From: a virus
Length of the DNA stretch: 37,968 bases
Reading direction: 5' to 3' (one strand)
IMG/VR virus record: IMGVR_UViG_3300045988_169084
The notes under the pieces: model-generated
Told to the model about the DNA's origin: nothing
Database searches by the model: none
The model's input: only the letters and a program-made list of their open reading frames with translations
Made by a program: the position numbers and the translations under genes
Shown: piece after piece, positions 1 through 37,968 of the stretch
Layout of the letters: each line of letters begins with the position of its first letter
How positions within the stretch are numbered: position 1 is the stretch's first letter

Positions 1-119
1 ATTTATGCGGAATACAATATTCATGTAGTACAGGCAAGTCGTGCTATAAATTCAGATTCTTCTAAAAGAGGGCAAGTTGATGAATTTTTAATTAGCAATT
101 ATGAGTAAATCCAAAAATG
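1..119. repeat. 119-bp direct terminal redundancy (identical to 37850..37968). Bases 1..108 duplicate the 3' end of the Dam methyltransferase CDS.
   Basis: Exact identity of the first and last 119 bases read directly from the window. The duplicated segment lies inside a coding region (the C-terminus of the ORF ending at 37957), which favours an assembly wrap-around over a biological DTR. Confidence 0.9.
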
Positions 120-144
120 TGGCGGACGGAAAGGAGAATGTACT

Positions 145-444
145 ATGAAATTAACCAGAAGAAAAGCATTGGCTATTTATAATAAAAGAGAGCAAAACTT
201 AATGGGAATTACAGGTGCTATCCACCCATATGAAGTTGTTGAAGATGAAACGGAAAACCCCGATGGATCAAAGTCCATAGACTTTTTTATCATGACGCAT
301 GATGACGAAACACCATTTGTCATTACTTGCGAAGATTGTTCTGATTTATCCCAGATAGCCGAAGTTAGAGAAAAAGCAATCGCCATAGCTAAAGAATTGA
401 GTGTAGGCTACTACATGGAAAACGGCGACGAGGATATGAGATGA
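145..444 (+). CDS. hypothetical acidic early protein (99 aa)
   Basis: ORF with an AGGAG Shine-Dalgarno 9 nt upstream and an ordinary amino-acid composition. No recognisable motif. Confidence 0.5.
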   Translation: MKLTRRKALAIYNKREQNLMGITGAIHPYEVVEDETENPDGSKSIDFFIMTHDDETPFVITCEDCSDLSQIAEVREKAIAIAKELSVGYYMENGDEDMR

Positions 445-468
445 ACTACAAACAATAAGAAGATAATC

Positions 469-1581
469 ATGAAAGATGAAAGATTAGGGTTGCCGTCTTG
501 TTCTTCTCTCGCACGTCTCCAGAAATGCCCTCATTCCTTGAGATATGATAGGGAAGAAGAAAAGAAGGTCGTTACAGAAATAGCTGAAAAAGGAACTAGG
601 ATTCACGCATATCTAGCTGGAGAACCTATTCTCTTGAACAAGCAGGAACTAGACCTAGCGAATTCCTGCCAAGTCGTAGCGCAACGTGTGATTGAAGAAT
701 GGGCAGGAGAAGAAGGAACGCAAGAGCTTCTCAAAGAAGAAAGAGTTTTCTATGAGAGCGCCGGGAAGAAAATCTATTCGGGGAAACCAGACTTGGCAAT
801 TGCTAAGCGCGATGAAGAACTTAAGGGACATATCCTCATCCTAGACTACAAAACAGGGCCGAATGAATATGAGACAGCTAACCAGAATTTGCAGTTAAGA
901 GGGCTTGCCGTGGCTATCCGGGACTTTATCAGGCGAGAGTATGACGAGGACGTAGAAACCATATCCTGCGCCGTTATTCAGCCATTGGTGACGTGGGAGC
1001 CGAGCATCATCACTTACTCACGGGCACACCTAGATCAAGCCGAAGAAGAGATTGTTAGTATCTGCACTGCCAAGGATCAAGGGCCAGTTGCTAACAGATA
1101 TTGCAACTTCTGCCAAGGCTTTGTAGTCTGCGACGCTTGCCAAAAAGCAACGGGAGAGGTTTCCATTATGCGGCAAAACGTCTATGATCTTGTTAAAAGC
1201 AAAGACCCACGACAAAGAAGAGAATTATACAACACCGCATGCTTGGCTATAAAGACCGCATCATCTATCATCAAAGCGTGTAAAGAAATGTTGCAATCAG
1301 GAGAAGAAATACCGGGGTTAGCCCTAAAGGATGGGAAAACTATGCGTCAAATCTCTCCGTCTGTAGCTAAAATGATAGCTTCACGCTTCATGCCAGAAGC
1401 AACTATAGATAACTGTACAAAAATAAGCGTTACAAAACTGTATGAAGAGTTTTACAGAATGAAGAACATGACAGCGAAGGTATCGCATAAAGAATGCAAG
1501 GAGATATTCAACAACATCTTCGGACCATACATCACCACAACAAAACAAGATCAAACAATAAACATAGTAAGCAATGAATGA
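469..1581 (+). CDS. PD-(D/E)xK family nuclease with a C-terminal cysteine cluster (Cas4/RecB/AddB-like exonuclease)
   Basis: Motifs 'GKPDLAI' and 'ILILDYKTG' (D...DYK: the PD-(D/E)xK core). C-terminal CNFCQGFVVCDAC (CxxCx5CxxC) plus an N-terminal Cys is typical of Fe-S nucleases of the Cas4/AddB type. Confidence 0.6.
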   Translation: MKDERLGLPSCSSLARLQKCPHSLRYDREEEKKVVTEIAEKGTRIHAYLAGEPILLNKQELDLANSCQVVAQRVIEEWAGEEGTQELLKEERVFYESAGKKIYSGKPDLAIAKRDEELKGHILILDYKTGPNEYETANQNLQLRGLAVAIRDFIRREYDEDVETISCAVIQPLVTWEPSIITYSRAHLDQAEEEIVSICTAKDQGPVANRYCNFCQGFVVCDACQKATGEVSIMRQNVYDLVKSKDPRQRRELYNTACLAIKTASSIIKACKEMLQSGEEIPGLALKDGKTMRQISPSVAKMIASRFMPEATIDNCTKISVTKLYEEFYRMKNMTAKVSHKECKEIFNNIFGPYITTTKQDQTINIVSNE

Positions 1582-1744
1582 AGAGGAGATACTGTTATTG
1601 GCCAAAGCCGCAGGATATTTAATGCTGATATTTGGAACGTTATTTTACGAATCTCTCAAAGACAAAAAAAGATTTAGGATAGCTCTGCTTGTAACAGGAA
1701 TGCTCTGTCTTGTTATCGGCGGTCAAATCTCAGGAGAAGCATAA
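1574..1744 (+). CDS. small membrane peptide (56 aa), translationally coupled to the upstream nuclease gene (ATGAATGA start/stop overlap)
   Basis: My own translation gives MNEEEILLLAKAAGYLMLIFGTLFYESLKDKKRFRIALLVTGMLCLVIGGQISGEA, with two hydrophobic segments. It is below the 60-aa cutoff of the ORF track. Confidence 0.35.
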   Translation: MNEEEILLLAKAAGYLMLIFGTLFYESLKDKKRFRIALLVTGMLCLVIGGQISGEA

Positions 1745-1994
1745 AGAAAAGAATATGAGTATAACCAAAGATAGAGTTTGGAAACTGAGTAAAAGGACAT
1801 TCAGGAAAACAACCAATGAGATGCACCACTTATACAACAATAGAGGTATATATTGGATATCTCTAACGTTTGAATCCATTGATGATTTATCAGAACGCAG
1901 GCGAATCAATCTTAAAACGGATAACAAAGAAAAAGCAATCAGGCTTAGGGATAAAATCTTAAACGATCTGAAAGGAAGATGGATAAAATTATGA
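1710..1994 (+). CDS. hypothetical basic protein; probable true start at ATG 1755 (MSITKDRVWKL...)
   Basis: ORF track. The 1710 start overlaps the small membrane ORF, and the internal ATG at 1755 follows an AGGAG. Confidence 0.4.
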   Translation: MLSAVKSQEKHKEKNMSITKDRVWKLSKRTFRKTTNEMHHLYNNRGIYWISLTFESIDDLSERRRINLKTDNKEKAIRLRDKILNDLKGRWIKL

Positions 1995-2275
1995 ATACTC
2001 CAAAACGCAAGCCGGGAAGACCTCCAATGAGAAAGGTAACTCCACCAAAGGAAAGCATTGATACTACAAAGAAATATTCTACGGCAGAAGCCATTTGCCT
2101 CCTACAGTCAGGAGAAGTAGAATCGTTTGTTAATCATAAAGGGTACACTATCAAGATAAACGAGATCACTTCATACGTAAGTGTGTATGACTATAATAAT
2201 ATCTTCATCGGAAAAACGTTCTCATTCGCAGAACATAAAGAATCCTTATGGGAAATTAAAAATACTAATAAATAA
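1979..2275 (+). CDS. small DNA-binding protein with an AT-hook-like motif (PKRKPGRPPMRK)
   Basis: A GRP core flanked by basic residues near the N-terminus. The ORF overlaps the upstream gene by 16 bp. Confidence 0.45.
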   Translation: MDKIMNTPKRKPGRPPMRKVTPPKESIDTTKKYSTAEAICLLQSGEVESFVNHKGYTIKINEITSYVSVYDYNNIFIGKTFSFAEHKESLWEIKNTNK

Positions 2276-2284
2276 AAAATTACA

Positions 2285-2647
2285 ATGAAAGAGAAAATAC
2301 TACAATATATTAATGAAACAAGACAAGGATATGGAACCGATGATAATTATTGGAGTAGAAGAATAGTTGAGATTATGGATAGCATAGGTTATTTTAATAG
2401 AGCTATTGAAGTAGAAGAGAGAATTAAAGGAGCATGTGATATTGTATTAAAATCATTTTTATTATTAGATGCGGAGTTAAGACATCGTGATGTAAGAAGT
2501 GATATCGAGGGACTATTAAATTTAAGAATTGATGAAAATAAGAAAATTGAAGAATTGATAGAATTAATTAATAAAGTTGGTTCTAATAAGAGCGAAGAAA
2601 TAGCGAGAGAGATCGTTAGTAAAATGTATATCACAAATCATGTTTAA
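2285..2647 (+). CDS. hypothetical protein encoded by an AT-rich, cytosine-depleted gene (candidate accessory gene)
   Basis: About 28% GC, with C about 6% and G about 23% on the sense strand. The protein has 0 Pro and few Thr, Ala, His and Gln. Its end overlaps the RuvC-like start (ATGTTTAA). Confidence 0.5.
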   Translation: MKEKILQYINETRQGYGTDDNYWSRRIVEIMDSIGYFNRAIEVEERIKGACDIVLKSFLLLDAELRHRDVRSDIEGLLNLRIDENKKIEELIELINKVGSNKSEEIAREIVSKMYITNHV

Positions 2648-3164
2648 CCACCAGATCAAAACTATTATAGGCCTTGATCTCTCCCTCACAAGAACAGGCG
2701 TTTGTCTGTTCTGGCCGGAAGATCAGGGAGCCTCAACATCCCATATCAAATCAGCTCAGAAAGGACTTCTCAGGCTAGCTGAATTGGAAAACAACCTGAA
2801 AAATATCATCTATCCGTTCAGTTCAAATTGTCTTGTGGTCATAGAGGATTACGCATTTAGCAGGAATGGGAGGAACCTTTTCGGGCTGATCGAGTGGGGA
2901 GGAGTCGCTAGGCTTGCTCTGCACAAGATGGGTGTCCAAGCAATCACTATCTCGCCTACCGCGCTTAAGAAGTTCGTGACGGGAAAAGGGAAAGCCCAAA
3001 AAGATATGATGATGCAACAGATACTAAAAAGGTGGGGCTTTGAAGCATCAAACAATGATGAAGCTGATGCCTACGCTCTGGCCCGGGTAGGAGATTCCAT
3101 TATCAATCCTGACCGCTACACCAAGGAGCAAATGAAATCTGCATTGACGTTCAAAAACCTATGA
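2640..3164 (+). CDS. RuvC-like Holliday junction resolvase
   Basis: N-terminal 'IIGLDLSLTRTGV' (catalytic Asp), 'VIEDYAF' (Glu) and C-terminal 'NNDEADAYALA' (Asp/Asp), the RuvC/RNase H-fold acidic tetrad pattern. Length is 174 aa. Confidence 0.65.
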   Translation: MFNHQIKTIIGLDLSLTRTGVCLFWPEDQGASTSHIKSAQKGLLRLAELENNLKNIIYPFSSNCLVVIEDYAFSRNGRNLFGLIEWGGVARLALHKMGVQAITISPTALKKFVTGKGKAQKDMMMQQILKRWGFEASNNDEADAYALARVGDSIINPDRYTKEQMKSALTFKNL

Positions 3165-3469
3165 TAGATAAGGATAAATTCTTCGTGATTTGCAGGCTCA
3201 TGGCAGACGGGAATACTGTTTACGTCTCTGCCTTAAGAGTTAAATCATCCAAAAAAGAATTTATAAGGTATGCGAAATCCTCGTACAAAAACTATCGAAT
3301 GTATTGCCGGGCAGTTTTCCTGATGAACAAGGCGAACCAGATAGAAGGGAAACCTAGGAGAATGTTTTTTTATAGCCACAGCTGGCTTAGTATTCGGGAG
3401 AAGAGGGCCACGGAAAGGTTTTTGAATCGACGAGGCGCCCCTTATCTAAGAAACGCGCACAGTCATTAA
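3161..3469 (+). CDS. hypothetical basic protein (102 aa), last gene of the rightward arm
   Basis: ATGA start/stop overlap with the RuvC-like gene. Its 3' end overlaps the convergent minus-strand ORF by 83 bp. Confidence 0.4.
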   Translation: MIDKDKFFVICRLMADGNTVYVSALRVKSSKKEFIRYAKSSYKNYRMYCRAVFLMNKANQIEGKPRRMFFYSHSWLSIREKRATERFLNRRGAPYLRNAHSH

Positions 3470-3974
3470 ATATCTCTCCGATGAGCCTACCGAATGCTAT
3501 CCCATTTCCTATGCTCATCATGTGCCCTTCGTCCTTCATGTGGCCTAGATCAAAATCTATGAAGTCTAATCGCTTGGGAGGATAAACATTCACAAGGCCC
3601 TGCCAGTCCTCGCAACAGTAAACATAGTAATCTGTAATGCCTTCCGAGAAGAACTGATACTTCATCTTGTCCATGACATTGACGGCAAAAGGGCTTCTCC
3701 CGTTGGTAGCGATAGTCTTCTTGTAGTCGCTATCAGCCTTTTCAGTAAGGCGAAATCTAACCACCATTCCAACATTGCTATCGGCAAAGGTCTTGAACTT
3801 CTTCCGATTCTCCTCCTCATCGTACCCCAACCGGGAATATTTCGCCCTGAAATATCTAGGGTTGAGAGTCTTTAAGAATGTTTCGCAAGTGTTTTTAATC
3901 AGAACGTTAGAATGAACCATTGTGATTAGTCTAACGTCTTCCTCTGGATAACACCAACCAGCGATGACTCTCAT
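3387..3974 (-). CDS. hypothetical protein (195 aa), last gene of the leftward arm
   Basis: ATGA overlap with the upstream amidase gene. No recognisable motif. Confidence 0.45.
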   Translation of the reverse strand: MRVIAGWCYPEEDVRLITMVHSNVLIKNTCETFLKTLNPRYFRAKYSRLGYDEEENRKKFKTFADSNVGMVVRFRLTEKADSDYKKTIATNGRSPFAVNVMDKMKYQFFSEGITDYYVYCCEDWQGLVNVYPPKRLDFIDFDLGHMKDEGHMMSIGNGIAFGRLIGEIFNDCARFLDKGRLVDSKTFPWPSSPEY

Positions 3975-4555
3975 TCTTTGCAGTAATCTTCCACTCCTAG
4001 AGCGATAGAATTGGCGATGCTCTCAGGGTGGTGTTTCATTACGTCGGCATCTCCGGGATTAGTAATGAACCCGCACTCGCAAAGCACCCACACTGGTTTT
4101 GTCTTTTTCAGGATTGCAAGATTAGAGCGCTCCTGAATAGCATCAGCTCTCCCCGGTAAAATGCCAGTCAGATACTCCGCAATACATTGAGCGAGCTTGC
4201 GCCCCCGGGAAGAGCTTGGGAAAAAGCACACATGGGCACCGTGTGGGACTGGATTAGGAATAGTGATAATCTCGATCAGCTTGTTTTCATCTACTTCTCT
4301 CCTTTTCTTCTGCGCAGAATCGCAATGGATACTGATGCCGAAGTCATAGCCGCCAGAATTAGCCGCACGGATAGTAGCATTAAGGTCTCCCGTGTTGCTC
4401 ATGTCGGGGAAGTCAATAACATGGACGTCATGGCCTTTGTCCTTCAACTCAGTAAACAGGTGGTCCACGATTGAAGTGGCTATGGCATGCTCCTCAAATC
4501 CATTCCCACGCGCTCCAGTTCCGCGAGCGTGTCCAATATCAAGTGCTATTTTCAT
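3971..4555 (-). CDS. N-acetylmuramoyl-L-alanine amidase (Amidase_3-type endolysin)
   Basis: N-terminal 'IALDIGHARGTGARG...EE' and 'ISIHCDSA' resemble the Zn-ligand motifs of Amidase_3 (DxGHGG...E ... SxHxDA). The gene sits in a lysis cluster. Confidence 0.65.
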   Translation of the reverse strand: MKIALDIGHARGTGARGNGFEEHAIATSIVDHLFTELKDKGHDVHVIDFPDMSNTGDLNATIRAANSGGYDFGISIHCDSAQKKRREVDENKLIEIITIPNPVPHGAHVCFFPSSSRGRKLAQCIAEYLTGILPGRADAIQERSNLAILKKTKPVWVLCECGFITNPGDADVMKHHPESIANSIALGVEDYCKE

Positions 4556-4617
4556 AAGATGTTTTTTCTAAGTTGAACTGTTTCCATTTTGGAAACAGTT
4601 GGTGTTAAGGAAACTTT

Positions 4618-4869
4618 TCATCGGGTAATCTTCCTCTCAATAAGTTCCACGCGCACAGACAGAAGCTGGATAGCCTTGGCCGTGTCCACTTGGGCCTGCG
4701 TCTGCATGGACATAAGGCTACATAAGCGGTCGTTGTAGTTGTTCATTACATAGCCTATGTACCAGCAGGCACCCCCACAAATCGCCATAGACAAAATCAG
4801 GCAAGCATACATGGGGGAAGCTTTAGCAAGCTCAAGGAATCTGGCAGGAACTTCTGATATCTTGCACAT
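4618..4869 (-). CDS. lysis-associated membrane protein (single TM plus C-terminal coiled coil; i-spanin-like or holin-like)
   Basis: One hydrophobic helix (PMYACLILSMAICGGACWYIGYV) followed by a charged helical tail. Located immediately upstream of the endolysin. Confidence 0.4.
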   Translation of the reverse strand: MCKISEVPARFLELAKASPMYACLILSMAICGGACWYIGYVMNNYNDRLCSLMSMQTQAQVDTAKAIQLLSVRVELIERKITR

Positions 4870-4877
4870 GGCGAGAA

Positions 4878-5333
4878 CTATTTCTTCATGGCTTGCACCA
4901 CGGGAGGCTTCCCACTAATGATAAGATTGCCGTCTTTATCGACACTGTAGCTTATTTGGCCGCCCTGATCGCCGGAGAGAGTAAGGGAAGTATTGGCGCA
5001 CCCGCTAGCCATGAAATAGCCAGCTACGGCAACGATAATTCCACCTATAAGATAGATCAGCTTCTTTGATACTCCACGATCAGAAGCCTTAACAGCCGCA
5101 TGCGTCAGGGTAATAGACATGAAGCCGTCGCCAATCATCCAGTTCGCCAGCTCTTCGGCCTTCGCTTTGTCAGACTCAACAGACAAATCAAGACCAGTCT
5201 GCGTAGCAACCTCTTCAACTAGATTCTCAAATTCGTATGTGAGACTTTCCATACAAAACCTAATATACCTGCTCATATTCTTTGTAAAGGATAAAAGAAG
5301 AACAGCGCTGGAATATCCAGCGCTGTTCCACAA
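4878..5333 (-). CDS. lysis-associated membrane protein with a C-proximal TM ending in a lipobox-like MASGC (possible holin, or embedded o-spanin-like lipoprotein)
   Basis: KKLIYLIGGIIVAVAGYFMASGC followed by a 34-aa tail. Both the position and the lipobox-like Cys suggest a spanin or holin function. The 5' extent is uncertain. Confidence 0.35.
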   Translation of the reverse strand: MWNSAGYSSAVLLLSFTKNMSRYIRFCMESLTYEFENLVEEVATQTGLDLSVESDKAKAEELANWMIGDGFMSITLTHAAVKASDRGVSKKLIYLIGGIIVAVAGYFMASGCANTSLTLSGDQGGQISYSVDKDGNLIISGKPPVVQAMKK

Positions 5334-5386
5334 TTACCCATATGTCGCTATGCTTCCTCGTCGAAGGCGAGAACCTTTTACCATTT

Positions 5387-5752
5387 TTACTTCTTCAACG
5401 CAACATAATATTGCTGGAGAAGCACAGTTTTTATCTCATCCACCTGAGAAATCAGGAAAGATTCTTCATCTGCAACGTCGTAGAGATAGTCACAAATATC
5501 ATCAATCTTTTCACGCAAGACCTTTCGCACCACGGAATCGGCCACAGGATCAGGTGTAGGAATGTCCGTCTTGATAACGTCTTCCATCTCCGTCAGCCCA
5601 GCAAACGATTCGCGGAACGTATCGAATAACTTCGATACCTTCTTGTACATAGCGTCCGTGGCCTCATGCACCCAGCCAAGCTCCGTGTATTGGTGCGTGT
5701 TCTGGATGAAGTCTAGGAATACATTCAGCCTTGAAAGGTCTAACTTTTCCAT
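5387..5752 (-). CDS. hypothetical acidic protein (121 aa), downstream of the tail fiber (possible fiber assembly factor)
   Basis: Position only. Confidence 0.4.
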   Translation of the reverse strand: MEKLDLSRLNVFLDFIQNTHQYTELGWVHEATDAMYKKVSKLFDTFRESFAGLTEMEDVIKTDIPTPDPVADSVVRKVLREKIDDICDYLYDVADEESFLISQVDEIKTVLLQQYYVALKK

Positions 5753-5771
5753 AATAAATAATTTGTATTAA

Positions 5772-6155
5772 TTAAATCGCGCTTAAGAAGTAAGCATCGC
5801 CTATAACGTCATAATCGTTAAAGCCAACGCAGGTGCATACCGACGCAATATTGGCACTGCATAAACATGTCATTTCAATGCTCATGCCTTTCTTTGGAGT
5901 TATCTCATAATTACTTCCAACAAGTGTTGGGGTTTCATATTTCACAGTCCCATCACCTTGATCTACTGCGATTTGTAGGTACTGGACAATAGCCTGCGGG
6001 ATTTGTATTTTTGCCCCATCATTGTAAGAAGATCTCCTAGGATTAAGCTTAACTTTCATGTTAGAACTAGTAGGGAGGCCTTCAATTAGAAAGCTCTGAT
6101 TAGTGCTATTATTAGCAAAGCCTCTAGCTCTTACGTAATTTAAAAATGTTGCCAT
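5772..6155 (-). CDS. hypothetical protein (127 aa)
   Basis: ORF in the tail/lysis operon. No motif recognised. Confidence 0.4.
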   Translation of the reverse strand: MATFLNYVRARGFANNSTNQSFLIEGLPTSSNMKVKLNPRRSSYNDGAKIQIPQAIVQYLQIAVDQGDGTVKYETPTLVGSNYEITPKKGMSIEMTCLCSANIASVCTCVGFNDYDVIGDAYFLSAI

Positions 6156-6178
6156 GTCTTTGTCTTCTTCTGATGGGG

Positions 6179-7255
6179 TTACTGAGGGTTTACAGCCACG
6201 CTTCCTATGAACACTTTTGCCGTGTCAGTTGTAACGTAGATCGTACGTGAGTCTTTAGTTGCAAGCCCGTCGTATTGCGCTTGGGTTAAGGAAATGTTTA
6301 ACTTAGCGTACGCCGCATCGCACATCGCCTTATTCATCAAGTCCGTATCTGCTGGGGTCGCTTTTGTCGTGCGGGTAGCTCCAGCAAGGAAATTAGCGGT
6401 GCCGTTGAAAGTAGAAGGCGCGCTAATTTCTACGGAGACTAAGAATCGGAGAACAGAATCTGGTCCCCCTCCTACAGTTGCAGTCGCATCATCGTTAGCC
6501 ATGACGCCTACTGAATACGAGCCTGTCCCAAACTGTAATATATGTCCGGGAGAAATTATAAGAGAGGACGCACAAGTCACGTCTTCTTGGAATTGGCTAG
6601 TGACGGCAACGTCTAAATGTGTGGAGTTGCCTCCCTCAATTACGTAAGCGCCATTAGCTCCTTCTCCATGAAGCTTTAATGCGTTATCACCTGAACCAAT
6701 CACTAGGGGCACTTCATTGCCCATCGTAATCCCACCAGTAAAGGTCTTAGTCCCAGCTATGCTCTGATTGCCGATAAGTTTTACTGTGCTGTTTAGCGCA
6801 GTGTTGACCATCTCGGAGTTCATTACATCAGTAAGCGCAGGACTAGCTACTGTCTTCCGCTGGAGCGTACTCTGGAAAACCCATGCACCCGTAATTGTCT
6901 GCGAGGCAGACGGGTCAAAAGAATCACCGCCTCCCCCGGACGACGCACCGAGCGAGGCAACCTTAAAATCCAACGGAGTTAATACATACTGTGTATTTAA
7001 ATCTACATTTACAGTTGTATATGAGGAGATCGCTATGAAAATATATTGCCCTGCTTTACTAGCATTAAGCAATGTAATTCCATCTGGCGTATATTCCGGG
7101 GCGTCATGTCCTGCAACAGTTAGACTCCCAGTCGTTAAAGTCAGGCAGTACGATTTGCCAGCCATTGTGCGGAACGTTTGAGAAGTCTCATCTCCAGCAG
7201 TAGCAGGTGGTTCAACACCACCATTGCCCCCCCACCAATTCAATATTAGGGTCAA
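6179..7255 (-). CDS. tail fiber protein; the annotated start is TTG, and the likely native start is the ATG at 7292 in the -1 frame, joined through a G7 homopolymer
   Basis: Gly/Thr/Ser-rich with fiber-like motifs ('GNQSIAGTKTFTGGITMG', C-terminal 'TPADTDLMNKAMCDAAYAKL'). Position corresponds to T7 gene 17. There is no in-frame ATG upstream. Confidence 0.55.
   Translation of the reverse strand: MTLILNWWGGNGGVEPPATAGDETSQTFRTMAGKSYCLTLTTGSLTVAGHDAPEYTPDGITLLNASKAGQYIFIAISSYTTVNVDLNTQYVLTPLDFKVASLGASSGGGGDSFDPSASQTITGAWVFQSTLQRKTVASPALTDVMNSEMVNTALNSTVKLIGNQSIAGTKTFTGGITMGNEVPLVIGSGDNALKLHGEGANGAYVIEGGNSTHLDVAVTSQFQEDVTCASSLIISPGHILQFGTGSYSVGVMANDDATATVGGGPDSVLRFLVSVEISAPSTFNGTANFLAGATRTTKATPADTDLMNKAMCDAAYAKLNISLTQAQYDGLATKDSRTIYVTTDTAKVFIGSVAVNPQ
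7227..7233. repeat. C7 (plus) / G7 (minus) homopolymer at the 5' end of the tail-fiber gene
   Basis: Counted directly in the sequence. Removing one G fuses the ATG-initiated 26-codon leader ORF (7292..7212, MATKKTLTTTSGLDPNIELVGG...) in frame to the tail-fiber ORF. Confidence 0.8.
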
Positions 7256-7312
7256 GCCCCGACGTAGTTGTTAATGTTTTCTTTGTTGCCATATTTTGTT
7301 TAATGTTAAACG

Positions 7313-10300
7313 TTATTTGGTCTGCCAGCCGTTATCTTTGAGCTTCTTGTTAACTCGCCTAAGTTCCCGGGAAAGCCTTCTGTATTCTACGCTACGTTCA
7401 CCATAGGTACTCTTGGCCTCACGCTTCTCTTTACGCAATCTACGTGCGCTTTGCAATAGTTTTTCTCTGGTGTCGTAGAAGGGGTTGAGGTCAGACCTCG
7501 TAGTCTTGGCCGCATTGTGCGCTTGGAGAGTGGCATTGGACAAGGAGCTGATGACTTCAAACACACGTCCCACAGTTTTCGCATTGGCGATATTAGCTCC
7601 AAGGCCAATCGTATCTCCCAGCGTCCGGCTAAGACCTGCCCCAACTTCAATCCATTCGTTTAGAGTCACGGCGTCCATGTCTTCCGTACTCTTCAATATG
7701 ACTTCGTAAGCTTGGGAAAGACCTCGTGCGGTTCTGCTAAAGTCCGTTAGCGTGTTAGGACGGGAGAAGACGTGGCCGCCTCCAAACGCATAGTAATCCA
7801 GCGCTTGGAACAAACCTGCGAATACAGGGGTGGCGACAAGCGGGCCAAGAGACATGTTGAAGAGAATCGTTTCTGCCGAGAATTCATCATCGTTATAGCT
7901 CGTGAAGAAGGAAGCCGCCATGCCCGAAATGGTATTAGCAAAGCCAACGATAGTCCACATGCGGATGAAGTTGGCAAGCTTCCTCATGGAGCTAATGTCG
8001 CCACGCTTGAACTGGCTGAAAAGAAGAGCTGACTTGTTCAGCATGTCGCTCATGAACAAGACTTGGTAAGATTCGTAAGCTGATCCTCCAAGTGTGCCAA
8101 TAGCGCGAGTAGATTGATTCTCAGGCTGGGCCGACTTTAGAATGTTAAGATTCAACTGGTCTATAATCTGCTCTTTCTTCAAGCCCCTATCATGCAGGAT
8201 TTGCGCGGCCATCATGTTGCCACGCTTTACGCACCACAGGTCAAAGTCAATCAATGCCGAGTTGCCGCACTCCTGCCAGTACATGACCTGAGCCTGCTTC
8301 TCCTTTGGGGCGTCCATAGCGGCTTTGATTACCGCCCTATCCTGATACGACAATGTGTCGCGAGCCTTCACGCCGTCCAGCTGGGACATCTCTTGGAGAG
8401 AAATAGGCTGAGGGTTGAATAGCCAGCTACCCATGCTCTTTATAATCTCAAGACTGCTAAAGTCCGATCCTACCAACGGATTGAAGAACGCCGCACCGCT
8501 CCGGCAAATGGAAGCCATAGAGTTAAAAATCTTCGTGCGGGCAAGAGTTCCAATCGCTTTGACGAAAAGCTCTCCGAATAATCCCTGCTGTGCACGGATG
8601 CGTCCTTCATTCAGGAAATTATAAAGGCCCTTGCTTGCCTGCTGGTAGTTCTCCTTGCCGATGACAAGCTGTATTTGTGCGGCCGTCTTCGTATTCAGCC
8701 AAACTTTGTTGAAGTACTCATTCAATTCAAGGGAAGACATCCAGCCTTCCGCTATCTGAGCGTACCTTTCAAACTCCTGAACCGGATTTACCAGCATAGT
8801 TATTTCCGCAGAAGCCGGGGTGCTTCTCTTCTTCATGAAGGCGGGCTTGCCGGAATAAGTTATCTGCCCGGGAGTGTACCCTTGAGAATCATAGAACCCG
8901 TCCCCTAATTGCCCCTCATGGGCCGTGGTGCGTGGAGTATAGAAGTCTTCCATCGTAGAGACCTGACCGAAGAAAGACTCTTCGATGCTGGCCACCCTCT
9001 GGCCTAGTTCACGATACGCCGTCTGAATGGAGCGTGCCAAGAACAACCCGTCCGGACCAAGCGCATTAATAAGCGCCTCCTGATCTTTAGCGAGCCTATC
9101 CTGAAACGCTTCTTCTGCATTATCCACTTCTGCCTCATACTCATCTTGAGTTATCTCCTTATTGGAGAGCTGTTCGTCTAATTGGGATATGCGGCGCTCC
9201 AGAAGAGCATAGTTCCCAAGATCAAGCTTGTAGTTGTTACGCAAGACTTTCACGCCATCAGACTCTTGCATGGTCTGATAAATCTTAATAAGCTGAGTCT
9301 TAACGTATTCTTCGCCCTTGAACTTAACAGGGGCGTTATTCATCTGGTAGAAATGGCGCGCGATTTGAGTTGTCGAATCAGTGTTCTTGATCCCTGCCAG
9401 TTTTGCCGCACCCTTAAGCCATGAAGAGATCATCGCATGCCGCTTCACTCGGGCATTGTCTCTCTGCATGGTTGCCCTCACTACCTCATTCAGCATGAAG
9501 TCACCGTTCCTTTTAAAGCCGGGCAGTGTTCCGAGGATTTCGGATAACTGAACGGTGGAAAGCATTCCTGTAAAGAAACTCTTTAACGAATTGTATTCTC
9601 CAGCTTCCTTGAGAAGATTTCTCAGATCATCCAGTTTCTTCTCTGTACCTACGGCCTTAGCTACTTCATCCTTAAACAGGTTAAGCTTCTGTTCGCGTCT
9701 CTCCAGCTCCTTCCTCCAGCGGAGGCGTCCCTCATCTTGAAGTTGCTTCAATGCGTCAAAAGCATTCTCCTGCTCTGCCAAGCTACGGACGAAGCTGTTC
9801 CCATCTTTGTAGAGAACAGAACCGAATGTATCAAGCAAGGAAATAGATTGCTGAATTTCTATTACTTGAGGGTCATTCGGGTTTTGAGTCTTGTTAATAG
9901 TCCTCTCAAGGAGGGCCTGCAATGCGTCTTGCTGGGCCTCTACCTTCTCTGGAGACATCTTCATCAGCTCCTCAACGGCAAGCGTGTTATAACGGCTCTG
10001 TGCGTCCAGCGTGGAGCTTACGCCCTTCCTATCTTTATAGGCTCTCTTTGCCAGCCGCTCCAGCCCCTCGGTAGTCTTGACTTGTTGGGCCGCCTCAGCA
10101 CGGAGCGCCGCCGCTTCTTCCTTGGAAGATTCTTTCAAGACCCTATCAACAATCTTCCTAACCTCACGTTGCGTACGGTTGAATTCGGCAGTTTGTATCT
10201 GGTTGTTGATAGCTTTAACTCCACGGTCTAGCGCCGTTTGAAGGGCATTCTCAAATTGTAGTTGGCTCTTCGGGTTAGCTAGTGTTTCAGCTAATGACCT

Positions 10301-13300
10301 TGGTATAAATGATTTACCATAACGGCTAATAGCATTCTCAAGAGTAAGGACGCTGTTAAACAATGCCTTCTGCTGGCGCGCCTGAGAGAACTTCCCAGCT
10401 ACTGCTTGCTCGGCAAGGCCCATGAAAGACTTGCGTATTGCCTTGAGACTGTTAATGGCCTGAGAAGAATTGCTCTCAAAGATATCTGCGATTGCCTTTT
10501 CAACGGTCTGGATTCCCGGACCTACACGCAAAGCGCTTGTTCTCTCCTGAACGGAAGGAAGGATCGCCGCCCCTGCCGCCTCATTAATCATGGACGCGAT
10601 GTCTCTGGCCTGCGTCTGGTCTGCCACATTAGCTAGAGACTGGGACCATTTAACAAAGTCTGCATCAAGAACTCCATCCTCAATGGCCTGCTTGATGCGC
10701 TGGCCTTCCTTAAAGATGTTCCCAACTTCTGCAATATTGTCCTTCTGCCATTCAAGGATGCTCTGCACATCCCCGGGAAGAGTACCGAACAGTTCCGGGT
10801 TAGTGGCAAGCGCTTTCCCCATAGTGGCTAAGGCTTCTTGCAAGATAACATCATCAGACAAGTTCCCAAAATCCCGGCCAGTGTACTCTCCATACTTGCG
10901 AATGGCGTTCTCAATATACTCCCGGGTGACTGCCCCCGTGGCAAGATCATACGTCGCATTGGCATGGATGACTTCTTCCAGAATGTCTAGTGGATTGGCT
11001 CTCCCTTCGATGACCGCTATTTGCCCAGCACGATACGCCGAAACAACCTCCAAATTATTAGCAACGTCCTCAACGGTAATTTCACCTGCATTGTATTGTT
11101 CTCGAAGTTCAGGGTTAGATTGAATGTAGGCTAGCGCCCTAGCCCTTGCCGTGGACTGGTTGATTCCTTCCGCATTCTGGATTGAGGAAAGAAGCTCGTC
11201 TTTGCTTATCTCAATGCCTTGACTCTCAATGGCAGGTTCAAGCTGTCTCTGAGCAAATAGATTCAGGGCTTGCACAAAAGAAGGATTGGACGCCAGCGTC
11301 TCGGAAAGATAAGTCCCAGCTACTTCGTCGGTGAGCGTCATGGTAGATTGCTGGCCGCTTTCAGGAGACGTCGTGGTGACGTCCCAAGTACCATCCCCGT
11401 TATCCTTGAACGTGGGCATCAATTCCACATTCTTGAAAAGGTCGGCATTCTTCGCGACGAAATTCAGCATCGCGGCTGAACTGCTACCTACTGTTTCTGG
11501 CGACTGGTTTACATTGGTAGTATTAAAGAGCGCCTCCTGAATTAGGTTGGAGCGCTCCTTGCCGTCAGGCATAGTAGCAATCTGGTGGGCTACATCACTT
11601 TCAATGCCTAGGGCTATAAGAGCTTGAGGGCTTCTGCCTACCTTGTTAACCAAATGATTGGCTTGTACACCACCGAGCGCGCCCATAGAACCGCCAAGAA
11701 CAACAGTAGGAATAAAGAATGCAGGGTCCAAAGGATTGTAATTCTCCCACCAGCCCCTAAGGGTATTCTGTTGAGTTAAATCTGCACCTAGGCTCCGGTA
11801 AAGATTTTCAACTCCAACATATACTGGGTCAGCAATGCTTTCTTGTACGGTTTCCGTTAAAGCACCTGCCGCCCCAGCACGACCTATACGTGCCAATGTC
11901 GATCTTTCTGCTATAGCTTCAACTCCTCTTATCGCAGTAGAACCAAGTCCAGTAGCTCGTACGCCTTTAACTGCTAGACCACCAGTAGACATTGTGAGAG
12001 AATCAAGAGCGCCTTCTAGTGAGCCTACCGTTAATCCATACGCGATTGCCCCTTCTCTACTAGAGTTTGATTTATAAGCATCGAGTCCGGCACTCGAGCC
12101 ATAGACCAATGACCCCATAGCTGTTGCTACGCTGTAAGTTGCAACTGGGTTCCTTGTTGCAATTCCTGTAGCTAAAGAAGACAAGCTGACGGCGGCAATT
12201 TTAGGAACATTATCAACTAAGTTCCTGACCCCCATACCCCAATTGCTCTCAGGCATGTCTCGCATGGAGCGATATTCTTTCTGGATAGCTAGAGCAAGAC
12301 GTTGAAATTTTTCTTCATCTTCGTCTTTCTCAGGAAGCATTCTTAAGAATGACCATATATCTTCATAGGTGTCGTTCAATGCTTGGACCAGCCATACTCT
12401 ATCGTCTTTGGGCAGGAATTCAGGAAGCATCTGAATAGCAATCTTGAACGAACCCGTATTCTCCCCAAGAGCTAGCAACCTGTCAGCCATCTTATCCCAA
12501 TCAAGGGAACCTTCTTTTATATACTCATCCTTAATCCATGAAGTAGCTTCATATGCCGCTTGATATTGCGTCCGCAAATAAGGGGAATTGTTGAAAATGG
12601 AGCGTCCATAAACTGAGTTAGGACCGAGAGAGTCAATGGCTTTCTCAAAGTCTCCTCCATTTTCCAAGAAGGCCGGAAGGAAATCTGCCTCTGCCTTGTA
12701 ATATCCTTCCTTTACTTCATTTGCCCTCTTTAAATCTTGAGAGTACTTATTAATGACGCCATTGATGCTGTCCGTCTTATATTCCCTCATGAGAATAGCG
12801 GCGGCCATCTCATCAGAAATACTCATGTTAGGGAACTTCACTTCCTTGATAGCTCCAAAAAGCTCTCTCTCTTTTGTAGCTTGGTCAGCGCTATTCCAAG
12901 ATGCTATCTGGTCAGCATTCAAAAGTTTCCCTAACTTATTATCGACAACTTCATCTGTATCAATATAAACGTAAAGTCCTTTTTCCGGTTGTATGTTTTG
13001 AGTTAATGCGGAAAAGATAGCGTTGGTCCTCTCTACCTTCTCTCTCCTTAGCTCAAATGTAGGGTCAATCCCTCTCTTCTTCAAGGAATCATTAAGCCGA
13101 AGGATTTCATCCATCATCGAGCTATCGAGAACATTGCTTTGCCTAAACTCCCGTTGAAGCTTTTTATAGGATTCCAAATCTTCGAGAGTTTCCCTACGCA
13201 AAGCATTTGCCCGACTCCCTAAGTAGTTAGCTCTTTCAGTTTCGCTAAGTTCTGCGTATCCCACTCCCTGCGCCCTGCGCTGTTCACGGGCGATAGCTTC

Positions 13301-13402
13301 TTGGTCGCCAGATATTCCAAGCGAAGGAATAACTGATTCATCCAAAGGAGGAGGAGTCACTCCTTCGTCATCAGGCAATACGGGTTCGATAGGCTCGTCC
13401 AT
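7313..13402 (-). CDS. giant internal virion / ejection protein (2029 aa; T7 gp16-position analogue)
   Basis: Single uninterrupted ORF, Ala/Gln/Glu-rich and helical. It is the last of three consecutive internal-protein genes before the tail fiber. Confidence 0.5.
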   Translation of the reverse strand: MDEPIEPVLPDDEGVTPPPLDESVIPSLGISGDQEAIAREQRRAQGVGYAELSETERANYLGSRANALRRETLEDLESYKKLQREFRQSNVLDSSMMDEILRLNDSLKKRGIDPTFELRREKVERTNAIFSALTQNIQPEKGLYVYIDTDEVVDNKLGKLLNADQIASWNSADQATKERELFGAIKEVKFPNMSISDEMAAAILMREYKTDSINGVINKYSQDLKRANEVKEGYYKAEADFLPAFLENGGDFEKAIDSLGPNSVYGRSIFNNSPYLRTQYQAAYEATSWIKDEYIKEGSLDWDKMADRLLALGENTGSFKIAIQMLPEFLPKDDRVWLVQALNDTYEDIWSFLRMLPEKDEDEEKFQRLALAIQKEYRSMRDMPESNWGMGVRNLVDNVPKIAAVSLSSLATGIATRNPVATYSVATAMGSLVYGSSAGLDAYKSNSSREGAIAYGLTVGSLEGALDSLTMSTGGLAVKGVRATGLGSTAIRGVEAIAERSTLARIGRAGAAGALTETVQESIADPVYVGVENLYRSLGADLTQQNTLRGWWENYNPLDPAFFIPTVVLGGSMGALGGVQANHLVNKVGRSPQALIALGIESDVAHQIATMPDGKERSNLIQEALFNTTNVNQSPETVGSSSAAMLNFVAKNADLFKNVELMPTFKDNGDGTWDVTTTSPESGQQSTMTLTDEVAGTYLSETLASNPSFVQALNLFAQRQLEPAIESQGIEISKDELLSSIQNAEGINQSTARARALAYIQSNPELREQYNAGEITVEDVANNLEVVSAYRAGQIAVIEGRANPLDILEEVIHANATYDLATGAVTREYIENAIRKYGEYTGRDFGNLSDDVILQEALATMGKALATNPELFGTLPGDVQSILEWQKDNIAEVGNIFKEGQRIKQAIEDGVLDADFVKWSQSLANVADQTQARDIASMINEAAGAAILPSVQERTSALRVGPGIQTVEKAIADIFESNSSQAINSLKAIRKSFMGLAEQAVAGKFSQARQQKALFNSVLTLENAISRYGKSFIPRSLAETLANPKSQLQFENALQTALDRGVKAINNQIQTAEFNRTQREVRKIVDRVLKESSKEEAAALRAEAAQQVKTTEGLERLAKRAYKDRKGVSSTLDAQSRYNTLAVEELMKMSPEKVEAQQDALQALLERTINKTQNPNDPQVIEIQQSISLLDTFGSVLYKDGNSFVRSLAEQENAFDALKQLQDEGRLRWRKELERREQKLNLFKDEVAKAVGTEKKLDDLRNLLKEAGEYNSLKSFFTGMLSTVQLSEILGTLPGFKRNGDFMLNEVVRATMQRDNARVKRHAMISSWLKGAAKLAGIKNTDSTTQIARHFYQMNNAPVKFKGEEYVKTQLIKIYQTMQESDGVKVLRNNYKLDLGNYALLERRISQLDEQLSNKEITQDEYEAEVDNAEEAFQDRLAKDQEALINALGPDGLFLARSIQTAYRELGQRVASIEESFFGQVSTMEDFYTPRTTAHEGQLGDGFYDSQGYTPGQITYSGKPAFMKKRSTPASAEITMLVNPVQEFERYAQIAEGWMSSLELNEYFNKVWLNTKTAAQIQLVIGKENYQQASKGLYNFLNEGRIRAQQGLFGELFVKAIGTLARTKIFNSMASICRSGAAFFNPLVGSDFSSLEIIKSMGSWLFNPQPISLQEMSQLDGVKARDTLSYQDRAVIKAAMDAPKEKQAQVMYWQECGNSALIDFDLWCVKRGNMMAAQILHDRGLKKEQIIDQLNLNILKSAQPENQSTRAIGTLGGSAYESYQVLFMSDMLNKSALLFSQFKRGDISSMRKLANFIRMWTIVGFANTISGMAASFFTSYNDDEFSAETILFNMSLGPLVATPVFAGLFQALDYYAFGGGHVFSRPNTLTDFSRTARGLSQAYEVILKSTEDMDAVTLNEWIEVGAGLSRTLGDTIGLGANIANAKTVGRVFEVISSLSNATLQAHNAAKTTRSDLNPFYDTREKLLQSARRLRKEKREAKSTYGERSVEYRRLSRELRRVNKKLKDNGWQTK

Positions 13403-13403
13403 T

Positions 13404-15395
13404 TTATCTATTCCAATAAGAGATCAAAGCTGAATATATAGCTTGTTCATCCTCGTCGCTCAAGCCGTTATTTACCCGGAGAAACCTAGCCCTTCTTTCC
13501 GCTTCATTATCCATCGCGTCAGCAGAAGGCTTCTGCAAATAGAATTGATCTATTTCCAATAACTTTCTCGAACCTCCAGAAGATTTATACATATCCTTTG
13601 ACAAGAGAGGCGTTTTAATAGGCTCTCCTGATGAAGAAGAAACTTCATAAATTGAACTGTTGGGAGTCCCAAGAGTCACGACAAAACCACCATTAGGCAT
13701 CTCAGGAAGTTCCGTTTTATCTCCAAGGGTAAAGTTCTGATCTAATGCGATTACTCTGGTAGCGCTTTGCATAGGACCAACGACATCTTCTTCTTGTTGA
13801 AACGCCGAGAAGTAAGAAGTGAACCCCCTAGTGGGAATGCCTGATTCCTTTGAGATTTGAGAAATGGTATCAGCAAGAATCTTGTAACGCTCCTGTTCGG
13901 TCGGAGTCTTGCCGCCGTTCTGCCCCATGAAATCGTACACTTGCTGGGTCGCCTGTGCCCTGACTTGGCCGATGAAGTTCTTAAAGCTTGCATCGTTTTG
14001 AAGGTTAGGAATTTTCTCTCTAACTACATACCTCTTCGCCAAAGTTTCCGGGTCTTCATAGGCACGGCTTTCTGTCTTATCCAGATAATATTGCTTGTTC
14101 TTCCCAACGAAGCTATTATTAAACTCCGCCTCTGTCATGTAGATTGGGGTACCGTTCTTATCTACATAATCTTTCCCAGTATAAAGTGGATATTTGCCTG
14201 TGTCCCATACCCGCTCAACCCACGTTTTCGCATCATCCAGATAGGAAGGCGGCGTGTGCGTCTTCATCAGGTTAATCAAAGACGTCTGATCGTTGGAAGA
14301 AAAGTTGGCTTGCTTTAACGTGGTTCTCAACTGGTTCTCCAAGTTGGCCCTTTGTTCTGGCGTGGCATTCTGGTAAGAAGGGATCATGCTCGCCGCATAT
14401 TTACTAGCTCTAGCAAACTCGGCAGAAGTCGGAGGGATGTTCGCGGTATTCTGCTTGTACATCCTCCAAAGCGTAGCAAACTGCTGGGTATTAATGCCAT
14501 TAACTTCCAATGACTGCTTTGCCTGTTCAATGGAAAATCCTTCTGGAGCCAGCATGAACTGTTCAACAAGAGAGTTGTAGTTCTTCTTCTGGTCTTCATT
14601 GATAAAGGACCGCGCCTGATTGATCCCGTATTGCTGTTGTTCGTAGGAAAGCGCTCTACCTCGAACAGACCCTTTCGTCTGGATTTCCTCGAGCAATCCA
14701 TATGGGTTGGTCAAAGCCATTTGCTGGACCTCATCAGTAGTCCTCGCTTGGTCAATTGTGAAGTTAAGCTTCATCTTCTGAGCATCGCTAAGATAAGGAG
14801 TCTCTTCCGTGATGCGTGAAGCTTCATCAAACTGCCCGCTTTTAATCGCAATATCAATAGCGGCATTAGTTTCGTCAGCCGCCATCTGTGAGACACGTAG
14901 CGCCGCAGTCCTAGCAACCTGCACCGCCTCTTTAGCTTTGATCTGATTCAAGGCTTCATCGGTCAGCAATCTGTTCTTGCCGACCAAGAAAGCGCCGTCA
15001 AACCTAGTATTAATATCTTCTTGAGCTAAGGCCATCCTCTCCTGATAAACCTGAGTCCACATGCTCGGCTTGTTCATGTATTCAGGATCGGTAGATAAAG
15101 ACGAAATGATCTTAGCAGAAGCATTTGTAAGCTCAGCCTGCATGCGCCTAGACATGATACTGTCGTTAACCGTCTCAACTTCTGCCTTGGCTTTCCCGAT
15201 TAAGGAGAGACCTTCTGTTAAATTCCTCGCCGCACGATTGCTTGTCTCCGCATTAAATTCACTGCCGATCGGAACAAAGCGCGACACATCGCTTTGCCCC
15301 GTAGAAGCATAACGATTGTCCGGTGACCCCGGCATCGTTGCGTTTCTCGCCTGACTCGGAACTCCAAGACGAATGTTTCTTGTATCTTCTGCCAT
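13404..15395 (-). CDS. internal virion protein (663 aa; gp15-position analogue)
   Basis: Gene order and size. Its stop overlaps the next start (ATAAAATG context). Confidence 0.45.
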   Translation of the reverse strand: MAEDTRNIRLGVPSQARNATMPGSPDNRYASTGQSDVSRFVPIGSEFNAETSNRAARNLTEGLSLIGKAKAEVETVNDSIMSRRMQAELTNASAKIISSLSTDPEYMNKPSMWTQVYQERMALAQEDINTRFDGAFLVGKNRLLTDEALNQIKAKEAVQVARTAALRVSQMAADETNAAIDIAIKSGQFDEASRITEETPYLSDAQKMKLNFTIDQARTTDEVQQMALTNPYGLLEEIQTKGSVRGRALSYEQQQYGINQARSFINEDQKKNYNSLVEQFMLAPEGFSIEQAKQSLEVNGINTQQFATLWRMYKQNTANIPPTSAEFARASKYAASMIPSYQNATPEQRANLENQLRTTLKQANFSSNDQTSLINLMKTHTPPSYLDDAKTWVERVWDTGKYPLYTGKDYVDKNGTPIYMTEAEFNNSFVGKNKQYYLDKTESRAYEDPETLAKRYVVREKIPNLQNDASFKNFIGQVRAQATQQVYDFMGQNGGKTPTEQERYKILADTISQISKESGIPTRGFTSYFSAFQQEEDVVGPMQSATRVIALDQNFTLGDKTELPEMPNGGFVVTLGTPNSSIYEVSSSSGEPIKTPLLSKDMYKSSGGSRKLLEIDQFYLQKPSADAMDNEAERRARFLRVNNGLSDEDEQAIYSALISYWNR

Positions 15396-15396
15396 A

Positions 15397-16326
15397 TTAA
15401 GAGAACCCTCCGATTGATGAACCTATCTTGGAACCTGCTCGCATTCCTACAGGGCCGCCTACAACGGCTCCTATGGTGCTTCCTATGATAGAACCCCACA
15501 TTGAAGTGCGAGCTTGCTTAGCGGCCTTCCTAGCCTGTCCTGCACGCCATGACATGACGCGCGATCGGTACATGGTATCTTGCCTCCTCTGTTCTGCCTC
15601 TCTTTCGGAGTCTGCGATCTGTTGCTCGAACTTGCTCATCGTGCCACGTTGCACGGCCTCAATGGAACCCGAGGTAGGGGCAAAGCCCGTACGCACTGCC
15701 GCCACGCGCTGTTGCGTTAAATACCTTTCCTGATTGCCACGGAGACGCATCATGTTTGTCCCGGCGATCTTGTAAGCGGACTCCGACCTTTCAGCTAATG
15801 CCTGCGCCTGAATATTGTACCCACGTTCGGCAATTTGATACTGGTGTTCTTTGTTAAGATTATCTAGTACATCTCCAAGAACATTGCTAGCCGCACTCCA
15901 CGTCTGAGAATTATTGCCGAACTCCGGCTGAACTTGGTTGTATGTAAGCGGCTGGTTGCTAATAGGTACCGTGCTTGCAGTAGTATTAATGGACGCCACA
16001 CGAGGTTGCATCTCAACGCCATATGTCGAAGACGTCGGCGCAGGTTGGGGCATCTCCGGGTAACCTAATTCGGGAAGAGGAGCATAAGAAGCGGATACTG
16101 CCGTTTCTCCGCTGTCATAATAACCCGGCAACAATCCATCCCCGTATGTAAGATTCGGCACAACTGAATTTTCAATCCAGCTAGGCCAGCTTATCAAAGA
16201 GTCATCTGCCCACCCAAGGTTATCATACGAGGTTGGAATCATAAATGATATATGCTGATAAGACGTCCGTGTTCTTTGCGTCCGTAAACGCGAAATACAA
16301 TCTGGTATCGGTGGATGAAGGGCCAC
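15397..16326 (-). CDS. internal virion protein (309 aa; gp14-position analogue) with a Gly-rich C-terminal hydrophobic segment
   Basis: C-terminal 'GSIIGSTIGAVVGGPVGMRAGSKIGSSIGG' glycine-zipper-like tail. The annotated start lies 104 bp inside the upstream gene, so the real start is probably an internal Met. Confidence 0.4.
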   Translation of the reverse strand: MALHPPIPDCISRLRTQRTRTSYQHISFMIPTSYDNLGWADDSLISWPSWIENSVVPNLTYGDGLLPGYYDSGETAVSASYAPLPELGYPEMPQPAPTSSTYGVEMQPRVASINTTASTVPISNQPLTYNQVQPEFGNNSQTWSAASNVLGDVLDNLNKEHQYQIAERGYNIQAQALAERSESAYKIAGTNMMRLRGNQERYLTQQRVAAVRTGFAPTSGSIEAVQRGTMSKFEQQIADSEREAEQRRQDTMYRSRVMSWRAGQARKAAKQARTSMWGSIIGSTIGAVVGGPVGMRAGSKIGSSIGGFS

Positions 16327-19264
16327 TTAATACCTCATGTCCTCGTCCGTTATTAAGATACAACCTTATCCCTAACGTGTCATTCTTTTTCATCCCCAAA
16401 GGAGCGGAATAATCTAATGCTTCTACCTGCGCTTGGATTCGAGGGTATCCATAAGTCGATGCATAATCCCCCATGACGACACCATTAGGAGCTATGTCAT
16501 CAGACGTGTCCCGCGAGACCTGATACCTTAGCTGGTTGATTTTGGTCGTCATCGCGGGGATGATGTAGTTGGCAGTATTCCCCATAGGCATCGATATGAA
16601 CTCGGACTCAATGTGCAAGCCCCATAAGAAGGAAGAAAACGAACCAGTCATTGAATAGCCAACTAAAGCATTATTCCCGGCTTCAAATGTGGGAGAGAAT
16701 CTAATTCTTCCTCCGGTAAGAGCGCCATTGCTGAAAGAATAATATCCCTCAGGGTTAAGCTCTCCTGTAAACGTCCAGCAATAACCCGTAGTCTTACCAT
16801 CATTAAAACCAGAATTGCCTTGAGTTATAATATCTATCTTTGGATAGATGCCTGAATAAGGGACTAATTGCCCCGGCTCTCCTCCTTGCCAGCATAAACT
16901 AGAGGCTAAATAATAATCTAGGGGGTCTGTATTGCCTGTAACTACTTCCTTTGAGGCAAACGAAGTCCATTCTCCCAAAAATCCTGCTCCACTGAGCAAA
17001 GAAGGGCCACACTCCGCTATCGTTGGGAAGTCAATACACGGGTGGTCAAAGTCCATGTACGCTAAATAATACTCAGCATTGTCCAAAGGAATAGTTGAAC
17101 CAGCCGGAGGAACGCATTGAATGCAGGCGAATATGCCTTCTTGACGCTTCACCGGATTGTGATAGCAAACAACCTGCTTGAACTTCCCTCCTTGAATATC
17201 ATGCCAATGCCAGCCTTGGATTTCCTGCGTGCGGTTGAATAAGAATCCAAGCATCTTCCCATCTTCTGACGTCCCCCACCAAATAGGGTCAGGGTCTTTC
17301 ATAATGCTCTGTGACGTGATGCCGGATTCAAGAAGATCAGAAGCAACAATGGAAACGTCTTCGGACTGGTAGCCGTCAATCTGGAAAGAATAAAGGGAAT
17401 GGATAAGACCTTTCCTGTCCTTCGGGACAAAGAACAAGCTTTCCGTCATCAACTCTCCCTGAAAAGTAGATGAACCCCAGCGGCTCTGTTCTTTAATAGT
17501 AGGGACCGGACTATTAAGATCATCATCATTAATAACCCATTCGCCAATGTCCGTCCCAACAATCAAATCCTTGGAAGAAGAAAGCCACTGAATGACCTGT
17601 GCCTGATTCGCGCCTATCGTAAGGTTCCATCCGGAATCCGATTGGTCATCAACGGAAAAGTCTTCATATCTGTCCACGCGCGACGCCCATATCGTTTGGG
17701 GCTGGGCCTTAGTTCCAGCGAAGATAAGACGGCCTCGCCTGATAGTAACGGCAGAAGGATATCCCTTCTGAACATTAAAGGCGCTTTTTACTAGAGTGTT
17801 GAAATAGTAAATAATTTTATAGTTATTTACGCCGACAAGTTTTCTTTCGACAAAATAGTTCAGTCTAAAATAATTAGTGGCAATATCATTAAAAAAATTA
17901 GTACGATCAGGACAAAATGCCATTGGCAAAATGTTAATATTCCTTAACACTGTCCCATTATTTACGGAACCATTATAATTCTTCTGGTTAATGTAAGTAG
18001 CAAATGGATAGGAATTAATCGAAACCGTATCGGCACATGTCAGCTCAACGGGAAGATTTCTAATAGTTTCAGCCGTATGAATGCCATTTGTAGCTGAATT
18101 TGTAAAAGCGAATCCAAGAAAATATCCATGCGGGGCGCTTCCTGTAATAGTAACTCGCCTATTAGCTGGTTGGGTAGCGTTCGATACATTAGCAATGGAT
18201 ATACCTTTATTCAAGCCTTGGAACGTTTCTCTAATACTCATCCCCGAAACATAGAAGGCATAGCTATTATCAAACTCTTTTCCTACATCAATCTTCCATT
18301 CCCCCTGAACGTAAGCAAATATGATATTTACCGCATTTAAAAATTGAGGATATTTATTTATCTCAGTCCAATTATATAATTGGCCAGTATAATAGGCGTC
18401 AGTCGCTCTAGTGCGAATGTTGCAGTTTACAATATCTCCCGACTGCCATCCCTCAAGCCATTCATTAACAATTGTTCCATACTGAGCAAAATCCCAAGAA
18501 GGATCATATAAGAACGGAATGTCGCAAAACATACTGGAATAAGCAGTAGTTGATTTTGCGTTGTGTTCTATATCAGGATAATCGGACTGGGACATTGCCA
18601 TCATACCAATATCCACAAACTCTGAGCCAATCGTGTCGCTCATGGAGTCAAGGTAATCATCCGAAGACGGAAAGATTAGGAAAGTAAATTCCGTTAACTT
18701 GAAAGTGATATTCCCAGAATCATCACGAGTTCTTGTTAGAACAATAGGGTAGTGATTCTTGTGGACAATCCAAAGCTTGTCGTTCTGCGAGACGTATTTG
18801 ACTTCCTTTAACTCATCTTCCGTGAAGCCGGAAGTCCATCCGTTCTTGGCATACTCCTGTTTAAGATCAAGAGGGATATTCCAAATAGGGCGCGGATATT
18901 CATCAAGATGCCCGCATTGATAGATTGTAGCGAAACCAGAAAGGCCCGGCTTCACACCAGCATGCAGGCATACGATGTAAATGTCCTCCGAAGTACAGGG
19001 AAAGTAAAGCATACGGAAAGGGCCATTCATCCGATCTACCAGCTTGAATCCCGGTCGTCGTTGAAGCTTCCCATATTGGCGTGGAATAAAGTTACGCATG
19101 CGAGAACACGACGTAAGATAACGTTGCATGTCCACGCGAGGCGTGAAAGATTCTGAGACTTGCCCTCCATTGAAGTTAAGTTGAAGCTGTGTTTGCCTGT
19201 TGTCTGCCATGTTATAAAAGCTTGTTATGGCCGCCAAAGGGGAAAGTCGTTCCATAGGGAACAC
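16223..19264 (-). CDS. large tail protein (1013 aa; tail tubular protein B/nozzle-like, or tailspike)
   Basis: Size and position after a gp11-like small gene, following T7 gene order. Confidence 0.4.
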   Translation of the reverse strand: MFPMERLSPLAAITSFYNMADNRQTQLQLNFNGGQVSESFTPRVDMQRYLTSCSRMRNFIPRQYGKLQRRPGFKLVDRMNGPFRMLYFPCTSEDIYIVCLHAGVKPGLSGFATIYQCGHLDEYPRPIWNIPLDLKQEYAKNGWTSGFTEDELKEVKYVSQNDKLWIVHKNHYPIVLTRTRDDSGNITFKLTEFTFLIFPSSDDYLDSMSDTIGSEFVDIGMMAMSQSDYPDIEHNAKSTTAYSSMFCDIPFLYDPSWDFAQYGTIVNEWLEGWQSGDIVNCNIRTRATDAYYTGQLYNWTEINKYPQFLNAVNIIFAYVQGEWKIDVGKEFDNSYAFYVSGMSIRETFQGLNKGISIANVSNATQPANRRVTITGSAPHGYFLGFAFTNSATNGIHTAETIRNLPVELTCADTVSINSYPFATYINQKNYNGSVNNGTVLRNINILPMAFCPDRTNFFNDIATNYFRLNYFVERKLVGVNNYKIIYYFNTLVKSAFNVQKGYPSAVTIRRGRLIFAGTKAQPQTIWASRVDRYEDFSVDDQSDSGWNLTIGANQAQVIQWLSSSKDLIVGTDIGEWVINDDDLNSPVPTIKEQSRWGSSTFQGELMTESLFFVPKDRKGLIHSLYSFQIDGYQSEDVSIVASDLLESGITSQSIMKDPDPIWWGTSEDGKMLGFLFNRTQEIQGWHWHDIQGGKFKQVVCYHNPVKRQEGIFACIQCVPPAGSTIPLDNAEYYLAYMDFDHPCIDFPTIAECGPSLLSGAGFLGEWTSFASKEVVTGNTDPLDYYLASSLCWQGGEPGQLVPYSGIYPKIDIITQGNSGFNDGKTTGYCWTFTGELNPEGYYSFSNGALTGGRIRFSPTFEAGNNALVGYSMTGSFSSFLWGLHIESEFISMPMGNTANYIIPAMTTKINQLRYQVSRDTSDDIAPNGVVMGDYASTYGYPRIQAQVEALDYSAPLGMKKNDTLGIRLYLNNGRGHEVLSGPSSTDTRLYFAFTDAKNTDVLSAYIIYDSNLV

Positions 19265-19865
19265 GGTTCCAGCCAGACTGCCGCATTAACCTGTTGTAGT
19301 AGTTGTATCTGCCTCCAGTATTATTGACGTAATCATTCTCACGGAGACGAGAAAGCTCCCTCATGTACATATCGGAAAGGAGCCTGTACAGATCAAGGTT
19401 GTTCGTAATCCGTACACAAGATAGTTGTGCCCAGCGAATGCCTAGAAGGGGCTGTAAAATGGTCGGGAATTCCTGAGTGCTTTTCTTGTTCTGGATATCG
19501 CCAAGATAGACAAGCCGCATCACATCGGTGTTGGCGTACAGATAGTTCCCTTCAATCTGCACAAATTGGAGCTGGTTCTCCCAAGGCTCGCCATTCACGG
19601 AGATAATAGTCACCAAATCAGAAGGCAACGTAAACGCATTGGAGAAGCCGAAGAGTGGCTTCTCATCATCCACAGGGAGAAGTTCTACCCTTTTACGGGC
19701 AAAGTTCCAATTACCATCAATCATCAAATCATTAATGGCAAAAGGAAGATAAGCGGCCAATGCCTGACCATAGACAGTAGGATTGTTCTGTAAATCAGGA
19801 TAGGCGGAGACTTTGTATTGTCCCAGCAATCCCAACGCGAAGTTTGCTACTTCAAGATCAGTCAT
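19212..19865 (-). CDS. tail tubular protein A / adaptor-like protein (217 aa)
   Basis: Position between the capsid genes and the large tail gene. Size is near T7 gp11. Confidence 0.35.
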   Translation of the reverse strand: MTDLEVANFALGLLGQYKVSAYPDLQNNPTVYGQALAAYLPFAINDLMIDGNWNFARKRVELLPVDDEKPLFGFSNAFTLPSDLVTIISVNGEPWENQLQFVQIEGNYLYANTDVMRLVYLGDIQNKKSTQEFPTILQPLLGIRWAQLSCVRITNNLDLYRLLSDMYMRELSRLRENDYVNNTGGRYNYYNRLMRQSGWNRVPYGTTFPFGGHNKLL

Positions 19866-19883
19866 TGGCCGCTTCGGTTCAGG

Positions 19884-20438
19884 TTATGGAATGATACAAT
19901 CCATCACAATAGTGAAGGTCTTGTTAGCCGCAACTGCCTCCGAGTTCTGAACAACAATGCAGAAATGATATCTTTCTTTCAGCACGCTGTTCTTGTTTTG
20001 CACATCGGGCATTCCATCTCCGCTAATAGCAGCGGTCAGAATTTTTTCGTAGGGGTCAACCATCAACAACCCCGGCTTATTGCCATTGGAAGTAACGCCC
20101 AACCTCACGATTTCATTAGCCGTGGCCGTAGCCGCGAGAACACCAATAGGAGCAATCATATTGTTCACGATGTTCCCATTCTTGTCAGTCAGGGCAACGG
20201 CGACAGTATAATCACCAGCGCCTACGCCATCGTGGGAAAAGGCAATCGAGCTAAGATCAATGATGCACCCTTCCGGGAGATCAATATCTTGAATGGTTGA
20301 CGATGCCGCAGTAGCGGCTCCCTCGGCCGTATAGGAGATTACCTTTTTAAGGGTAGCTCCTCTAGACATTTGAGCGTTCAGGAACGGAGGAACTCCCCCG
20401 TCAATCTCCGCCTTAGCCATGCTTGGAAAAGTAGCCAT
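19884..20438 (-). CDS. minor capsid / decoration-like protein (184 aa)
   Basis: Immediately downstream of the major capsid gene. Predicted beta-rich composition. Confidence 0.35.
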   Translation of the reverse strand: MATFPSMAKAEIDGGVPPFLNAQMSRGATLKKVISYTAEGAATAASSTIQDIDLPEGCIIDLSSIAFSHDGVGAGDYTVAVALTDKNGNIVNNMIAPIGVLAATATANEIVRLGVTSNGNKPGLLMVDPYEKILTAAISGDGMPDVQNKNSVLKERYHFCIVVQNSEAVAANKTFTIVMDCIIP

Positions 20439-20455
20439 GATTTTTTATCCTTTCT

Positions 20456-21448
20456 TTAATAAACCATTTGAGTTCCGGTCACATCAACCTTGAGGACGCC
20501 CTTGTCTTCAATGCGGGTGCAACCCATAGCGAGTTCCGTGTAGGTCTGCCACACGTACTGCTTGTCGCGGCGCTCATCAATGCGTACGAACAGTTCTTCC
20601 AGTACGCCAAAGGCCACGGAGTTCATGTTAAACGCAATACAGGTGCGAACGTTTGCCGTGGAAGTGCCATCCGTCGGATCAGTAGGCGTTCCCAGCGGAC
20701 GAGAGCCGAACGGAAGCATTCCCGGAGACATGGCAACGAACCTAATGCCGAGGTAATCAAAGATGTTACCAGACACCAGCGGGCGGTCCACGTTGTACAA
20801 GATGCTTGCAACCTTTTCCTGAGAAAGCAAGTCCTTAAGCTCTTCATGAGAGATGAGCATGATGATTTCCGGGCCGCCCAAGTCCTGACGGTCCACGTCC
20901 TGACCAAGCACGTTCCGGGAACCAAAGATGTTGCGAACTTGAAGAAGCTTCTCAAGCGTCAAGCCGGAAGCGGTGTACGTCCCGGAAGGATTGTACCCAA
21001 CAGGAATCGTATTCAAAGTTTCGTTGAAAGGAACGGCAACGTCCCCATTCTCCCCAGTCCATGCAGTGCCGATCAAGCCGTTAACTGCGATGTGGTCACG
21101 ACGACGTGCCATTTCCATGCGTTCAGCCTGAACGATGCGAGGAATCGGAGATTCAATCGTACCCGCCTGCATCATTTCAATGCGGCTGATTTCATGCGTG
21201 GTCTTGAACGGCGTGGTCTTCAACCAGCGAACGTTGAAGTTAGCCTGCTGAGGGTTGGTATCGCCGTACAGGTCGGTAATCTCCTGAGAGTTCACCGGAT
21301 CAATGATCTGGAACCTGCGCTGGCGCGAAGCAAGCGGATACACACGCAGATAACGTTCAGTTCGTGAAGTCATCTGCTGGACACCCGCATAGATTGAAGG
21401 CGTGTATTCATTTACCGCCAAATCATAAAAGTTTCCGTAATTAGCCAT
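20456..21448 (-). CDS. major capsid protein (330 aa)
   Basis: Position after the scaffold gene, size close to T7 gp10A, and preceded by a long regulatory intergenic region. Confidence 0.55.
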   Translation of the reverse strand: MANYGNFYDLAVNEYTPSIYAGVQQMTSRTERYLRVYPLASRQRRFQIIDPVNSQEITDLYGDTNPQQANFNVRWLKTTPFKTTHEISRIEMMQAGTIESPIPRIVQAERMEMARRRDHIAVNGLIGTAWTGENGDVAVPFNETLNTIPVGYNPSGTYTASGLTLEKLLQVRNIFGSRNVLGQDVDRQDLGGPEIIMLISHEELKDLLSQEKVASILYNVDRPLVSGNIFDYLGIRFVAMSPGMLPFGSRPLGTPTDPTDGTSTANVRTCIAFNMNSVAFGVLEELFVRIDERRDKQYVWQTYTELAMGCTRIEDKGVLKVDVTGTQMVY

Positions 21449-21617
21449 GATTTTAATTCTTGATTAAACGTACCGCCTCGAAGAAGATTTGCGTCTTGCA
21501 TCAGGCAGGTATCCTAATCAGGGCTGTCTGTGTGAACGGCGGTGGTTCACGAAACTGTTTGAACAAGTGTCCGTCCGGGTTGTTCAAGCCCAAACAAGCA
21601 CACATCACATAACATTG

Positions 21618-21656
21618 CAATAAAAAACCCCGCACTAATAAAAATATTAGTGCGGG
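21618..21656 (-). terminator. rho-independent terminator (12-bp perfect stem cccgcactaata/tattagtgcggg, loop aaaa, U-run on the minus-strand transcript)
   Basis: Hairpin read directly; a T-run follows on the minus strand (plus-strand aataaaaaa precedes it). Confidence 0.55.
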
Positions 21657-21746
21657 TAAAACAAAGGAAAAATAACAATGAACTATAGAATGGCGCGTCC
21701 TTTCACAAGGAGACCCACATGTGTTACTACGTATTGCTTAATATTT

Positions 21747-21789
21747 CAATAAAAAACCTTCCTCCGCATCAATTAAAACACGGAGGAAG
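21747..21789 (-). terminator. rho-independent terminator (10-bp stem ccttcctccg/cggaggaagg, followed by a U-run on the minus-strand transcript)
   Basis: Hairpin read directly, followed by an A6 run on the plus strand. It is the first of two tandem terminators downstream of the scaffold gene. Confidence 0.5.
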
Positions 21790-21850
21790 GAGAACATACA
21801 CGTAGTTAAGCCACTAACTCATGTGGTAATGTAACGACGACTGAGAAACA

Positions 21851-22774
21851 TTACCATTGAACGTGCGTAGACGCAAGCCGATTATATTCCTCCCTCGCAT
21901 CTTTTGGCATCCGGTCCAAACTTCCGTATTTGGAAATCATGTCAATCATGCGTTGCTGGGCACTCGTCCCTGATTGGGACCTCATCACTCCCGGAGTAGG
22001 CATCGTCCCTTCCTGATACCTTGCCGCCTTTTCGTACAAGGCTTCCAAGATATATGGGTTATTGAGGGCCATCGCAAAAGAGCTATCATCAACGTCAATC
22101 CCCGCATCGATCAAGCTCTGCCGAAGGATTGTTGCGTTGCGTTCATACTGCGGCCCCCATTCCTTCCTGAAATGCTCCTGAGCCTGCTTGGAAGCTTCTT
22201 CCACTCTCCTTACAAACTCTTCATTGTTCTTGCGGTAAAGCGTATCTTGATAGCGCAGAAGCTCCTGTGCCGTCTCAGCCGGGATGTTGTGCTTATGGGC
22301 AAACGCCGCAAACTCTTTAAAGCTCGCCTCGTCATAGTCGTCCTTATACTCATCAGGAATCTGGTACCCATCAACATTGTCAGGAACGCCAATGTAGGAG
22401 CGCCATGCTTTAATCTCTTCCTCACTGGCTCCTTCTCCGGGTTTCTTCACGCCGTCAAACTTCTTCCCGATTAACTGGTTGGCATTCACAAAGCCTTTCA
22501 CCAGTTCATCAACATTCTTGTACTTCCCTAGAGAGTCGGCACCTTCAAACTTGGAAGTCCACCCTTCCTTGAAAGAGCCATCCTCGCCGATAATATCAGC
22601 CACCTTAAATGCCTGCTGTTGCGTATCCGTTGGAGCTGGATTTGCATCAAGCTTCATCGTCCCCGGCATCTGCATCTGCTGTGCAGGCTGGGTAGTTTGC
22701 GTGGAGGAGGCGGCGCTCCCTGTCGTGGTGGTAGGGGCCTGACCCCCTGCATTATTTGGATTGCTATCAATCAT
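21851..22774 (-). CDS. scaffolding protein (307 aa)
   Basis: Low-complexity Thr/Gln/Ala-rich N-terminus followed by a charged helical region, sitting between the portal and capsid genes. It is the same length as T7 gp9, which may be coincidental. Confidence 0.45.
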   Translation of the reverse strand: MIDSNPNNAGGQAPTTTTGSAASSTQTTQPAQQMQMPGTMKLDANPAPTDTQQQAFKVADIIGEDGSFKEGWTSKFEGADSLGKYKNVDELVKGFVNANQLIGKKFDGVKKPGEGASEEEIKAWRSYIGVPDNVDGYQIPDEYKDDYDEASFKEFAAFAHKHNIPAETAQELLRYQDTLYRKNNEEFVRRVEEASKQAQEHFRKEWGPQYERNATILRQSLIDAGIDVDDSSFAMALNNPYILEALYEKAARYQEGTMPTPGVMRSQSGTSAQQRMIDMISKYGSLDRMPKDAREEYNRLASTHVQW

Positions 22775-23070
22775 TTTCCTGCTAGGTATTTTATTAATTC
22801 AAGCACTTGGCGCGCTCCTGATATGAACATTGCTCTGTTCGCATCAAAGTCTGCAAGCAAGGGGGCTTCCTTCTTCACATGTTCTTTATCACACAAAGAA
22901 AGGTCAACCATTGTAGTAAGGTAAAAGAGCAAGCGATTGGTTAATTCGGACCCCTTAAATTCTTCCCGGAACCGGATAAAATCTTCCTCCGGCACTTTGC
23001 TTACATTTCCGAAGAAGTCATAAACCTTTAATGCCTTCTTCTTGTTTTTATCATCAGTAGTTATTTCCAT
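22771..23070 (-). CDS. hypothetical protein (99 aa) between portal and scaffold
   Basis: ORF with a 4-bp overlap to the scaffold gene. Confidence 0.45.
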   Translation of the reverse strand: MEITTDDKNKKKALKVYDFFGNVSKVPEEDFIRFREEFKGSELTNRLLFYLTTMVDLSLCDKEHVKKEAPLLADFDANRAMFISGARQVLELIKYLAGK

Positions 23071-23073
23071 AAA

Positions 23074-24693
23074 TCATCGCATGTTCCCTATAGCGCTCCC
23101 AATGTTCTTCTGGATTTCAGAAGCTTCAAGAGCATTAGCCATCTGATTGGCCCCCTGTTGCGCCGCTTCTCTTTCTTTAATAAGACGGTCAACCTTCGCT
23201 TTATCCTTGAGTATCTTGGTCGGCATCCCAATAGATTTAATCCCTGACCTCATGATAAAATCAGTATCAAAGCTAATCATCACATCAGGATCAATCTGAG
23301 CCAAAGGAATCGCAATCGTCTGCATGAACTCGGAGAATAGCGTCGGCTGGTGACGGTCCAAAAGCATTTGGAAAGGAGTCGTAAACTTGATGCTAAAATC
23401 ATCCAGCGCAGGAACAAGCTTCTCATCTCGAAGAAGCTCATAGCAACGCATCACTACAGGCTGTAGGAACTCTTCCGTCAACCTAGTGTAGGCAGGGGAA
23501 GCAATCCTCGCAGAATACGCTTCGATCATCTGCGCCACCGTCGCCTTCATGTATTGAGGGTCTTTGACCTGCAACAACGGCGCAAACAAATCCATGTCGC
23601 ATGTCTTCTGAATGTTGTTCTCAAGCCTCTGCACCTGCCATTGCATCTCATTAGCCTGCATCATGTTCTGGAACAAGGGCGTCGGCTTGGCCTGAACGTT
23701 CATCGGGTTGAAGGTTGTCACCCCGCCAAACCCCCAGTCAATGTTCCCATCAAATCCTTCCGGCACCAGCATCGGCGGGAATATCTTCTGCATGGCCGAT
23801 TCGCTCAACGCCTTAACGGAGTTGGTCAATTCGGTCTGGTCCCCTAATGCCCTCAAACCAGCACCAACTCCATAAGGAGAGTTGGCAATATCAAAATAGT
23901 TTGAGACGCTCACAGGGCTTGTCCAAAAATACTGCGTCGCCAGAACATCTCCTGACTGGTCAAACACGCTACGCATCACCCACGGCCTGCCATTAGCCTC
24001 TTTAATCAGCTTCTCGTCTCCCGTCCTCTCCACCTTCTCCAGCAAATGGAACACAAGATAGTTGTCAGGATTTACACTGCTCGCCTGATATTTCTCCTTC
24101 ACCATGTCAGGCAGTACATTCTCCGGGAACGTCGCGACAATGTCCTGTATCCTCAACCACTCATCCCAGCAAAACGTATGGACATTCCCAAACTTGTCCC
24201 TGTCCACCATGAAATCCCCTACAGGAATATGCGCAAATTTCAGCATCCCTCGCACCTTGTCCCATTCGGACCAGAAGGCCGCCTGACCGTAAGCCGCACG
24301 ATCAAAGTAAAAAAGCTCGGAAGCCGTGTGGAAGTTGCTGTTGCGCATAAACCACGCAACCTGCCTCCCTGTCTCATAATAAATGTTCTCAATCGTGCTA
24401 TCAATCTGGCTCTGATCGTCGATCTTGGCCAATGGCTCAAAGCTAAACCATCCCTGACTCTTGGGCGTTATAAGCTCATGCTGGCCAGCCGCATTTACCC
24501 TCAAAGCCCTTTCAAGCGTCTGGTCCAAATAGCCAAGGTCCGTCCCAGTAGATTGATAAACCGCACCGTTAATGTTGAACTTCTTCTCAGGATCAACGTA
24601 TTGCGCGATCCTCTGCCAGTTGCTCACGTACCGCTGGCGGAAAGCATACAAATCCGCATGCTTCTGCTTGGCATCTTGTTTGTTGGTAACCAT
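23074..24693 (-). CDS. portal protein (539 aa)
   Basis: Size and position (terminase, then portal, then scaffold, then capsid). Confidence 0.55.
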   Translation of the reverse strand: MVTNKQDAKQKHADLYAFRQRYVSNWQRIAQYVDPEKKFNINGAVYQSTGTDLGYLDQTLERALRVNAAGQHELITPKSQGWFSFEPLAKIDDQSQIDSTIENIYYETGRQVAWFMRNSNFHTASELFYFDRAAYGQAAFWSEWDKVRGMLKFAHIPVGDFMVDRDKFGNVHTFCWDEWLRIQDIVATFPENVLPDMVKEKYQASSVNPDNYLVFHLLEKVERTGDEKLIKEANGRPWVMRSVFDQSGDVLATQYFWTSPVSVSNYFDIANSPYGVGAGLRALGDQTELTNSVKALSESAMQKIFPPMLVPEGFDGNIDWGFGGVTTFNPMNVQAKPTPLFQNMMQANEMQWQVQRLENNIQKTCDMDLFAPLLQVKDPQYMKATVAQMIEAYSARIASPAYTRLTEEFLQPVVMRCYELLRDEKLVPALDDFSIKFTTPFQMLLDRHQPTLFSEFMQTIAIPLAQIDPDVMISFDTDFIMRSGIKSIGMPTKILKDKAKVDRLIKEREAAQQGANQMANALEASEIQKNIGSAIGNMR

Positions 24694-24694
24694 C

Positions 24695-24979
24695 TTATTG
24701 ACCTAATGCGCTTTTGCCACTTACCCCGCTACCTGCCCCCAAGGCGTTCTTGCTCGCAACAAAGGTTCCTCCAAAGGAACTACGGCGCCTGTTCTCACGT
24801 ATCTTGTTCTCCGTGCCAGACGTATCGACTGTTACCTCATTCACTGGCTTCTCAGGAGCAGGAGCATCCATCCCCTCCTTGTTCTGCTTCAAGCCTAATA
24901 CGCCTCCAACGATATTAGTAACACCTTTGAACACGCCGCTAATAGCGTTGCCTATCTCTTTAAACGGATTGCCGCCCAT
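24695..24979 (-). CDS. hypothetical Gly-rich small protein (94 aa)
   Basis: ORF between the terminase and portal genes. Contains 'GNAISGVFKGVTNIVGGVLGL'. Confidence 0.4.
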   Translation of the reverse strand: MGGNPFKEIGNAISGVFKGVTNIVGGVLGLKQNKEGMDAPAPEKPVNEVTVDTSGTENKIRENRRRSSFGGTFVASKNALGAGSGVSGKSALGQ

Positions 24980-25394
24980 GATTTTTTCCCTTTCCTAATA
25001 ATTTAATTAGCAATTCAACTTCTTTTCTCCCGTACAGATACACATTCCCCGCACGAAAGCCAATAAAATATTTCATCCTCTCCTCTTTTATCATCCATCT
25101 TAACAACACTCTAAAATCTCCAACCCCTAAATAAAAGAAGAACCCATTCGCATCATGACGGCTACATGATAACGAAGGAACGCACGCCTGCTTCACCCTA
25201 GACCAGCATTCCTCCACATCAGCCCACCCCTCTTCCATCCGAAAGAAATGCCCCATCACAAGGCATCTATCATCCCATCGCCGATATAAATAACGATGCT
25301 CCTCCCAAGACGCATCAAAATCCGCGCCTAAAGCTTTCAGGACCGCGCGCCCCTCCTCTCCTAGACATGATGCCTTCATAGTTGTTCCTATCAA
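24960..25394 (-). CDS. hypothetical Trp/Arg/Gly-rich protein (144 aa), encoded by a C-depleted sense strand
   Basis: The annotated start overlaps the terminase 3' end by 80 bp, so the true start is probably an internal Met. Composition is biased. Confidence 0.35.
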   Translation of the reverse strand: MIGTTMKASCLGEEGRAVLKALGADFDASWEEHRYLYRRWDDRCLVMGHFFRMEEGWADVEECWSRVKQACVPSLSCSRHDANGFFFYLGVGDFRVLLRWMIKEERMKYFIGFRAGNVYLYGRKEVELLIKLLGKGKNHGRQSV

Positions 25395-26934
25395 TATTTA
25401 AATTGCTAAAGTTCCGGCCAAAGCTCTTCTTTACATGCGTCTCTCCTCCTCCACTTACGTTCCCAAGCAAACCAGCCATCCGAGCCTCAGCTATGTATCT
25501 CAACGAATCACTCCAATGCGACGAACTATCATGCACGATCTCGTTCTTATAGGCCCCATTCTCTCCAAGCGCGGGCTTCATCCTGTAGCTTAACCAGTAC
25601 GGATAAGCCTTCTCCGTCCCACCTATATCAAATCTCAATAAAGGGAACATCCCTAGCAAGTAATTGATACTTATCCATTTATCTCTTATTCTAGGCAAGC
25701 ATACTATCCCCGGCAACCCAGCCTGTTGCCACATGTACGCCTGACTTAAACCCGTGTCTGTCGTGTACCCAGCATCATGCGGAAATATATTCCTCATCAA
25801 GGTGGGAAATCTACTCAACAACCGAGCCGTCCTCTGCGCCGGACCCTCACTGCTATATTGGCCGCAATCACTATCTACTATCCAGATCAACCCCTCCTTC
25901 AACTGGAACACCGTCGAAACCGTATTCAACGGATTCCCCAAATCCCACGTCGCATAACACGGCAATGTCGGATCATATGGCGCATGCAAAAAATGACCAT
26001 CCCTCATCGATGCCTCAAGCACCTCCTCCAATATCGCACCCTCCATCGGCACCTCAAACGCCTCATCCAGCGTCGAAGGGTATTCCTCGTTCATCGATAA
26101 GCCATGTTGCCTCTTCGCCTTCTGCCACCAAACCTTCTGCCTGTCTTCCAAGTCGATCCCATATTTCGCCTTCAACGTCGTAAAGTAACTCTTCGTACTC
26201 TCCGTCAACGGCTCATCATCATCACTAACATTGCTCTCATCTTCCCACCACGGCAAAAATACAACGTTAAAGTCCTTCTCCCCCCTATGCCCCTCTTCTA
26301 TCGATAACGCATTCATCACGTTCTCATAGAATATCCCCTTCTTCCCCCCTCTTACTGTCGTCTCAACAAAAATAAATCCATCCTTCGCCGCAGGAAACGT
26401 CGCATTCACTATCTCCGCCGCCCTCTTCGGCTCCGTCGCACTTATCGTTCCCAACTCCGATATGTGCGCAAACCCCAAACCACTGCCCCTAAAGTATTTA
26501 CCACCAACTATACGGCTCGACTTCCTACCAACCATCTCCACCGTAATCATCTTGTTGTTAAATTCCATCTTAAACAACCAAGGCAATTTCCTCCTCAAAC
26601 TCTCCAACGCAACCCTCACTATCTCCCTCAACTTCTCCTCAGCATCAGGTTGCGTCCTGTCAACCAACGCCAATAACCACCCCTCATTAAACGCCGCCAT
26701 GTCCGCCATCATCACACCAATGCACGTACTGCACCCCTGACGACGCGACTTCGGCACCAAAAATCTCTTCTTCCCCCTCAAATAACACTCCTCATGCAAC
26801 CTACGCTGGAATTCCCTAGGCTCATATCTAATCACTCGACCATCCGTCAACTTGATCTCATACAAGTTGCTCAGCCTCCACATAGGGTCTTTCAACCTCT
26901 CCAATAACAATCTCTTCTCTTCCGAACTTAACAT
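25315..26934 (-). CDS. terL: terminase large subunit (539 aa)
   Basis: N-terminal P-loop-like 'LVPKSRRQGCST', acidic nuclease-domain motifs, and position directly upstream of the portal gene. Confidence 0.7.
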   Translation of the reverse strand: MLSSEEKRLLLERLKDPMWRLSNLYEIKLTDGRVIRYEPREFQRRLHEECYLRGKKRFLVPKSRRQGCSTCIGVMMADMAAFNEGWLLALVDRTQPDAEEKLREIVRVALESLRRKLPWLFKMEFNNKMITVEMVGRKSSRIVGGKYFRGSGLGFAHISELGTISATEPKRAAEIVNATFPAAKDGFIFVETTVRGGKKGIFYENVMNALSIEEGHRGEKDFNVVFLPWWEDESNVSDDDEPLTESTKSYFTTLKAKYGIDLEDRQKVWWQKAKRQHGLSMNEEYPSTLDEAFEVPMEGAILEEVLEASMRDGHFLHAPYDPTLPCYATWDLGNPLNTVSTVFQLKEGLIWIVDSDCGQYSSEGPAQRTARLLSRFPTLMRNIFPHDAGYTTDTGLSQAYMWQQAGLPGIVCLPRIRDKWISINYLLGMFPLLRFDIGGTEKAYPYWLSYRMKPALGENGAYKNEIVHDSSSHWSDSLRYIAEARMAGLLGNVSGGGETHVKKSFGRNFSNLNIDRNNYEGIMSRRGGARGPESFRRGF

Positions 26935-26953
26935 CTCAACCCCTAATCCTTTA

Positions 26954-27451
26954 CTATCTAACTATCTCTCTCATCTCAAACTCAACCGCCTGCCAGTCAA
27001 CATTAACGTGCGGACCAATCGCCTCTTTGCTCATAAATTTCCACGCAAACAACACCAAATCTGTACTATCCCTACCTCCATACTTCTTATACAACCACCT
27101 AGCCTTCCCCTTAATCCGGTACTTCGTCCTGCTCCGCAATACATAAAACTTACACGTCTCCACTCCATCAACCACATCATCCCCAGCAGAAACCCCAGCA
27201 GGCCTAATCCCATTCAGGTTCTCAACTCCCCTCAGCTTAGAACCCTCATAAACCAATTTATATTTCTTACTCAAATACCTCTTCTTCTCTTCCAATTTCC
27301 CGTCCCTCTCGTATATGTCATACGCCCTCCTAACATTCAAACTACATCTCCCGTACTTCTTCCACCCCATCAGCAAGTAATACAACTCCTGCTCAAATTT
27401 CCTAACTCCCTTCCCCTCTACCTCCAACCGCGCCTCATTACTTATCCCCAT
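26954..27451 (-). CDS. hypothetical Lys/Gly-rich protein (165 aa); terminase small subunit candidate by position only
   Basis: A stop-free 165-codon frame in a cytosine-depleted (A/G/T-rich) strand, where stops should be frequent. Confidence 0.4.
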   Translation of the reverse strand: MGISNEARLEVEGKGVRKFEQELYYLLMGWKKYGRCSLNVRRAYDIYERDGKLEEKKRYLSKKYKLVYEGSKLRGVENLNGIRPAGVSAGDDVVDGVETCKFYVLRSRTKYRIKGKARWLYKKYGGRDSTDLVLFAWKFMSKEAIGPHVNVDWQAVEFEMREIVR

Positions 27452-27950
27452 AATTCCCCCCTTTCAACAATTCACTAAGCTCACTCCCCATCTCCTCTTC
27501 ACTACCCCCTCCATTCCCAAGCCACCCCTTCATCCTTATAAACATGCTCAACGCCTGCAACTGGTCCTTACCACTCACTCCTTCCCCCCTTCCCATCTTA
27601 CTCAACAACCGCTCCACCTCTCCCCTACTCAACACCCCAACTTCTCCATCATCCCCTAAATCCATATTCAGCCCATCCTTCAACTCCCTCTTCAACATCT
27701 CTAACAACTTCTCCTCATTCCTCCTCATTTCATCCTCAAAATATTCATCCCTCTCCCCTAACAAATCACGACTAATCTCTCCATAGCTCTTCCTTCCCAA
27801 CAACACCAACAACATCCCTCTCAACTCCACCATCCCTACCTTCAACCCATAACCAAGCCTCTCTAACTCCTTCTCCCTCTCTTCACTCTCTTCACTCTCC
27901 AACAACCAGACAATATGCCTCTCAAGCTCTTCCGATAATTCTTCTCTCAT
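27438..27950 (-). CDS. hypothetical highly acidic protein (170 aa) encoded by an essentially cytosine-free sense strand
   Basis: 170 stop-free codons where chance predicts about 9% stops per codon. The protein has 0 Pro, 0 Thr, 1 Ala, 1 His and 2 Gln. First gene of the leftward operon. Confidence 0.4.
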   Translation of the reverse strand: MREELSEELERHIVWLLESEESEEREKELERLGYGLKVGMVELRGMLLVLLGRKSYGEISRDLLGERDEYFEDEMRRNEEKLLEMLKRELKDGLNMDLGDDGEVGVLSRGEVERLLSKMGRGEGVSGKDQLQALSMFIRMKGWLGNGGGSEEEMGSELSELLKGGNYGDK

Positions 27951-28086
27951 CTCAAAAACATATATAAATCATCCTCTCATCATTGTCTATGCTTTTTTCC
28001 CATAAAGCCCCAACACAACAAAACTACAAATCCTCTCATATTCTCTACATATACTATACTCCTTCTCTTTTCTCAGATTTTTCTTA

Positions 28087-28428
28087 CTCGAGGGACCCTT
28101 CTTCGTGCGCTTGACGCCGCCGCCGCTTTTCTCCCGCCGGCCCCCTCGAGACCCCCTCCAGTGGTCCCCCTAGGGGTGGGGTTATCGTCTCGGCTACGCT
28201 AAGAGGGGTGAGCTGGAGAGGTCGAGCGTCAGGCGTTGCGGTGCGTGGTGCGTGGTGTTGCGTGGTCTATCATGTTGTTGGCGTCACCAAGATGATGATG
28301 ATGATTTGAAAAAAATGTGACGAGTTGACAAAAAAAGCTTGCAATGGTGAGAGAAAATTGACACAAAGAGTGCATCAAGTGAGGGGCACGACGCCTCGAA
28401 CGACGACAACCGACAACCAAAAACAAAC
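28087..28428. promoter_or_regulatory. GC-rich divergent control region (candidate early/late promoters, origin and/or pac site)
   Basis: Lies between the first leftward gene and the first rightward gene. Contains an inverted repeat with ctcgag ends (28087-28092 / 28145-28150), the perfect palindrome cccctagggg (28167-28176), a GGTGCGT tandem (28242-28257), (GAT)5 (28293-28307), and two TTGACA hexamers (28327-28332 and 28360-28365). Confidence 0.5.
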
Positions 28429-28755
28429 ATGAAAGTGACCATTAACAAACTAGCATCAAAGCGCCTCTTAGAGGCATTTGCCAAAGTCGGAGCTTGCAGG
28501 ACCGAGGAGCAAGCCGAGGCTCGCATGTCAAAGCTCTTAGGCGTGCCAGTGCATGTGATCTACTACCGCTCGGAAGAGATCACGGAGATAGACATGAGGG
28601 CGGCGACTGGAGAAGGGAGCCTGTTCCCGGCTCGCGTGAGCGTCGAGGGAAGCGTGCCGTTGTACAAACTGGCGGCGCTTGTGAAGGATGCCTTGCCTAC
28701 CTTAGCCGTTGGAGTGGTGACCTACAACAACCACATGCAACCCTCTATCAACTAA
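28429..28755 (+). CDS. hypothetical early protein (108 aa)
   Basis: First ORF of the rightward arm, with a CA-rich leader. Confidence 0.5.
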   Translation: MKVTINKLASKRLLEAFAKVGACRTEEQAEARMSKLLGVPVHVIYYRSEEITEIDMRAATGEGSLFPARVSVEGSVPLYKLAALVKDALPTLAVGVVTYNNHMQPSIN

Positions 28756-28791
28756 TTATTAACAATCAACGAAACAAGGAGAAAAACGAAA

Positions 28792-29058
28792 ATGAACAAG
28801 AAATATATCTATCGCTGGACGGCCAAAGCGGCCGACTGGTCAACGTACAAAATGTGCTACGAACTGGCAAAGACGGAACGAGGCGCTTTGGTTGCGGCTC
28901 ATCGTTGGTGCGACGACAACCTGTTGCACGGCATGGGAGCGGATCACATTGCTATAGTTGAGTGCAAGATTGACGACGGCGACATATCTGGTCCGTGGCA
29001 AGAGGTGAGGGCGCAAAGGCGTCGTCCTTACGGTGGACGGTGGATTGAAATCCTCTAA
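28792..29058 (+). CDS. hypothetical early protein (88 aa)
   Basis: AGGAG SD. ORF with normal composition. Confidence 0.5.
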   Translation: MNKKYIYRWTAKAADWSTYKMCYELAKTERGALVAAHRWCDDNLLHGMGADHIAIVECKIDDGDISGPWQEVRAQRRRPYGGRWIEIL

Positions 29059-29072
29059 CTTACGAAGGAGCT

Positions 29073-29264
29073 ATGAAAACCGCCGCTATCATCGCGCTTG
29101 GAGTTGTAAGCCTAGTAGGCTTTGCCGCTATCATCCGTAGCGTGTGGCTAGACTACACGTACAGACACGCACCGCTGGGCAGTGTGATAGTCATTGCCGT
29201 GTCATTGACAGTCATGATCTGCATCACGCTGATGACACTAATCACGCTGGTTATCAACAATTAA
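29073..29264 (+). CDS. small two-TM membrane protein (63 aa)
   Basis: Two hydrophobic helices. The stop codon lies inside the TTAACAATCA motif. Confidence 0.5.
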   Translation: MKTAAIIALGVVSLVGFAAIIRSVWLDYTYRHAPLGSVIVIAVSLTVMICITLMTLITLVINN

Positions 29265-29302
29265 CAATCAAAAACATTAAACATTTAAAGGAGAAAAGAG
29301 AA

Positions 29303-29644
29303 ATGATGATAAAACTCGTTAACCCCGATTGCGATGCCGCGACGACATGCGGCATCTATGAGTTGCAAGACGGGGAAATAATATTGTACATTGAGTATGA
29401 GACAATTTATAGTATCTCGTTTGTAGGCCTATCTGAGCCTATGAGCGTTGAGGCCGCCATAACCGCGATTAAAAACAACGCACTTGCCGAAATAAAAACA
29501 AGCGGAGAAGAGGGCGAAATCCACAACCTCCCGATGAAACGCTCTTGTGGGGCGCACCGAAATCGAAGAAGACGGCCTGCAAATCTGCTTGTATTTTCCG
29601 AATATGAGCGAGAAGACCCGCGAGAAGTTCGTGGAAGCATTTAA
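29303..29644 (+). CDS. hypothetical early protein (113 aa; start at 29303 MMIKLVNPD..., preceded by AAGGAG)
   Basis: The ORF track lists 29144..29644, but that start overlaps the upstream membrane gene. The SD-associated ATG is at 29303. Confidence 0.45.
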   Translation: MMIKLVNPDCDAATTCGIYELQDGEIILYIEYETIYSISFVGLSEPMSVEAAITAIKNNALAEIKTSGEEGEIHNLPMKRSCGAHRNRRRRPANLLVFSEYEREDPREVRGSI

Positions 29645-29663
29645 CGATTAACAATATACGTAG

Positions 29664-30044
29664 ATGAATTTGGAAATAGATAGATGCGACTTTGAGCGAA
29701 TCGTCAACGCCTTTCACTTGATAGACGCCAAAATCAGTGACCGTGAATTCGTCCTAGACACGATATGGAGCATGGTCGAAGGTTCAGACCTAACATTTAA
29801 CAATTTGGAAGCATGTGTCACCTTGTTAGACGTTTACGATGACGTAGAGGAGTTTGCCTATGACAGACTAAGCGACGAAGAAACTAACGAATTGTTAGAA
29901 GACGTCGGGTCTAATACGCTCCTTAAGATAGCACTGGATAGACTCGTCGATAGGGGAACTATCATGTCTTACAATCTACGAAACGGTGACGCAACTATTA
30001 TATGTGACCTAAACGGTGACGCAACTATTATATGTGACCTCTAA
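29664..30044 (+). CDS. hypothetical acidic protein (126 aa) ending in a duplicated decapeptide NGDATIICDL
   Basis: ORF. The 3' end carries a perfect 30-bp tandem duplication. Confidence 0.5.
   Translation: MNLEIDRCDFERIVNAFHLIDAKISDREFVLDTIWSMVEGSDLTFNNLEACVTLLDVYDDVEEFAYDRLSDEETNELLEDVGSNTLLKIALDRLVDRGTIMSYNLRNGDATIICDLNGDATIICDL
29981..30040 (+). repeat. perfect 2 x 30-bp in-frame tandem duplication (aaacggtgacgcaactattatatgtgacct)
   Basis: Read directly; both copies are identical. Confidence 0.9.
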
Positions 30045-30083
30045 CCTCTAACAATCAACAACAAACAACTATAACAAAACGTT

Positions 30084-30728
30084 ATGAATCAATCAACCAA
30101 ATCAAAAGGAGAAAAAACCTACGACTACAAGGCAGTCATCATCAGGTCATACAACCCACTACAAACCGAAATCATCGAAGGAGAATCGAAGTCAAAAAAC
30201 ATTAAGTGGGCCGCAATCGTCGCCGCTAGAGCAATCGCCACGCATAACGACGTGGACGCCTTAATCCTCCTCTACGACGCGAAAACCGGAAAGCACGTAC
30301 ACTCATCACGCCTCAGAAAGGCATCATGCGCCTCATATCGTGAGCGGATCACTAACCAAGCAAAGTATGCCCGCAAATCGAGAACGCGCGAAATAGAGCG
30401 GCTTTATTGCTATCTCCCTCGCCCCAAAATCATCACCAAAGCAAGCGGCCACAGAAGGCAAACATACTACAAGATTATCATCAGAGAAATCTACATTGCC
30501 AAGTCCGGGAGACTGGCAACTAGGAGTATCCCACGCGAGAACCTACCGGAAGCACTAAGAACCGAAGGCAGGCTCGTCCGAGAATCAAATCTCCAGTCAG
30601 AACTCGACAGGATCATGGCAAACCTCTATTCCCGTAGCTCACTGCCTGACCTCGAACAAGCACAAAAGATTGCAAGCGAATGGCCAAATTTTGAACATAT
30701 CATCAACTTCATCAAAAGATACTGTTAG
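30084..30728 (+). CDS. hypothetical basic protein (214 aa), possibly nucleic-acid binding
   Basis: Arg/Lys-rich ORF. No specific motif recognised. Confidence 0.5.
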   Translation: MNQSTKSKGEKTYDYKAVIIRSYNPLQTEIIEGESKSKNIKWAAIVAARAIATHNDVDALILLYDAKTGKHVHSSRLRKASCASYRERITNQAKYARKSRTREIERLYCYLPRPKIITKASGHRRQTYYKIIIREIYIAKSGRLATRSIPRENLPEALRTEGRLVRESNLQSELDRIMANLYSRSSLPDLEQAQKIASEWPNFEHIINFIKRYC

Positions 30729-30767
30729 AACAAAATCGTAACTACCTAACAACAAGCATAATACGAA

Positions 30768-30810
30768 AGAGGGCCGCCCGTTCATAACTGGTGGCCCTCT
30801 CCTCTTTTCC
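30768..30810 (+). terminator. rho-independent terminator candidate (stem agagggcc/ggccctct, T-rich tail)
   Basis: Hairpin 30768-30800 followed by cctcttttcc, immediately downstream of the 214-aa gene. Confidence 0.45.
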
Positions 30811-31457
30811 ACGTCATAATAAATTTTCTGCTTGCAATGCCACCGATTTTGCTTGACACTGATTGGCGTTCGGATGAACACGCAGTCTTACTTGAGGTGG
30901 GAGGGGTCTGGAGTCCCCCGAACTGGTTCCGGTCGAGGCTTGAGAGCTAATGAGAGGCAGTCTAGGGGAAATGAGAAGAAGAGTAAAGAAGAAAAAAAAT
31001 CAGTATTATCTTTCCGGAGTTTGGATTTGCTAGAAGAGGTTGGCGAAATTAAATGGGAATAGGGAATAGCGAGAGGAATTAGGAATAATACCGATTTTTG
31101 GTGGAGGGTGTAGAGAGTAAGAGAGGCGTGGAAGTAGAGGAGAGGGAGAGGACGAAGAATTGGAGGAGAGTAGTGGTAAGAGAGGTTGTGAGAGGGCAGA
31201 AAAGGGAGGAGTATGGTTTGGAGAGGAATCTTGGGAATGACCTGCATGCCAGTAGGTTATTTTGGGATTTTGGAGTGTGAAAGATGAGGGCTGTTGATTG
31301 GATTTGATGAATTGTTAGTTGGCTTGGAGGAGTTGAGGCGGCGCCCTTAGTTAAGGGTTTGATAAATGGGATGTTTGGTTGGTTTGATGAGGGGAAATTG
31401 GATGAAACGGCGCCATGTTTGATTTTGGAGTTGACGGCTTAGGGAAAAACGTTATAG
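30811..31457 (+). other. ~650-bp non-coding, cytosine-depleted, purine-rich block with short repeats (GGAATA x3; GTTTGAT x4-5; GA-rich tract 31090-31240)
   Basis: No ORF above 76 codons on the plus strand despite the position between plus-strand genes. Composition is near C-free, and repeats are visible by eye. Confidence 0.5.
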
Positions 31458-31949
31458 TTGAAAGAAAACAAAGGAGAACTAGAAATGAAGAAATATGAAC
31501 TGAGCGCATTTGTAAACTTTGATAACTGTTTTGAATCCCAATTCCCGGTTGGGGGGGAAGTTGGGGCGTTAAATAGGGTTTATGGTCATTTAAAGGGGAT
31601 GTGCGCTAGTGGGGATGATGTTCTTTTGGGTGTTAGCTTGGTTGAGGGAGGGCATAGGAGGAGTATGGGTGCGATATGTTTCAAATGGGGGTGTGGGGAT
31701 TGTTTTGATTTGTCGAGGGGTATTAGTCGGTGTGGTGTTTTGGTGGAAGATATGAGCTACTGCTTTTTAACGTATGTTGCTAATGGGACTAACCCGTTGA
31801 TTTATGGGATGCAGTATGTATGGGTTTTTTATAGTGACCGGATTGAGAAGGTGAATAGGATTGTAGCGGATTATTCATTTTCTGATTACCGCTTGCAAGG
31901 CTTATGGTTTTTTGATGAAGAGCATTGTTTTAAAGATGCTTGTAATTAG
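31458..31949 (+). CDS. hypothetical Cys/Gly-rich protein (163 aa) encoded by a C-depleted sense strand
   Basis: AAGGAG SD. The ORF is stop-free in an A/G/T-rich context. Confidence 0.45.
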   Translation: MKENKGELEMKKYELSAFVNFDNCFESQFPVGGEVGALNRVYGHLKGMCASGDDVLLGVSLVEGGHRRSMGAICFKWGCGDCFDLSRGISRCGVLVEDMSYCFLTYVANGTNPLIYGMQYVWVFYSDRIEKVNRIVADYSFSDYRLQGLWFFDEEHCFKDACN

Positions 31950-31981
31950 AAAAAAGAAAAGAAAGAAAGGAAACAATAACA

Positions 31982-32944
31982 ATGGATAAAAAAAGAACGA
32001 TGCAAAGAAGAAATAATAATAATAAAGTAACTTATAGGGTTTTTGTCCTTATAAAATATGAAGATAAGTTGGAAGACTTTTATAAAGAAGAGGCGCTTGC
32101 TAGTTATCCTGATGTTCGTGCATTAGAGGATATGATTAACCGGGTAAAAGAACATGCTATCGATGCTAAGAAAAGAGGTCTTGGCCTAGAGTTCCACATT
32201 AGCGAGGAATATGGTCAGGCGTTTAGAGATATTAAGTTTTCTAAGAACTATTCTGCTGATGAATTGTCGTTGTTGGACCTTGAAAAAGAGTTTGATATTG
32301 ATTCGTATGTTTTTATGCATGATATTATTCAAGCTAGTGGCCGGAGTCGTGGGATTTTTTATCCTGCATATTCAGATTCGCTTAAGGCCGCTGAGGAATA
32401 TATTGAGACATCAGGAATGGACAGCAAGCTTTTCATCACCATATCCTATAATTGCGACGCCCTAAAAAGAATGGAGTTTATCGTTGGTTCTTTTAAATAC
32501 ACTTTCAAAGATAGTAATGTAGTTGATTTGAGCAAGTCCGAAGAAAGCCGTGAGAAGGCTCCAGAAGGCCCTAGCGACGCTTTGGAGGACTTTGGTACCA
32601 AGGAAGACTTGGAAACGCTTCTGGAGGTGATGAGAGGCCTTCGAGACGATGTTAACGGAGAGCTGAATGATTCTTGCGTAGCTGGGGTCCGTTTGGTGAG
32701 TGTGAGAGCAGTGGATGCTCCGGGAGCGGCCAACTATTTTCGGCGGGCTAGGAAGGACATTGATGAGAGGACAGGATTGGTGAGATTGTCGGAGATAGAG
32801 ACTAATGAGCTTTTCGATAAGGAAATAGGAGTTGTTGTTCCCTATCTGTCTTTGAGGGCTTATCTAAAGACCGGAGAAAAGGGGCTGTTCGCGCGTCAAA
32901 TGGAAAAGGCCCAGCGCGAAGTGATGAAGGACTTCGAGAAATAA
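31982..32944 (+). CDS. hypothetical protein (320 aa); replication-associated by position only
   Basis: Large ORF upstream of the recombinase, within the replication-like module. Confidence 0.45.
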   Translation: MDKKRTMQRRNNNNKVTYRVFVLIKYEDKLEDFYKEEALASYPDVRALEDMINRVKEHAIDAKKRGLGLEFHISEEYGQAFRDIKFSKNYSADELSLLDLEKEFDIDSYVFMHDIIQASGRSRGIFYPAYSDSLKAAEEYIETSGMDSKLFITISYNCDALKRMEFIVGSFKYTFKDSNVVDLSKSEESREKAPEGPSDALEDFGTKEDLETLLEVMRGLRDDVNGELNDSCVAGVRLVSVRAVDAPGAANYFRRARKDIDERTGLVRLSEIETNELFDKEIGVVVPYLSLRAYLKTGEKGLFARQMEKAQREVMKDFEK

Positions 32945-33002
32945 TTTCTGGCGGATAGCATATAGGCAAAAAAAATCCCCGTTTATATGTGTAAGCCGTC
33001 CT

Positions 33003-33041
33003 TATCATCATCTATACAAGTAGAGTATAATGCTGCCTCGT
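33003..33041 (+). promoter_or_regulatory. sigma70-like promoter candidate for the recombinase gene (TTATCA - 18 nt - TATAAT)
   Basis: Perfect TATAAT at 33036-33041, about 50 nt upstream of ATG 33090. Confidence 0.35.
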
Positions 33042-33089
33042 TATATTTATATTATGATGCAAATATGTAACATCAAATAATTTCTAAAT

Positions 33090-33707
33090 ATGATTTACGG
33101 GTACATTAGGGTAAGTAGTGACAAGCAAACAGTGGAGAACCAACGCTTTGAAATAAATAATTTCTGCGAGCGAGAGAAAATTAAAATTGATGGTTGGATT
33201 GAGGAAACCATCAGTGGTACTAAGGCATACAATAAACGCCAGTTGGGAAAACTGCTCAGACAAGTACAGAAAGATGACCTTATCATTTGTGCCGAGCTTT
33301 CACGTCTTGGGCGAAATCTCTTTATGATTATGGAGATACTGAATATATGCATGACCAGAGAGTGCCGTGTGTGGACAATCAAAGATAATTATCGTCTTGG
33401 TGATGATATTCAAAGCAAAGTGTTGGCTTTTGCCTTTGGCCTATCTGCGGAGATAGAACGCAATCTTATTAGCCAGCGAACTAAAGAAGCCTTGGCAAGA
33501 AAGAAAGCCGAGGGTGTTGTTCTTGGCCGACCGAAAGGGAAAAAGAATGCTCCTAATAAATATAAGCTTTCTGGCAAAGAAACACTAATAAAGGAGTTGA
33601 TAGCAATTGGTGTATCAAAGCGCAAAATTGCGAAAACATGTAAGGTCGACCGCAATACGCTTGCACGCTTTATCAAAGAAAATTTGGAGCGCTTAATTAC
33701 CGCATAA
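33090..33707 (+). CDS. small serine recombinase (resolvase/invertase family, 205 aa)
   Basis: N-terminal 'MIYGYIRVSSDKQ' with the catalytic Ser in the canonical context, 'LSRLGR', and a C-terminal HTH-like region. Too short for a large serine integrase. Confidence 0.8.
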   Translation: MIYGYIRVSSDKQTVENQRFEINNFCEREKIKIDGWIEETISGTKAYNKRQLGKLLRQVQKDDLIICAELSRLGRNLFMIMEILNICMTRECRVWTIKDNYRLGDDIQSKVLAFAFGLSAEIERNLISQRTKEALARKKAEGVVLGRPKGKKNAPNKYKLSGKETLIKELIAIGVSKRKIAKTCKVDRNTLARFIKENLERLITA

Positions 33708-33770
33708 TAAATCCCCCCCGGCAGTTTGTGGTTTTTCTGCCGGGGGGATTTATTATGCGGTAATTAAGCG
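33690..33770. terminator. bidirectional terminator: ~34-bp near-perfect inverted repeat around a 13-nt loop (inner GC stem ccccccggcag/ctgccgggggg), shared by two convergent genes
   Basis: Read directly. The arms extend into both coding regions, so both proteins end in ...RLITA. Confidence 0.6.
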
Positions 33771-34388
33771 GTCCATTGATTCTGCAATGGATTTTATTAG
33801 GAGTGATGTTTCGGGGAATGTGGTTGAAATTGCTATGGTTCTTTGCCCGTTGTCATTTCTTTCTGATAATAGATGTGAAAGATTTGAAATGTTGATATCG
33901 TGCAAATTAACGTTTTGTAGGTTATCAATTACAAGGGCTTTTGCTTTGAATGCTCTTCTCAGAATTGGTGATTTATTCCGGCTGTGAAAGTCAGTTGCTT
34001 CTTTCAACAGGTCAAAGGCTTTAATATAGAAAATGGAATCCCCTTTCTTGTATCTTTGTGCAAGCCATGCGCATGCTGATAGAGTCTTGGGCTTGTTAGG
34101 CCCGCAAATGAGAATGGACTCTTCTTTCATCTCTTTCCTAATGCGTGAATAGAGATCGGGCATGGTTTTGACGGTCATTTCTTTGAGCAGGTTAAAATGC
34201 TTGAGAGGAATCTTGGCAAGCTGGAGATCAGCTAAAAAGATTTCTCGTTCCTTCTCCTGCTGGAATTTCCTTTCTTGCTCGATGTATTCCGGGCTAAGGT
34301 GATCTACAACGGGAATTCCTAGGGGTATGTTATTAAAATCAAACCCTAGTTCTTCGAGGATGTCGGAAGCTTTCTTTGGTTCGGACAT
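33753..34388 (-). CDS. DnaC/IstB-like AAA+ helicase-loader homologue with a degenerate Walker A (GPNKPKT)
   Basis: 'ILICGPNKPKTLSACAWLAQ' (P-loop position), 'ALVIDNL' (Walker B-like), 'IAISTTF' (sensor-like), and C-terminal 'DRLI' as in DnaC 'DRLxH'. Confidence 0.45.
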   Translation of the reverse strand: MSEPKKASDILEELGFDFNNIPLGIPVVDHLSPEYIEQERKFQQEKEREIFLADLQLAKIPLKHFNLLKEMTVKTMPDLYSRIRKEMKEESILICGPNKPKTLSACAWLAQRYKKGDSIFYIKAFDLLKEATDFHSRNKSPILRRAFKAKALVIDNLQNVNLHDINISNLSHLLSERNDNGQRTIAISTTFPETSLLIKSIAESMDRLITA

Positions 34389-34392
34389 GGGA

Positions 34393-34794
34393 TTATAATG
34401 TTACCTTTTCATTATCAATATAATAAGCGGTCTCATGCCCGTTATTTTCACATAATATAGTCTTTCCTTCTTTCGAGGCGAGGGCGAACATCTGGTAGAA
34501 GTAGGCATTTAGAATTGATTCTGACGGAGATTTATCTTCTCCGAACAAGAAGGGGGCGACCTTGCGAAGTTCATTCATCTTGCTTACTGAGAGGATGCCA
34601 GCACGATATTTAGCCTTGTGCATCACACTTTTAGTCGGGATGATACCTACCAAGTGCAGAAAGATTTCAATTTTTTCTGGTTCTTCCCGCGCGATCAGCT
34701 GGAACTTCTCAATCTCTTCATCTGTATATAGTTTTGTAACTTTCTTCTGTGGCATGGGCGCACTATAGCATAGAGGCCATGTGAAAAAAAACAA
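34393..34794 (-). CDS. hypothetical protein (133 aa), first gene of the minus-strand loader operon
   Basis: ORF upstream of the DnaC-like gene, transcribed divergently from the 34795-34848 promoter region. Confidence 0.45.
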   Translation of the reverse strand: MFFFTWPLCYSAPMPQKKVTKLYTDEEIEKFQLIAREEPEKIEIFLHLVGIIPTKSVMHKAKYRAGILSVSKMNELRKVAPFLFGEDKSPSESILNAYFYQMFALASKEGKTILCENNGHETAYYIDNEKVTL

Positions 34795-34801
34795 AAATCT
34801 A

Positions 34802-34829
34802 TTGACTATGGCATGAAAAATGGCATAAT
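34802..34829 (+). promoter_or_regulatory. sigma70-like promoter TTGACT - 16 nt - CATAAT, with an ATGGCAT direct repeat in the spacer; divergent promoter region
   Basis: Read directly in the 54-bp gap between divergent genes. Confidence 0.45.
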
Positions 34830-34848
34830 AATCGCATCACTTAGGTGA

Positions 34849-35802
34849 ATGAACCAACACAAATTTGATATGACTACAGACAAAAAAGACGATGATGCCT
34901 TGTCACTGGCCGCCGTGGTGAATCCCGGGTCAGCTCTGGCTATTGCAATGTCAGACAAGGACGCAATGCAGACATTGAGTTCGATCTTCATTGCGAAACA
35001 AATGCCGCGAAACATAGTAGAAGTTGAAACTAAGATTAGGACAATGTGTTCCTATGAAAGTTTGGCTGAAAAGGCGTTCTTCTCCTATGATCGCGGACCG
35101 TCCAAAATCACTGGAGAAACAATTCATCTTGCAAATGCCTGCATGGCGGCTTATGGAAACATCGAGGCGGGATGGAGAAAGACAGGGGAAACTGTTAACG
35201 ATAAAGGAATTACATGCTCTTGCTGTGAAGCTTATTGTTTTGATAAAGAAAACAATATAATTAGAAAGGCTTCTTTTATCGTCCCACATTGGAGAGAAAC
35301 CAAAAATAATAAAGAAGGCGGTTATGCTCTTAAATCGGACCGGGATATTTATGAGCTTTGTGCGAACATGGCCTCGCGGAGAATGAGGGCGTGCATCTTT
35401 GGGGTAATACCTGAGTTTGTGAAGGAGCTGGCGGCTGAGCAATGCAAGAAGACTTTGGAGAAAGACCATAATAGCATGGAAGAACGCATGGCCTCTCTTA
35501 AAGAGAAGTTCGAGCAAATGGGCGTGACAATCGAGATGCTGGAAAAGAAGGTAGGAGTTGCTTCTGACAAATGGACTAAGACTAATGTAATCTTCTTGAG
35601 GAATTTATTCAATGCCCTGAGAACGGGTGTTTGTTCTGTGGATGACCAATTCGGGGAGAAGAAAGAAGAACAGAAGGATAATAAAAAATCTTCCGAACCT
35701 GTTTTCAAGAAGAAGGAAGAAGAATCATCAATCATCGATACTGATGTAGTAGAAAATCCTAATGATCTATTCAACGAGAAAGAGGGGACTCCCTTTGACT
35801 AA
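34849..35802 (+). CDS. hypothetical protein (317 aa) with an acidic C-terminal tail ending ...EGTPFD; candidate single-strand annealing / SSB-interacting protein
   Basis: ORF. The tail resembles the acidic C-terminal tip of SSB-type proteins. Calling it an annealing protein is inference from context (nuclease, RuvC and Dam in the same arm). Confidence 0.4.
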   Translation: MNQHKFDMTTDKKDDDALSLAAVVNPGSALAIAMSDKDAMQTLSSIFIAKQMPRNIVEVETKIRTMCSYESLAEKAFFSYDRGPSKITGETIHLANACMAAYGNIEAGWRKTGETVNDKGITCSCCEAYCFDKENNIIRKASFIVPHWRETKNNKEGGYALKSDRDIYELCANMASRRMRACIFGVIPEFVKELAAEQCKKTLEKDHNSMEERMASLKEKFEQMGVTIEMLEKKVGVASDKWTKTNVIFLRNLFNALRTGVCSVDDQFGEKKEEQKDNKKSSEPVFKKKEEESSIIDTDVVENPNDLFNEKEGTPFD

Positions 35803-35825
35803 AAATAGACAGGAGATAAAAAACA

Positions 35826-36002
35826 ATGAATGGATTATTAATAACCTCTGGGATTCTATTAGTTATATTAAAATGGTTTGGTGTAATTGATTGGCAATGG
35901 AATCATGTCTTAATCCCTTTCATAGTATTGGTTTTTAAAGTCACACTAACATTACTCTTAATTGCTATTGTAGTAATCATCCAAGAAATAAGAAATAGAT
36001 AG
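35826..36002 (+). CDS. small two-TM membrane peptide (58 aa)
   Basis: AGGAG 10 nt upstream. My own translation gives MNGLLITSGILLVILKWFGVIDWQWNHVLIPFIVLVFKVTLTLLLIAIVVIIQEIRNR. Confidence 0.4.
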   Translation: MNGLLITSGILLVILKWFGVIDWQWNHVLIPFIVLVFKVTLTLLLIAIVVIIQEIRNR

Positions 36003-36012
36003 GATAGATACA

Positions 36013-36441
36013 ATGAAATACGACCCTGACAGAAGATATAAAAGAGGAGACCTAGTTAGAATCACAGGATACCGAGGGCGACTATTCGGTTGTGGAAATA
36101 AGCGGGAAATAAATGATAAGTATAAATTAGGAGTAGAAGTAGTTCTCGAAGAAGGTGAAGATTACAGTGGAGATGTTGTTATTCCTGAAGGTATTCTCAA
36201 AGGAAATAAAATTTTGTTGTCTTGTGCTTGTATAGAACTTGTCGAACCAGTTGAAGAAATAAGAAAAAAATATACTTATAATGTCTTTGATGAAGGAATA
36301 TGTTTTCAAATACGGGAAAATAAGTCCGTTGTTTATGAAATATATTGGAAAACAGGTGTTTATCCAGGATCGCCTTACAGTAAGGAAGAAGCACTAAATA
36401 AGGCGAATGAGATTTGCGATGAACTAAACAATAAGAGATAA
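36013..36441 (+). CDS. hypothetical protein (142 aa)
   Basis: ORF with normal composition in an AT-rich accessory region. Confidence 0.5.
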   Translation: MKYDPDRRYKRGDLVRITGYRGRLFGCGNKREINDKYKLGVEVVLEEGEDYSGDVVIPEGILKGNKILLSCACIELVEPVEEIRKKYTYNVFDEGICFQIRENKSVVYEIYWKTGVYPGSPYSKEEALNKANEICDELNNKR

Positions 36442-36442
36442 A

Positions 36443-36844
36443 ATGAACTATAAGAAGATGAAAAATATTGAATGCCCGTTGTGCGGAGGAGTGCCCCAGT
36501 TTGCTACAAAACAAATAGATGAAATAGAAGTGTGCCAAATACTGTGCGAATGCGGATTGGGGACAGAAGTCAATGAGTACTGGCTGAATCCCAAGGATGA
36601 CCCCGAAGAAGATGAACTTCGCGCATGGAAGGACTGGGAAAAGCTTGTCTCCAAGTTCCCACCTATCATGCGGGTGCAGGAAGGAGACTTGATTGCTGTC
36701 CATACTGGGAATGCAATCAAGATTCAAAAAATTAAAGCTATTAATAAAGAAAACTTCCTTCTTCAAACGAGTATCGGAATTGTATATATTGATGCTGTGT
36801 TGAAATGGCCGTGGGAACTTGAGCAGAAAGGAGAACAACAGTGA
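36443..36844 (+). CDS. zinc-ribbon protein (133 aa; CPLCGG ... CQILCECG)
   Basis: Two Cys pairs at the N-terminus. Start abuts the previous stop. Confidence 0.5.
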   Translation: MNYKKMKNIECPLCGGVPQFATKQIDEIEVCQILCECGLGTEVNEYWLNPKDDPEEDELRAWKDWEKLVSKFPPIMRVQEGDLIAVHTGNAIKIQKIKAINKENFLLQTSIGIVYIDAVLKWPWELEQKGEQQ

Positions 36845-36981
36845 TGTATAATATTCTTCAACTTGTAATCCTCTTGGCCAACGTTTGTTGCATTGGCTAC
36901 TTTCTGTATCAGGCAGGGAAATTAAAAGGATTGAGTATGGCGACTTCTGCCGCTCTAAATCACAAGATGGATAAAAAATAA
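36844..36981 (+). CDS. possible small hydrophobic peptide (45 aa), TGATG-coupled
   Basis: My own translation gives MYNILQLVILLANVCCIGYFLYQAGKLKGLSMATSAALNHKMDKK. Weak evidence. Confidence 0.25.
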   Translation: MYNILQLVILLANVCCIGYFLYQAGKLKGLSMATSAALNHKMDKK

Positions 36982-37117
36982 CGGAATTATGTAGAATAAT
37001 CTTGTTGGAATATTGCATTGCTGCTAACGCTGATATTCGGTAATAAATTGGCGGGAGAGGCAGCCAAAACGACTGATACAAGACTAAAGTAAATAGTTCC
37101 GATAGACTTTATATAAA

Positions 37118-37957
37118 ATGGCTAAGAATAAACTTGTAGTTCCTTTTTTGAAATGGGTTGGAGGAAAAAGACAACTTATTCCAGAAATTAGAAAGATGTT
37201 ACCCAAAGGGGTAGCGAATCGTCCCTACTATGAGCCATTCATCGGAGGCGGAGCTTTATTTTTTGAACTCCAGCCAAAACAAGCAGTTATAAATGATTAT
37301 AACGAAGAGTTGATCAATGTTTATACGGTTATAAGGGACAACCACAATGAACTTATTGAGGATTTAAAGAAACATAAAAATACGTCAGAGTATTTTTATG
37401 AAATTCGCTCTATGGATAGGCAACCTCTTTTTAAAAATCTTACCACTATCGAGCGAGCATCACGAATTATATATCTCAATAAAACTTGCTATAATGGATT
37501 ATATCGGGTTAATAATGCCGGGGAATTTAATTCTCCATTTGGAAAATATAAAAATCCAAATATTGTCAATGAGCCTGTGATTAAGGAGGTAAGTAAATAT
37601 TTAAATTCTGGTCGGATTCAAATATCAAATGGTGATTATGAGGTAATTTTGAGAGATATACCAACAAACTCATTTGTGTATTTAGATCCTCCGTATCATC
37701 CTATTTCAGAGAGTTCTAATTTTACAGGATACGTGCAGGGTGGATGGAGTGAGAGGGATCAGCTTAGGCTAAGAGATGTTTGTAATAGATTAAATAGCAA
37801 TGGCATAAAATTTCTCCTATCAAATTCTGCATCTAATTTCATAAAAGAAATTTATGCGGAATACAATATTCATGTAGTACAGGCAAGTCGTGCTATAAAT
37901 TCAGATTCTTCTAAAAGAGGGCAAGTTGATGAATTTTTAATTAGCAATTATGAGTAA
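37118..37957 (+). CDS. dam: DNA adenine methyltransferase (Dam-like, N6-adenine MTase, DPPY motif)
   Basis: N-terminal 'FLKWVGGKRQLIPEI' (AdoMet-binding motif I region) and 'FVYLDPPYHP' (motif IV, DPPY). About 33% GC, orphan (no adjacent restriction enzyme). Confidence 0.85.
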   Translation: MAKNKLVVPFLKWVGGKRQLIPEIRKMLPKGVANRPYYEPFIGGGALFFELQPKQAVINDYNEELINVYTVIRDNHNELIEDLKKHKNTSEYFYEIRSMDRQPLFKNLTTIERASRIIYLNKTCYNGLYRVNNAGEFNSPFGKYKNPNIVNEPVIKEVSKYLNSGRIQISNGDYEVILRDIPTNSFVYLDPPYHPISESSNFTGYVQGGWSERDQLRLRDVCNRLNSNGIKFLLSNSASNFIKEIYAEYNIHVVQASRAINSDSSKRGQVDEFLISNYE

Positions 37958-37968
37958 ATCCAAAAATG
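37850..37968. repeat. 119-bp copy of window positions 1..119 (wrap-around)
   Basis: Exact identity read directly. Confidence 0.9.

Follow-up and report, generated by a model that had tools for sequence, protein, structure and literature searches.

Heritable and stochastic variation of host recognition is known in phages from the Gin and Cin invertible segments of Mu and P1 and from the diversity-generating retroelements of Bordetella phage BPP-1. Classical contingency tracts, in which a simple repeat changes length, are typically 8 or more nucleotides long. The closest described phage system is that of the Campylobacter Fletchervirus phages, whose receptor-binding protein genes contain polyG tracts of 7-11 G (PMC12633550, PMC10579305). 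This hypermutable polyG system was reported by Sorensen et al. (2021, Cell Rep 35:109214) and is considered here as it is related in PMC10579305, PMC10877375 and PMC12633550. In the coliphages T2 and T4, repeats of at least 6 nt (agt, rIIA) act as reversible contingency loci in which polymerase slippage produces +1 or -1 frameshifts (Gomez, Barrick & Waters 2025 preprint, PMC12633550). The same preprint places the contingency frequency at about 3-7e-4 per population (overall about 1e-4 to 1e-3), interprets the variation as bet-hedging, and finds repeats of at least 6 nt to be under-represented in tail-fiber genes (PMC12633550). In Campylobacter jejuni itself, short polyG tracts display an insertion bias of 6:1 to 24:1 (Bayliss et al. 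2012, PMC3401435). Phase variation of phages has so far been shown only in cultured Campylobacter phages and T-even coliphages.

The present analysis concerns a poly-G tract near the 5' end of the fiber gene in a viral genome from the IMG/VR collection (IMGVR_UViG_3300045988_169084), of which the whole stretch of 37,968 nucleotides analysed is referred to as the window. We consider it probable that this tract is a slippage-prone contingency locus functioning as a phase-variation-like ON/OFF switch of the fiber, and that the window carries the OFF state. The mechanism is already known in phages (Fletchervirus polyG, T2/T4 repeats), and the fiber tract of this gut phage would be a further case.

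Anatomy and start codon of the fiber gene

The features to which the argument refers are the following.

7313..13402, minus strand: 2029-aa gene upstream of the fiber gene, putative internal virion or ejection protein
7290..7292, minus strand: ATG start of the fiber gene, 20 nt past the TAA (7315-7313) of the 2029-aa gene
7253..7255, minus strand: TTG surrogate start, the gene-caller choice for the split gene, giving a body ORF (7255..6179) of 358 aa
7227..7233, minus strand: poly-G tract, G7 in the window and thereby the +1 out-of-frame allele (plus strand reads C7)
7212..7292, minus strand: leader ORF of the G7 state, 26 codons, MATKKTLTTTSGLDPNIELVGGQWWC, with stop TGA at 7214-7212
7206..7222, minus strand: small hairpin GGTGGT-GTTGA-ACCACC, which follows the tract 4 nt to its 3' side and holds the leader stop in its loop
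6179..7226, minus strand: fiber body, fused residues 23-370 plus stop, in frame with ATG 7292 only if the tract is G6 or G9
7163..7165, minus strand: internal in-frame ATG (MAGKSY...), chosen by some gene callers for G7 and G8 alleles
26280, 26344, 27456 and 27584: coding G6 tracts that served as controls

Removal of one G from the tract in the window sequence yields a continuous 370-aa protein (...ELVGGNGGVEPPATAG...), in which the six-G tract occupies codons 20-22 (GTG GGG GGC, Val-Gly-Gly). Nine Gs likewise fuse the frames with one extra Gly, and eight Gs lead into the third frame, which stops; the in-frame lengths are G6 and G9 and the out-of-frame lengths G5, G7 and G8. In the G7 state the leader stop codon is reached 4 codons downstream of the tract. 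The initial sequence-only reading had proposed that G7 splits the leader ATG 7292 from the fiber body and that six Gs would join the two frames, and this was borne out in the sequence. Its statement that the body frame contains no ATG was mistaken, as an in-frame ATG is present at 7165-7163, and some gene callers choose it in relatives. ATG 7292 is for that reason not the only ATG of the gene, though it is the true start all the same.

Analysis of the relatives elaborated on the position of this start. A single continuous protein opening MATKKTL...ELVGGNGG... is encoded by 93 of 120 representative relatives, and in distant relatives that lack the tract the gene opens at the corresponding ATG position; on both grounds the fused form is considered ancestral and functional. 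Every relative, the distant tract-less ones included, uses an ATG equivalent to ATG 7292, which identifies this codon by comparison as the real fiber start. Nearly all other window genes start with ATG behind an A/T-rich leader that lacks a Shine-Dalgarno motif. Gene callers confronted with G7 alleles are divided among TTG 7255, a second TTG (MNWW...) and the internal ATG, so that annotation splits or truncates the gene in three ways and about 15% of genomes carry a misleading fiber model. These models are what speaks for TTG 7255 or internal ATG 7165 as the genuine start, with an N-terminally truncated fiber as the normal product. We find that explanation scarcely credible, since identical DNA receives three different starts from the callers, ATG opens nearly every other gene of the window, all in-frame relatives use ATG 7292, and such a start would cost the protein 22 N-terminal residues that hardly vary in any of the relatives. 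TTG 7255 in particular is probably not a real start.

The fused protein matches Pfam Phage_tail_C over residues 335-355 (34.5 bits, cutoff 23.7; about 6227-6289 in the window), its gene follows those of the internal virion proteins in an arrangement like that of T7, and its C-terminal modules are exchanged between relatives, whose fibers measure 209 to 581 aa. The domain, the position and the module swapping together indicate that the gene probably encodes a surface or host-interaction determinant. An AlphaFold model of the fused fiber, with a mean pLDDT of 49, falls short of what a fold search requires and gives a weak indication that residues 1-29 may form an unstructured arm. A serine recombinase is encoded at 33090-33707, which led us to consider a fiber switch of the invertase type, yet no inverted repeats flank the fiber gene. 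According to the gene tables of the relatives the 2029-aa gene is intact in nearly all of them; its split in L005 and L007, considered as a second homopolymer hotspot, is due instead to a nonsense substitution amid clustered SNPs. Proteins of 132 and 149 aa in the fiber cluster, considered as a second break point, are unrelated proteins that had been swept in.

Tract length among the relatives

The relatives are uncultured T7-like podoviruses of about 37.5 kb from human gut metagenomes; for the neighboring 121-aa protein alone, the index of the contig collection lists 545 blocks. The window genes lack Shine-Dalgarno motifs, which is Bacteroidota-like and the only hint of a host. A search through GTDB genomes with the tract pattern returned 16 matches, all by chance and in unrelated genes, and a pattern search of IMG/VR returned 2 contigs only.

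Among relatives, G6 accounts for about 80-85% of alleles and G7 for about 12-16% (roughly 1 in 7), with G5, G8 and G9 being rare. The G7 allele was found at 3 of 22 loci anchored on neighboring genes, in 15-19 of the 120 cluster representatives, and in 7-8 of about 57 sampled cluster members. G6, G7 and G8 were seen in DNA, while G5 (P0145) and the in-frame G9 (P0025, P0159) were seen in proteins. G8 occurs in the DNA of two samples, ERR13974918 and ERR13989572, on two fiber backbones; when the four gene calls opening at the internal ATG were checked in DNA, three were G7 and the fourth (P0042) was G8. P0066, another candidate for the third-frame G8 allele, proved to be G6 with an unrelated 2-nt deletion. 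The excess of G7 over G5 agrees with the insertion bias of short C. jejuni polyG tracts. One G7 allele (P0035) is shared by 15 contigs, drawn from at least 6 samples, and one G7 contig has a coverage of 121x.

Comparison of the 2.8-kb flanks demonstrated that most G7 loci have a G6 locus as their nearest neighbor (1 difference between the window and L045/L031, 0 between L039 and L041), and it follows that G7 marks at least 8-10 independent lineages, although part of this recurrence could be only apparent if the invariant 5' segment has recombined between backbones. Near-isogenic pairs with and without the frame come from one SRA project. L039 (G7, SRR13360322) and L041 (G6, SRR13360191) are separated by 1 SNP and the tract indel in 10,095 bp, and L039 and L040 (G6, SRR13360326) by 8 SNPs in 21,368 bp, with the tract as the sole indel. 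The tract is a coding repeat in which changes of the repeat unit shift the frame, and its length polymorphism places predicted ON and OFF alleles in close relatives.

To judge the variability of the tract, all other coding homopolymers of at least 6 nt in the same independently anchored loci, the four coding G6 tracts included, were used as the control set. The fiber tract was length-variant in 3 of 22 cases against 0 of 158 for the other coding homopolymers (Fisher p=0.0016). It is more length-variable than comparable coding repeats, a difference in which a higher mutation rate and relaxed selection are inseparable here. Intergenic homopolymers showed length variants in 10 of 118 cases, a rate similar to that of the fiber tract. 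These controls were made at the DNA level in place of a search with the terminase protein, which gave one tight 90% cluster that may hide fragments. The fiber tract is uninterrupted in all loci, but the first ~100 nt of the fiber gene are likewise invariant and give no divergence for comparison; the G6 tracts of the terminase are interrupted in some lineages (GGGGAG, GGAGGG). There are 3 G/C runs of 7 in the 38-kb window, where our own arithmetic from base composition expects 1-2. A run of 7 alone is not beyond chance; that it falls exactly on the frame junction and varies in length is.

Several lineages carry further changes beside the tract. In P0073 (L010/L011, 5 contigs) G7 is kept and 7 nt (GGTGGTG) are deleted just downstream, at the hairpin 7206..7222, with the result that the frame is restored, and in L048 an in-frame deletion takes out the whole tract segment. 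Both events point to selection to restore the fiber frame. The 7-nt suppressor suggests in addition that G7 does not return to G6 by simple reversion at a rate far above that of other kinds of mutation. Other disruptions within the first ~130 nt of the gene comprise compensated double frameshifts (P0075/79/103, P0212), a 2-nt deletion in L013 and gene calls opening at LLNASK.

Alternative explanations of the G7 allele

The sequence-only reading had left a phase-variable switch and a homopolymer error side by side. An error in the window contig, with G6 as the true state, deserves consideration because homopolymers are a classical source of error, and because the two contigs that encode the 358-aa product belong to two assemblies that probably go back to the same reads. 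One is a 37,968-bp contig that is probably the window itself, having its length and bearing an ENA source tag; the other, Logan contig ERR1136767_85, matches it at 100% identity through 21 kb, with G7 included. We nevertheless regard an error as very improbable. The tract is the sole frame-breaking coding indel of the window against relatives 99.2-99.3% identical to it; the remaining coding indels are multiples of 3 and the remaining 1-nt indels are intergenic. No length variant was found among the 158 other coding homopolymers in assemblies of the same phage group, G7 recurs in many independent samples and assemblers, and a Nextera adapter at one contig end indicates that at least some libraries were Illumina. 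A compensating 7-nt deletion within a G7 lineage is impossible from read error, and the existence of this second-site suppressor lineage shows that G7 is inherited. G7 is neither irreproducible nor accompanied by other frame-breaking coding indels, and on these comparisons it is a real heritable variant and no sequencing mistake. The error half of the earlier proposal falls away, G7 being reproduced, recurrent and followed by a suppressor lineage; its switch half holds at the population level, where alleles from G5 to G9 and near-isogenic ON/OFF pairs occur.

The favored explanation, the contingency locus, would operate as follows. G7 would be a heritable +1 expansion of a slippage-prone G6 tract in the sole recognizable fiber gene, with tract length shifting through slipped-strand mispairing in replication. 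With G6 (or G9), translation starting at ATG 7292 would run through to the stop at 6179 and give the 370-aa fiber (ON). With G7, translation from ATG 7292 would halt after 26 codons at TGA 7214-7212, and full-length fiber would not be made, leaving the gene OFF or at very low expression. The slippage mechanism, the OFF phenotype, the reversibility within a lineage and the adaptive (bet-hedging) value are what we infer. At six Gs the tract also falls below the length usual in classical contingency loci, which speaks against this explanation. A null allele of the only fiber gene at consensus frequency is hard to square with an essential role in adsorption, and a consensus OFF allele calls for an additional and unproven assumption, be it a dispensable fiber, leaky expression or complemented defective genomes. 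A bolder version would make G7 a selected alternative state. About 1 in 7 samples would then be dominated by phage with the only recognizable fiber gene off or far down, implying infection or persistence independent of the fiber (for example as bet-hedging against phase-variable surface structures of the hosts), or else +1 decoding of G7 would serve as an expression rheostat. This version is rather doubtful in our view.

The contingency locus has to be weighed against recurrent, non-adaptive loss of function, by which the tract would be a mutational hotspot and no evolved switch, and G7 genomes would be defective or conditionally neutral, raised by drift, bottlenecks, complementation in co-infection or dispensability of the fiber in the gut. 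We hold this to be unlikely, though a serious possibility. The similar variability of intergenic homopolymers means that tolerance suffices without any special mutability, a G6 tract is short, other disruptions accumulate in the same first ~130 nt, and the frame-restoring events indicate that OFF is costly in the long term. Against it, about 12-16% of assemblies have G7 as their consensus, spread over at least 8-10 backgrounds, and one G7 allele persists over at least 6 samples, with high coverage in one G7 contig. Such persistence is unexpected of a dead-end null in the only fiber gene when the other coding homopolymers showed no variant in 158 observations. Recoding, whether through +1 frameshifting of the ribosome on GGG-GGG-C or slippage of RNA polymerase on the run, would make G7 a low-expression and not an OFF allele, and would likewise account for the persistence of G7 genomes. 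By sequence logic, tRNA-Gly on GGG re-pairs perfectly one base forward and gives the exact G6 product, with ...NIELVGGNGGVEPP... as the junction peptide expected from G7 virions. The T7 virion has six fiber trimers, or about 18 copies; if the phage resembles T7 in this respect, low recoding efficiency could be sufficient. We consider recoding improbable all the same, as the relatives do not share a need for frameshifting (~80% of them have in-frame G6 and distant ones lack the tract), the shift site has no stop or rare codon (GGG makes up 29% of Gly codons), and the fold of the tract-flanking RNA is unexceptional (z=-0.55). Seven G/C are also shorter than the runs known for efficient transcriptional slippage, and the restoration of the frame at the DNA level in some lineages argues that G7 is not fully functional. 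Programmed frameshifting, for which a conserved need and a stimulatory context would be expected, is not supported.

Significance and comparison with described systems

If the contingency locus is correct, the host-recognition fiber of a very common family of human-gut phages varies through the simplest of genetic devices, and metagenomes that are already public reveal the state of the switch. Phase variation of a phage would then become testable in a natural ecosystem, through the ratio of ON to OFF against host strain, capsule state, time and person.

The gut phage resembles Fletchervirus in having a G run within a receptor-binding or fiber gene; in Fletchervirus, as described in the papers that relate the system, one-base changes of the tract switch expression and populations are mixed. 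The two are analogues and the gut phage is not a member of that group, as searches of 50,697 GenBank phage records with its fiber region, by DNA near-identity and by protein, gave no match. Fletchervirus phages are Campylobacter myoviruses, whereas the gut phage is an unrelated T7-like podovirus with a tract of G6/G7 in place of 7-11 G. It has one tract in its only recognizable fiber gene, where the same papers describe several tracts in several receptor-binding genes, and its proposed switch is deduced from population metagenomics.

With T2 and T4 the gut phage shares a short mononucleotide coding run of at least 6 nt. The coliphage loci are A-runs in accessory genes (DNA modification, lysis inhibition) and are experimentally verified, while the run described here consists of Gs within a structural gene for host recognition, and its predicted OFF allele, unlike the T2/T4 loci, reaches consensus frequency in natural samples. 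The polyG/C loci of Campylobacter, Neisseria and Haemophilus, which turn expression ON and OFF through slipped-strand mispairing, are similar in placing a homopolymer in the 5'-proximal coding region of a surface or host-interaction gene; they are typically at least 8 nt long with measured switching rates, compared with a viral tract of 6-7 nt known from sequences only. Mu/P1 and BPP-1 arrive at the same outcome by other mechanisms, namely site-specific inversion and reverse-transcriptase mutagenesis.

Genome setting and architecture of the fibre gene

A structural module of T7-like podoviral type occupies the minus strand of the window, with the following genes:

25315-26934, minus strand: terminase
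23074-24693, minus strand: portal
20456-21448, minus strand: major capsid protein
16223-19264, minus strand: tail tube B
15397-16326, minus strand: putative internal virion protein
13404-15395, minus strand: putative internal virion protein
7313-13402, minus strand: putative internal virion protein (2029 aa)
6179-7292, minus strand: fibre gene

The terminal 119 bp (1-119 and 37850-37968) are identical and one relative's contig continues straight through the end junction, which indicates a complete genome of ~37.85 kb that is circularly permuted or terminally redundant. Contig titles show the phage to be very common in human gut metagenomes, and the index of the contig collection lists the adjacent 121-aa protein in 545 blocks; a search of 50,697 GenBank phage records found no relatives of the window. 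No Shine-Dalgarno-like motifs were found in the 25 nt upstream of its gene starts, its leaders are rich in A/T and almost all genes begin at ATG. The missing motifs and the ATG starts hint at a host with Shine-Dalgarno-independent initiation, for which Bacteroidota would be a candidate; no finding pointed to a host directly. Near-universal ATG use also makes the TTG start called for the fibre out of character.

On the coding (minus) strand, the window sequence of the fibre region reads as follows:

7315-7313, minus strand: stop TAA of the 2029-aa upstream gene
7292-7290, minus strand: fibre ATG, 20 nt after the upstream TAA
7292-7290 to 7214-7212, minus strand: leader ORF MATKKTLTTTSGLDPNIELVGGQWWC*, ATG to stop TGA
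7233-7227, minus strand: run of seven G (G7), inside the leader ORF
to stop 6179, minus strand: fibre body, open in the +1 frame; the ORF listing starts it at TTG 7255
7165-7163, minus strand: in-frame ATG within the body (MAGKSY...)

These ORFs bear out the sequence-only reading that G7 splits the fibre frame from the ATG at 7292, with the leader running through the tract, while its statement that the body frame lacks an ATG is wrong, given the codon at 7165-7163. Six Gs join both frames into one fibre gene, as had been proposed: an in silico G6 edit gave a single continuous 370-aa protein (...ELVGGNGGVEPPATAG...), and this fused product matches Pfam Phage_tail_C above cutoff. A G9 edit gave the same protein with one more Gly, and a G8 edit led into the third frame and then to termination. 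The window contains three G/C runs of 7 against a chance expectation of ~1-2 (our own estimate from base composition). A run of this length is unremarkable in itself; what sets this one apart is where it lies and how it behaves in relatives.

A 6-bp hairpin (GGTGGT-GTTGA-ACCACC; 7206-7222, minus strand) begins 4 nt past the tract and holds the leader TGA in its loop; its 5' arm is taken out by the 7-nt suppressor deletion of loci L010 and L011 described below. Compared with all close relatives examined, the window fibre is short of one Tyr codon (PPAT-AGDE vs PPATYAGDE) through an in-frame 3-nt deletion at ~7199, ~30 nt downstream of the tract. A separate 127-aa ORF (5772-6155, minus strand) lies immediately downstream of the fibre. 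Its C-terminus matches that of 467-aa fibre variants such as P0207 and P0211 (...KGMSIEMTCLCSAGTATVCTCVGFNDYDVMGNAYFLSAIV), indicating that some strains have fibre and ORF as one fused gene and others have them as two.

In distant relatives, whose tail tube protein is 60-83% identical, the fibre gene runs continuously from the equivalent ATG without a G tract, and locus L048 has an in-frame deletion removing the tract-bearing segment (MATKKTLTTTSGLDPNIKLFRTIAGK...). The first ~22 fibre residues are almost invariant across relatives, which suggests that they matter, presumably for tail docking, and argues that TTG- or internal-ATG-initiated products would not be equivalent. The AlphaFold model of the fused fibre is poor (mean pLDDT 49) and weakly indicates an unstructured arm at residues 1-29 and a beta domain at ~30-107; such an arm would fit tolerance of in-frame length changes at the tract. 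Relatives show further disturbances of the frame, concentrated within the gene's first ~130 nt (P0075/P0079/P0103, P0212, P0146, P0153/P0184 and L013). Among them are a 2-nt deletion (GGCAAATCG to GGCATCG) and double frameshifts that compensate each other (MATKKNINNYVGACPNIELV; GGNGVLNHLLHAGDE), as well as gene calls on full-length genomes that begin only at LLNASK.

Other variable features lie elsewhere in these genomes. The window encodes a small serine recombinase of 205 aa (33090-33707, plus strand) with an HTH domain and a Pfam Resolvase match of 117.9 bits. Directly after it comes a 34-nt inverted repeat (33685-33718 / 33742-33775, 97% complementary), in which the other C7 run of the window and a G6 run are found. 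Relatives L043-L047 lack the recombinase at that position, which suggests an accessory insertion; the fibre gene has no flanking inverted repeats in the window. IS605-family OrfB/TnpB genes (Pfam OrfB_IS605, Cas12f1-like_TNB) occupy differing sites in three related phage genomes (L048, 1016-2365; L049, 11295-12623; L068, 5719 to end). In locus L042 (16336-20364), a Mob_Pre / Toprim primase / DUF5906 module stands in the place of other window genes. Locus L051 (13831-17021) encodes a resolvase and a Gly_transporter along with an unknown gene; this stretch could be flanking host DNA, the insertion of a mobile element or the product of a chimeric contig. In L005 and L007, which otherwise share a G7 fibre allele, a GAA-to-TAA change lying among three substitutions in 22 nt (L005 ~4250-4271) divides the 2029-aa gene into 139 + 1869 aa; either a genuine nonsense mutation or a local misassembly could explain it. 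Relative to window ~27884 (ORF 27438-27950), locus L023 is longer by two 9-nt units of a CTCTCTTC-type tandem repeat, an 18-nt in-frame insertion that constitutes a second, in-frame simple-repeat length polymorphism.

Tract length among relatives

For the fused fibre protein, 120 representative relatives were compared: 93 are continuous from MATKKTL, 12 are split and start at MTLILNWW as in the window, 7 are called from the internal ATG, and 2 are nine-G in-frame variants (P0025, G9 with an extra Gly; P0057, a GTG-to-GGG substitution). Four of the internal-ATG calls were checked in DNA, revealing G7 in three and G8 in one (P0042). Sampled members of five large clusters comprised ~44 fused, 7-8 G7-type and one G9 protein. 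A search with the predicted third-frame product recovered a G8 product (P0144, confirmed in DNA in two samples and on two fibre backbones) and a G5 product (P0145). The resulting spectrum is G6 at ~80-85% and G7 at ~12-16%, with G5, G8 and the in-frame G9 all rare.

When haplotypes were compared over 2.8-kb flanks with the tract removed, G7 loci were scattered throughout the tree. The window's closest neighbours are G6 genomes at one difference, L039 (G7) and L041 (G6) have identical flanks, and the genomes nearest to L012 and L015 are G6 at 9 and 5 differences. With L068 and L069 included, the count of independent G7 lineages is at least 8-10. Within one SRA project, L039 (SRR13360322) differs from L041 (SRR13360191) by 1 SNP and the tract indel in 10,095 bp, and from L040 (SRR13360326, G6) by 8 SNPs in 21,368 bp, with the tract as the single indel. 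The G7 allele P0035 was seen in at least 6 samples, on 15 contigs in all, and one G7 contig has 121x coverage, indicating that G7 genomes persist and are abundant.

Origin of the seven-G state

The sequence-only reading had left a homopolymer sequencing error as an equal alternative, and this we reject, with only a slight residual chance. The window's 358-aa product is present on two contigs, the 37,968-bp contig (ENA-tagged, of the window's length) and a contig from an independent Logan assembly of run ERR1136767, which is 100% identical to the window over 21 kb, G7 included. Compared with relatives 99.2-99.3% identical over ~22 kb, the tract is the window's sole frame-breaking coding indel; remaining coding indels are 3 nt and remaining 1-nt indels intergenic. 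Thirty-four loci were also fetched with a neighbouring gene as anchor, either tail tube B or the 121-aa gene, a selection independent of fibre state. In these, length varied at 3/22 fibre tracts and at 0/158 other coding homopolymers of at least 6 nt, four coding G6 tracts included (Fisher p=0.0016). Intergenic runs, which served as the unconstrained comparison, varied in 10/118 cases; those varying among close relatives are 21751-21756 (A5/A6/A7), 28330-28336 (A6/A7), 20441-20446 (T6/T7), 32968-32975 (A7/A8) and 33713-33719 (C6/C7). Finally, lineage P0073 (L010 and L011; 5 contigs from NCBI and ENA assemblies) has kept G7 and lost 7 nt (GGTGGTG) four bases downstream of the tract, restoring the frame as ELVGGQFEPP.... 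This deletion is a second-site suppressor, which can arise only if G7 was real, inherited and disadvantageous. A separate observation concerns L022, whose 3' end reads into an Illumina Nextera adapter (CTGTCTCTTATACACATCT...) directly after the fibre ATGGC; this is contamination in a public assembly and shows that the L022 library was Illumina.

The best explanation is a phase-variation-type switch, which we consider probable. Slipped-strand mispairing at the short poly-G tract would change its length and thereby toggle the fibre reading frame, and the window would represent the OFF (+1) state. Tract lengths from G5 to G9 and the recurrence of G7 favour this part of the sequence-only reading. 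That G7 outnumbers G5 has a parallel in C. jejuni, for whose short polyG tracts PMC3401435 gives a mutational bias of 6:1 to 24:1 towards insertion. The main rival, a mutational hotspot that is tolerated but has not evolved any role in switching, is rather unlikely; present data nevertheless fit a contingency locus and a hotspot plus tolerance alike and do not separate them. Recoding, in which G7 genomes make the fibre by frameshifting, is quite improbable. Programmed recoding is not supported: relatives do not share a need for frameshifting, GGG accounts for 29% of Gly codons, a stop lies four codons past the tract and the folding of the local RNA does not stand out (z=-0.55). Low-level +1 slippage on GGG-GGG-C may still occur and would help account for thriving G7 genomes.

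Relation to known phase-variable phages

The mechanism had been called a known one, and correctly so, since the same device is published for Fletchervirus phages and for T2/T4 repeats. Sorensen reportedly described polyG tracts in Fletchervirus receptor-binding genes in 2021. In Campylobacter Fletchervirus, PMC12633550 and PMC10579305 place tracts of 7-11 G in receptor-binding genes, the same arrangement of a frame-shifting G run in a host-recognition gene. The T2/T4 repeats are of at least 6 nt, and for T2 the preprint (PMC12633550) gives reversible mutation at ~3-7e-4 per population; it also describes such repeats as under-represented in coliphage tail-fibre genes. No homology of the fibre locus to the Fletchervirus or T2/T4 systems was found among the 50,697 GenBank phage records. 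The value of the present case lies mostly in its easy testability with existing public read data. What is new is the setting in an uncultured, highly prevalent human-gut podovirus, the location of the tract in the only recognisable fibre gene, and an OFF allele that is the consensus in roughly 1/7 of genomes. By analogy, the fibre tract would work like the Fletchervirus and T2/T4 systems though not homologous to them.

Follow-up and report, generated by a model that had tools for sequence, protein, structure and literature searches.

The bacterial leading strand carries more G than C, and in vertebrate mitochondrial DNA the strand asymmetry forms a gradient that follows the time spent single-stranded. 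AID-driven somatic hypermutation at immunoglobulin promoters is also strand-related and decays roughly exponentially over 1-2 kb. The purine loading of mRNA-synonymous strands, known as Szybalski's transcription direction rule, amounts to a few percent and is uniform along genes. R-loops are known to prime replication in ColE1, at T4 oriF/oriG and at the mitochondrial CSB, and to act in regulation at GC-skewed CpG-island promoters.

In eukaryotic CpG-island promoters and immunoglobulin switch regions, which are mostly non-coding and rich in G clusters, the non-template strand is GC-skewed from the start site downstream, and this skew predisposes to R-loops (Ginno et al. 2013, PMC3787257). The rut-site model of Rho-dependent termination (Alifano; Nadiras et al. 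2018, PMC6144790) is concerned with the same two bases. The loading of Rho needs a C>G "bubble", an unstructured stretch of ~80 nt with much C and little G, and regions free of bubbles are without Rho-dependent signals in vitro. YC dimers and lack of structure also set the loading, and the most relevant sequence descriptors of the model include %G and G-rich motifs (PMC6144790).

In the current analysis we have identified a zone of graded strand asymmetry (22500..28088, minus strand) in a DNA of 37,968 nucleotides from an uncultivated phage lineage (IMG/VR record IMGVR_UViG_3300045988_169084), referred to here as the window. The sense (minus) strand of the zone is G-rich and C-poor, with a skew of about 0.9 at 28088 that reaches the baseline by ~22.5 kb. 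The plus strand between 24700 and 28080 has 876 A, 1237 C, 360 G and 908 T (skew -0.55). An earlier note on this DNA had described a strand-specific bias with its maximum at the 28.1-kb end and a leftward decay, with few G on the plus strand at 27.44-28.08 kb, and base counts and windowed skew agree on both points: 27440-28080 has 20 G and 265 C (skew -0.86, binomial P = 4.5e-56), and the lowest 200-nt window, 27601-27800, has 4 G and 88 C. The extremes in 500-nt windows are -0.89 at 27401 and +0.68 at 31001, against a background outside 21.5-33.5 kb of -0.004 +/- 0.118 (range -0.21 to +0.37). The profile is graded and not uniform, uniformity being the outcome that the note had named as counting against it; an exponential fit of the leftward decay gives s0 = 0.96, lambda = 2830 nt and a baseline of -0.02. 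The note had called the bias a depletion of cytosine from the sense strand, which is correct as far as it goes and incomplete as a description, as the enrichment of G is equally large and GC content is unchanged (0.445-0.474 in the zone, 0.451 in the genome), with an AT skew of about 0.

The C-poor zone has a sharp end at 28088, where a presumed untranslated leader of the late operon begins (27951..28088, minus strand; 138 nt, of which 6 are C) at a weak -10-like hexamer, AGTAAG (28088-28083). The counterpart of this start in the related locus L008 lies 4 nt past the promoter-like TGGACA-17-CATAAT, and the C-poor zone begins at most ~10 nt from this site in L008 and from TGGACA-17-TGTAAT in clade 2; these calls are sigma-70-like consensus matches in two clades of relatives, the -10 match of the window itself being weak. 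Most clade-2 genomes have leaders of ~200-250 nt of nearly pure purines, which are shorter in L016 and L019. Untranslated leaders are the most extreme parts of the skew (138 nt in the main zone, ~540 nt in the mirror unit described below), so the skew is not driven by codons. Directly upstream is a conserved element (28089..28200, minus strand), CCCCTAGGGGG ... GGGAGAAAAGCGG ... GAAGAAGGG, which ends at the start of the C-poor zone and holds the promoter-like hexamers of the relatives. Its core is kept in every clade, L020 and L023 among them, and no consensus RNA structure was found for this core across the clades. The fixed start point of the zone would be where transcription of the late (terS-terL-portal-...) operon begins; the element could also be a binding site of terminase or a regulator, and it could be a pac or cos site instead of a promoter.

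The cumulative G-C has its maximum at 3435 and its minimum at 28170, within the conserved element and ~30 nt to the left of a divergent intergenic region (28201..28428) with C-rich repeats (CACCACGCA three times, CATCAT) and T-runs in the sense orientation. The expected coincidence of the skew extreme with the divergent region at 28.1-28.4 kb is seen. To the right lies a module of small genes (28429..30728, plus strand) with a net skew of 0.01, the last genes of which are C-rich on the sense strand. The module is present in L002 and L006; clade 2 has no match to it and a spacer of ~1 kb in its place. A terminator-like hairpin read from the sequence (30769..30810, plus strand), with a 10-bp stem of GAGGGCCGCC and GGTGGCCCTC followed by a T-rich tail, closes the module; the terminator scan did not call it because its loop exceeds 8 nt.

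A mirror-image block, also described earlier for 30.83-31.95 kb, is confirmed by a skew of +0.56 over 30830-31950. It starts after the hairpin, with an onset near 30950, is non-coding in its first part and is weaker than the main zone. Its leader (30945..31485, plus strand) is non-coding, G-rich and C-poor (skew +0.69, also over 30945-31457), its small ORFs are frameshifted in L002 and L006, and it has no Rfam match. The first gene of the unit (31486..31949, plus strand) encodes 154 aa, has AAGGAG 8 nt before its ATG and carries 42% G and 6% C at four-fold sites. An ORF of 320 aa (31982..32944, plus strand) lies in the decaying tail. In clade 2, four-fold sites show the mirror block weakly or not at all.

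The first late gene of the main zone (27438..27950, minus strand) encodes a TerS-like protein of 170 aa. Its C-terminal motif LSKMGRGEGVSGKDQLQALSMFIRMKGW is common to the window, L005, L008, L011, L020 and L023. The protein contains 0 Pro, 0 Thr, 1 Ala, 1 His and 2 Gln, as previously claimed, and the five residues together make up 2.4% of it, compared with 20-22% in the homologues of L020 and L023; the bias here reaches nonsynonymous sites. An open frame of 170 codons has P ~7e-7 at the composition of the zone, and with the conserved motif this upholds the view that the ORFs are real genes. A conserved protein of 165 aa directly upstream of terL (26954..27451, minus strand) has 35% identity to an ORF of L005 (E = 1e-21), and no Pfam or PHROG family was matched to it. 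The large terminase subunit, TerL (25315..26934, minus strand), has been assigned by PHROG 2 and by tblastn to annotated phage TerL genes. The skew forms a gradient within this gene, mainly at synonymous sites as the note had it, the P+T+A+H+Q content of 19.3% being near the 20-23% of relatives. The tail of the gradient takes in the gene of a portal protein, a T7-type head-tail connector (23074..24693, minus strand; PF12236, E = 2.5e-57), with 41% G and 15% C at four-fold sites. The phage also encodes a PD-(D/E)XK exonuclease and a RuvC-like resolvase.

The profile of the main zone recurs in 19 related loci, and the gradient is common to all relatives with TerL at least 65% identical when distances are counted from a conserved landmark upstream of terS. 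An exponential profile with s0 ~0.9 and lambda of 2.2-3.3 kb fits six genomes drawn from three clades with differing genes upstream of terL, and the gradient tracks the distance from the landmark whether TerL lies 1.15 kb or 2.5 kb from it. As the gradient is counted from the landmark and not from gene borders, it is an in-situ, position-dependent feature, and this part of the earlier interpretation stands. In more distant loci, L020 and L023 (TerL identity 50-52%), the sense strand is skewed evenly, at 0.45-0.55, for more than 12 kb, with both G and T abundant. A segment acquired from a wholly G-skewed relative of this kind and now decaying, the mosaic alternative of the note, is extremely unlikely. 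Such relatives do exist, and polymorphisms in the zone comprise 46 losses of G and 22 gains (p = 0.005), as a decaying segment would have it. The gradient is however smooth through genes and follows position rather than gene identity, also in clades with terL at differing distances; its peak of 0.9 tops the level of the putative donors, and the suppressed gain of C described below indicates active maintenance.

The composition of four-fold sites bears on the origin of the gradient. Toward the operon start the share of G goes up from 22% to 57% and that of T drops from 35% to 21-26%. The ratios G/(A+G) and T/(T+C) climb from 0.52 to 0.84 and from 0.61 to 0.81, respectively, and purines from 42% to 68%. 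Polymorphisms at third positions were polarised by majority rule and pooled over clades. C>T changes per C site are flat along the operon (0.120 in the first 2 kb; 0.123, 0.124 and 0.155 further out; odds ratio of the first 2 kb against the rest 0.87, p = 0.87). T>C changes fall to 0.018 in the first 2 kb, compared with 0.09-0.16 further out (odds ratio 0.13, p = 1.9e-7, on small counts of 4 seen and ~27 expected). Close to the start, all changes to sense-strand C taken together are suppressed about 10-fold (odds ratio 0.095, p = 2e-16); the suppression extends to each of T>C, A>C and G>C. These three are chemically unrelated and have only the product base in common, which points to selection. 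Arithmetic on the polymorphism counts puts the lowest third-position diversity inside the zone, and this and the excess of G losses over gains (46 to 22) also speak for selection rather than mutation. What maintains the gradient on the mRNA-sense strand seems to be natural selection acting on the transcript, not deamination damage to the DNA.

The note had attributed the pattern to C-to-T deamination of the lagging-strand template or the non-template strand. Mutation pressure on an exposed sense strand, by C-to-T deamination with or without A-to-G, radiating from an origin or promoter at 28.1-30.8 kb, appears very unlikely to us. The geometry fits it, with the sign switch at 28170, the mirror blocks and the decay with distance, features shared with replication-associated asymmetry. 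The rises of G/(A+G) and T/(T+C) are in the directions expected from deamination of A and C, TC dinucleotides are depleted, and the sense strands of L020 and L023 are high in G and T alike. Exposure as single-stranded DNA can yield skews this large in vertebrate mitochondrial DNA, whose four-fold sites are comparable in magnitude. Replication asymmetry is however driven by mutation (C>T, A>G) and enriches T, whereas here T drops in absolute terms at constant GC content, C>T shows no acceleration, three routes to a gain of C are suppressed and diversity is reduced rather than raised. AID hypermutation likewise brings an excess of C>T; the window has none, and no deaminase domain was found among the 30 ORFs scanned, which did not include the large distal virion genes. 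The skew also follows transcription units: the 28429-30728 module beside the presumed origin is unskewed, and in L020 and L023 the skew is off in the spacer from a terminator-like hairpin (read by eye) to the next G-rich stretch, so that a pure replication-origin reading fits poorly. The spectrum of polymorphisms largely refutes the deamination model. The earlier interpretation is thus retained for the pattern, the in-situ origin and the reality of the genes, and not for the mechanism.

Selection on the transcript may be related to Rho. We consider it possible, at somewhat less than an even chance, that the zone is a composition-encoded, Rho-blind and weakly structured 5' part of long transcripts. 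The selected property would belong to the nascent RNA. From the fixed point on, the sense strand excludes C and prefers G in the leader, at synonymous sites and, in the first gene, where constraint is least, also in the amino acids, under a pressure that decays roughly exponentially over ~5 kb; the second divergent unit at ~30950 behaves alike on the opposite strand. The sense strand of the window has no 78-nt C>G window before +3730; the first occurs at +1883 to +3137 in the relatives, and L020 and L023 have almost none across 12 kb. The antisense strand has 100% C>G windows over the first 3 kb. UC dinucleotides are at ~0.5 of expectation, and in the first kb sense RNA folds at -12 kcal per 100 nt, compared with about -25 elsewhere and -2.6 for the antisense. 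An RNA nearly devoid of C, with its many G scattered, offers neither Rho-loading stretches nor G-C hairpins, so that a long operon would be shielded from early Rho-dependent termination as long as ribosomes cover the polymerase poorly; any antisense RNA, C-rich, G-free and unstructured, would be an ideal substrate of Rho.

The rut-site model shares with this locus its variable, C minus G in ~78-nt non-template windows, of which the sense strand is the exact opposite extreme and the antisense strand the matching one. Its known cases are local terminators of ~100 nt, whereas the zone here extends over several kb. We know of no report of a multi-kb graded bubble-free zone that is anchored at a promoter and reaches amino-acid composition. 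The simple Rho argument predicts protection of the whole 25-kb operon and not a lambda of ~3 kb, and the shape of the gradient is therefore explained only with an added assumption; speculatively, the decay would mirror how the probability of an uncoupled or unprotected polymerase declines with distance. Against a function related to Rho, distal late genes have an ordinary C>G bubble density of 0.32 and yet must be transcribed, and the enrichment of G over A and T at four-fold sites exceeds what avoidance of C alone would need.

Selection on the RNA could also act without Rho, in that a three-base, purine-rich RNA would stay unstructured for ribosome loading in the cistrons nearest the promoter, escape a C- or pyrimidine-dependent ribonuclease or toxin, or save CTP. 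This is unlikely in our view, although the signs of transcription-anchored selection on the sense strand count for it as well, and folding energy in the first kb is half of what is usual. Purines make up 67-74% of the sense strand of the zone across clades, as in Szybalski's purine loading, which however has no gradient to near-exclusion of one base. The major capsid gene, presumably the most translated, is unbiased (28% C and 27% G at four-fold sites), avoidance or enrichment beyond composition was seen for no specific motif, and the shape of the gradient is as unpredicted as under the Rho model.

R-loops, with G-rich RNA from two divergent promoters priming or opening a bidirectional origin or with hybrids regulating transcription, are an unlikely explanation. 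Both divergent units have a G-rich non-template strand from the putative start onward, as in CpG-island promoters and switch regions, and the RNA:DNA hybrid is thermodynamically favoured in each system; in the first kb it is 0.15 kcal/mol per step stabler than the duplex, decaying with distance, by approximate nearest-neighbour estimates. The minimum of cumulative skew is located here, and there are conserved G5 clusters a short way upstream of the boundary; against R-loops, this places them upstream of the predicted start site. The window differs from the eukaryotic regions in its far stronger skew of 0.9, in its essential bacterial-virus genes, in an A-rich start with few G clusters and in the depletion of G runs (65 of G3+ against 84 +/- 6, and 18-19 of G4+ against ~40, in composition-matched shuffles); G-quadruplex motifs are not enriched in the zone. 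A 5-kb gradient through essential genes far exceeds the need of a primer, and the weakness or absence of the clade-2 mirror block at four-fold sites also speaks against R-loops.

Selection may lastly act on DNA near packaging ends, the conserved element being pac or cos, with downstream ends decaying in a headful series and strands exposed by exonuclease resection. A strand free of C would be unable to self-pair, as would its G-free complement, and the two would anneal quickly for circularisation or recombination-dependent replication; in a variant, C would be purged from the sense strand through a host factor that targets the cytosines of exposed single strands. The sharp one-sided boundary beside terS, a decay on the scale that would be expected of headful ends, the near structure-free G-free strand (predicted -2.6 kcal per 100 nt), the avoidance of G runs, the exonuclease and resolvase of the phage and the contig breaks noted below are in accord with it, as is the constant GC content, which keeps interstrand stability. 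It is nevertheless improbable, leaving unexplained the mirror block, the coincidence with promoter-like hexamers in two clades and the unskewed spacers of L020 and L023. Several related contigs break at the boundary of the zone, and a strain-variable duplication of ~60 nt at the same place is enough to explain these breaks.

Along the plus strand the GC skew, taken as (G-C)/(G+C), is about -0.1 at 22 kb and declines progressively to -0.91 at 27601-27800 (88 C against 4 G), and past 28088 it is abruptly back at ordinary values. The strand bias that the earlier note had described for 24700-28080 is borne out by a plus-strand skew of -0.55 over that stretch. At 27440-28080 the plus strand has 265 C against 20 G (P = 4.5e-56), and the rest of the genome, in 500-nt windows, has a skew of -0.004 +/- 0.118. 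A mirror block of opposite sign, which begins at about 30950, peaks at +0.68-0.74 at about 31.0-31.4 kb and decays rightward. The GC content within the blocks, 0.44-0.47, equals the genome mean (0.445-0.474 vs 0.451 genome-wide) and the AT skew is near zero, so that the sense strand, with 41% G and 5% C, goes beyond mere poverty in C. A sequencing or assembly artefact is ruled out by the recurrence of the pattern in independent contigs from several samples, with conserved ORFs intact. The two blocks are also not arms of one repeat, as a search for inverted repeats between them gave composition-driven matches only.

The window is a circular assembly with a GC content of 45%. Its first and last 119 nt (1-119 and 37850-37968) are identical and represent the overlap of the circular assembly, and the genome is therefore of 37,849 bp; it is either circularly permuted or has terminal repeats. 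The late operon runs on the minus strand as one long unit from 28088 down to about 3.4 kb and encodes a TerS-like protein, a 165-aa conserved protein, TerL (PHROG 2), a T7-type portal (PF12236), the capsid protein (PF19821) and large virion proteins, one of them of 2029 aa. A divergent intergenic region (28089-28428) is followed by a rightward module of small genes (28429-30728, plus strand), which ends at a hairpin (30769-30810) followed by T-rich sequence; the mirror block, on the plus strand, comes next. Other genes of the window encode a Dam-type methyltransferase, a PD-(D/E)XK exonuclease, a RuvC-like resolvase, a DnaC/IstB-like ATPase and a serine recombinase. A nucleotide search of the region against deposited phages and an Rfam scan of 27300-32100 at E <= 1 gave no match.

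Related loci, 19 in number, have been identified in IMG/VR. Those of the window's own clade are 1-3% divergent, and TerL identity to the window is 85% in the locus L005 and 64-66% in the loci L007-L019, which form two sub-clades. All 19 have the same skew profile once aligned on the sharp boundary at 28088, and exponential fits to the skew profiles of six genomes gave s0 = 0.88-0.96, lambda = 2.2-3.3 kb and a baseline of about 0. The distance from the boundary to terL is 1.15 kb in the window and 2.5 kb in clade 2, owing to extra genes, including an amidase-like gene, between the two. The skew of terL runs from 0.55 to 0.37 at the former distance vs 0.38 to 0.19 at the latter, and the bias depends on position and not on the identity of the gene, being smooth within genes. 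Mosaic acquisition from a donor with such bias, the alternative raised in the earlier note, would be expected to leave step-like edges at recombination points and a composition tied to the gene. The profile is smooth within genes and the skew of terL varies with distance from the boundary. As the bias follows position and runs smoothly through genes, a mosaic block is excluded and acquisition from a skewed donor is unlikely; the behaviour of the relatives is, by the criterion that the earlier note had set, that of a signature formed in situ. The amidase-like gene of the clade-2 phages (L008, 6211-6777; L011, 9017-9577) is situated between terS and terL, within the skewed zone, and is absent from the window; judged by sequence, its product looks like an N-acetylmuramoyl-L-alanine amidase.

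More distant relatives were sought by protein search. Two of them, L020 and L023, have a TerL identity of 50-52% and genes that are all co-oriented, and their sense strand has a uniform skew of 0.45-0.55 across >12-19 kb. One of these loci (L020/L024; CAYVAI010000001.1, 111.7-133.2 kb; TerL identity 50%) lies in a 244-kb contig of a MAG of "uncultured Akkermansia sp." and is probably a prophage; its sense strand has a uniform skew of about 0.5, with T exceeding A, and this contig is the sole clue to the host of the lineage. Relatives with TerL identity of 30% or less, including the cultured Ralstonia phage Cimandef, have no skew, and the trait is therefore one of a single uncultivated lineage. 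It occurs there in two forms, over the whole genome and over the first 5 kb, and relatives of the L020/L023 type provide a natural comparison of the two solutions. IMG/VR scans for further relatives with genome-wide skew and genes on the opposite strand, in which effects of transcription and replication could be told apart, gave the known clades only.

The bias reaches the protein encoded by the first late gene, a 170-aa ORF with 0 Pro, 0 Thr, 1 Ala, 1 His and 2 Gln. The earlier note had given these counts, and its arguments that an open frame of 170 codons is non-random at this composition (P about 7e-7) and represents a real gene hold; a C-terminal motif of the protein is common to the first late gene of every relative. 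This motif resembles the C-termini of small terminases. Amino acids whose codons need C make up 2.4-5.6% of the first late protein in phages of the gradient type vs 20-22% in the L020 and L023 homologues. In TerL the bias is mainly synonymous, as had been noted, such amino acids contributing 19.3% vs 20-23% in relatives. The small protein encoded directly upstream of terL (26954-27451) has no match among Pfam or PHROG families. Its homology is detected by BLASTP within the pairs window-L005, L008-L011 and L020-L023, and the three pairs are linked only by motifs recognised by eye, W/YV.RS..K/Y towards the middle of the protein and W..V.V..E at its C-terminus.

C-to-T deamination radiating from an origin or promoter at about 28.1-30.8 kb had been proposed as the source of the pattern. 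Such a process should raise T and lower GC. At four-fold sites of the sense strand the composition is about A20 C22 G22 T35 in distal late genes, A11 C6 G57 T26 in TerL and A19 C2 G57 T21 in the first gene; T thus declines (35% to 21-26%) as G (22% to 57%) and purines overall (42% to 68%) increase, and the GC content is unchanged. No deaminase domain is found by Pfam and PHROG scans of 30 ORFs of the window, all outside the large distal virion genes at 3387-7255 and 7313-19264. The observed/expected ratio of TC in the zone is 0.48-0.62 in the window and clade 2 and 0.90 in L005, and plain avoidance of C would give the same, through replacement of TCN serine codons and at NNT-C junctions.

Polymorphism was analysed in alignments of the two clades that have close relatives, with the majority base taken as ancestral, changes read in sense orientation and sites grouped into bins of distance from the boundary; the counts are modest, the two clades are pooled and recombination is ignored. 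For the bins 0-2, 2-4, 4-7 and 7-12.5 kb, third-position C>T changes per C site are 0.120, 0.123, 0.124 and 0.155, and are therefore not accelerated in the zone (odds ratio 0.87, p = 0.87). The T>C changes per T site, which are always synonymous, are 0.018, 0.089, 0.102 and 0.160, with 4 seen near the start where about 27 are expected (odds ratio 0.13, p = 1.9e-7). In the same bins A>C changes per A site are 0.010, 0.038, 0.043 and 0.052, and G>C changes per G site are 0.000, 0.008, 0.012 and 0.035; for all changes to C pooled the odds ratio is 0.095 (p = 2e-16). Since three chemically unrelated changes to C are suppressed and the loss of C is not accelerated, selection against sense-strand C is indicated and not a mutational process; it would equally be selection against template-strand G. 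The chief error of polarisation runs against this result, because parallel C>T changes would inflate T>C. In the first 2 kb, G gains number 22 vs 46 G-loss variants (p = 0.005), an excess of losses as would be expected of young variants under a weak preference for G. Third-position diversity, from the same counts, is lowest in the zone (0.089 vs 0.13-0.20), the opposite of what is expected of a hypermutation zone. Deamination in situ is accordingly unlikely. Selection on codons or tRNA supply is rejected as well, the non-coding leaders being the most extreme and the capsid gene unbiased, with no tRNA genes found in the window.

Among the properties tested, the determinant of Rho loading is the best match to known biology. 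Rho is known to load on about 80 nt of unstructured RNA in which C exceeds G, with spaced YC dimers, and templates without such C>G bubbles have no Rho-dependent signals, %G and G-rich motifs being among the most relevant descriptors of the published model (PMC6144790). With bubbles scored as 78-nt windows with C>G on the non-template strand (PMC6144790), the first sense-strand bubble is found at +3730 from the boundary in the window and, among the relatives, at +1883 to +3137; L020 and L023 are nearly free of bubbles across 12 kb. On the antisense strand, bubbles make up 100% of the first 3 kb. UC dinucleotides are at about half of expectation, and the predicted folding energy of the sense RNA in the first kb is half that found elsewhere (-12 vs about -25 kcal per 100 nt), that of the antisense being close to zero at -2.6. 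We propose that the zone would thereby render the 5' part of the long late transcript invisible to Rho, the mirror unit with its long leader would be so likewise, and inward antisense transcription would be maximally terminable. The exponential shape does not follow directly from Rho avoidance; the decay with distance may track the falling chance that polymerase is uncoupled from ribosomes or from other protection. It is a tentative and rather doubtful suggestion that the lineage encodes antitermination and insulation by base composition alone, the opening kilobases of the long transcripts being an effectively three-base RNA closed to Rho and their antisense a maximal Rho substrate, so as to form a directional insulator about the control region, and that selection for this would suffice to reshape the small-terminase protein. 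Other benefits at the RNA level, such as access for translation, escape from nucleases or economy of CTP, are kept open.

The formation of R-loops, or priming from them, is likewise kept open. The non-template strand is G-rich downstream of the putative start, with skew up to 0.9, the zone lies at the minimum of cumulative skew, and by a nearest-neighbour estimate the RNA:DNA hybrid is more stable than the duplex by 0.15 kcal/mol per step in the first kb. Against this, G clusters are depleted, the transcripts begin A-rich and the zone is very long. Selection for G-quadruplexes or G clusters as such is rejected, since runs of G3+ and G4+ are below the block-shuffle expectation and quadruplex motifs in the zone number 0-1 vs 0.4-2.7 expected. 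A DNA-level explanation that is also retained is that of self-avoiding strands, linked to packaging ends and exonuclease resection. It would account for the sharpness and one-sidedness of the boundary, the exponential scale of the decay and the unchanged GC content, but leaves unexplained the mirror block and the coincidence with a promoter. Oriented words of the Chi or KOPS type are not supported, no k-mer exceeding the dinucleotide expectation in all clades, and by our reasoning a sense-strand Chi rich in G would have the wrong orientation for protecting an end at 28088.

The non-coding element with the highest conservation in the family, CCCCTAGG ... GGGGAAAAA(G)NCGC ... GAAGAAGGTATCAC, adjoins the boundary on its upstream side. 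A consensus RNA structure computed for this element from 10 genomes has no pairs, and an antiterminator RNA of the put type is thus unsupported. In the sub-clade of L008 a promoter scan calls TGGACA-17-CATAAT, which ends 4 nt before the C-poor start, and clade 2 has TGGACA-17-TGTAAT at the same position; these sigma-70-like hexamers, identified as consensus matches, end 4-10 nt ahead of the C-poor start. From their positions, no more than about 10 nt separates the predicted start site from the beginning of the C-poor stretch in L008 and clade 2. The corresponding hexamers are weak or degenerate in the window (AGTAAG) and in L005 (AGTAAA), possibly as in late promoters that depend on an activator. 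The presumed untranslated C-poor leader of the window is 138 nt long and contains 6 C; that of most clade-2 genomes is of about 200-250 nt and almost pure purine. The mirror block has a leader of about 540 nt, the small ORFs of which are frameshifted in the related loci L002 and L006 and are therefore not genes.

Skew of the origin type should change sign at an extreme of the cumulative skew, and cumulative G-C does have its minimum at 28170 and its maximum at 3435, both of which are also switches of gene orientation. It should, however, be roughly constant along a replication arm and blind to transcription units. The decay is exponential, and the module at 28089-30750, which adjoins the switch point and separates the two blocks, has a skew of 0.01. 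In L020 and L023 the skew is off for 160-450 nt between a terminator-like hairpin after dnaB, read by eye, and the next G-rich stretch. Since the hexamers, the untranslated leaders, the unskewed module and these spacers all point the same way when taken together, an anchor at the start of the transcription unit seems more likely than one at a replication arm or a DNA end.

Strand skew in bacteria and phages is usually taken for a passive trace left behind by replication or deamination, and origins are called from it. A skew of 0.9 that is held by selection, tied to the starts of transcription units and conserved across phages with 65%-identical terminases appears to be present here, and a supposed mutational scar becomes a probable functional signal. 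Literature searches brought up general studies of strand asymmetry, Rho and R-loops only, and none that reports a graded skew anchored at a promoter in phages. Among known phenomena the nearest are Rho C>G bubbles, GC-skewed R-loop promoters, gradients of the mtDNA type and purine loading; the phage zone departs from each of them in its scale, its shape or its maintenance by selection. If Rho avoidance is the driver, base composition can serve for antitermination, protein composition can give way to selection at the nucleic-acid level, and calling origins from skew can be misleading in phage genomes; the idea is readily and directly testable. Antitermination encoded by composition would, if true, be a new class of cis-acting transcription control that involves no protein factor or structured RNA.

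Strain-level variation occurs exactly at the boundary. At the position of window 28088, the close relatives L001, L003, L004 and L006 have about 60 nt of the boundary element duplicated (GGGTCCTTCCTGTAAGAAATAATGAG...GTCCCTCGAGAGAGAAAAATCTGAG), and the duplication is where three of the contigs break off; such breaks have been set aside as evidence of physical termini, as they coincide with this variable duplication. Read on the minus strand, 28201-28300 has a patch of C-rich repeats (CACCACGCAACACCACGCACCACGCACC), a run of CATCATCATCAT and T-runs just upstream of the conserved G-cluster element, and this stretch could be a regulatory or origin-like region.

The serine recombinase gene (33090-33707; resolvase/invertase, PF00239) is without a match in L002 and L006, which are otherwise 95-99% identical, and at four-fold sites its skew has the opposite sign to that of the adjacent genes; the mirror unit seems to have gained it by recent insertion. 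Three genes, at 29664-30728 on the plus strand and 33753-34388 on the minus strand, form a class with codons ending in A or C (four-fold A 34-39%, C 30-39%, G 9-13%), in which the sense strand is C-rich and G-poor, the reverse of the start of the late operon. The minus-strand member encodes the DnaC/IstB-like ATPase, and its homologue in L011 is balanced. Considered as a means of telling transcription from replication, this gene could be read either way, since its C-rich sense strand matches the class of the plus-strand genes at 29.6-30.7 kb. The ORF at 29664-30044 has a perfect tandem duplication of 30 nt at its 3' end (29981-30040), and the C-terminus of its protein reads ...NGDATIICDLNGDATIICDL. 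An ORF of 144 aa with a TTG start (24960-25394, minus strand), for which no family was matched, has 80 nt in common with the 3' end of terL, and its actual start codon probably lies downstream of the listed one.

Follow-up and report, generated by a model that had tools for sequence, protein, structure and literature searches.

Between two plus-strand genes of this phage lies an interval, positions 30811–31457, in which cytosine is scarce on the plus strand, and the question it raises is what such a sequence is for, or whether it is for anything at all. A first-pass annotation, made from the sequence alone, had offered three candidates: an iteron-type replication origin, a long non-coding or decoy RNA, and a decayed remnant of cytosine-depleted genes. 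The window, by which we mean the whole 37,968-nt stretch analysed here (IMG/VR record IMGVR_UViG_3300045988_169084), is assembled as a complete circle: the 119 nt at its start recur at its end, which leaves a unit of ~37.85 kb. Its source is a podovirus-like phage with a circular map of roughly 37.8 kb.

The genes are arranged in two arms, which diverge at ~28.1–28.4 kb and converge at ~3.4 kb. The late arm, on the minus strand, contains a TerS-like ORF (27438–27950), TerL (25315–26934), a T7-type portal (23074–24693) and a capsid gene (20456–21448). When we asked whether the 27438–27950 product is a Psu-like anti-Rho protein, homologues were found in close relatives only; its conserved C-terminal motif has what we take to be a resemblance to small terminase. 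The plus-strand arm carries an exonuclease, a RecT-like protein, a RuvC-like resolvase and a Dam-type methylase, and encloses a small leftward DnaC-like operon, whose DnaC-like gene (33753–34388) is on the opposite strand to the block. Neither a DNA polymerase nor a primase of its own was detected in the phage, in which a DnaC-like loader, exonuclease, RecT-like and RuvC-like proteins were found, and there are no tRNA genes in the window. Several IMG/VR contigs break at 28.1–28.2 kb. Genome termini at this position were considered and rejected: the overlaps, of 99 and 119 nt, resemble assembler k-mer artefacts, and the window is circular.

A megablast search of INPHARED with 24.0–38.0 kb as query gave no match, and the nearest TerL proteins, from Ralstonia and Bcep22-like podoviruses, are only ~30% identical. 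A prophage search for the host, using genome contigs with TerL, was also without a match. The probable host is a member of the Bacteroidota, for example Prevotella, because an additional serine recombinase of the Mpi invertase family (33090–33707) is 73% identical to a Prevotella nigrescens gene, and because most genes have no Shine–Dalgarno sequence but A-rich upstream regions.

The first-pass annotation described the block as cytosine-free and purine-rich, and both descriptions need adjustment. The 647 nt comprise 183 A, 65 C, 229 G and 170 T; cytosine is therefore strongly depleted but not absent, at 10.0% compared to 23.6% window-wide, and G stands at 35%. Depletion is deeper from 30940 onward (35 C in 518 nt, 6.8%) and deepest over 31040–31240 (8 C in 201 nt, 4%), and G reaches 35–42% across the block and its subregions. 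Of the eight longest stretches without C in the window, four (61, 43, 40 and 38 nt) are located here, and the residual C occurs in islands at 30908–30939, 31241–31250, 31339–31346 and 31408–31414. The purine-rich label fits 31040–31240, which is 77% purine, but not 31240–31430, which is G+T-rich (A21 C8 G36 T34, in per cent). The core of the finding is the C-poor, G-rich, non-coding tract on the plus strand from 30940 to 31430, with a composition of A30 C7 G37 T26.

The short ORFs reported earlier are present, at 30832–31062 (plus strand, 76 aa), 31098–31280 (plus strand, 60 aa) and 30888–31247 (minus strand, 119 aa). None of the three stays open in an alignment of the block from ten relatives at 87–97% identity, where 1-nt indels, a 10-nt insertion and a 103-nt deletion interrupt them. 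Moreover, TAA, TAG and TGA each occur in all three plus-strand frames, so that reassignment of any single stop codon is excluded and the block is non-coding, as the first-pass annotation had it. Its view of the minus-strand ORF as an artefact of composition is likewise borne out by the broken frame. We note for annotators that G- or C-depleted strands give long spurious ORFs; the 119-aa ORF at 30888–31247 is one example and the many ORFs antisense to the late operon are others.

The tract is bounded by recognisable elements, all on the plus strand. A terminator-like hairpin at 30768–30800, followed by CTCCTCTTTTCC, ends the unit of the central block; it has an MFE of −24 kcal/mol (z = −4.8, 200 shuffles) and is nearly invariant among 10 relatives. 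Beyond it, at 30830–30859, is a promoter/operator-like module (P_t) consisting of GCTTGCAATG-N13-TTGACAC, which has a sister copy at 28337–28364 at the head of the central block (genes 28429–30728). Each of the two motifs has two exact copies window-wide, paired alike at these two places, and both copies of the module are kept in relatives; distant relatives have GCTTGACA at their early heads. From this arrangement of motifs we infer that 30830–30859 acts as a promoter and sets a transcription start.

Next to the module is a conserved element of ~45 nt (30895–30940) that does contain C, made up of a G-run and TCTGGAGTCCCCCGAACTGGTYCCGGTCGAGGC. It is near-invariant in 10 relatives, which vary in the length of the G-run (GGGAGGGG, G8 or G9), and its core, GTCCCCCGA..TGGT.CC.G.CGAGG, is the only piece in common with the otherwise unalignable locus L005 (85% TerL identity). 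It is not a stable hairpin, since it folds worse than its shuffles (z = +2.1). Searches of viral contigs for a wider spread of this leader element matched four contigs only. Further in, an invariant 15-nt inverted repeat (30995–31009 and 31085–31099) surrounds 75 nt and encloses three copies of GGAATA; the fold of 30990–31104 is marginally better than shuffles (z = −1.5). An Mpi inverton was considered here and rejected, in that the inverted repeat flanks just 75 nt, the sequence ARACGTWCGT is absent from the region, all ten assemblies (10/10) share one orientation, and relatives with the same inverted repeat lack the invertase gene. The middle of the tract is GA-rich and variable in relatives.

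Towards its downstream end the tract has four RTTTGAT cores and two GGCGCC palindromes (31340 and 31409) within 31302–31423, upstream of a second promoter-like sequence, P2. This lies at 31431–31458 and reads TTGACG-N16-TATAGT (10/12 matches in a promoter scan), followed by AAAGGAGA and the ATG at 31486. The P2 hexamers are kept in 10 of 10 relatives, the second being TATATT in L029, and are kept even in L020, where the upstream sequence differs; L005 has TTGACG-N17-TAAATT in this position. A search for TAnnTTTG, the promoter consensus of Bacteroides type, found nothing in the target block; the one well-placed match, at 28026, precedes the late operon on the minus strand. The first two genes of the unit, encoding proteins of 154 and 320 aa (plus strand, 31486–32944), gave no Pfam or PHROG match.

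The repeats were the basis for proposing an iteron-type origin. Three copies of GGAATA do exist, at 31056, 31063 and 31082, slightly to the left of the 31061–31095 originally given. There are also four copies of the GTTTGAT/ATTTGAT repeat, at 31302, 31357, 31382 and 31417, but they are spaced by 55, 25 and 35 nt and not by ~28 and ~56 nt. Both motifs are above the expectation from dinucleotide shuffles (P ~0.0005–0.003, post hoc), and this excess is what speaks for an origin. However, the cores are just 6–7 nt long and irregularly spaced, and the longest pairs of direct repeats (23–28 nt) are only 71–74% identical in a three-letter composition. Their number and presence also vary among close relatives: a deletion in L020 removes 31279–31381, three of the four RTTTGAT copies are gone from this relative, and L030 has one more GGATTTGATG. 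Of the two GGCGCC palindromes, neither L020 nor L022 keeps the one at 31409, and the L020 deletion covers the one at 31340. The DnaA-box search suggested by the first-pass annotation found no match to TTATCCACA at ≤1 mismatch in 30811–31457, and there is no AT-rich unwinding element, the GC content being 37–45% throughout 31250–31499. The replication genes are >2 kb from the block and on the other strand, and no initiator gene adjoins it. Iteron origins such as lambda ori, P1 oriR and pSC101 are likewise intergenic with short direct repeats, but the block has no 17–22 bp phased iterons, AT-rich element, DnaA boxes or adjacent initiator, and its repeats are dispensable in relatives. An iteron-type origin here is therefore very improbable. 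TTTGAT, GGAATA and GGCGCC would most simply be dispensable protein-binding or promoter-proximal motifs.

The proposal that the C-depleted genes at 26.95–27.95 kb gave rise to the block, by decay or as a degenerate inverted duplication, fares no better, and we regard it as extremely unlikely. The two regions are alike in composition and have weak inverted matches (76–78% over 21–32 nt), but the best blastn score between them is 33.7 bits, against a maximum of 31.0 bits in 30 shuffled controls, and blastp gives no significant match (best E = 0.89). In addition, a non-coding tract of similar size is kept in lineages down to 65% TerL identity. What survives of the proposal is the link itself: the block and the genes at 27438–27950 share a compositional regime.

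Two aspects of this regime had been overlooked in the first-pass annotation. One is that C-depletion runs on from the block into the downstream genes, to ~33.0 kb: the skew declines from +0.75 to +0.2 over the genes at 31486–32944 and has faded by ~33 kb, and four-fold sites in these genes are 12–15% C. The other is that the block mirrors the head of the late (terminase–portal–capsid) operon. This mirror domain (minus strand, 24500–28088) shows extreme depletion of C from its sense strand and is the most skewed DNA in the window, with a plus-strand GC skew of approximately −0.9 to −0.96 at 27.6–27.9 kb that weakens to about −0.3 near 24.7 kb. Within 27438–27950 the sense strand has 44% G and 3% C; second codon positions are depleted too, to 1% C in this gene, so that the choice of amino acids has changed as well. 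At four-fold sites the late head has 0–6% C and 50–68% G, compared to 21–28% C and 20–27% G in the distal late genes, with little change in A and T; in successive thirds of TerL, four-fold C is 2%, 3% and 12%. The purge of C from the late head thus fades across ~4–5 kb. The early-head domain begins at a unit boundary, and the unit just before it, which lies on the same strand and arm, is biased the other way (four-fold A38 C39 G13 T9); this argues for a property of the transcription unit rather than of the replichore.

The late-head pattern was seen in 19 of the 19 IMG/VR loci found with TerL (65–100% identity), and also in 6 Logan/ENA loci. In two loci at 50–52% TerL identity, L023 and L036, a skew of 0.3–0.7 extends over the whole 12–20 kb sampled. 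The purge was not seen in the 30% TerL relative, nor in Bacteroides phage B40-8, whose overall skew is 0.16. The C-purge of operon heads is a trait of one phage clade, covering 50–100% TerL identity. The early-head domain is present in the lineage of the window, and non-alignable purine-rich tracts are found in L005 (341 nt, 81% purine), L011, L012, L014 and L015. The late leaders of L010 and L015 are 83–85% purine and 3% C, and the early-head skew of L010 is weak, almost none. In the L023 lineage G is enriched together with T and in the 65% lineage together with A, so that low C and high G are all that the lineages share. Among the relatives, then, composition is conserved rather than sequence.

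This pattern has something in common with Szybalski's rule, or purine loading, in that the sense strand is G-enriched (with purines in most lineages here) and the bias is oriented with transcription in both divergent operons. It differs in being far larger, with a local GC skew of 0.7–0.96 and four-fold C of 0–6%; in affecting the first few kb of operons and decaying from there, with long non-coding leaders; and in being a swap of G for C rather than a mild genome-wide bias. In the searchable literature we found no description of such extreme and localised sense-strand C-purging of phage operon heads, although this does not prove that none exists.

The substitutions in the tract bear on whether the composition is selected or simply the outcome of mutation. 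Where the target has C, the alignment column is most often variable (42%, compared to 24–29% for the other bases), and C has changed to A, G and T 6, 7 and 5 times respectively between the target and its relatives. Only 15 of 155 minor alleles are C, and transversions outnumber transitions. The swap leaves GC content constant, and T is not enriched. The spectrum looks like "anything but C", with G preferred, and not like cytosine deamination.

The sense RNA that such DNA would give has distinctive properties. Rut sites, at which Rho loads, lie in C>G-biased, weakly structured RNA, and the clefts of the primary site bind YC; termination by Rho is common in 5′ UTRs and horizontally acquired DNA, and Rho of Bacteroidota has insertions in its N-terminal domain (PMC12360218). 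In the target tract there are 2–5 YC per 100 nt on the sense strand and 25–29 on the antisense strand; across the skewed domains the ranges are 0.3–5 and 22–35, with a sense skew of +0.6 to +0.9. The sense RNA thus has the G>C bias and the scarcity of YC of a Rho-resistant, Rut-free transcript. It is also weakly structured: at equal GC, skewed sense RNA has an MFE of −23 kcal/mol per 150 nt, compared to −8 for the antisense and −38 in normal regions, and the tract as a whole folds no better than shuffles (z = +1.3). Rfam gave no match at the gathering score for the window and 4 related loci. A structured RNA, including antiterminators of the put or nut type, was rejected on the absence of an Rfam match and of any stable or covarying fold, the RNAalifold covariation term being unfavourable.

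We propose that the block is the untranslated, promoter-proximal part of a rightward early/middle transcription unit. The leader would start past the terminator hairpin and the module at 30830–30859, run for ~500 nt, and end at P2 before the first gene. At both divergent heads, C of the sense strand has been exchanged, mainly for G, in non-coding DNA, at synonymous sites and in the choice of amino acids. The nascent RNA, being G>C-biased, nearly free of YC and weakly structured, would leave Rho unable to load, both on the long ribosome-free leader and on the first kilobases of the operon; any antisense RNA over the heads would be rich in C, devoid of G and without structure, and so an ideal substrate for Rho, strongly terminated. 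More speculatively, the gradient could mirror how much RNA is still naked, a length that shrinks while ribosomes close the gap to RNA polymerase. We favour this compositional shielding from Rho because the sense RNA is poor in YC and weakly structured, and because the untranslated leaders of the two heads, at 500–750 nt and in some lineages purged of all pyrimidines, would otherwise be an obvious Rho target. As judged from sequence, we put the probability that the block is a poorly structured leader invisible to Rho, with an antisense RNA ideally suited to Rho, at roughly 40%. The wider proposal, that a clade of gut phages uses bulk composition as a sequence-independent device for antitermination and insulation, which weakens as the lead ribosome catches up, is possible but on balance doubtful.

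Several observations sit uneasily with shielding from Rho. YC is not depleted beyond what the C content predicts (z = +0.7), and there is therefore no Rho-specific signal beyond composition. G is positively enriched, for which simple avoidance of Rho has no need. Ribosomes should already shield translated regions, and the gradient across coding genes therefore needs an extra assumption, namely that the lead ribosome lags behind the polymerase in a host that initiates without Shine–Dalgarno sequences. The lineages differ in their use of A and T. P2 lies right after the tract, so the downstream genes may not need the leader. Finally, an explanation centred on replication would account for the divergent geometry just as well.

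One such explanation is that the G-rich transcripts of both heads form RNA:DNA hybrids that open the duplex or prime the leading strand, so that replication starts between the heads, as in ColE1, T4 oriF/oriG and mitochondrial origins. The G-rich non-template strand is correctly oriented on both sides, the cumulative GC skew has its minimum at ~28.1 kb, and the apparent want of a polymerase and primase in the phage would suit priming by transcript. The hybrid is also favoured energetically: with the nearest-neighbour parameters of Sugimoto 1995 and SantaLucia 1998, RNA:DNA minus DNA:DNA comes to between −0.14 and −0.20 kcal/mol per step within the heads, compared to about −0.05 elsewhere. The block itself combines this (−0.14 kcal/mol per step) with a high G density of 37–42%. 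It does not, however, have clusters of at least three G on the non-template strand near the promoter: GGG occurs 15 times against 25.6 expected (z = −2.1) and GGGG twice against 9.3 (z = −2.0), the sole G8 run is at 30899–30906, and there is no G-quadruplex motif. In this it departs from the R-loop-prone regions of ColE1 RNA II, mitochondrial CSBII, immunoglobulin switch regions and GC-skewed CpG-island promoters, with which it shares a strong positive skew that begins past the promoter and decays, as well as a thermodynamically favoured hybrid. Nor does any origin approach the size of a domain that crosses 4–5 kb of essential genes; the skew of L023 and L036 covers more than 12–20 kb, and L010 has almost no early-head skew. 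We consider an R-loop zone unlikely. We give a similarly low weight to the possibility that the composition has no function and is the by-product of strand-asymmetric mutation, either associated with transcription or caused by single-strand exposure in replication, and strongest near the divergence point. The gradual fall of the skew with distance, the high variability of the residual C columns, and the four-fold sites of L023, whose sense strand is G+T-rich and A+C-poor like signatures of single-strand deamination, are all in its favour. It is weakened by the lack of T enrichment in the window, where four-fold G is up by 35–40 points and C down by 20 points, by the equal change of C to A, G and T with an excess of transversions, by the opposite bias of the neighbouring unit on the same strand and arm, and by the reshaping of amino-acid composition at 27438–27950. 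If the cause is nonetheless mutational, the clade records an unusually strong and localised strand-specific process.

Two further readings seem to us improbable. A strand almost free of C has no palindromic restriction sites that contain G or C, and few bipartite ones, and the composition could thus evade host defence at the DNA level, leaving the operon heads proof against restriction. Such evasion follows directly from the composition, the swap of G for C leaves GC content and hence duplex stability unchanged, and the phage has its own Dam-type methylase; but evasion does not predict that the C-poor strand should always be the sense strand, at both heads and in all lineages, and does not explain why, in a circularly permuted map, the purge should be limited to operon heads. 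The suggestion of a long non-coding or decoy RNA is right to the extent that a transcribed, untranslated leader is plausible. As a trans-acting RNA, transcribed from 30830–30859 and titrating a host RNA-binding protein by its GGA/GAG motifs, it would gain from the excess of GAG (z = +4.1) and of GGA/GGAG (z ~+2) over mononucleotide shuffles, and from the tract's position, with a promoter-like module before it and a second promoter after it. No terminator closes the tract, however, there is no Rfam family and no stable or covarying structure, and the sequence is not conserved between lineages. Bacteroidota are also not known to have CsrA.

If the leader does shield the operon from Rho, the outcome would be that of the known phage anti-Rho and antitermination devices, lambda N-nut and Q, HK022 put RNA and P4 Psu, and of Salmonella RARE: long operons escape Rho, by means of an element placed directly downstream of promoters. 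These devices are specific proteins or structured RNA motifs, and none was found here. The device proposed is instead bulk composition, in which Rut-type sequence is absent and the sequence is free to drift.

The tract is a natural C-less leader for testing the rules of Rho loading. Its signature, a local sense-strand GC skew above 0.7 at operon heads, could be used to locate transcription starts and their direction in uncultured phages. If the composition is adaptive, it would represent a new and easily recognised way for a phage to escape host termination without a dedicated antiterminator, and would point to Rho as a major obstacle that foreign operons meet in Bacteroidota, whose translation initiates without Shine–Dalgarno pairing.

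The two genes directly 5′ of the C-poor, G-rich non-coding leader (30811-31457, plus strand) have a composition opposite to that of the leader. Across 29664-30728 the sense strand is rich in A+C and poor in G, with A38 C39 G13 T9 at 4-fold degenerate codon sites, and its density of YC dinucleotides, which are tied to Rho loading, is the highest of the region at 12-15 per 100 nt. On these compositional grounds, the transcript of 29664-30728 is predicted to be the most Rut-like (Rho-binding) RNA of the region, lying directly before the terminator hairpin. The first of the ORFs here (29664-30044) also contains an exact tandem duplication of 30 nt (29981-30040), which doubles the C-terminal peptide NGDATIICDL.

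Close relatives differ in the G-run at the leader's start (30899-30906), which may be a slippage-prone tract: the window and the related phage loci L021 and L029 have GGGAGGGG, most others have G8, and L028 has G9. In L010 and L015, which are distant relatives, the corresponding early head contains runs of C8-C10.

C-purging is stronger at the head of the late operon (24500-28088, minus strand) than in the leader. By composition count, C makes up 3% and G 44% of the sense strand of the TerS-like ORF (27438-27950); runs of plus strand without G at this head extend to 98 nt. The depletion fades gradually across TerL (25315-26934) to the portal gene (23074-24693), and is kept in 25 related loci.

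In the relatives L023 and L036, whose TerL identity is 50-52%, a sense-strand GC skew of 0.3-0.7 runs throughout the sampled part of the genome (1900-21530 and 2200-14632, respectively); their 4-fold sites are 55-81% G, with A and C each at most 12%. The L023 locus is part of a 243-kb contig in the NCBI MAG GCA_964448375.1 and is possibly a prophage. In the minus strand of the relative L005 (TerL identity 85%), a 270-nt pyrimidine-rich tract (6560-6830; 24% purine) lies upstream of TTGACT promoter-like boxes and a 340-nt purine-rich tract (6100-6440; 81% purine) lies downstream of them, so that the arrangement is mirrored about the promoter.

Exactly at the point where the two arms diverge, 28090-28290 has a GC content of 66-70% and is rich in repeats; CCGCCGCCGC, palindromes of CTCGAG and, at 28233-28266, (GGTGCGT)n occur in it. 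The global minimum of the cumulative GC skew falls here, and breaks in three independent IMG/VR contigs lie at 28097-28199. The segment may represent an ori, pac or cos region.

A 34-nt inverted repeat (33685-33775; 97% complementary) is placed between the 3′ ends of an Mpi-family invertase gene and a DnaC-like gene, whose proteins both end in ...RLITA. Relatives L026-L031 lack the invertase gene. These features suggest a recent insertion, with the end of the neighbouring gene copied in inverted orientation.

Positions 1-119 and 37850-37968 are identical over 119 nt, and the window is therefore a circular assembly; a Dam methylase gene runs across the junction. Opposite the sense strand of the C-purged domains there are numerous long ORFs, within 25754-27786 on the plus strand, where one at 26852-27478 has 208 aa, and at 30888-31247 on the minus strand. 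These are artefacts of G depletion, and could be wrongly annotated as genes.

Follow-up and report, generated by a model that had tools for sequence, protein, structure and literature searches.

Which process could strip cytosine from opposite strands of a viral genome on the two sides of an interval of ~2.5 kb? The question is raised by a stretch of 37,968 nucleotides, the IMG/VR virus record IMGVR_UViG_3300045988_169084, called here the window. An earlier note on this DNA had described a C-depleted block on the plus strand at 30830-31950, and a C-depleted minus strand left of ~28.08 kb. It considered codon preference insufficient, and offered bidirectional replication from an origin in the interval, or transcription-coupled damage. 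We tentatively favour another reading, to which we give a probability of about 0.4: G is loaded over C along the sense strand in a position-dependent way from the start of each transcription unit onward, and selection, rather than replication or deamination, maintains the bias.

The ends of the window overlap over 119 bp, giving a circular assembly of 37,849 bp. We read the virus as an uncultured, podovirus-like phage of 38 kb with two divergent, or back-to-back, transcription units; the coordinates of the features discussed below are collected in Table 1. The phage encodes a helicase loader (DnaC-like genes lie at 33.7-34.8 kb), a nuclease/exonuclease and a RuvC-like resolvase, and a polymerase or primase was not recognised. 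The comparison of 29 predicted proteins with PHROGs or Pfam gave no reverse transcriptase or deaminase, and there is no long pair of repeats to act as template and variable copy: a diversity-generating or hypermutation cassette was not found. Nor are there long repeats, terminal or internal, to mark the genome ends, and a scan of genome contigs found no prophage relative or host. We also rejected the interval as an invertible segment on which the serine recombinase at 33090-33707 would act: the inverted repeats flanking the interval are only weak, and driven by composition.

Table 1. Features of the window, from the convergence point rightward along the plus strand.
Feature	Coordinates	Strand	Remarks
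Convergence of the two gene blocks and cumulative-skew maximum	3387..3469		ORFs 3161-3469 (+) and 3387-3974 (-) overlap tail to tail; maximum at 3,435
Whole leftward gradient zone	21601..28087	-	G-C = -1,122 over 6,485 bp; linear slope -0.116 per kb
Portal gene (T7-type head-tail connector), tail of the gradient	23074..24693	-	PF12236, E 2.5e-57; third-position skew 0.33
Large terminase gene, gradient within the gene	25315..26934	-	phrog_2 match; third-position skew 0.62
Second gene, 165 aa	26954..27451	-	C 7%, G 38%; 4-fold sites C 0.00, G 0.50
First gene, 170 aa, small-terminase position	27438..27950	-	Most extreme gene: sense G 44%, C 3%
C-free untranslated leader of the leftward unit (~135 nt)	27951..28087	-	Skew onset; plus-strand G-free run 28008-28075
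Conserved GC-rich non-coding element	28090..28230	-	Immediately precedes the leftward (packaging/late) unit
Unskewed module of five small genes	28429..30800	+	Separates the two blocks; skew -0.007 over 2,372 bp
Conserved GC-rich motif GAGGTGGGAGGGGTCTGGAGTCCCCCGAACTGGTTCCGGTCGAGGC	30894..30939	+	Directly precedes the plus-strand C-poor block
Non-coding C-poor leader of the rightward unit	30940..31457	+	Skew +0.47 to +0.80
163-aa ORF, C-depleted sense strand	31458..31949	+	C 9%, G 32%, T 34%
320-aa ORF, tail of the plus-strand gradient	31982..32944	+	Sense skew ~+0.29 (C 15%, G 27%)

Skew was measured in 200-nt windows. The mononucleotide-shuffled genome has a skew of standard deviation 0.10, with extremes of -0.40 and +0.31; the standard deviation in the unskewed region at 3.5-23 kb is 0.094, and ordinary sense-strand skew in this genome is ~0.06. 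On the plus strand of the window, skew falls to between -0.83 and -0.93 at 27.4-28.0 kb, rises to between +0.74 and +0.80 at 31.0-31.3 kb, and is at least +0.46 up to 32.1 kb. This strand has G-free runs of 98, 77, 70 and 68 nt within 25.0-28.1 kb, and C-free runs of 43 (31154-31196), 40 (31251-31290) and 61 nt (31347-31407) within 31.15-31.41 kb. The depletion on opposite strands is real and extreme, far beyond the ~+/-0.4 of shuffled sequence. On the left, where the earlier note had a C-depleted minus strand at 24.7-28.08 kb, it runs leftward from 28,087 with skew to -0.93; on the right, the plus-strand block stands, with its start moved from 30830 to ~30,940, after a conserved GC-rich motif. 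Between the blocks, at 28,086-30,899, skew is near 0.

The first ~520 nt of the rightward block, up to 31,457, are non-coding; a minus-strand ORF at 30888-31247 is probably an artefact of the stop-poor complement. This leader is purine-rich until ~31,250 and G+T-rich thereafter, and its divergence from that of strain L006, 14-18%, is without codon-phase bias. No known RNA family (Rfam) was found within 27.8-32.1 kb. The 163-aa ORF that follows, for which the ATG at 31484 is the more likely start, has C at 0.06 and G at 0.42 of its 4-fold sites, and has no family match in PHROGs or Pfam; it is 5.7% diverged from L006, which has a 174-nt in-frame deletion. Its product had been described as poor in Pro, Thr and Gln, and Pro, Thr, Ala, His and Gln (P/T/A/H/Q) together do make up just 10% of its residues. 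Rightward skew then decays to a plateau near +0.16. In the minus-strand gene at 33753-34388, inside this block, it is the sense strand that is rich in C: the gene goes with the DNA strand and not with its own transcript.

The leftward zone, with 17% of the genome, accounts for 66% of the total leftward cumulative fall; the other 18 kb of the leftward gene block are unskewed. In the first gene, third-position skew is 0.92 and P/T/A/H/Q are 2% of residues; this gene has a weak homologue at the equivalent position in the related contig L011, its other homologues being confined to the window clade. In the large terminase, which has no match among solved terminase structures, C at 4-fold sites climbs from 5' to 3' through 0.00, 0.02, 0.08 and 0.12.

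What exactly is biased? G+C is constant at 0.42-0.52 while skew reaches -0.93: the bias is a gain of G plus a loss of C. It hits all codon positions, amino-acid content, and the untranslated leaders as strongly as the genes, and codon preference is indeed insufficient to explain it. In the biased genes, 4-fold sites have G at 0.50-0.57 and C at 0.00-0.06, G-ending two-fold codons are at 77-83%, and P/T/A/H/Q drop to 2-10% of residues. Purines go up from ~0.40 to 0.63-0.96. T at 4-fold sites is at 0.21-0.37 in the window, against a baseline of 0.35, and at 0.02-0.08 in L011.

More specific targets were tried and discarded. Selection for G-quadruplexes or G clusters disagrees with runs of at least three G, which are under-represented (55 against 75+/-6 in shuffled sequence; in L011, 74 against 101+/-7), and neither block of the window holds a canonical G4 motif. 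As for polar oligomers of Chi or KOPS type, six skewed regions were compared, and none of the 5-mers or 6-mers is consistently over- or under-represented in them. A deaminase context was suggested by TC, which among the remaining C is at 0.50-0.55 of expectation, but this depletion is not diagnostic since codon choice explains it: Ser AGY replaces TCN, and Ala and Pro codons are retained. Polymorphism in the 65% clade of relatives (10 genomes, few sites) shows changes to C to be ~5 times rarer, with G-to-A and A-to-G balanced. In the same 10 genomes, we see no increase in synonymous diversity within the zone and no excess of C-to-T or A-to-G changes per base; derived-allele-frequency tests, with too few sites, give p = 0.28.

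Conserved elements stand at both skew onsets. On the left, blocks CCCCTAGG and CGGGAGAAAAGC of the GC-rich element align across the window clade, L008/L010/L011 and L020/L022. On the right, the motif is nearly identical in L006, with variable sequence just upstream, and has counterparts, position and orientation kept, in L005 (6457-6483, reverse complement), L011 (6447-6485, reverse complement) and L008. The module between them ends in a hairpin at 30768-30800, and has 86-89% identity to L006 versus ~98% in the flanks; it is missing from the 65% clade, L011 included, where the centre is ~0.7 kb long. Sigma-70-type promoter scans gave no convincing site at either onset. Some minor observations were made here: three independent contigs terminate at the left element, and a TGGACA-17-TGTAAT/CATAAT match, seen by eye at the onset of L011 and L008, is not conserved in the window.

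Does the bias belong to the genes or to their positions? A second scan of viral contigs for relatives gave the same contigs as the first. In four lineages, sense-strand skew goes from ~0.85 to 0 across ~6.5 kb, with a slope of -0.110 to -0.116 per kb in each; the slopes are equal despite the terminase gene being 1.2 kb from the onset in two lineages, and 2.8 kb in the other two. When the third-position skew of orthologues is plotted against distance, all fall on one curve. The amidase orthologues (54% identity, E 2e-78) illustrate this: skew is +0.05 in the window, at 23.5 kb from the start, and +0.38 in L011, at ~2 kb. Outside the window clade, the mirror (rightward) block is only a leader of ~0.4 kb; in L005, L008 and L011, the leaders consist of purines almost throughout. 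In the co-linear contigs L020 and L022, third-position skew is 0.7-0.9 in the late operon but only 0.12-0.51 in the co-oriented DnaB gene just upstream, a contrast that persists though 4-fold sites are saturated between both genomes. Without any flip of sign in these two contigs, skew in L020 has two step-ups and one step-down between co-oriented genes, and its late operon is skewed over more than 11 kb. The bias of L020 and L022 is mostly synonymous and G+T-rich, with A and C each at about 0.04-0.05 of 4-fold sites. Of three lineage groups compared, two have a bias of A versus T, in opposite ways, A in L011 and T in L020/L022, and the window has little. Such skew is absent from the cultured Ralstonia phage Cimandef and Moraxella phage Mcat5 (~30% terminase identity), and from the uncultured contig L023, whose terminase is equally distant.

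On the reading that we favour, the block at 30.9-32 kb and its partner at 28.09-21.6 kb would be the 5' ends of two divergent transcription units, the skew onsets being the presumed transcription starts, as placed from the conserved upstream elements. Right after the conserved GC-rich element, the sense (non-template) strand, hence the transcript, is G-loaded and C-stripped, to a degree fixed by the distance from the unit start and not by gene identity, and the loading is gone by ~6.5 kb leftward and ~1-2 kb rightward. Selection on the nascent RNA or on the non-template strand would maintain it, and we infer selection here in preference to some biased mutation process yet to be named. The outcome would be a transcript whose 5' region has no C-rich stretch and scant folding capacity. 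Built-in resistance to premature termination, in particular evasion of Rho-type termination, is the function that we favour, since Rho is loaded where RNA is C-rich, G-poor and unstructured, and a hairpin terminator cannot form without G-C pairs. According to two reports, Rho engages unstructured sites biased towards C over G, and silences prophage genes (PMC13650167; PMC12360218). In the phage, not one of the 78-nt windows over the initial 3.5 kb of the leftward unit and 1 kb of the rightward one has more C than G (0%), and 20-64% do further on; RNA folding energy is predicted at -0.10 kcal/mol/nt near the start, versus ~-0.3 elsewhere.

This function does not account for everything. To evade Rho, less C than G suffices, and near-zero C, or an excess of G beyond the replacement of C, is not obviously needed. 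The fade over a fixed ~6.5 kb, with 18 kb unskewed beyond, is left unexplained. Given the opposed biases of A versus T, one simple rule fails across lineages; the bias of L020 and L022 has a mutational look; and the gene at 33753-34388, tracking the DNA strand, counts against selection on the transcript. A different wording of the function seems possible to us, though doubtful: anti-termination, or evasion of a cytosine-directed host factor, would be achieved purely via base composition, the first kilobases of key operons being nearly C-free and rich in G. Nothing that binds, pairs or is incorporated at C in the nascent RNA could then abort the operon, be it Rho loading, GC hairpins, ddhCTP chain terminators or C-containing RNase sites. 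This would take a selection, graded along the transcript, powerful enough to purge Pro, Thr, Ala, His and Gln from the encoded proteins.

The two proposals of the earlier note have to be weighed against this. With a bidirectional origin at 28.1-30.8 kb, the strand of leading-strand polarity would be exposed as single-stranded template for lagging-strand synthesis, and would gain G over C on each side, most of all near the origin. Cumulative G-C along the circularised genome has its minimum at 28,170 and its maximum at 3,435, both as that note predicted, and the sign on each side is what leading strands would give. The minus-strand gene at 33753-34388 retains the plus-strand excess of G, and a short (10-nt) repeat, GTTGCGTGGT, occurs three times at 28233-28266. 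The replication skews of bacterial chromosomes and some phages look alike in their central sign flip, their G-rich strand running 5' to 3' outward and their V-shaped cumulative curve. However, the genes point away from each other at the first of these positions and towards each other at the second, and the cumulative-skew test thus cannot separate replication from transcription. The skew, up to 0.9 here, is well above replication skews, by a factor of 5-10; it is confined to 6.5 kb and ~2 kb, and decays to zero within 6.5 kb instead of persisting along the replichore, without excess of T or loss of G+C. The interval is unskewed and not AT-rich (G+C 0.37-0.64 in 200-nt windows). Origin hardware was not found in it, though a phage-specific initiator site may be present: DnaA-box-like sites, 13 in all versus 8.7 expected, form no cluster, and the loader genes lie elsewhere. 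The switch is not conserved either: L011, like the rest of the 65% clade, is without the interval module, the mirror block shrinks to a short leader outside the window clade, and in L020 and L022 skew steps up between co-oriented genes, the sign unchanged and DnaB spared. The decay over ~6 kb, the dependence on position and not on the gene, and the recurrence in related phages are better fitted by selection on the transcript, and we consider the origin very unlikely. Transcription-coupled damage fares differently: the coupling fits the anchoring at unit starts, but damage, in the sense of C-to-T deamination, does not fit an unchanged G+C and a T that is not enriched, and even depleted in relatives. 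A purely mutational asymmetry, in which the non-template strand near promoters is exposed in open complexes or R-loops, less so with distance, and damaged chemically or by enzymes, without selection, strikes us as rather unlikely. It would explain the anchoring, the decay and the independence from gene identity, and human genes offer a precedent, with promoter-proximal strand asymmetries that decay over 1-2 kb. L020 and L022 have its C-to-T plus A-to-G signature, but they alone show T and G going up together, mainly at synonymous sites. The rise in purines demands pyrimidine-to-purine transversions, and deamination gives none; since T is not enriched, simple deamination fails. G+C does not fall, amino-acid content is distorted, and the polymorphism of the zone, sampled in 10 genomes, shows neither raised synonymous diversity nor an excess of the expected changes.

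Other readings accept a function, and place it elsewhere. G-rich, C-poor, unfolded transcripts from two divergent promoters could form persistent RNA:DNA hybrids that prime replication or stimulate recombination, in a functional R-loop zone; precedents are ColE1, T4 and mitochondrial origins, and immunoglobulin switch regions. A non-template strand that is G-rich from the unit start and decays over kilobases, the divergent mirror-image layout, the almost pure purine leaders of L005, L008 and L011, and the presence of a helicase loader, a nuclease and a resolvase next to a polymerase or primase that was not recognised, all agree with it. C-poor RNA would escape Rho too, and Rho removes R-loops (PMC12360218). 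Still, we judge this zone unlikely: G runs are under-represented and quadruplex motifs lacking in the window blocks, U should be the base least suited to hybrids, yet the window accepts T and L020 prefers it, and a 6-kb hybrid zone over essential translated genes, or one as long as the L020 late operon, is hard to justify. Evasion of another cytosine-acting host factor, on RNA or DNA, is quite unlikely. Candidates exist, such as chain-terminating ddhCTP from prokaryotic viperins, MazF-type mRNA interferases with C-containing sites, and restriction enzymes. The exclusion of C is near-absolute, strong enough to remove five amino acids; a polar hazard like chain termination would weigh most on 5' positions, and the C-free runs, up to 98 nt long, leave no room for a palindrome that contains G or C. 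But none of the candidates predicts G beyond the replacement of C, restriction avoidance needs neither strand specificity nor anchoring at unit starts, no oligomer is consistently avoided or enriched beyond composition, and protection is missing from the first module past the centre (28.43-30.73 kb) as well as from the capsid-tail genes. Finally, the element at 28.09-28.23 kb might be a pac site, from which headful cuts would spread genome ends over the next ~6 kb with falling frequency; such ends would be resected and annealed in each infection, favouring strands without G-C self-complementarity. The element is deeply conserved, in cis, and directly upstream of the gene in small-terminase position; the gradient, ~17% of the genome, runs from terminase to portal, and an exonuclease and a resolvase are encoded. 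The nearest cultured terminases are from Ralstonia, Bcep22-like and Stx2 phages, which we take to be headful packagers. Both the ends and their annealing are nevertheless highly improbable causes, leaving unexplained the skew of early genes, the steps down and up around DnaB in L020, the separate rightward block and a sign that always tracks the sense strand; strain variation can account for the contigs that break off at the element.

The favoured reading can be set beside known systems. Human CpG-island promoters and immunoglobulin switch regions, which are R-loop zones, have promoter-proximal GC skew. They share the G-rich non-template strand from the presumed start, the divergent mirror symmetry and the decay over kilobases; the phage zone, in contrast, is protein-coding, distorts its proteins and is not enriched in G clusters. 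Vertebrate mitochondrial DNA has a gradient of strand asymmetry that follows the time spent single-stranded, with a C-to-T plus A-to-G signature leading to G+T enrichment. Synonymous-site skew is comparably extreme there, and the positional gradient likewise independent of gene identity, but in the phage T is not enriched, and L011 loses both pyrimidines. Szybalski's rule, or purine loading, and the coding-strand G excess of phages such as T7 also make the sense strand richer in G (and, in leaders, in A), with a sign set by transcription; here, the skew is 0.6-0.9, local, graded and unit-specific, versus the ordinary ~0.06. With respect to rut sites and anti-termination (lambda N and Q, P4 Psu), a zone without unstructured RNA richer in C than in G would act as an anti-terminator; the known phage solutions work through a protein or an RNA element by which the polymerase or Rho is modified, whereas here base composition over kilobases would do the work. 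In the literature that we searched, we found no description of cytosine-depleted or extremely skewed phage regions, nor of composition-based anti-termination over kilobases; a paper on gene transfer agents has skews of merely ~0.03.

Strand asymmetry usually accompanies replication or transcription as a weak side effect spread over the whole genome, and it serves for origin calling. In these phages it is near its theoretical maximum, local, graded by distance and costly to proteins; a relocated gene adopts the local value, and the asymmetry is conserved across lineages with saturated synonymous sites. If selection maintains it, it would reveal a strong constraint, as yet without a name, that acts on phage operons in their 5' kilobases, and would provide a sequence-only signature of transcription-unit starts in uncultured phages. 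If the cause is mutational, it would be a strand-specific pyrimidine-to-purine process outside deamination models. Either way, a few kilobases can dominate the cumulative-skew extrema of a small phage genome, and such extrema call for further evidence before they are taken for origins. Terminase clusters in public metagenomes comprise 320 and 1,128 sequences: the clade is abundant, and population-level tests are thus feasible.

The 119-bp terminal overlap of the 37,968-base window yields a circular assembly of 37,849 bp, in which the genes form two blocks (see table). Most of them are missing a Shine-Dalgarno sequence, which is typical of Bacteroidota phages.

Gene blocks of the window, and third-codon-position skew of genes in the window and in L011, a related contig of the 65% clade; distances run from the onset of the skew to the gene midpoint
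Feature	Coordinates	Strand	Gene products	Distance (kb)	Third-position skew
Leftward block	27,950-3,387	-	unknown 170-aa protein, 165-aa protein, large terminase, T7-type portal, capsid protein, 2,029-aa protein, tail proteins, amidase		
Rightward block	28,429-3,469, via junction	+	small unknown genes, serine recombinase, D12-class adenine methylase, PD-(D/E)XK nuclease, RuvC-like resolvase		
Two genes within rightward block	33.7-34.8 kb	-	one product DnaC/IstB-like		
First gene (window / L011)				0.4	0.92 / 0.91
Terminase (window)				2.0	0.62
Amidase (L011)				2.0	0.54
Terminase (L011)				3.5	0.37
Portal (window)				4.2	0.33
Portal (L011)				5.8	0.17
Capsid (window)				7.1	-0.02
Capsid (L011)				8.7	-0.07

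Two regions of opposite skew, the excess of G over C, lie on either side of the point where these blocks diverge. The + strand is depleted in C at 30.9-32.1 kb, with a 200-nt skew of +0.46 to +0.80, and the minus strand at 24.9-28.09 kb, where the + strand skew goes down to -0.93. Shuffling the genome gives a standard deviation of 0.10 and extremes of -0.40 and +0.31: the two opposite C-poor blocks of the earlier note are thus confirmed, far outside the shuffle range. The longest G-free run on the + strand has 98 nt, at 27.7 kb, and the longest C-free run in the + strand block 61 nt, at 31.35 kb. ORF 31458-31949 (+), said to be C-depleted on its sense strand and to encode few Pro, Thr or Gln, does have 9% C, and Ala and His are scarce as well. 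The start of the + strand block can be refined to ~30,940, with a conserved GC-rich motif just before it. The block opens with ~520 nt of non-coding sequence: divergence from the close strain L006 is 14-18% here, with no codon-phase bias, compared with 5.7% for the ORF, whose L006 homologue has a 174-nt deletion that keeps the frame.

A 119-aa minus-strand ORF (30888-31247) with a high content of Pro, Leu and Ser lies opposite this purine-rich leader; it is a probable artefact, open only because stop codons are scarce on that strand. Two islands containing C and T, AATCAGTATTAT (30999-31010) and ATAATACCGATT (31083-31094), interrupt the purines; they are complementary at 11 of 12 positions, identical in L006, and may pair as a long-range stem in the leader RNA. 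A third C-poor gene, at 2285-2647, is distant from both onsets (C 6%, A 43%, C-free runs of 44 and 69 nt), and gene 36013-36441 has 11% C; both may mark further unit starts inside the rightward block.

The skew follows a law of distance. In all 19 IMG/VR contigs whose terminases are 64-100% identical to that of the window, the skew of the sense strand sets in abruptly upstream of the terminase gene, at 0.7-0.87, and then decays to zero. The linear slope over the first 6.5 kb, per kb, is -0.116 in the window, -0.113 in L005, -0.110 in L008 and -0.116 in L011; these four lineages agree although the distance between onset and terminase gene is not constant: 1.2 kb in the lineages of the window and L005, 2.8 kb in those of L008 and L011. 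A gene relocated within the clade obeys the same law. The amidase of the window occupies the distal end of the late block (3971-4555), 23.5 kb from the onset, and has a skew of +0.05; its L011 orthologue (54% identity, E 2e-78) sits between the first genes and the terminase (8948-9577), ~2 kb from the onset, and has a skew of +0.38, with 0.08 T and 0.10 C at 4-fold sites. Composition thus tracks position, not gene.

The bias also has a distinctive base spectrum. G+C is constant at 0.42-0.52 across the skewed zones; the loss of C is offset by a matching gain of G. In gene 27438-27950, the sense strand has 28% A, 3% C, 44% G and 24% T, C being 0.01-0.06 at each codon position; Pro, Thr, Ala, His and Gln, the five amino acids with C in every codon, account for 2% of its residues; elsewhere their share is about 25%. 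At the 4-fold sites of the first three leftward genes we find G 0.50-0.57, C 0.00-0.06, T 0.21-0.37 and A 0.11-0.19, for a window baseline of about 0.20, 0.24, 0.35 and 0.20; two-fold codons ending in G rise from about 55% to 77-83% in skewed genes; at neutral-like sites, purines go up from about 0.40 to 0.63-0.76. The preference for G therefore stands by itself, T shows no enrichment, purines are raised and G+C is constant, a spectrum that C-to-T deamination acting on an exposed strand cannot produce. In the first two genes of L011, both pyrimidines are excluded from 4-fold sites (A 0.32-0.42, G 0.54-0.60, T 0.02-0.05, C 0.02-0.03).

Both onsets are anchored at conserved elements. The leftward block begins at 28,087, immediately after a GC-rich non-coding element with core CCCCTAGG ... 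CGGGAGAAAAGC ..., alignable across the window clade (window 28090-28230), L008, L010, L011 (7180-7300), L020 (9180-9300) and L022 (2250-2400), upstream of the packaging operon. This nucleotide-level conservation spans lineages with terminases only about 50% identical; the element may serve as a packaging site (pac or cos), as a late promoter or as a target of a regulator. The rightward onset follows another conserved motif, GTCCCCC..GGTTCC..GGCGAGG, which is present at a matching relative position in L005, L008 and L011. In these three contigs the mirror block is a purine-rich leader only, about 0.4 kb long, and the onsets are about 0.7 kb apart; in the window, an unskewed five-gene module (28.43-30.73 kb) and a terminal hairpin lie between them. 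The stretch 28068-31779 of the window is 86-94% identical to L006, for strains ~98% identical elsewhere. Three contigs (L001, L003 and L004) break at 28.09-28.25 kb, and L003 and L004 have a ~60-nt insertion duplicating the CCCTCGAG boundary. On the strand that is sense for the terminase, L005 has an additional ~270-nt purine-rich block (6540-6810). It is flanked by the central motif and by the terminator hairpin of a converging gene module, and no gene follows it; it may represent a non-coding transcript or an element acting at the level of DNA.

In two co-linear relatives with terminases about 50% identical, L020 and L022, all genes are on one strand. Their late operon (>11 kb) has a skew of 0.45-0.55 and a third-position skew of 0.7-0.9. 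Base shares at its 4-fold sites are close to G 0.70, T 0.20, A 0.04 and C 0.05, and its amino-acid content is near normal. The DnaB gene directly upstream, on the same strand, has a third-position skew of 0.12 in L022 and 0.51 in L020, and within L020 the skew steps up twice and down once from one co-oriented gene to another. Identity of the two contigs at 4-fold sites, 0.36-0.49, is essentially saturated; a strand-wide replication bias cannot hold such gene-to-gene differences at equilibrium, whereas a property of each transcription unit can. Neither the cultured phages whose terminases are about 30% identical nor the uncultured contig L023, at the same level, shows such skew. L020 (GCA_964448375.1, contig CAYVAI010000001.1, 111,664-133,193), with its whole-operon skew, lies inside a 244-kb NCBI assembly contig; it may be a prophage, and could point to a host for the clade.

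We read the + strand block as one of a pair of 5' ends, the lesser one, belonging to divergent transcription units, and give the whole explanation, including selection and resistance to termination, a probability of about 0.4. On the sense strand of each, G takes the place of C to a degree set by the distance from the onset. This composition, its anchoring, the distance law in four lineages, the contrast between the two amidases, the steps in L020 and L022 and the failure of the simple origin and deamination models are shown; the onsets would be transcription starts, and we infer that selection maintains the pattern. The function we favour is a composition-encoded resistance to premature termination. 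Hairpin terminators require G-C pairs. Rho is described as engaging RNA biased to C over G, and as silencing prophage genes (PMC13650167; PMC12360218). Early loss of a transcript would cost all downstream genes, and selection would then be weighted to the 5' end. Windows of 78 nt with C>G are absent from the initial 3.5 kb of the leftward unit and the initial 1 kb of the rightward one, and make up 20-64% of windows further on; the energy predicted for folding is -0.10 kcal/mol/nt over the first 500 nt, versus about -0.3 elsewhere. Resistance to termination has its weak points: C is near zero although C<G would suffice, G at 4-fold sites exceeds what replacing C needs, the reach is fixed at ~6.5 kb and leaves 18 kb of the leftward block unprotected, the preference for A or T varies between lineages, L020 and L022 have a mutational look, and gene 33753-34388 has a C-rich sense strand.

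The earlier note offered a replication origin between the blocks as one of two readings, and this reading agrees with the sign of the pattern. As it predicted, cumulative G-C on the circularised genome has its minimum at 28,170 and its maximum at 3,435, with or without detrending. These are also the divergence and convergence points of gene orientation, so the curve is blind to the choice between replication and transcription. Local blocks dominate it: 6.5 kb (21.6-28.09 kb) give 1,122 of the 1,689 units of cumulative fall, and over the remaining 18 kb of the leftward gene block the skew of the sense strand is just 0.06. The supposed origin interval is not a conserved feature, given the close onsets of the relatives and the module that fills the gap in the window. 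DnaA-box-like sites are neither enriched nor clustered, the interval shows no AT-richness, and the sole repeat met in this search is a 10-nt unit, GTTGCGTGGT, in three tandem copies at 28233-28266 in the central non-coding region; an initiator site specific to the phage may still exist. The skew decays with distance and steps between co-oriented genes in L020 and L022: the simple origin model fails, as does simple deamination, and we consider an origin here highly improbable.

A purely mutational process, through promoter-proximal exposure of the non-template strand, is consistent with the anchoring and with L020 and L022; the base spectrum in the window does not fit it, and we hold it to be unlikely. 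Among ten genomes of the 65% clade, synonymous diversity is not raised in the zone (0.04-0.08 versus 0.05-0.17), C-creating changes occur ~5 times less often per site than in the region without skew, and G-to-A and A-to-G changes are balanced; a derived-allele-frequency test in this clade is not significant. These data show no active mutator, and selection is not provable from them. A functional R-loop zone for replication or recombination is quite unlikely, evasion of another cytosine-directed host factor a little more so, and an effect of the packaging end downstream of a pac site is the least probable of all, just below the origin. Runs of at least three G are fewer than in shuffles and the canonical quadruplex motif is absent from the window blocks; no polar oligomer is common to six skewed regions, and no structured RNA family was found.

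The pattern belongs to a known kind, strand compositional asymmetry, and its interest comes from its strength, its conservation and the clear experiments that it invites. Its sign is like that of replication skew, its anchoring and decay are like those of the promoter-proximal GC skew at human CpG islands, and its magnitude and positional gradient are like those of mitochondrial DNA, but it lacks a defining feature of each. In the literature searched, whose coverage is incomplete, phage operon starts that are free of cytosine and graded are not described; an earlier description may exist.

Two repeats lie elsewhere in the rightward block. A 34-nt inverted repeat (33685-33718 / 33742-33775; 97% complementary, 23 nt apart) spans the converging 3' ends of the serine recombinase and DnaC/IstB-like genes, both of whose products have RLITA at the C-terminal end; the repeat may act as a terminator in both directions or as a site of recombination. 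In ORF 29664-30044, an exact 30-bp tandem duplication (29981-30040) repeats the C-terminal peptide NGDATIICDL.

Follow-up and report, generated by a model that had tools for sequence, protein, structure and literature searches.

Between a 320-aa gene and a convergent DnaC/IstB-like gene of an uncultured gut podovirus lies a single ORF for a small serine recombinase, preceded by 110 bp that also occur in bacterial contigs and followed by an extended palindrome (Table 1). The DNA analysed, here called the window, is the whole 37,968-nt stretch of IMG/VR record IMGVR_UViG_3300045988_169084. Positions 1-119 and 37850-37968 are exact copies of each other, which marks the window as a complete circular genome of about 37.85 kb; the G+C content is 45%. 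The window encodes a large terminase, a podovirus (T7)-type head-tail connector, major head, tail-tube and tail proteins and an endolysin, along with an exonuclease, a RuvC-like resolvase, the DnaC/IstB-like protein and a Dam-like methyltransferase. No cultured phage gave a nucleotide match to the window in megablast searches, and the portal protein shares only ~25% identity with those of the nearest cultured podoviruses; Rfam and tRNA scans of the window returned no matches. The original prediction placed the recombinase in a virulent-looking phage, and the circular complete contig with its connector, head, tail-tube, terminase and endolysin genes is consistent with this. PHROG scans of 40 window ORFs likewise uphold its statement that no integrase is present, the one exception being a weak serine-integrase-family match of the recombinase ORF itself.

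Three IMG/VR contigs represent sibling phages, being 87-99% identical over about 25-37 kb and 0.1-3 kb of the window. Some regions away from the recombinase gene also deserve mention. Positions 30890-31450 form a ~560-nt purine-rich, cytosine-poor stretch with a GC skew of up to +0.64, without a convincing ORF or Rfam match; the siblings conserve it at ~87%, and an origin or a non-coding RNA may reside here. Positions 36069-37968 plus 1-110 hold a module of two small ORFs and the Dam-like methyltransferase (37118-37957), which is swapped for a different ~1.8-kb segment in the siblings L088 and L090 and retained in L089; this is a second mosaic, variable locus. In the tail region, a 2029-aa ORF on the minus strand (7313-13402) has no PHROG match at all.

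The recombinase ORF runs from ATG to stop over 205 codons, its sequence starting MIYGYIRVSSDKQ. Pfam places a Resolvase N-terminal domain at residues 2-143 (E=5e-34) and, weakly, an HTH_38 domain at residues 167-198, while PHROG matches it as 'DNA invertase' (E=2.6e-47). Over residues 1-200 of its 205 it aligns to the NCBIfam model NF009949 (master DNA invertase Mpi family) with 346.5 bits, the curated cutoff being 272 bits. The best match among solved structures is the Gin invertase, with the nucleophile S9 aligned to S9 of Gin; in an alignment of 292 homologs the residues S9, K49, R50, S71, R72 and R75 are invariant or nearly so, and all are kept in the phage protein. Conservation of the catalytic domain is extreme: in comparison with copies borne on mobile elements, synonymous sites are saturated at a dN of ~0.05. 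By its whole-protein score, catalytic residues and C-terminal HTH the predicted product is an Mpi-family serine DNA invertase. The earlier identification of a real ORF for a serine recombinase of ~200 aa from the resolvase/invertase class, rather than an integrase, thus agrees with the Pfam, PHROG and NCBIfam matches; where it had named resolvases and invertases together, the NF009949 score above the cutoff bears out the invertase side. The phage protein thus scores above the cutoff of the equivalog model of Mpi from Bacteroides fragilis, and it has the small serine-recombinase architecture and hyperconserved catalytic domain of that enzyme; the targets of B. fragilis Mpi itself are 13 distant promoter invertons (Coyne et al. 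2003 PNAS, as cited in PMC4747536 and PMC10403206).

Table 1. Features at and around the invertase gene (window coordinates; a dot marks a feature without strand).
Feature	Position	Strand	Basis or detail
Native phage gene, 320 aa, no family match, upstream of the insertion site	31982-32944	+	
Left foot of the original terminator, GGCAAAAAAAATCCC, orphaned on the upstream side of the insertion	32966-32979	+	Sibling comparison
Captured bacterial segment, 710 bp: upstream region and invertase codons 1-200	32980-33689	+	Donor matches, absence in siblings
Upstream region of host origin, 110 bp, presumably the promoter/5'UTR of the invertase gene in the host	32980-33089	+	(Nearly) identical in donor contigs
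Mpi-family serine DNA invertase ORF	33090-33707	+	ATG to stop
Extended palindrome and bidirectional terminator hairpin	33685-33775	.	Left arm 33685-33724, loop 33725-33736, right arm 33737-33775
Inverted duplicate of phage sequence (3' end of DnaC/IstB-like gene and terminator foot)	33690-33716	+	27 nt, exact
Native phage DnaC/IstB-like gene, 211 aa, ending DRLITA before the stop	33753-34388	-	Pfam IstB_IS21, E=2.4e-7

The insertion site and its junctions

Window positions 32981-33701 are missing from all three sibling phages. Their empty site reads ...GGCAAAAAAAATCCCCCCGGCAG-TTTGTGGTTTTT-CTGCCGGGGGGATTTATTATGCGG..., a clean bidirectional terminator that separates the 320-aa gene from the DnaC/IstB-like gene converging on it, in which the left foot that is orphaned in the window leads directly into CCCGGCAG...CTGCCGGGGGG. 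The DnaC/IstB-like gene itself is 96-99% identical in these mpi-less siblings, and in the parts covered by the retrieved sibling loci the window is collinear with them, without any inverted segment. The insertion site is the left foot of the terminator hairpin between the two convergent phage genes; with its precise boundaries and its absence in the siblings, the invertase cassette reads as an accessory passenger and not as a native phage function.

The source of the inserted DNA was sought by a metagenome scan with a 27-nt pattern from the region upstream of the gene, which returned nine contigs. All nine match the window only over 32980-33689, at 97.8-99.7% identity (in the best cases two differences in 710 nt), carry non-phage sequence on both sides of the match, and none of them is the phage. 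In a further contig (L099) the donor region is present in a more diverged form, with 91% identity to the cassette; at its positions 100-200, upstream of the invertase region, we observed three direct repeats of GAAAAGTGTAGCA-like units.

Alignment to donors and siblings resolves both junctions. At the left, phage sequence ...AAAATCCC passes into host sequence CGTTTATATG..., with ~1 nt shared; at the right, host sequence ...AATTTGGAG is followed by CGCTTAATTACCGCATAATAAATCCCC... and then by the terminator stem. The host part and the phage copy join at TTTGGAG/CGCTT (33689/33690) with a TGGA microhomology, while the donors instead continue with GAACAAAACTGAGCG after TTTGGAG. The 27 nt that follow the join are the exact reverse complement of 33745-33771 on the far side of the hairpin. 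In the capture, the last 3 codons of the gene, its stop codon and the cognate crossover site were lost; residues 1-200 of the phage invertase are host-derived, and the last five (RLITA) and the stop come from the inverted phage copy, so that the two convergent proteins, invertase and DnaC/IstB-like, both end in RLITA.

The inverted copy also makes the hairpin much longer than in the mpi-less siblings, which have only the short native terminator stem. The palindrome has arms of 34-40 nt that are 97% complementary around a loop of 12 nt, and its RNA fold is predicted at -71.7 kcal/mol (z = -12). A terminator consensus scan missed this hairpin owing to the 12-nt loop, but folding detects it clearly. 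For the origin of the structure we infer a two-step template-switch capture by illegitimate, microhomology-mediated recombination (1-4 nt at the junctions), in which a nascent strand would first have copied the opposite strand and would then have switched back at the hairpin stem. As to direction, we conclude on a transfer from host to phage, because the host copy is complete with site and substrate, the phage copy is truncated, and the empty site in the siblings is intact.

The mpi-carrying phage was found only as the window (an ENA contig, 100%) and as a 3.7-kb Logan contig (100%), two assemblies that may stem from the same sample. The source sample is ENA ERZ28660323 / SAMEA3664564 (run ERR1136767). 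The insertion event is recent, with two differences in 710 nt, and rare.

The bacterial donor locus

In the donor contigs the invertase gene is full-length (203 aa, ending ENLEEQN before the stop) and is directly followed by a 19-bp site, TGAGCGATTTCGTRCAGCAG, whose inverted partner stands ~2.1 kb downstream. Between the two sites are ORFs with spare TaqI_C specificity domains, and beyond them, in convergent orientation, a 1120-aa protein with Eco57I, N6_Mtase, MmeI_Mtase and TaqI_C domains, which by this domain content is an MmeI-like type IIG restriction-modification enzyme. Blocks of ~314 nt adjoin the left site in one donor contig and, inverted, the right site in another, with 99.4% identity; in the comparison of L184 (4448-6612) with L189 (6321-8485), the ~314-nt end blocks are exchanged inverted and a central 795-nt block stays direct. 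Because the donor contigs differ by such exchanged inverted blocks, the locus evidently rearranges in natural populations, and judged by its sequence it behaves as a multi-segment shufflon. Donor loci with the 99.7%-identical gene occur in alternative arrangements, an indirect sign of DNA inversion activity.

The same layout extends well beyond the donor. Of 78 genome loci from many Bacteroidales genera that encode 83-92% identical proteins, 58 carry the motif GAGCnnTTTnGTnCnGCAA no more than ~25 nt from the invertase stop codon, and in 14 of the 18 motif-bearing loci with at least 5.9 kb of downstream flank an inverted partner follows 0.75-3.5 kb away. Many genome and MAG contigs (among L101-L180) stop no more than 150 nt past the site behind the invertase stop codon, as would fit assemblies that break where DNA is invertible. 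Integrative mobilizable elements show the same arrangement of invertase and site beside MmeI-like methyltransferases and SNF2/PLD helicase-nucleases. These elements, with genes 90-93% identical, were considered as the donor and rejected: their synonymous sites are saturated, and the metagenome scan produced closer donors.

Unlike B. fragilis Mpi, then, the closest relatives of the phage protein adjoin, and apparently serve, one local gene-altering restriction-enzyme shufflon. Milman et al. 2023 found the Mpi family enriched at gene-altering inversions and described inversions in type II RM and DISARM-like systems (PMC9881135). This is the class to which the donor belongs, its invertase gene abutting inverted repeats that swap the TaqI_C specificity domains of an MmeI-like methyltransferase/restriction enzyme; by comparison, the phage copy has been moved, is short by three codons, and is parted from both its sites and the restriction enzyme.

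On their other flank the donor contigs carry ordinary housekeeping genes of a chromosome, namely a response-regulator/AraC regulator, transporters and a tricorn-like S41 protease. This protease shares 99% identity with the representative of a cluster of 4110 members; among the 40 cluster sequences read, the only named one is from Parabacteroides merdae, and the closest named relatives after it (Parabacteroides sp. and Bacteroides) reach 83-85% identity. These flanking genes point to a Bacteroidales chromosome as the donor, probably that of Parabacteroides merdae. The G+C content of P. merdae is ~45%, and the 45% of the phage is compatible with this species as host. Host inference from identity of the invertase itself was set aside as uninformative, given 83-92% identical copies in Muribaculaceae, Prevotella, Bacteroides, Rikenella, Porphyromonas and others.

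Possible activity of the gene and alternative explanations

Compared with all eight of the eight full-length donor copies, the phage protein carries D48N, I183T and the swapped tail (EEQN to RLITA). Both substitutions are non-synonymous and both lie at variable positions of the family: of the 292 homologs, 135 have N and 80 have D at position 48, and the residue at position 183 varies among I, L, K, R, A and V. Within the DNA-binding region (residues 143-200), I183T is the only difference from the donors. The phage invertase is thus probably competent and equipped with the DNA-binding domain of the donor, although the altered C-terminal tail might affect folding or DNA binding. The host-derived upstream region contains, at 33042-33049, a near-consensus Bacteroidetes -7 box, TATATTTA (7/8 match in a pattern search), which leads us to regard the co-captured 110 bp as a putative promoter; 3' of the gene stands the strong hairpin. 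Since the invariant catalytic residues and the host DNA-binding domain are kept, the enzyme, if transcribed, should recombine host shufflon sites in trans. Transcription from the co-captured region during infection would supply invertase that binds these sites, and its action in trans would raise the rate at which the host restriction enzyme switches specificity. If the gene is expressed, the shufflon sites of the host are the only plausible substrates.

We therefore favour, with reasonable though far from full confidence, the reading that the cassette is a recent host capture, an orphan and accessory Mpi-family invertase that, if expressed, would most plausibly act in trans on the restriction-specificity shufflon of the host. 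A possible gain for the phage would be progeny methylated for both specificities. This leaves the matter of selection aside: so recent an insertion has hardly been exposed to selection, and the data agree just as well with a neutral accident as with a selected function.

The strongest competing explanation is that the cassette is a functionless passenger, a recent accident of illegitimate recombination that is unexpressed or inactive in the phage and will be lost. Its 99.7% identity to the host gene, its presence in the phage of one sample and absence from three sibling genomes, the lack of a cognate site in the phage and the fact that both phage-specific substitutions are non-synonymous, in a family with a dN/dS otherwise of 0.02-0.05, are what such a passenger would look like. 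However, the reading frame is unbroken across the fusion, the invariant residues are kept and both substitutions are at variable positions; the gene brought its upstream region with it, a strong terminator follows it, and Mpi-family invertases recur in unrelated bona fide phages (B124-14 and IMG/VR contigs), which suggests that their carriage is tolerated or favoured. We thus believe this explanation to be improbable on balance, but one to be taken seriously.

That the gene serves a native recombination function of the phage, either as a multimer resolvase in a plasmid-like lifestyle or as a Gin/Cin-type invertase of a phage segment, is very improbable, even though it has the small serine recombinase fold with ~31% identity to Gin/Hin/Pin-type invertases and sits among replication and recombination genes. 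Both roles had been proposed in the original prediction. Multimer resolution and a phage-plasmid lifestyle are at odds with a gene that is part of a 710-bp host insertion missing in three otherwise collinear siblings, and the PHROG scans of the window found no partition or plasmid-maintenance gene. No res site, transposase or terminal repeats were found beside the gene, its upstream 110 bp being host DNA common to the donors. The TGTA...TACA candidates at 32998-33026 and 33066-33105, earlier pointed out as possible sites, have arms of 4-7 nt without statistical support; they fall within the host-derived DNA and are also present in the bacterial donor copies.

A DNA switch within the phage fares no better, the cognate site having been lost at capture. 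With up to 4 mismatches allowed, the motif GAGCnnTTTnGTnCnGCAA has 0 matches in the phage genome; the 7 matches with 5 mismatches and the 30 with 6 are what chance gives (4.3 and 26.5 expected from shuffles). For 20-mers of the cassette, the best inverted partner elsewhere in the genome matches at 16/20, and shuffles give 16-17/20; no inverted-repeat pair in the phage stands above chance except for the terminator palindrome, whose arms are 12 nt apart. The sequence ARACGTWCGT, which we take to be the target consensus of B. fragilis Mpi, has 0 exact matches in the window and 5 with one mismatch, where 4.3 are expected. Gin (Mu), Cin (P1), Pin (e14) and Hin belong to the same small serine invertase superfamily, and enzymes of the Gin/Cin/Pin type flip an adjacent phage segment with alternative tail-fibre genes between 26-bp sites. 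This phage has no such segment or site pair: no inverted-repeat pair of a Gin/Cin/Pin/Hin-like invertible tail-fibre or flagellin-promoter segment was found, and the tail genes are 15-25 kb away. With the site absent, no inverted partner and no segment inverted relative to the siblings, a phage-internal switch or resolution system is not supported.

Tn3 and gamma-delta resolvases have the fold of the catalytic domain in common with the phage protein (E about 1e-7 to solved structures), but the phage cassette is without res site, transposase or transposon ends, and its boundaries are microhomology junctions. The original prediction had named a transposon remnant as the outcome that would overturn it; the gene is no such remnant, but it is just as little a native phage function, being a fragment of a host restriction switch and not a transposon resolvase next to transposon ends.

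We also considered the palindrome arm GAGCGCTTAATTACCGCA as a diverged crossover site at which the enzyme might have catalysed its own integration. This was rejected: 6 mismatches to the site are what chance provides (30 observed, 26.5 expected), the arm is an inverted native phage copy, and the donor alignment puts the junction upstream of the start of the site. Finally, an assembly chimera, with bacterial reads misjoined into a phage contig, might come to mind for a metagenome assembly with an insert almost identical to bacterial DNA of that habitat, but it is scarcely credible here, as phage sequence flanks the internal insert on either side, only 1-4 nt are common to the two parents at the junctions (far under any assembler k-mer), the right junction has a novel 27-nt inverted duplication present in neither parent, and the ENA and Logan assemblies, two different ones, have identical junctions.

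Phage-borne Mpi-family invertases and host phase variation

The preferred reading of a recently captured accessory invertase makes the feature a new sequence in a known family and in a known type of context, that of phage accessory cargo. Phage morons are single genes with their own promoter and terminator, variably present between phage genes. The cassette is moron-like in being a single gene with upstream region and terminator between two phage genes, variable among close relatives; it differs from morons in its cargo, the switch enzyme of a host anti-phage system. Our full-text searches of the literature found no description of such cargo, nor of a phage-encoded Mpi-family invertase or its function; what they found concerns Mpi, phage-driven shifts in B. 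fragilis inversion states, and phase-variable restriction systems.

Mpi-family proteins are nonetheless encoded by 212 IMG/VR stretches, and terminase, portal and head genes lie nearby in a sample of 12 of these loci. No neighbours are shared between the window and other mpi-carrying viral contigs. The 'DNA invertase' ORF65 of the cultured, lytic Bacteroides phage B124-14 is 71% identical to the protein studied here overall and ~87% in the catalytic domain, and is likewise an accessory gene, but its subfamily is another one (217 aa) whose C-terminal DNA-binding domain is unrelated, and it was acquired by another route. Its module of 1.67 kb (L001 1381-3051), which includes a 'putative nuclease' and a MutS-like fragment, is missing from 22 related B. 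fragilis phages, Barc2635 among them; its flanks carry a ~70-nt duplicated 3' end of the antirepressor gene, the sign of the other route. Because the B124-14 type shares the catalytic domain and has an unrelated C-terminal domain, the Mpi family contains subfamilies with different targets.

In other phage contigs, invertases of the B124-14 type (217 aa) often lie directly upstream of DNA methyltransferase genes (L045, L057 and L077 10686-11573). In L041, a 52-nt inverted repeat (8150-8201 and 10422-10473) that encodes the NPPY methyltransferase motif starts 10 nt past the invertase, making this locus a candidate for a phage-borne invertible methyltransferase.

Phase-variable capsules and restriction systems are a main means by which gut Bacteroidales and their phages coexist. 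The published work that we found treats the switching enzymes as tools of the host; here, a phage carries a near-unaltered copy from a defence locus. One might speculate that the phage uses the stolen invertase for counter-defence or host manipulation, over-expressing it in infected cells and so forcing the phase-variable type IIG enzyme to switch specificity, although we regard this as clearly unlikely. If it were true, progeny methylated for both specificities could spread through both phase variants of the host, or, as an alternative outcome, the host chromosome would become a target of its own enzyme; the recurrent orphan Mpi-family invertases in unrelated Bacteroidales phages would then amount to a general hijack of host phase variation. 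On this speculative view, phages would carry these invertases to manipulate host phase variation, in this case of a restriction system.

The capture of the Mpi-family gene is informative in other respects as well. The annotation 'Mpi family' spans at least two subfamilies with different DNA-binding domains and targets. Through the 99.7% match, an uncultured podovirus that has no cultured relative can be assigned to a host, Parabacteroides, and probably P. merdae. Even if the insertion is neutral, it is an unusually clean case, resolved to the base, of the capture of a host gene at a terminator hairpin.
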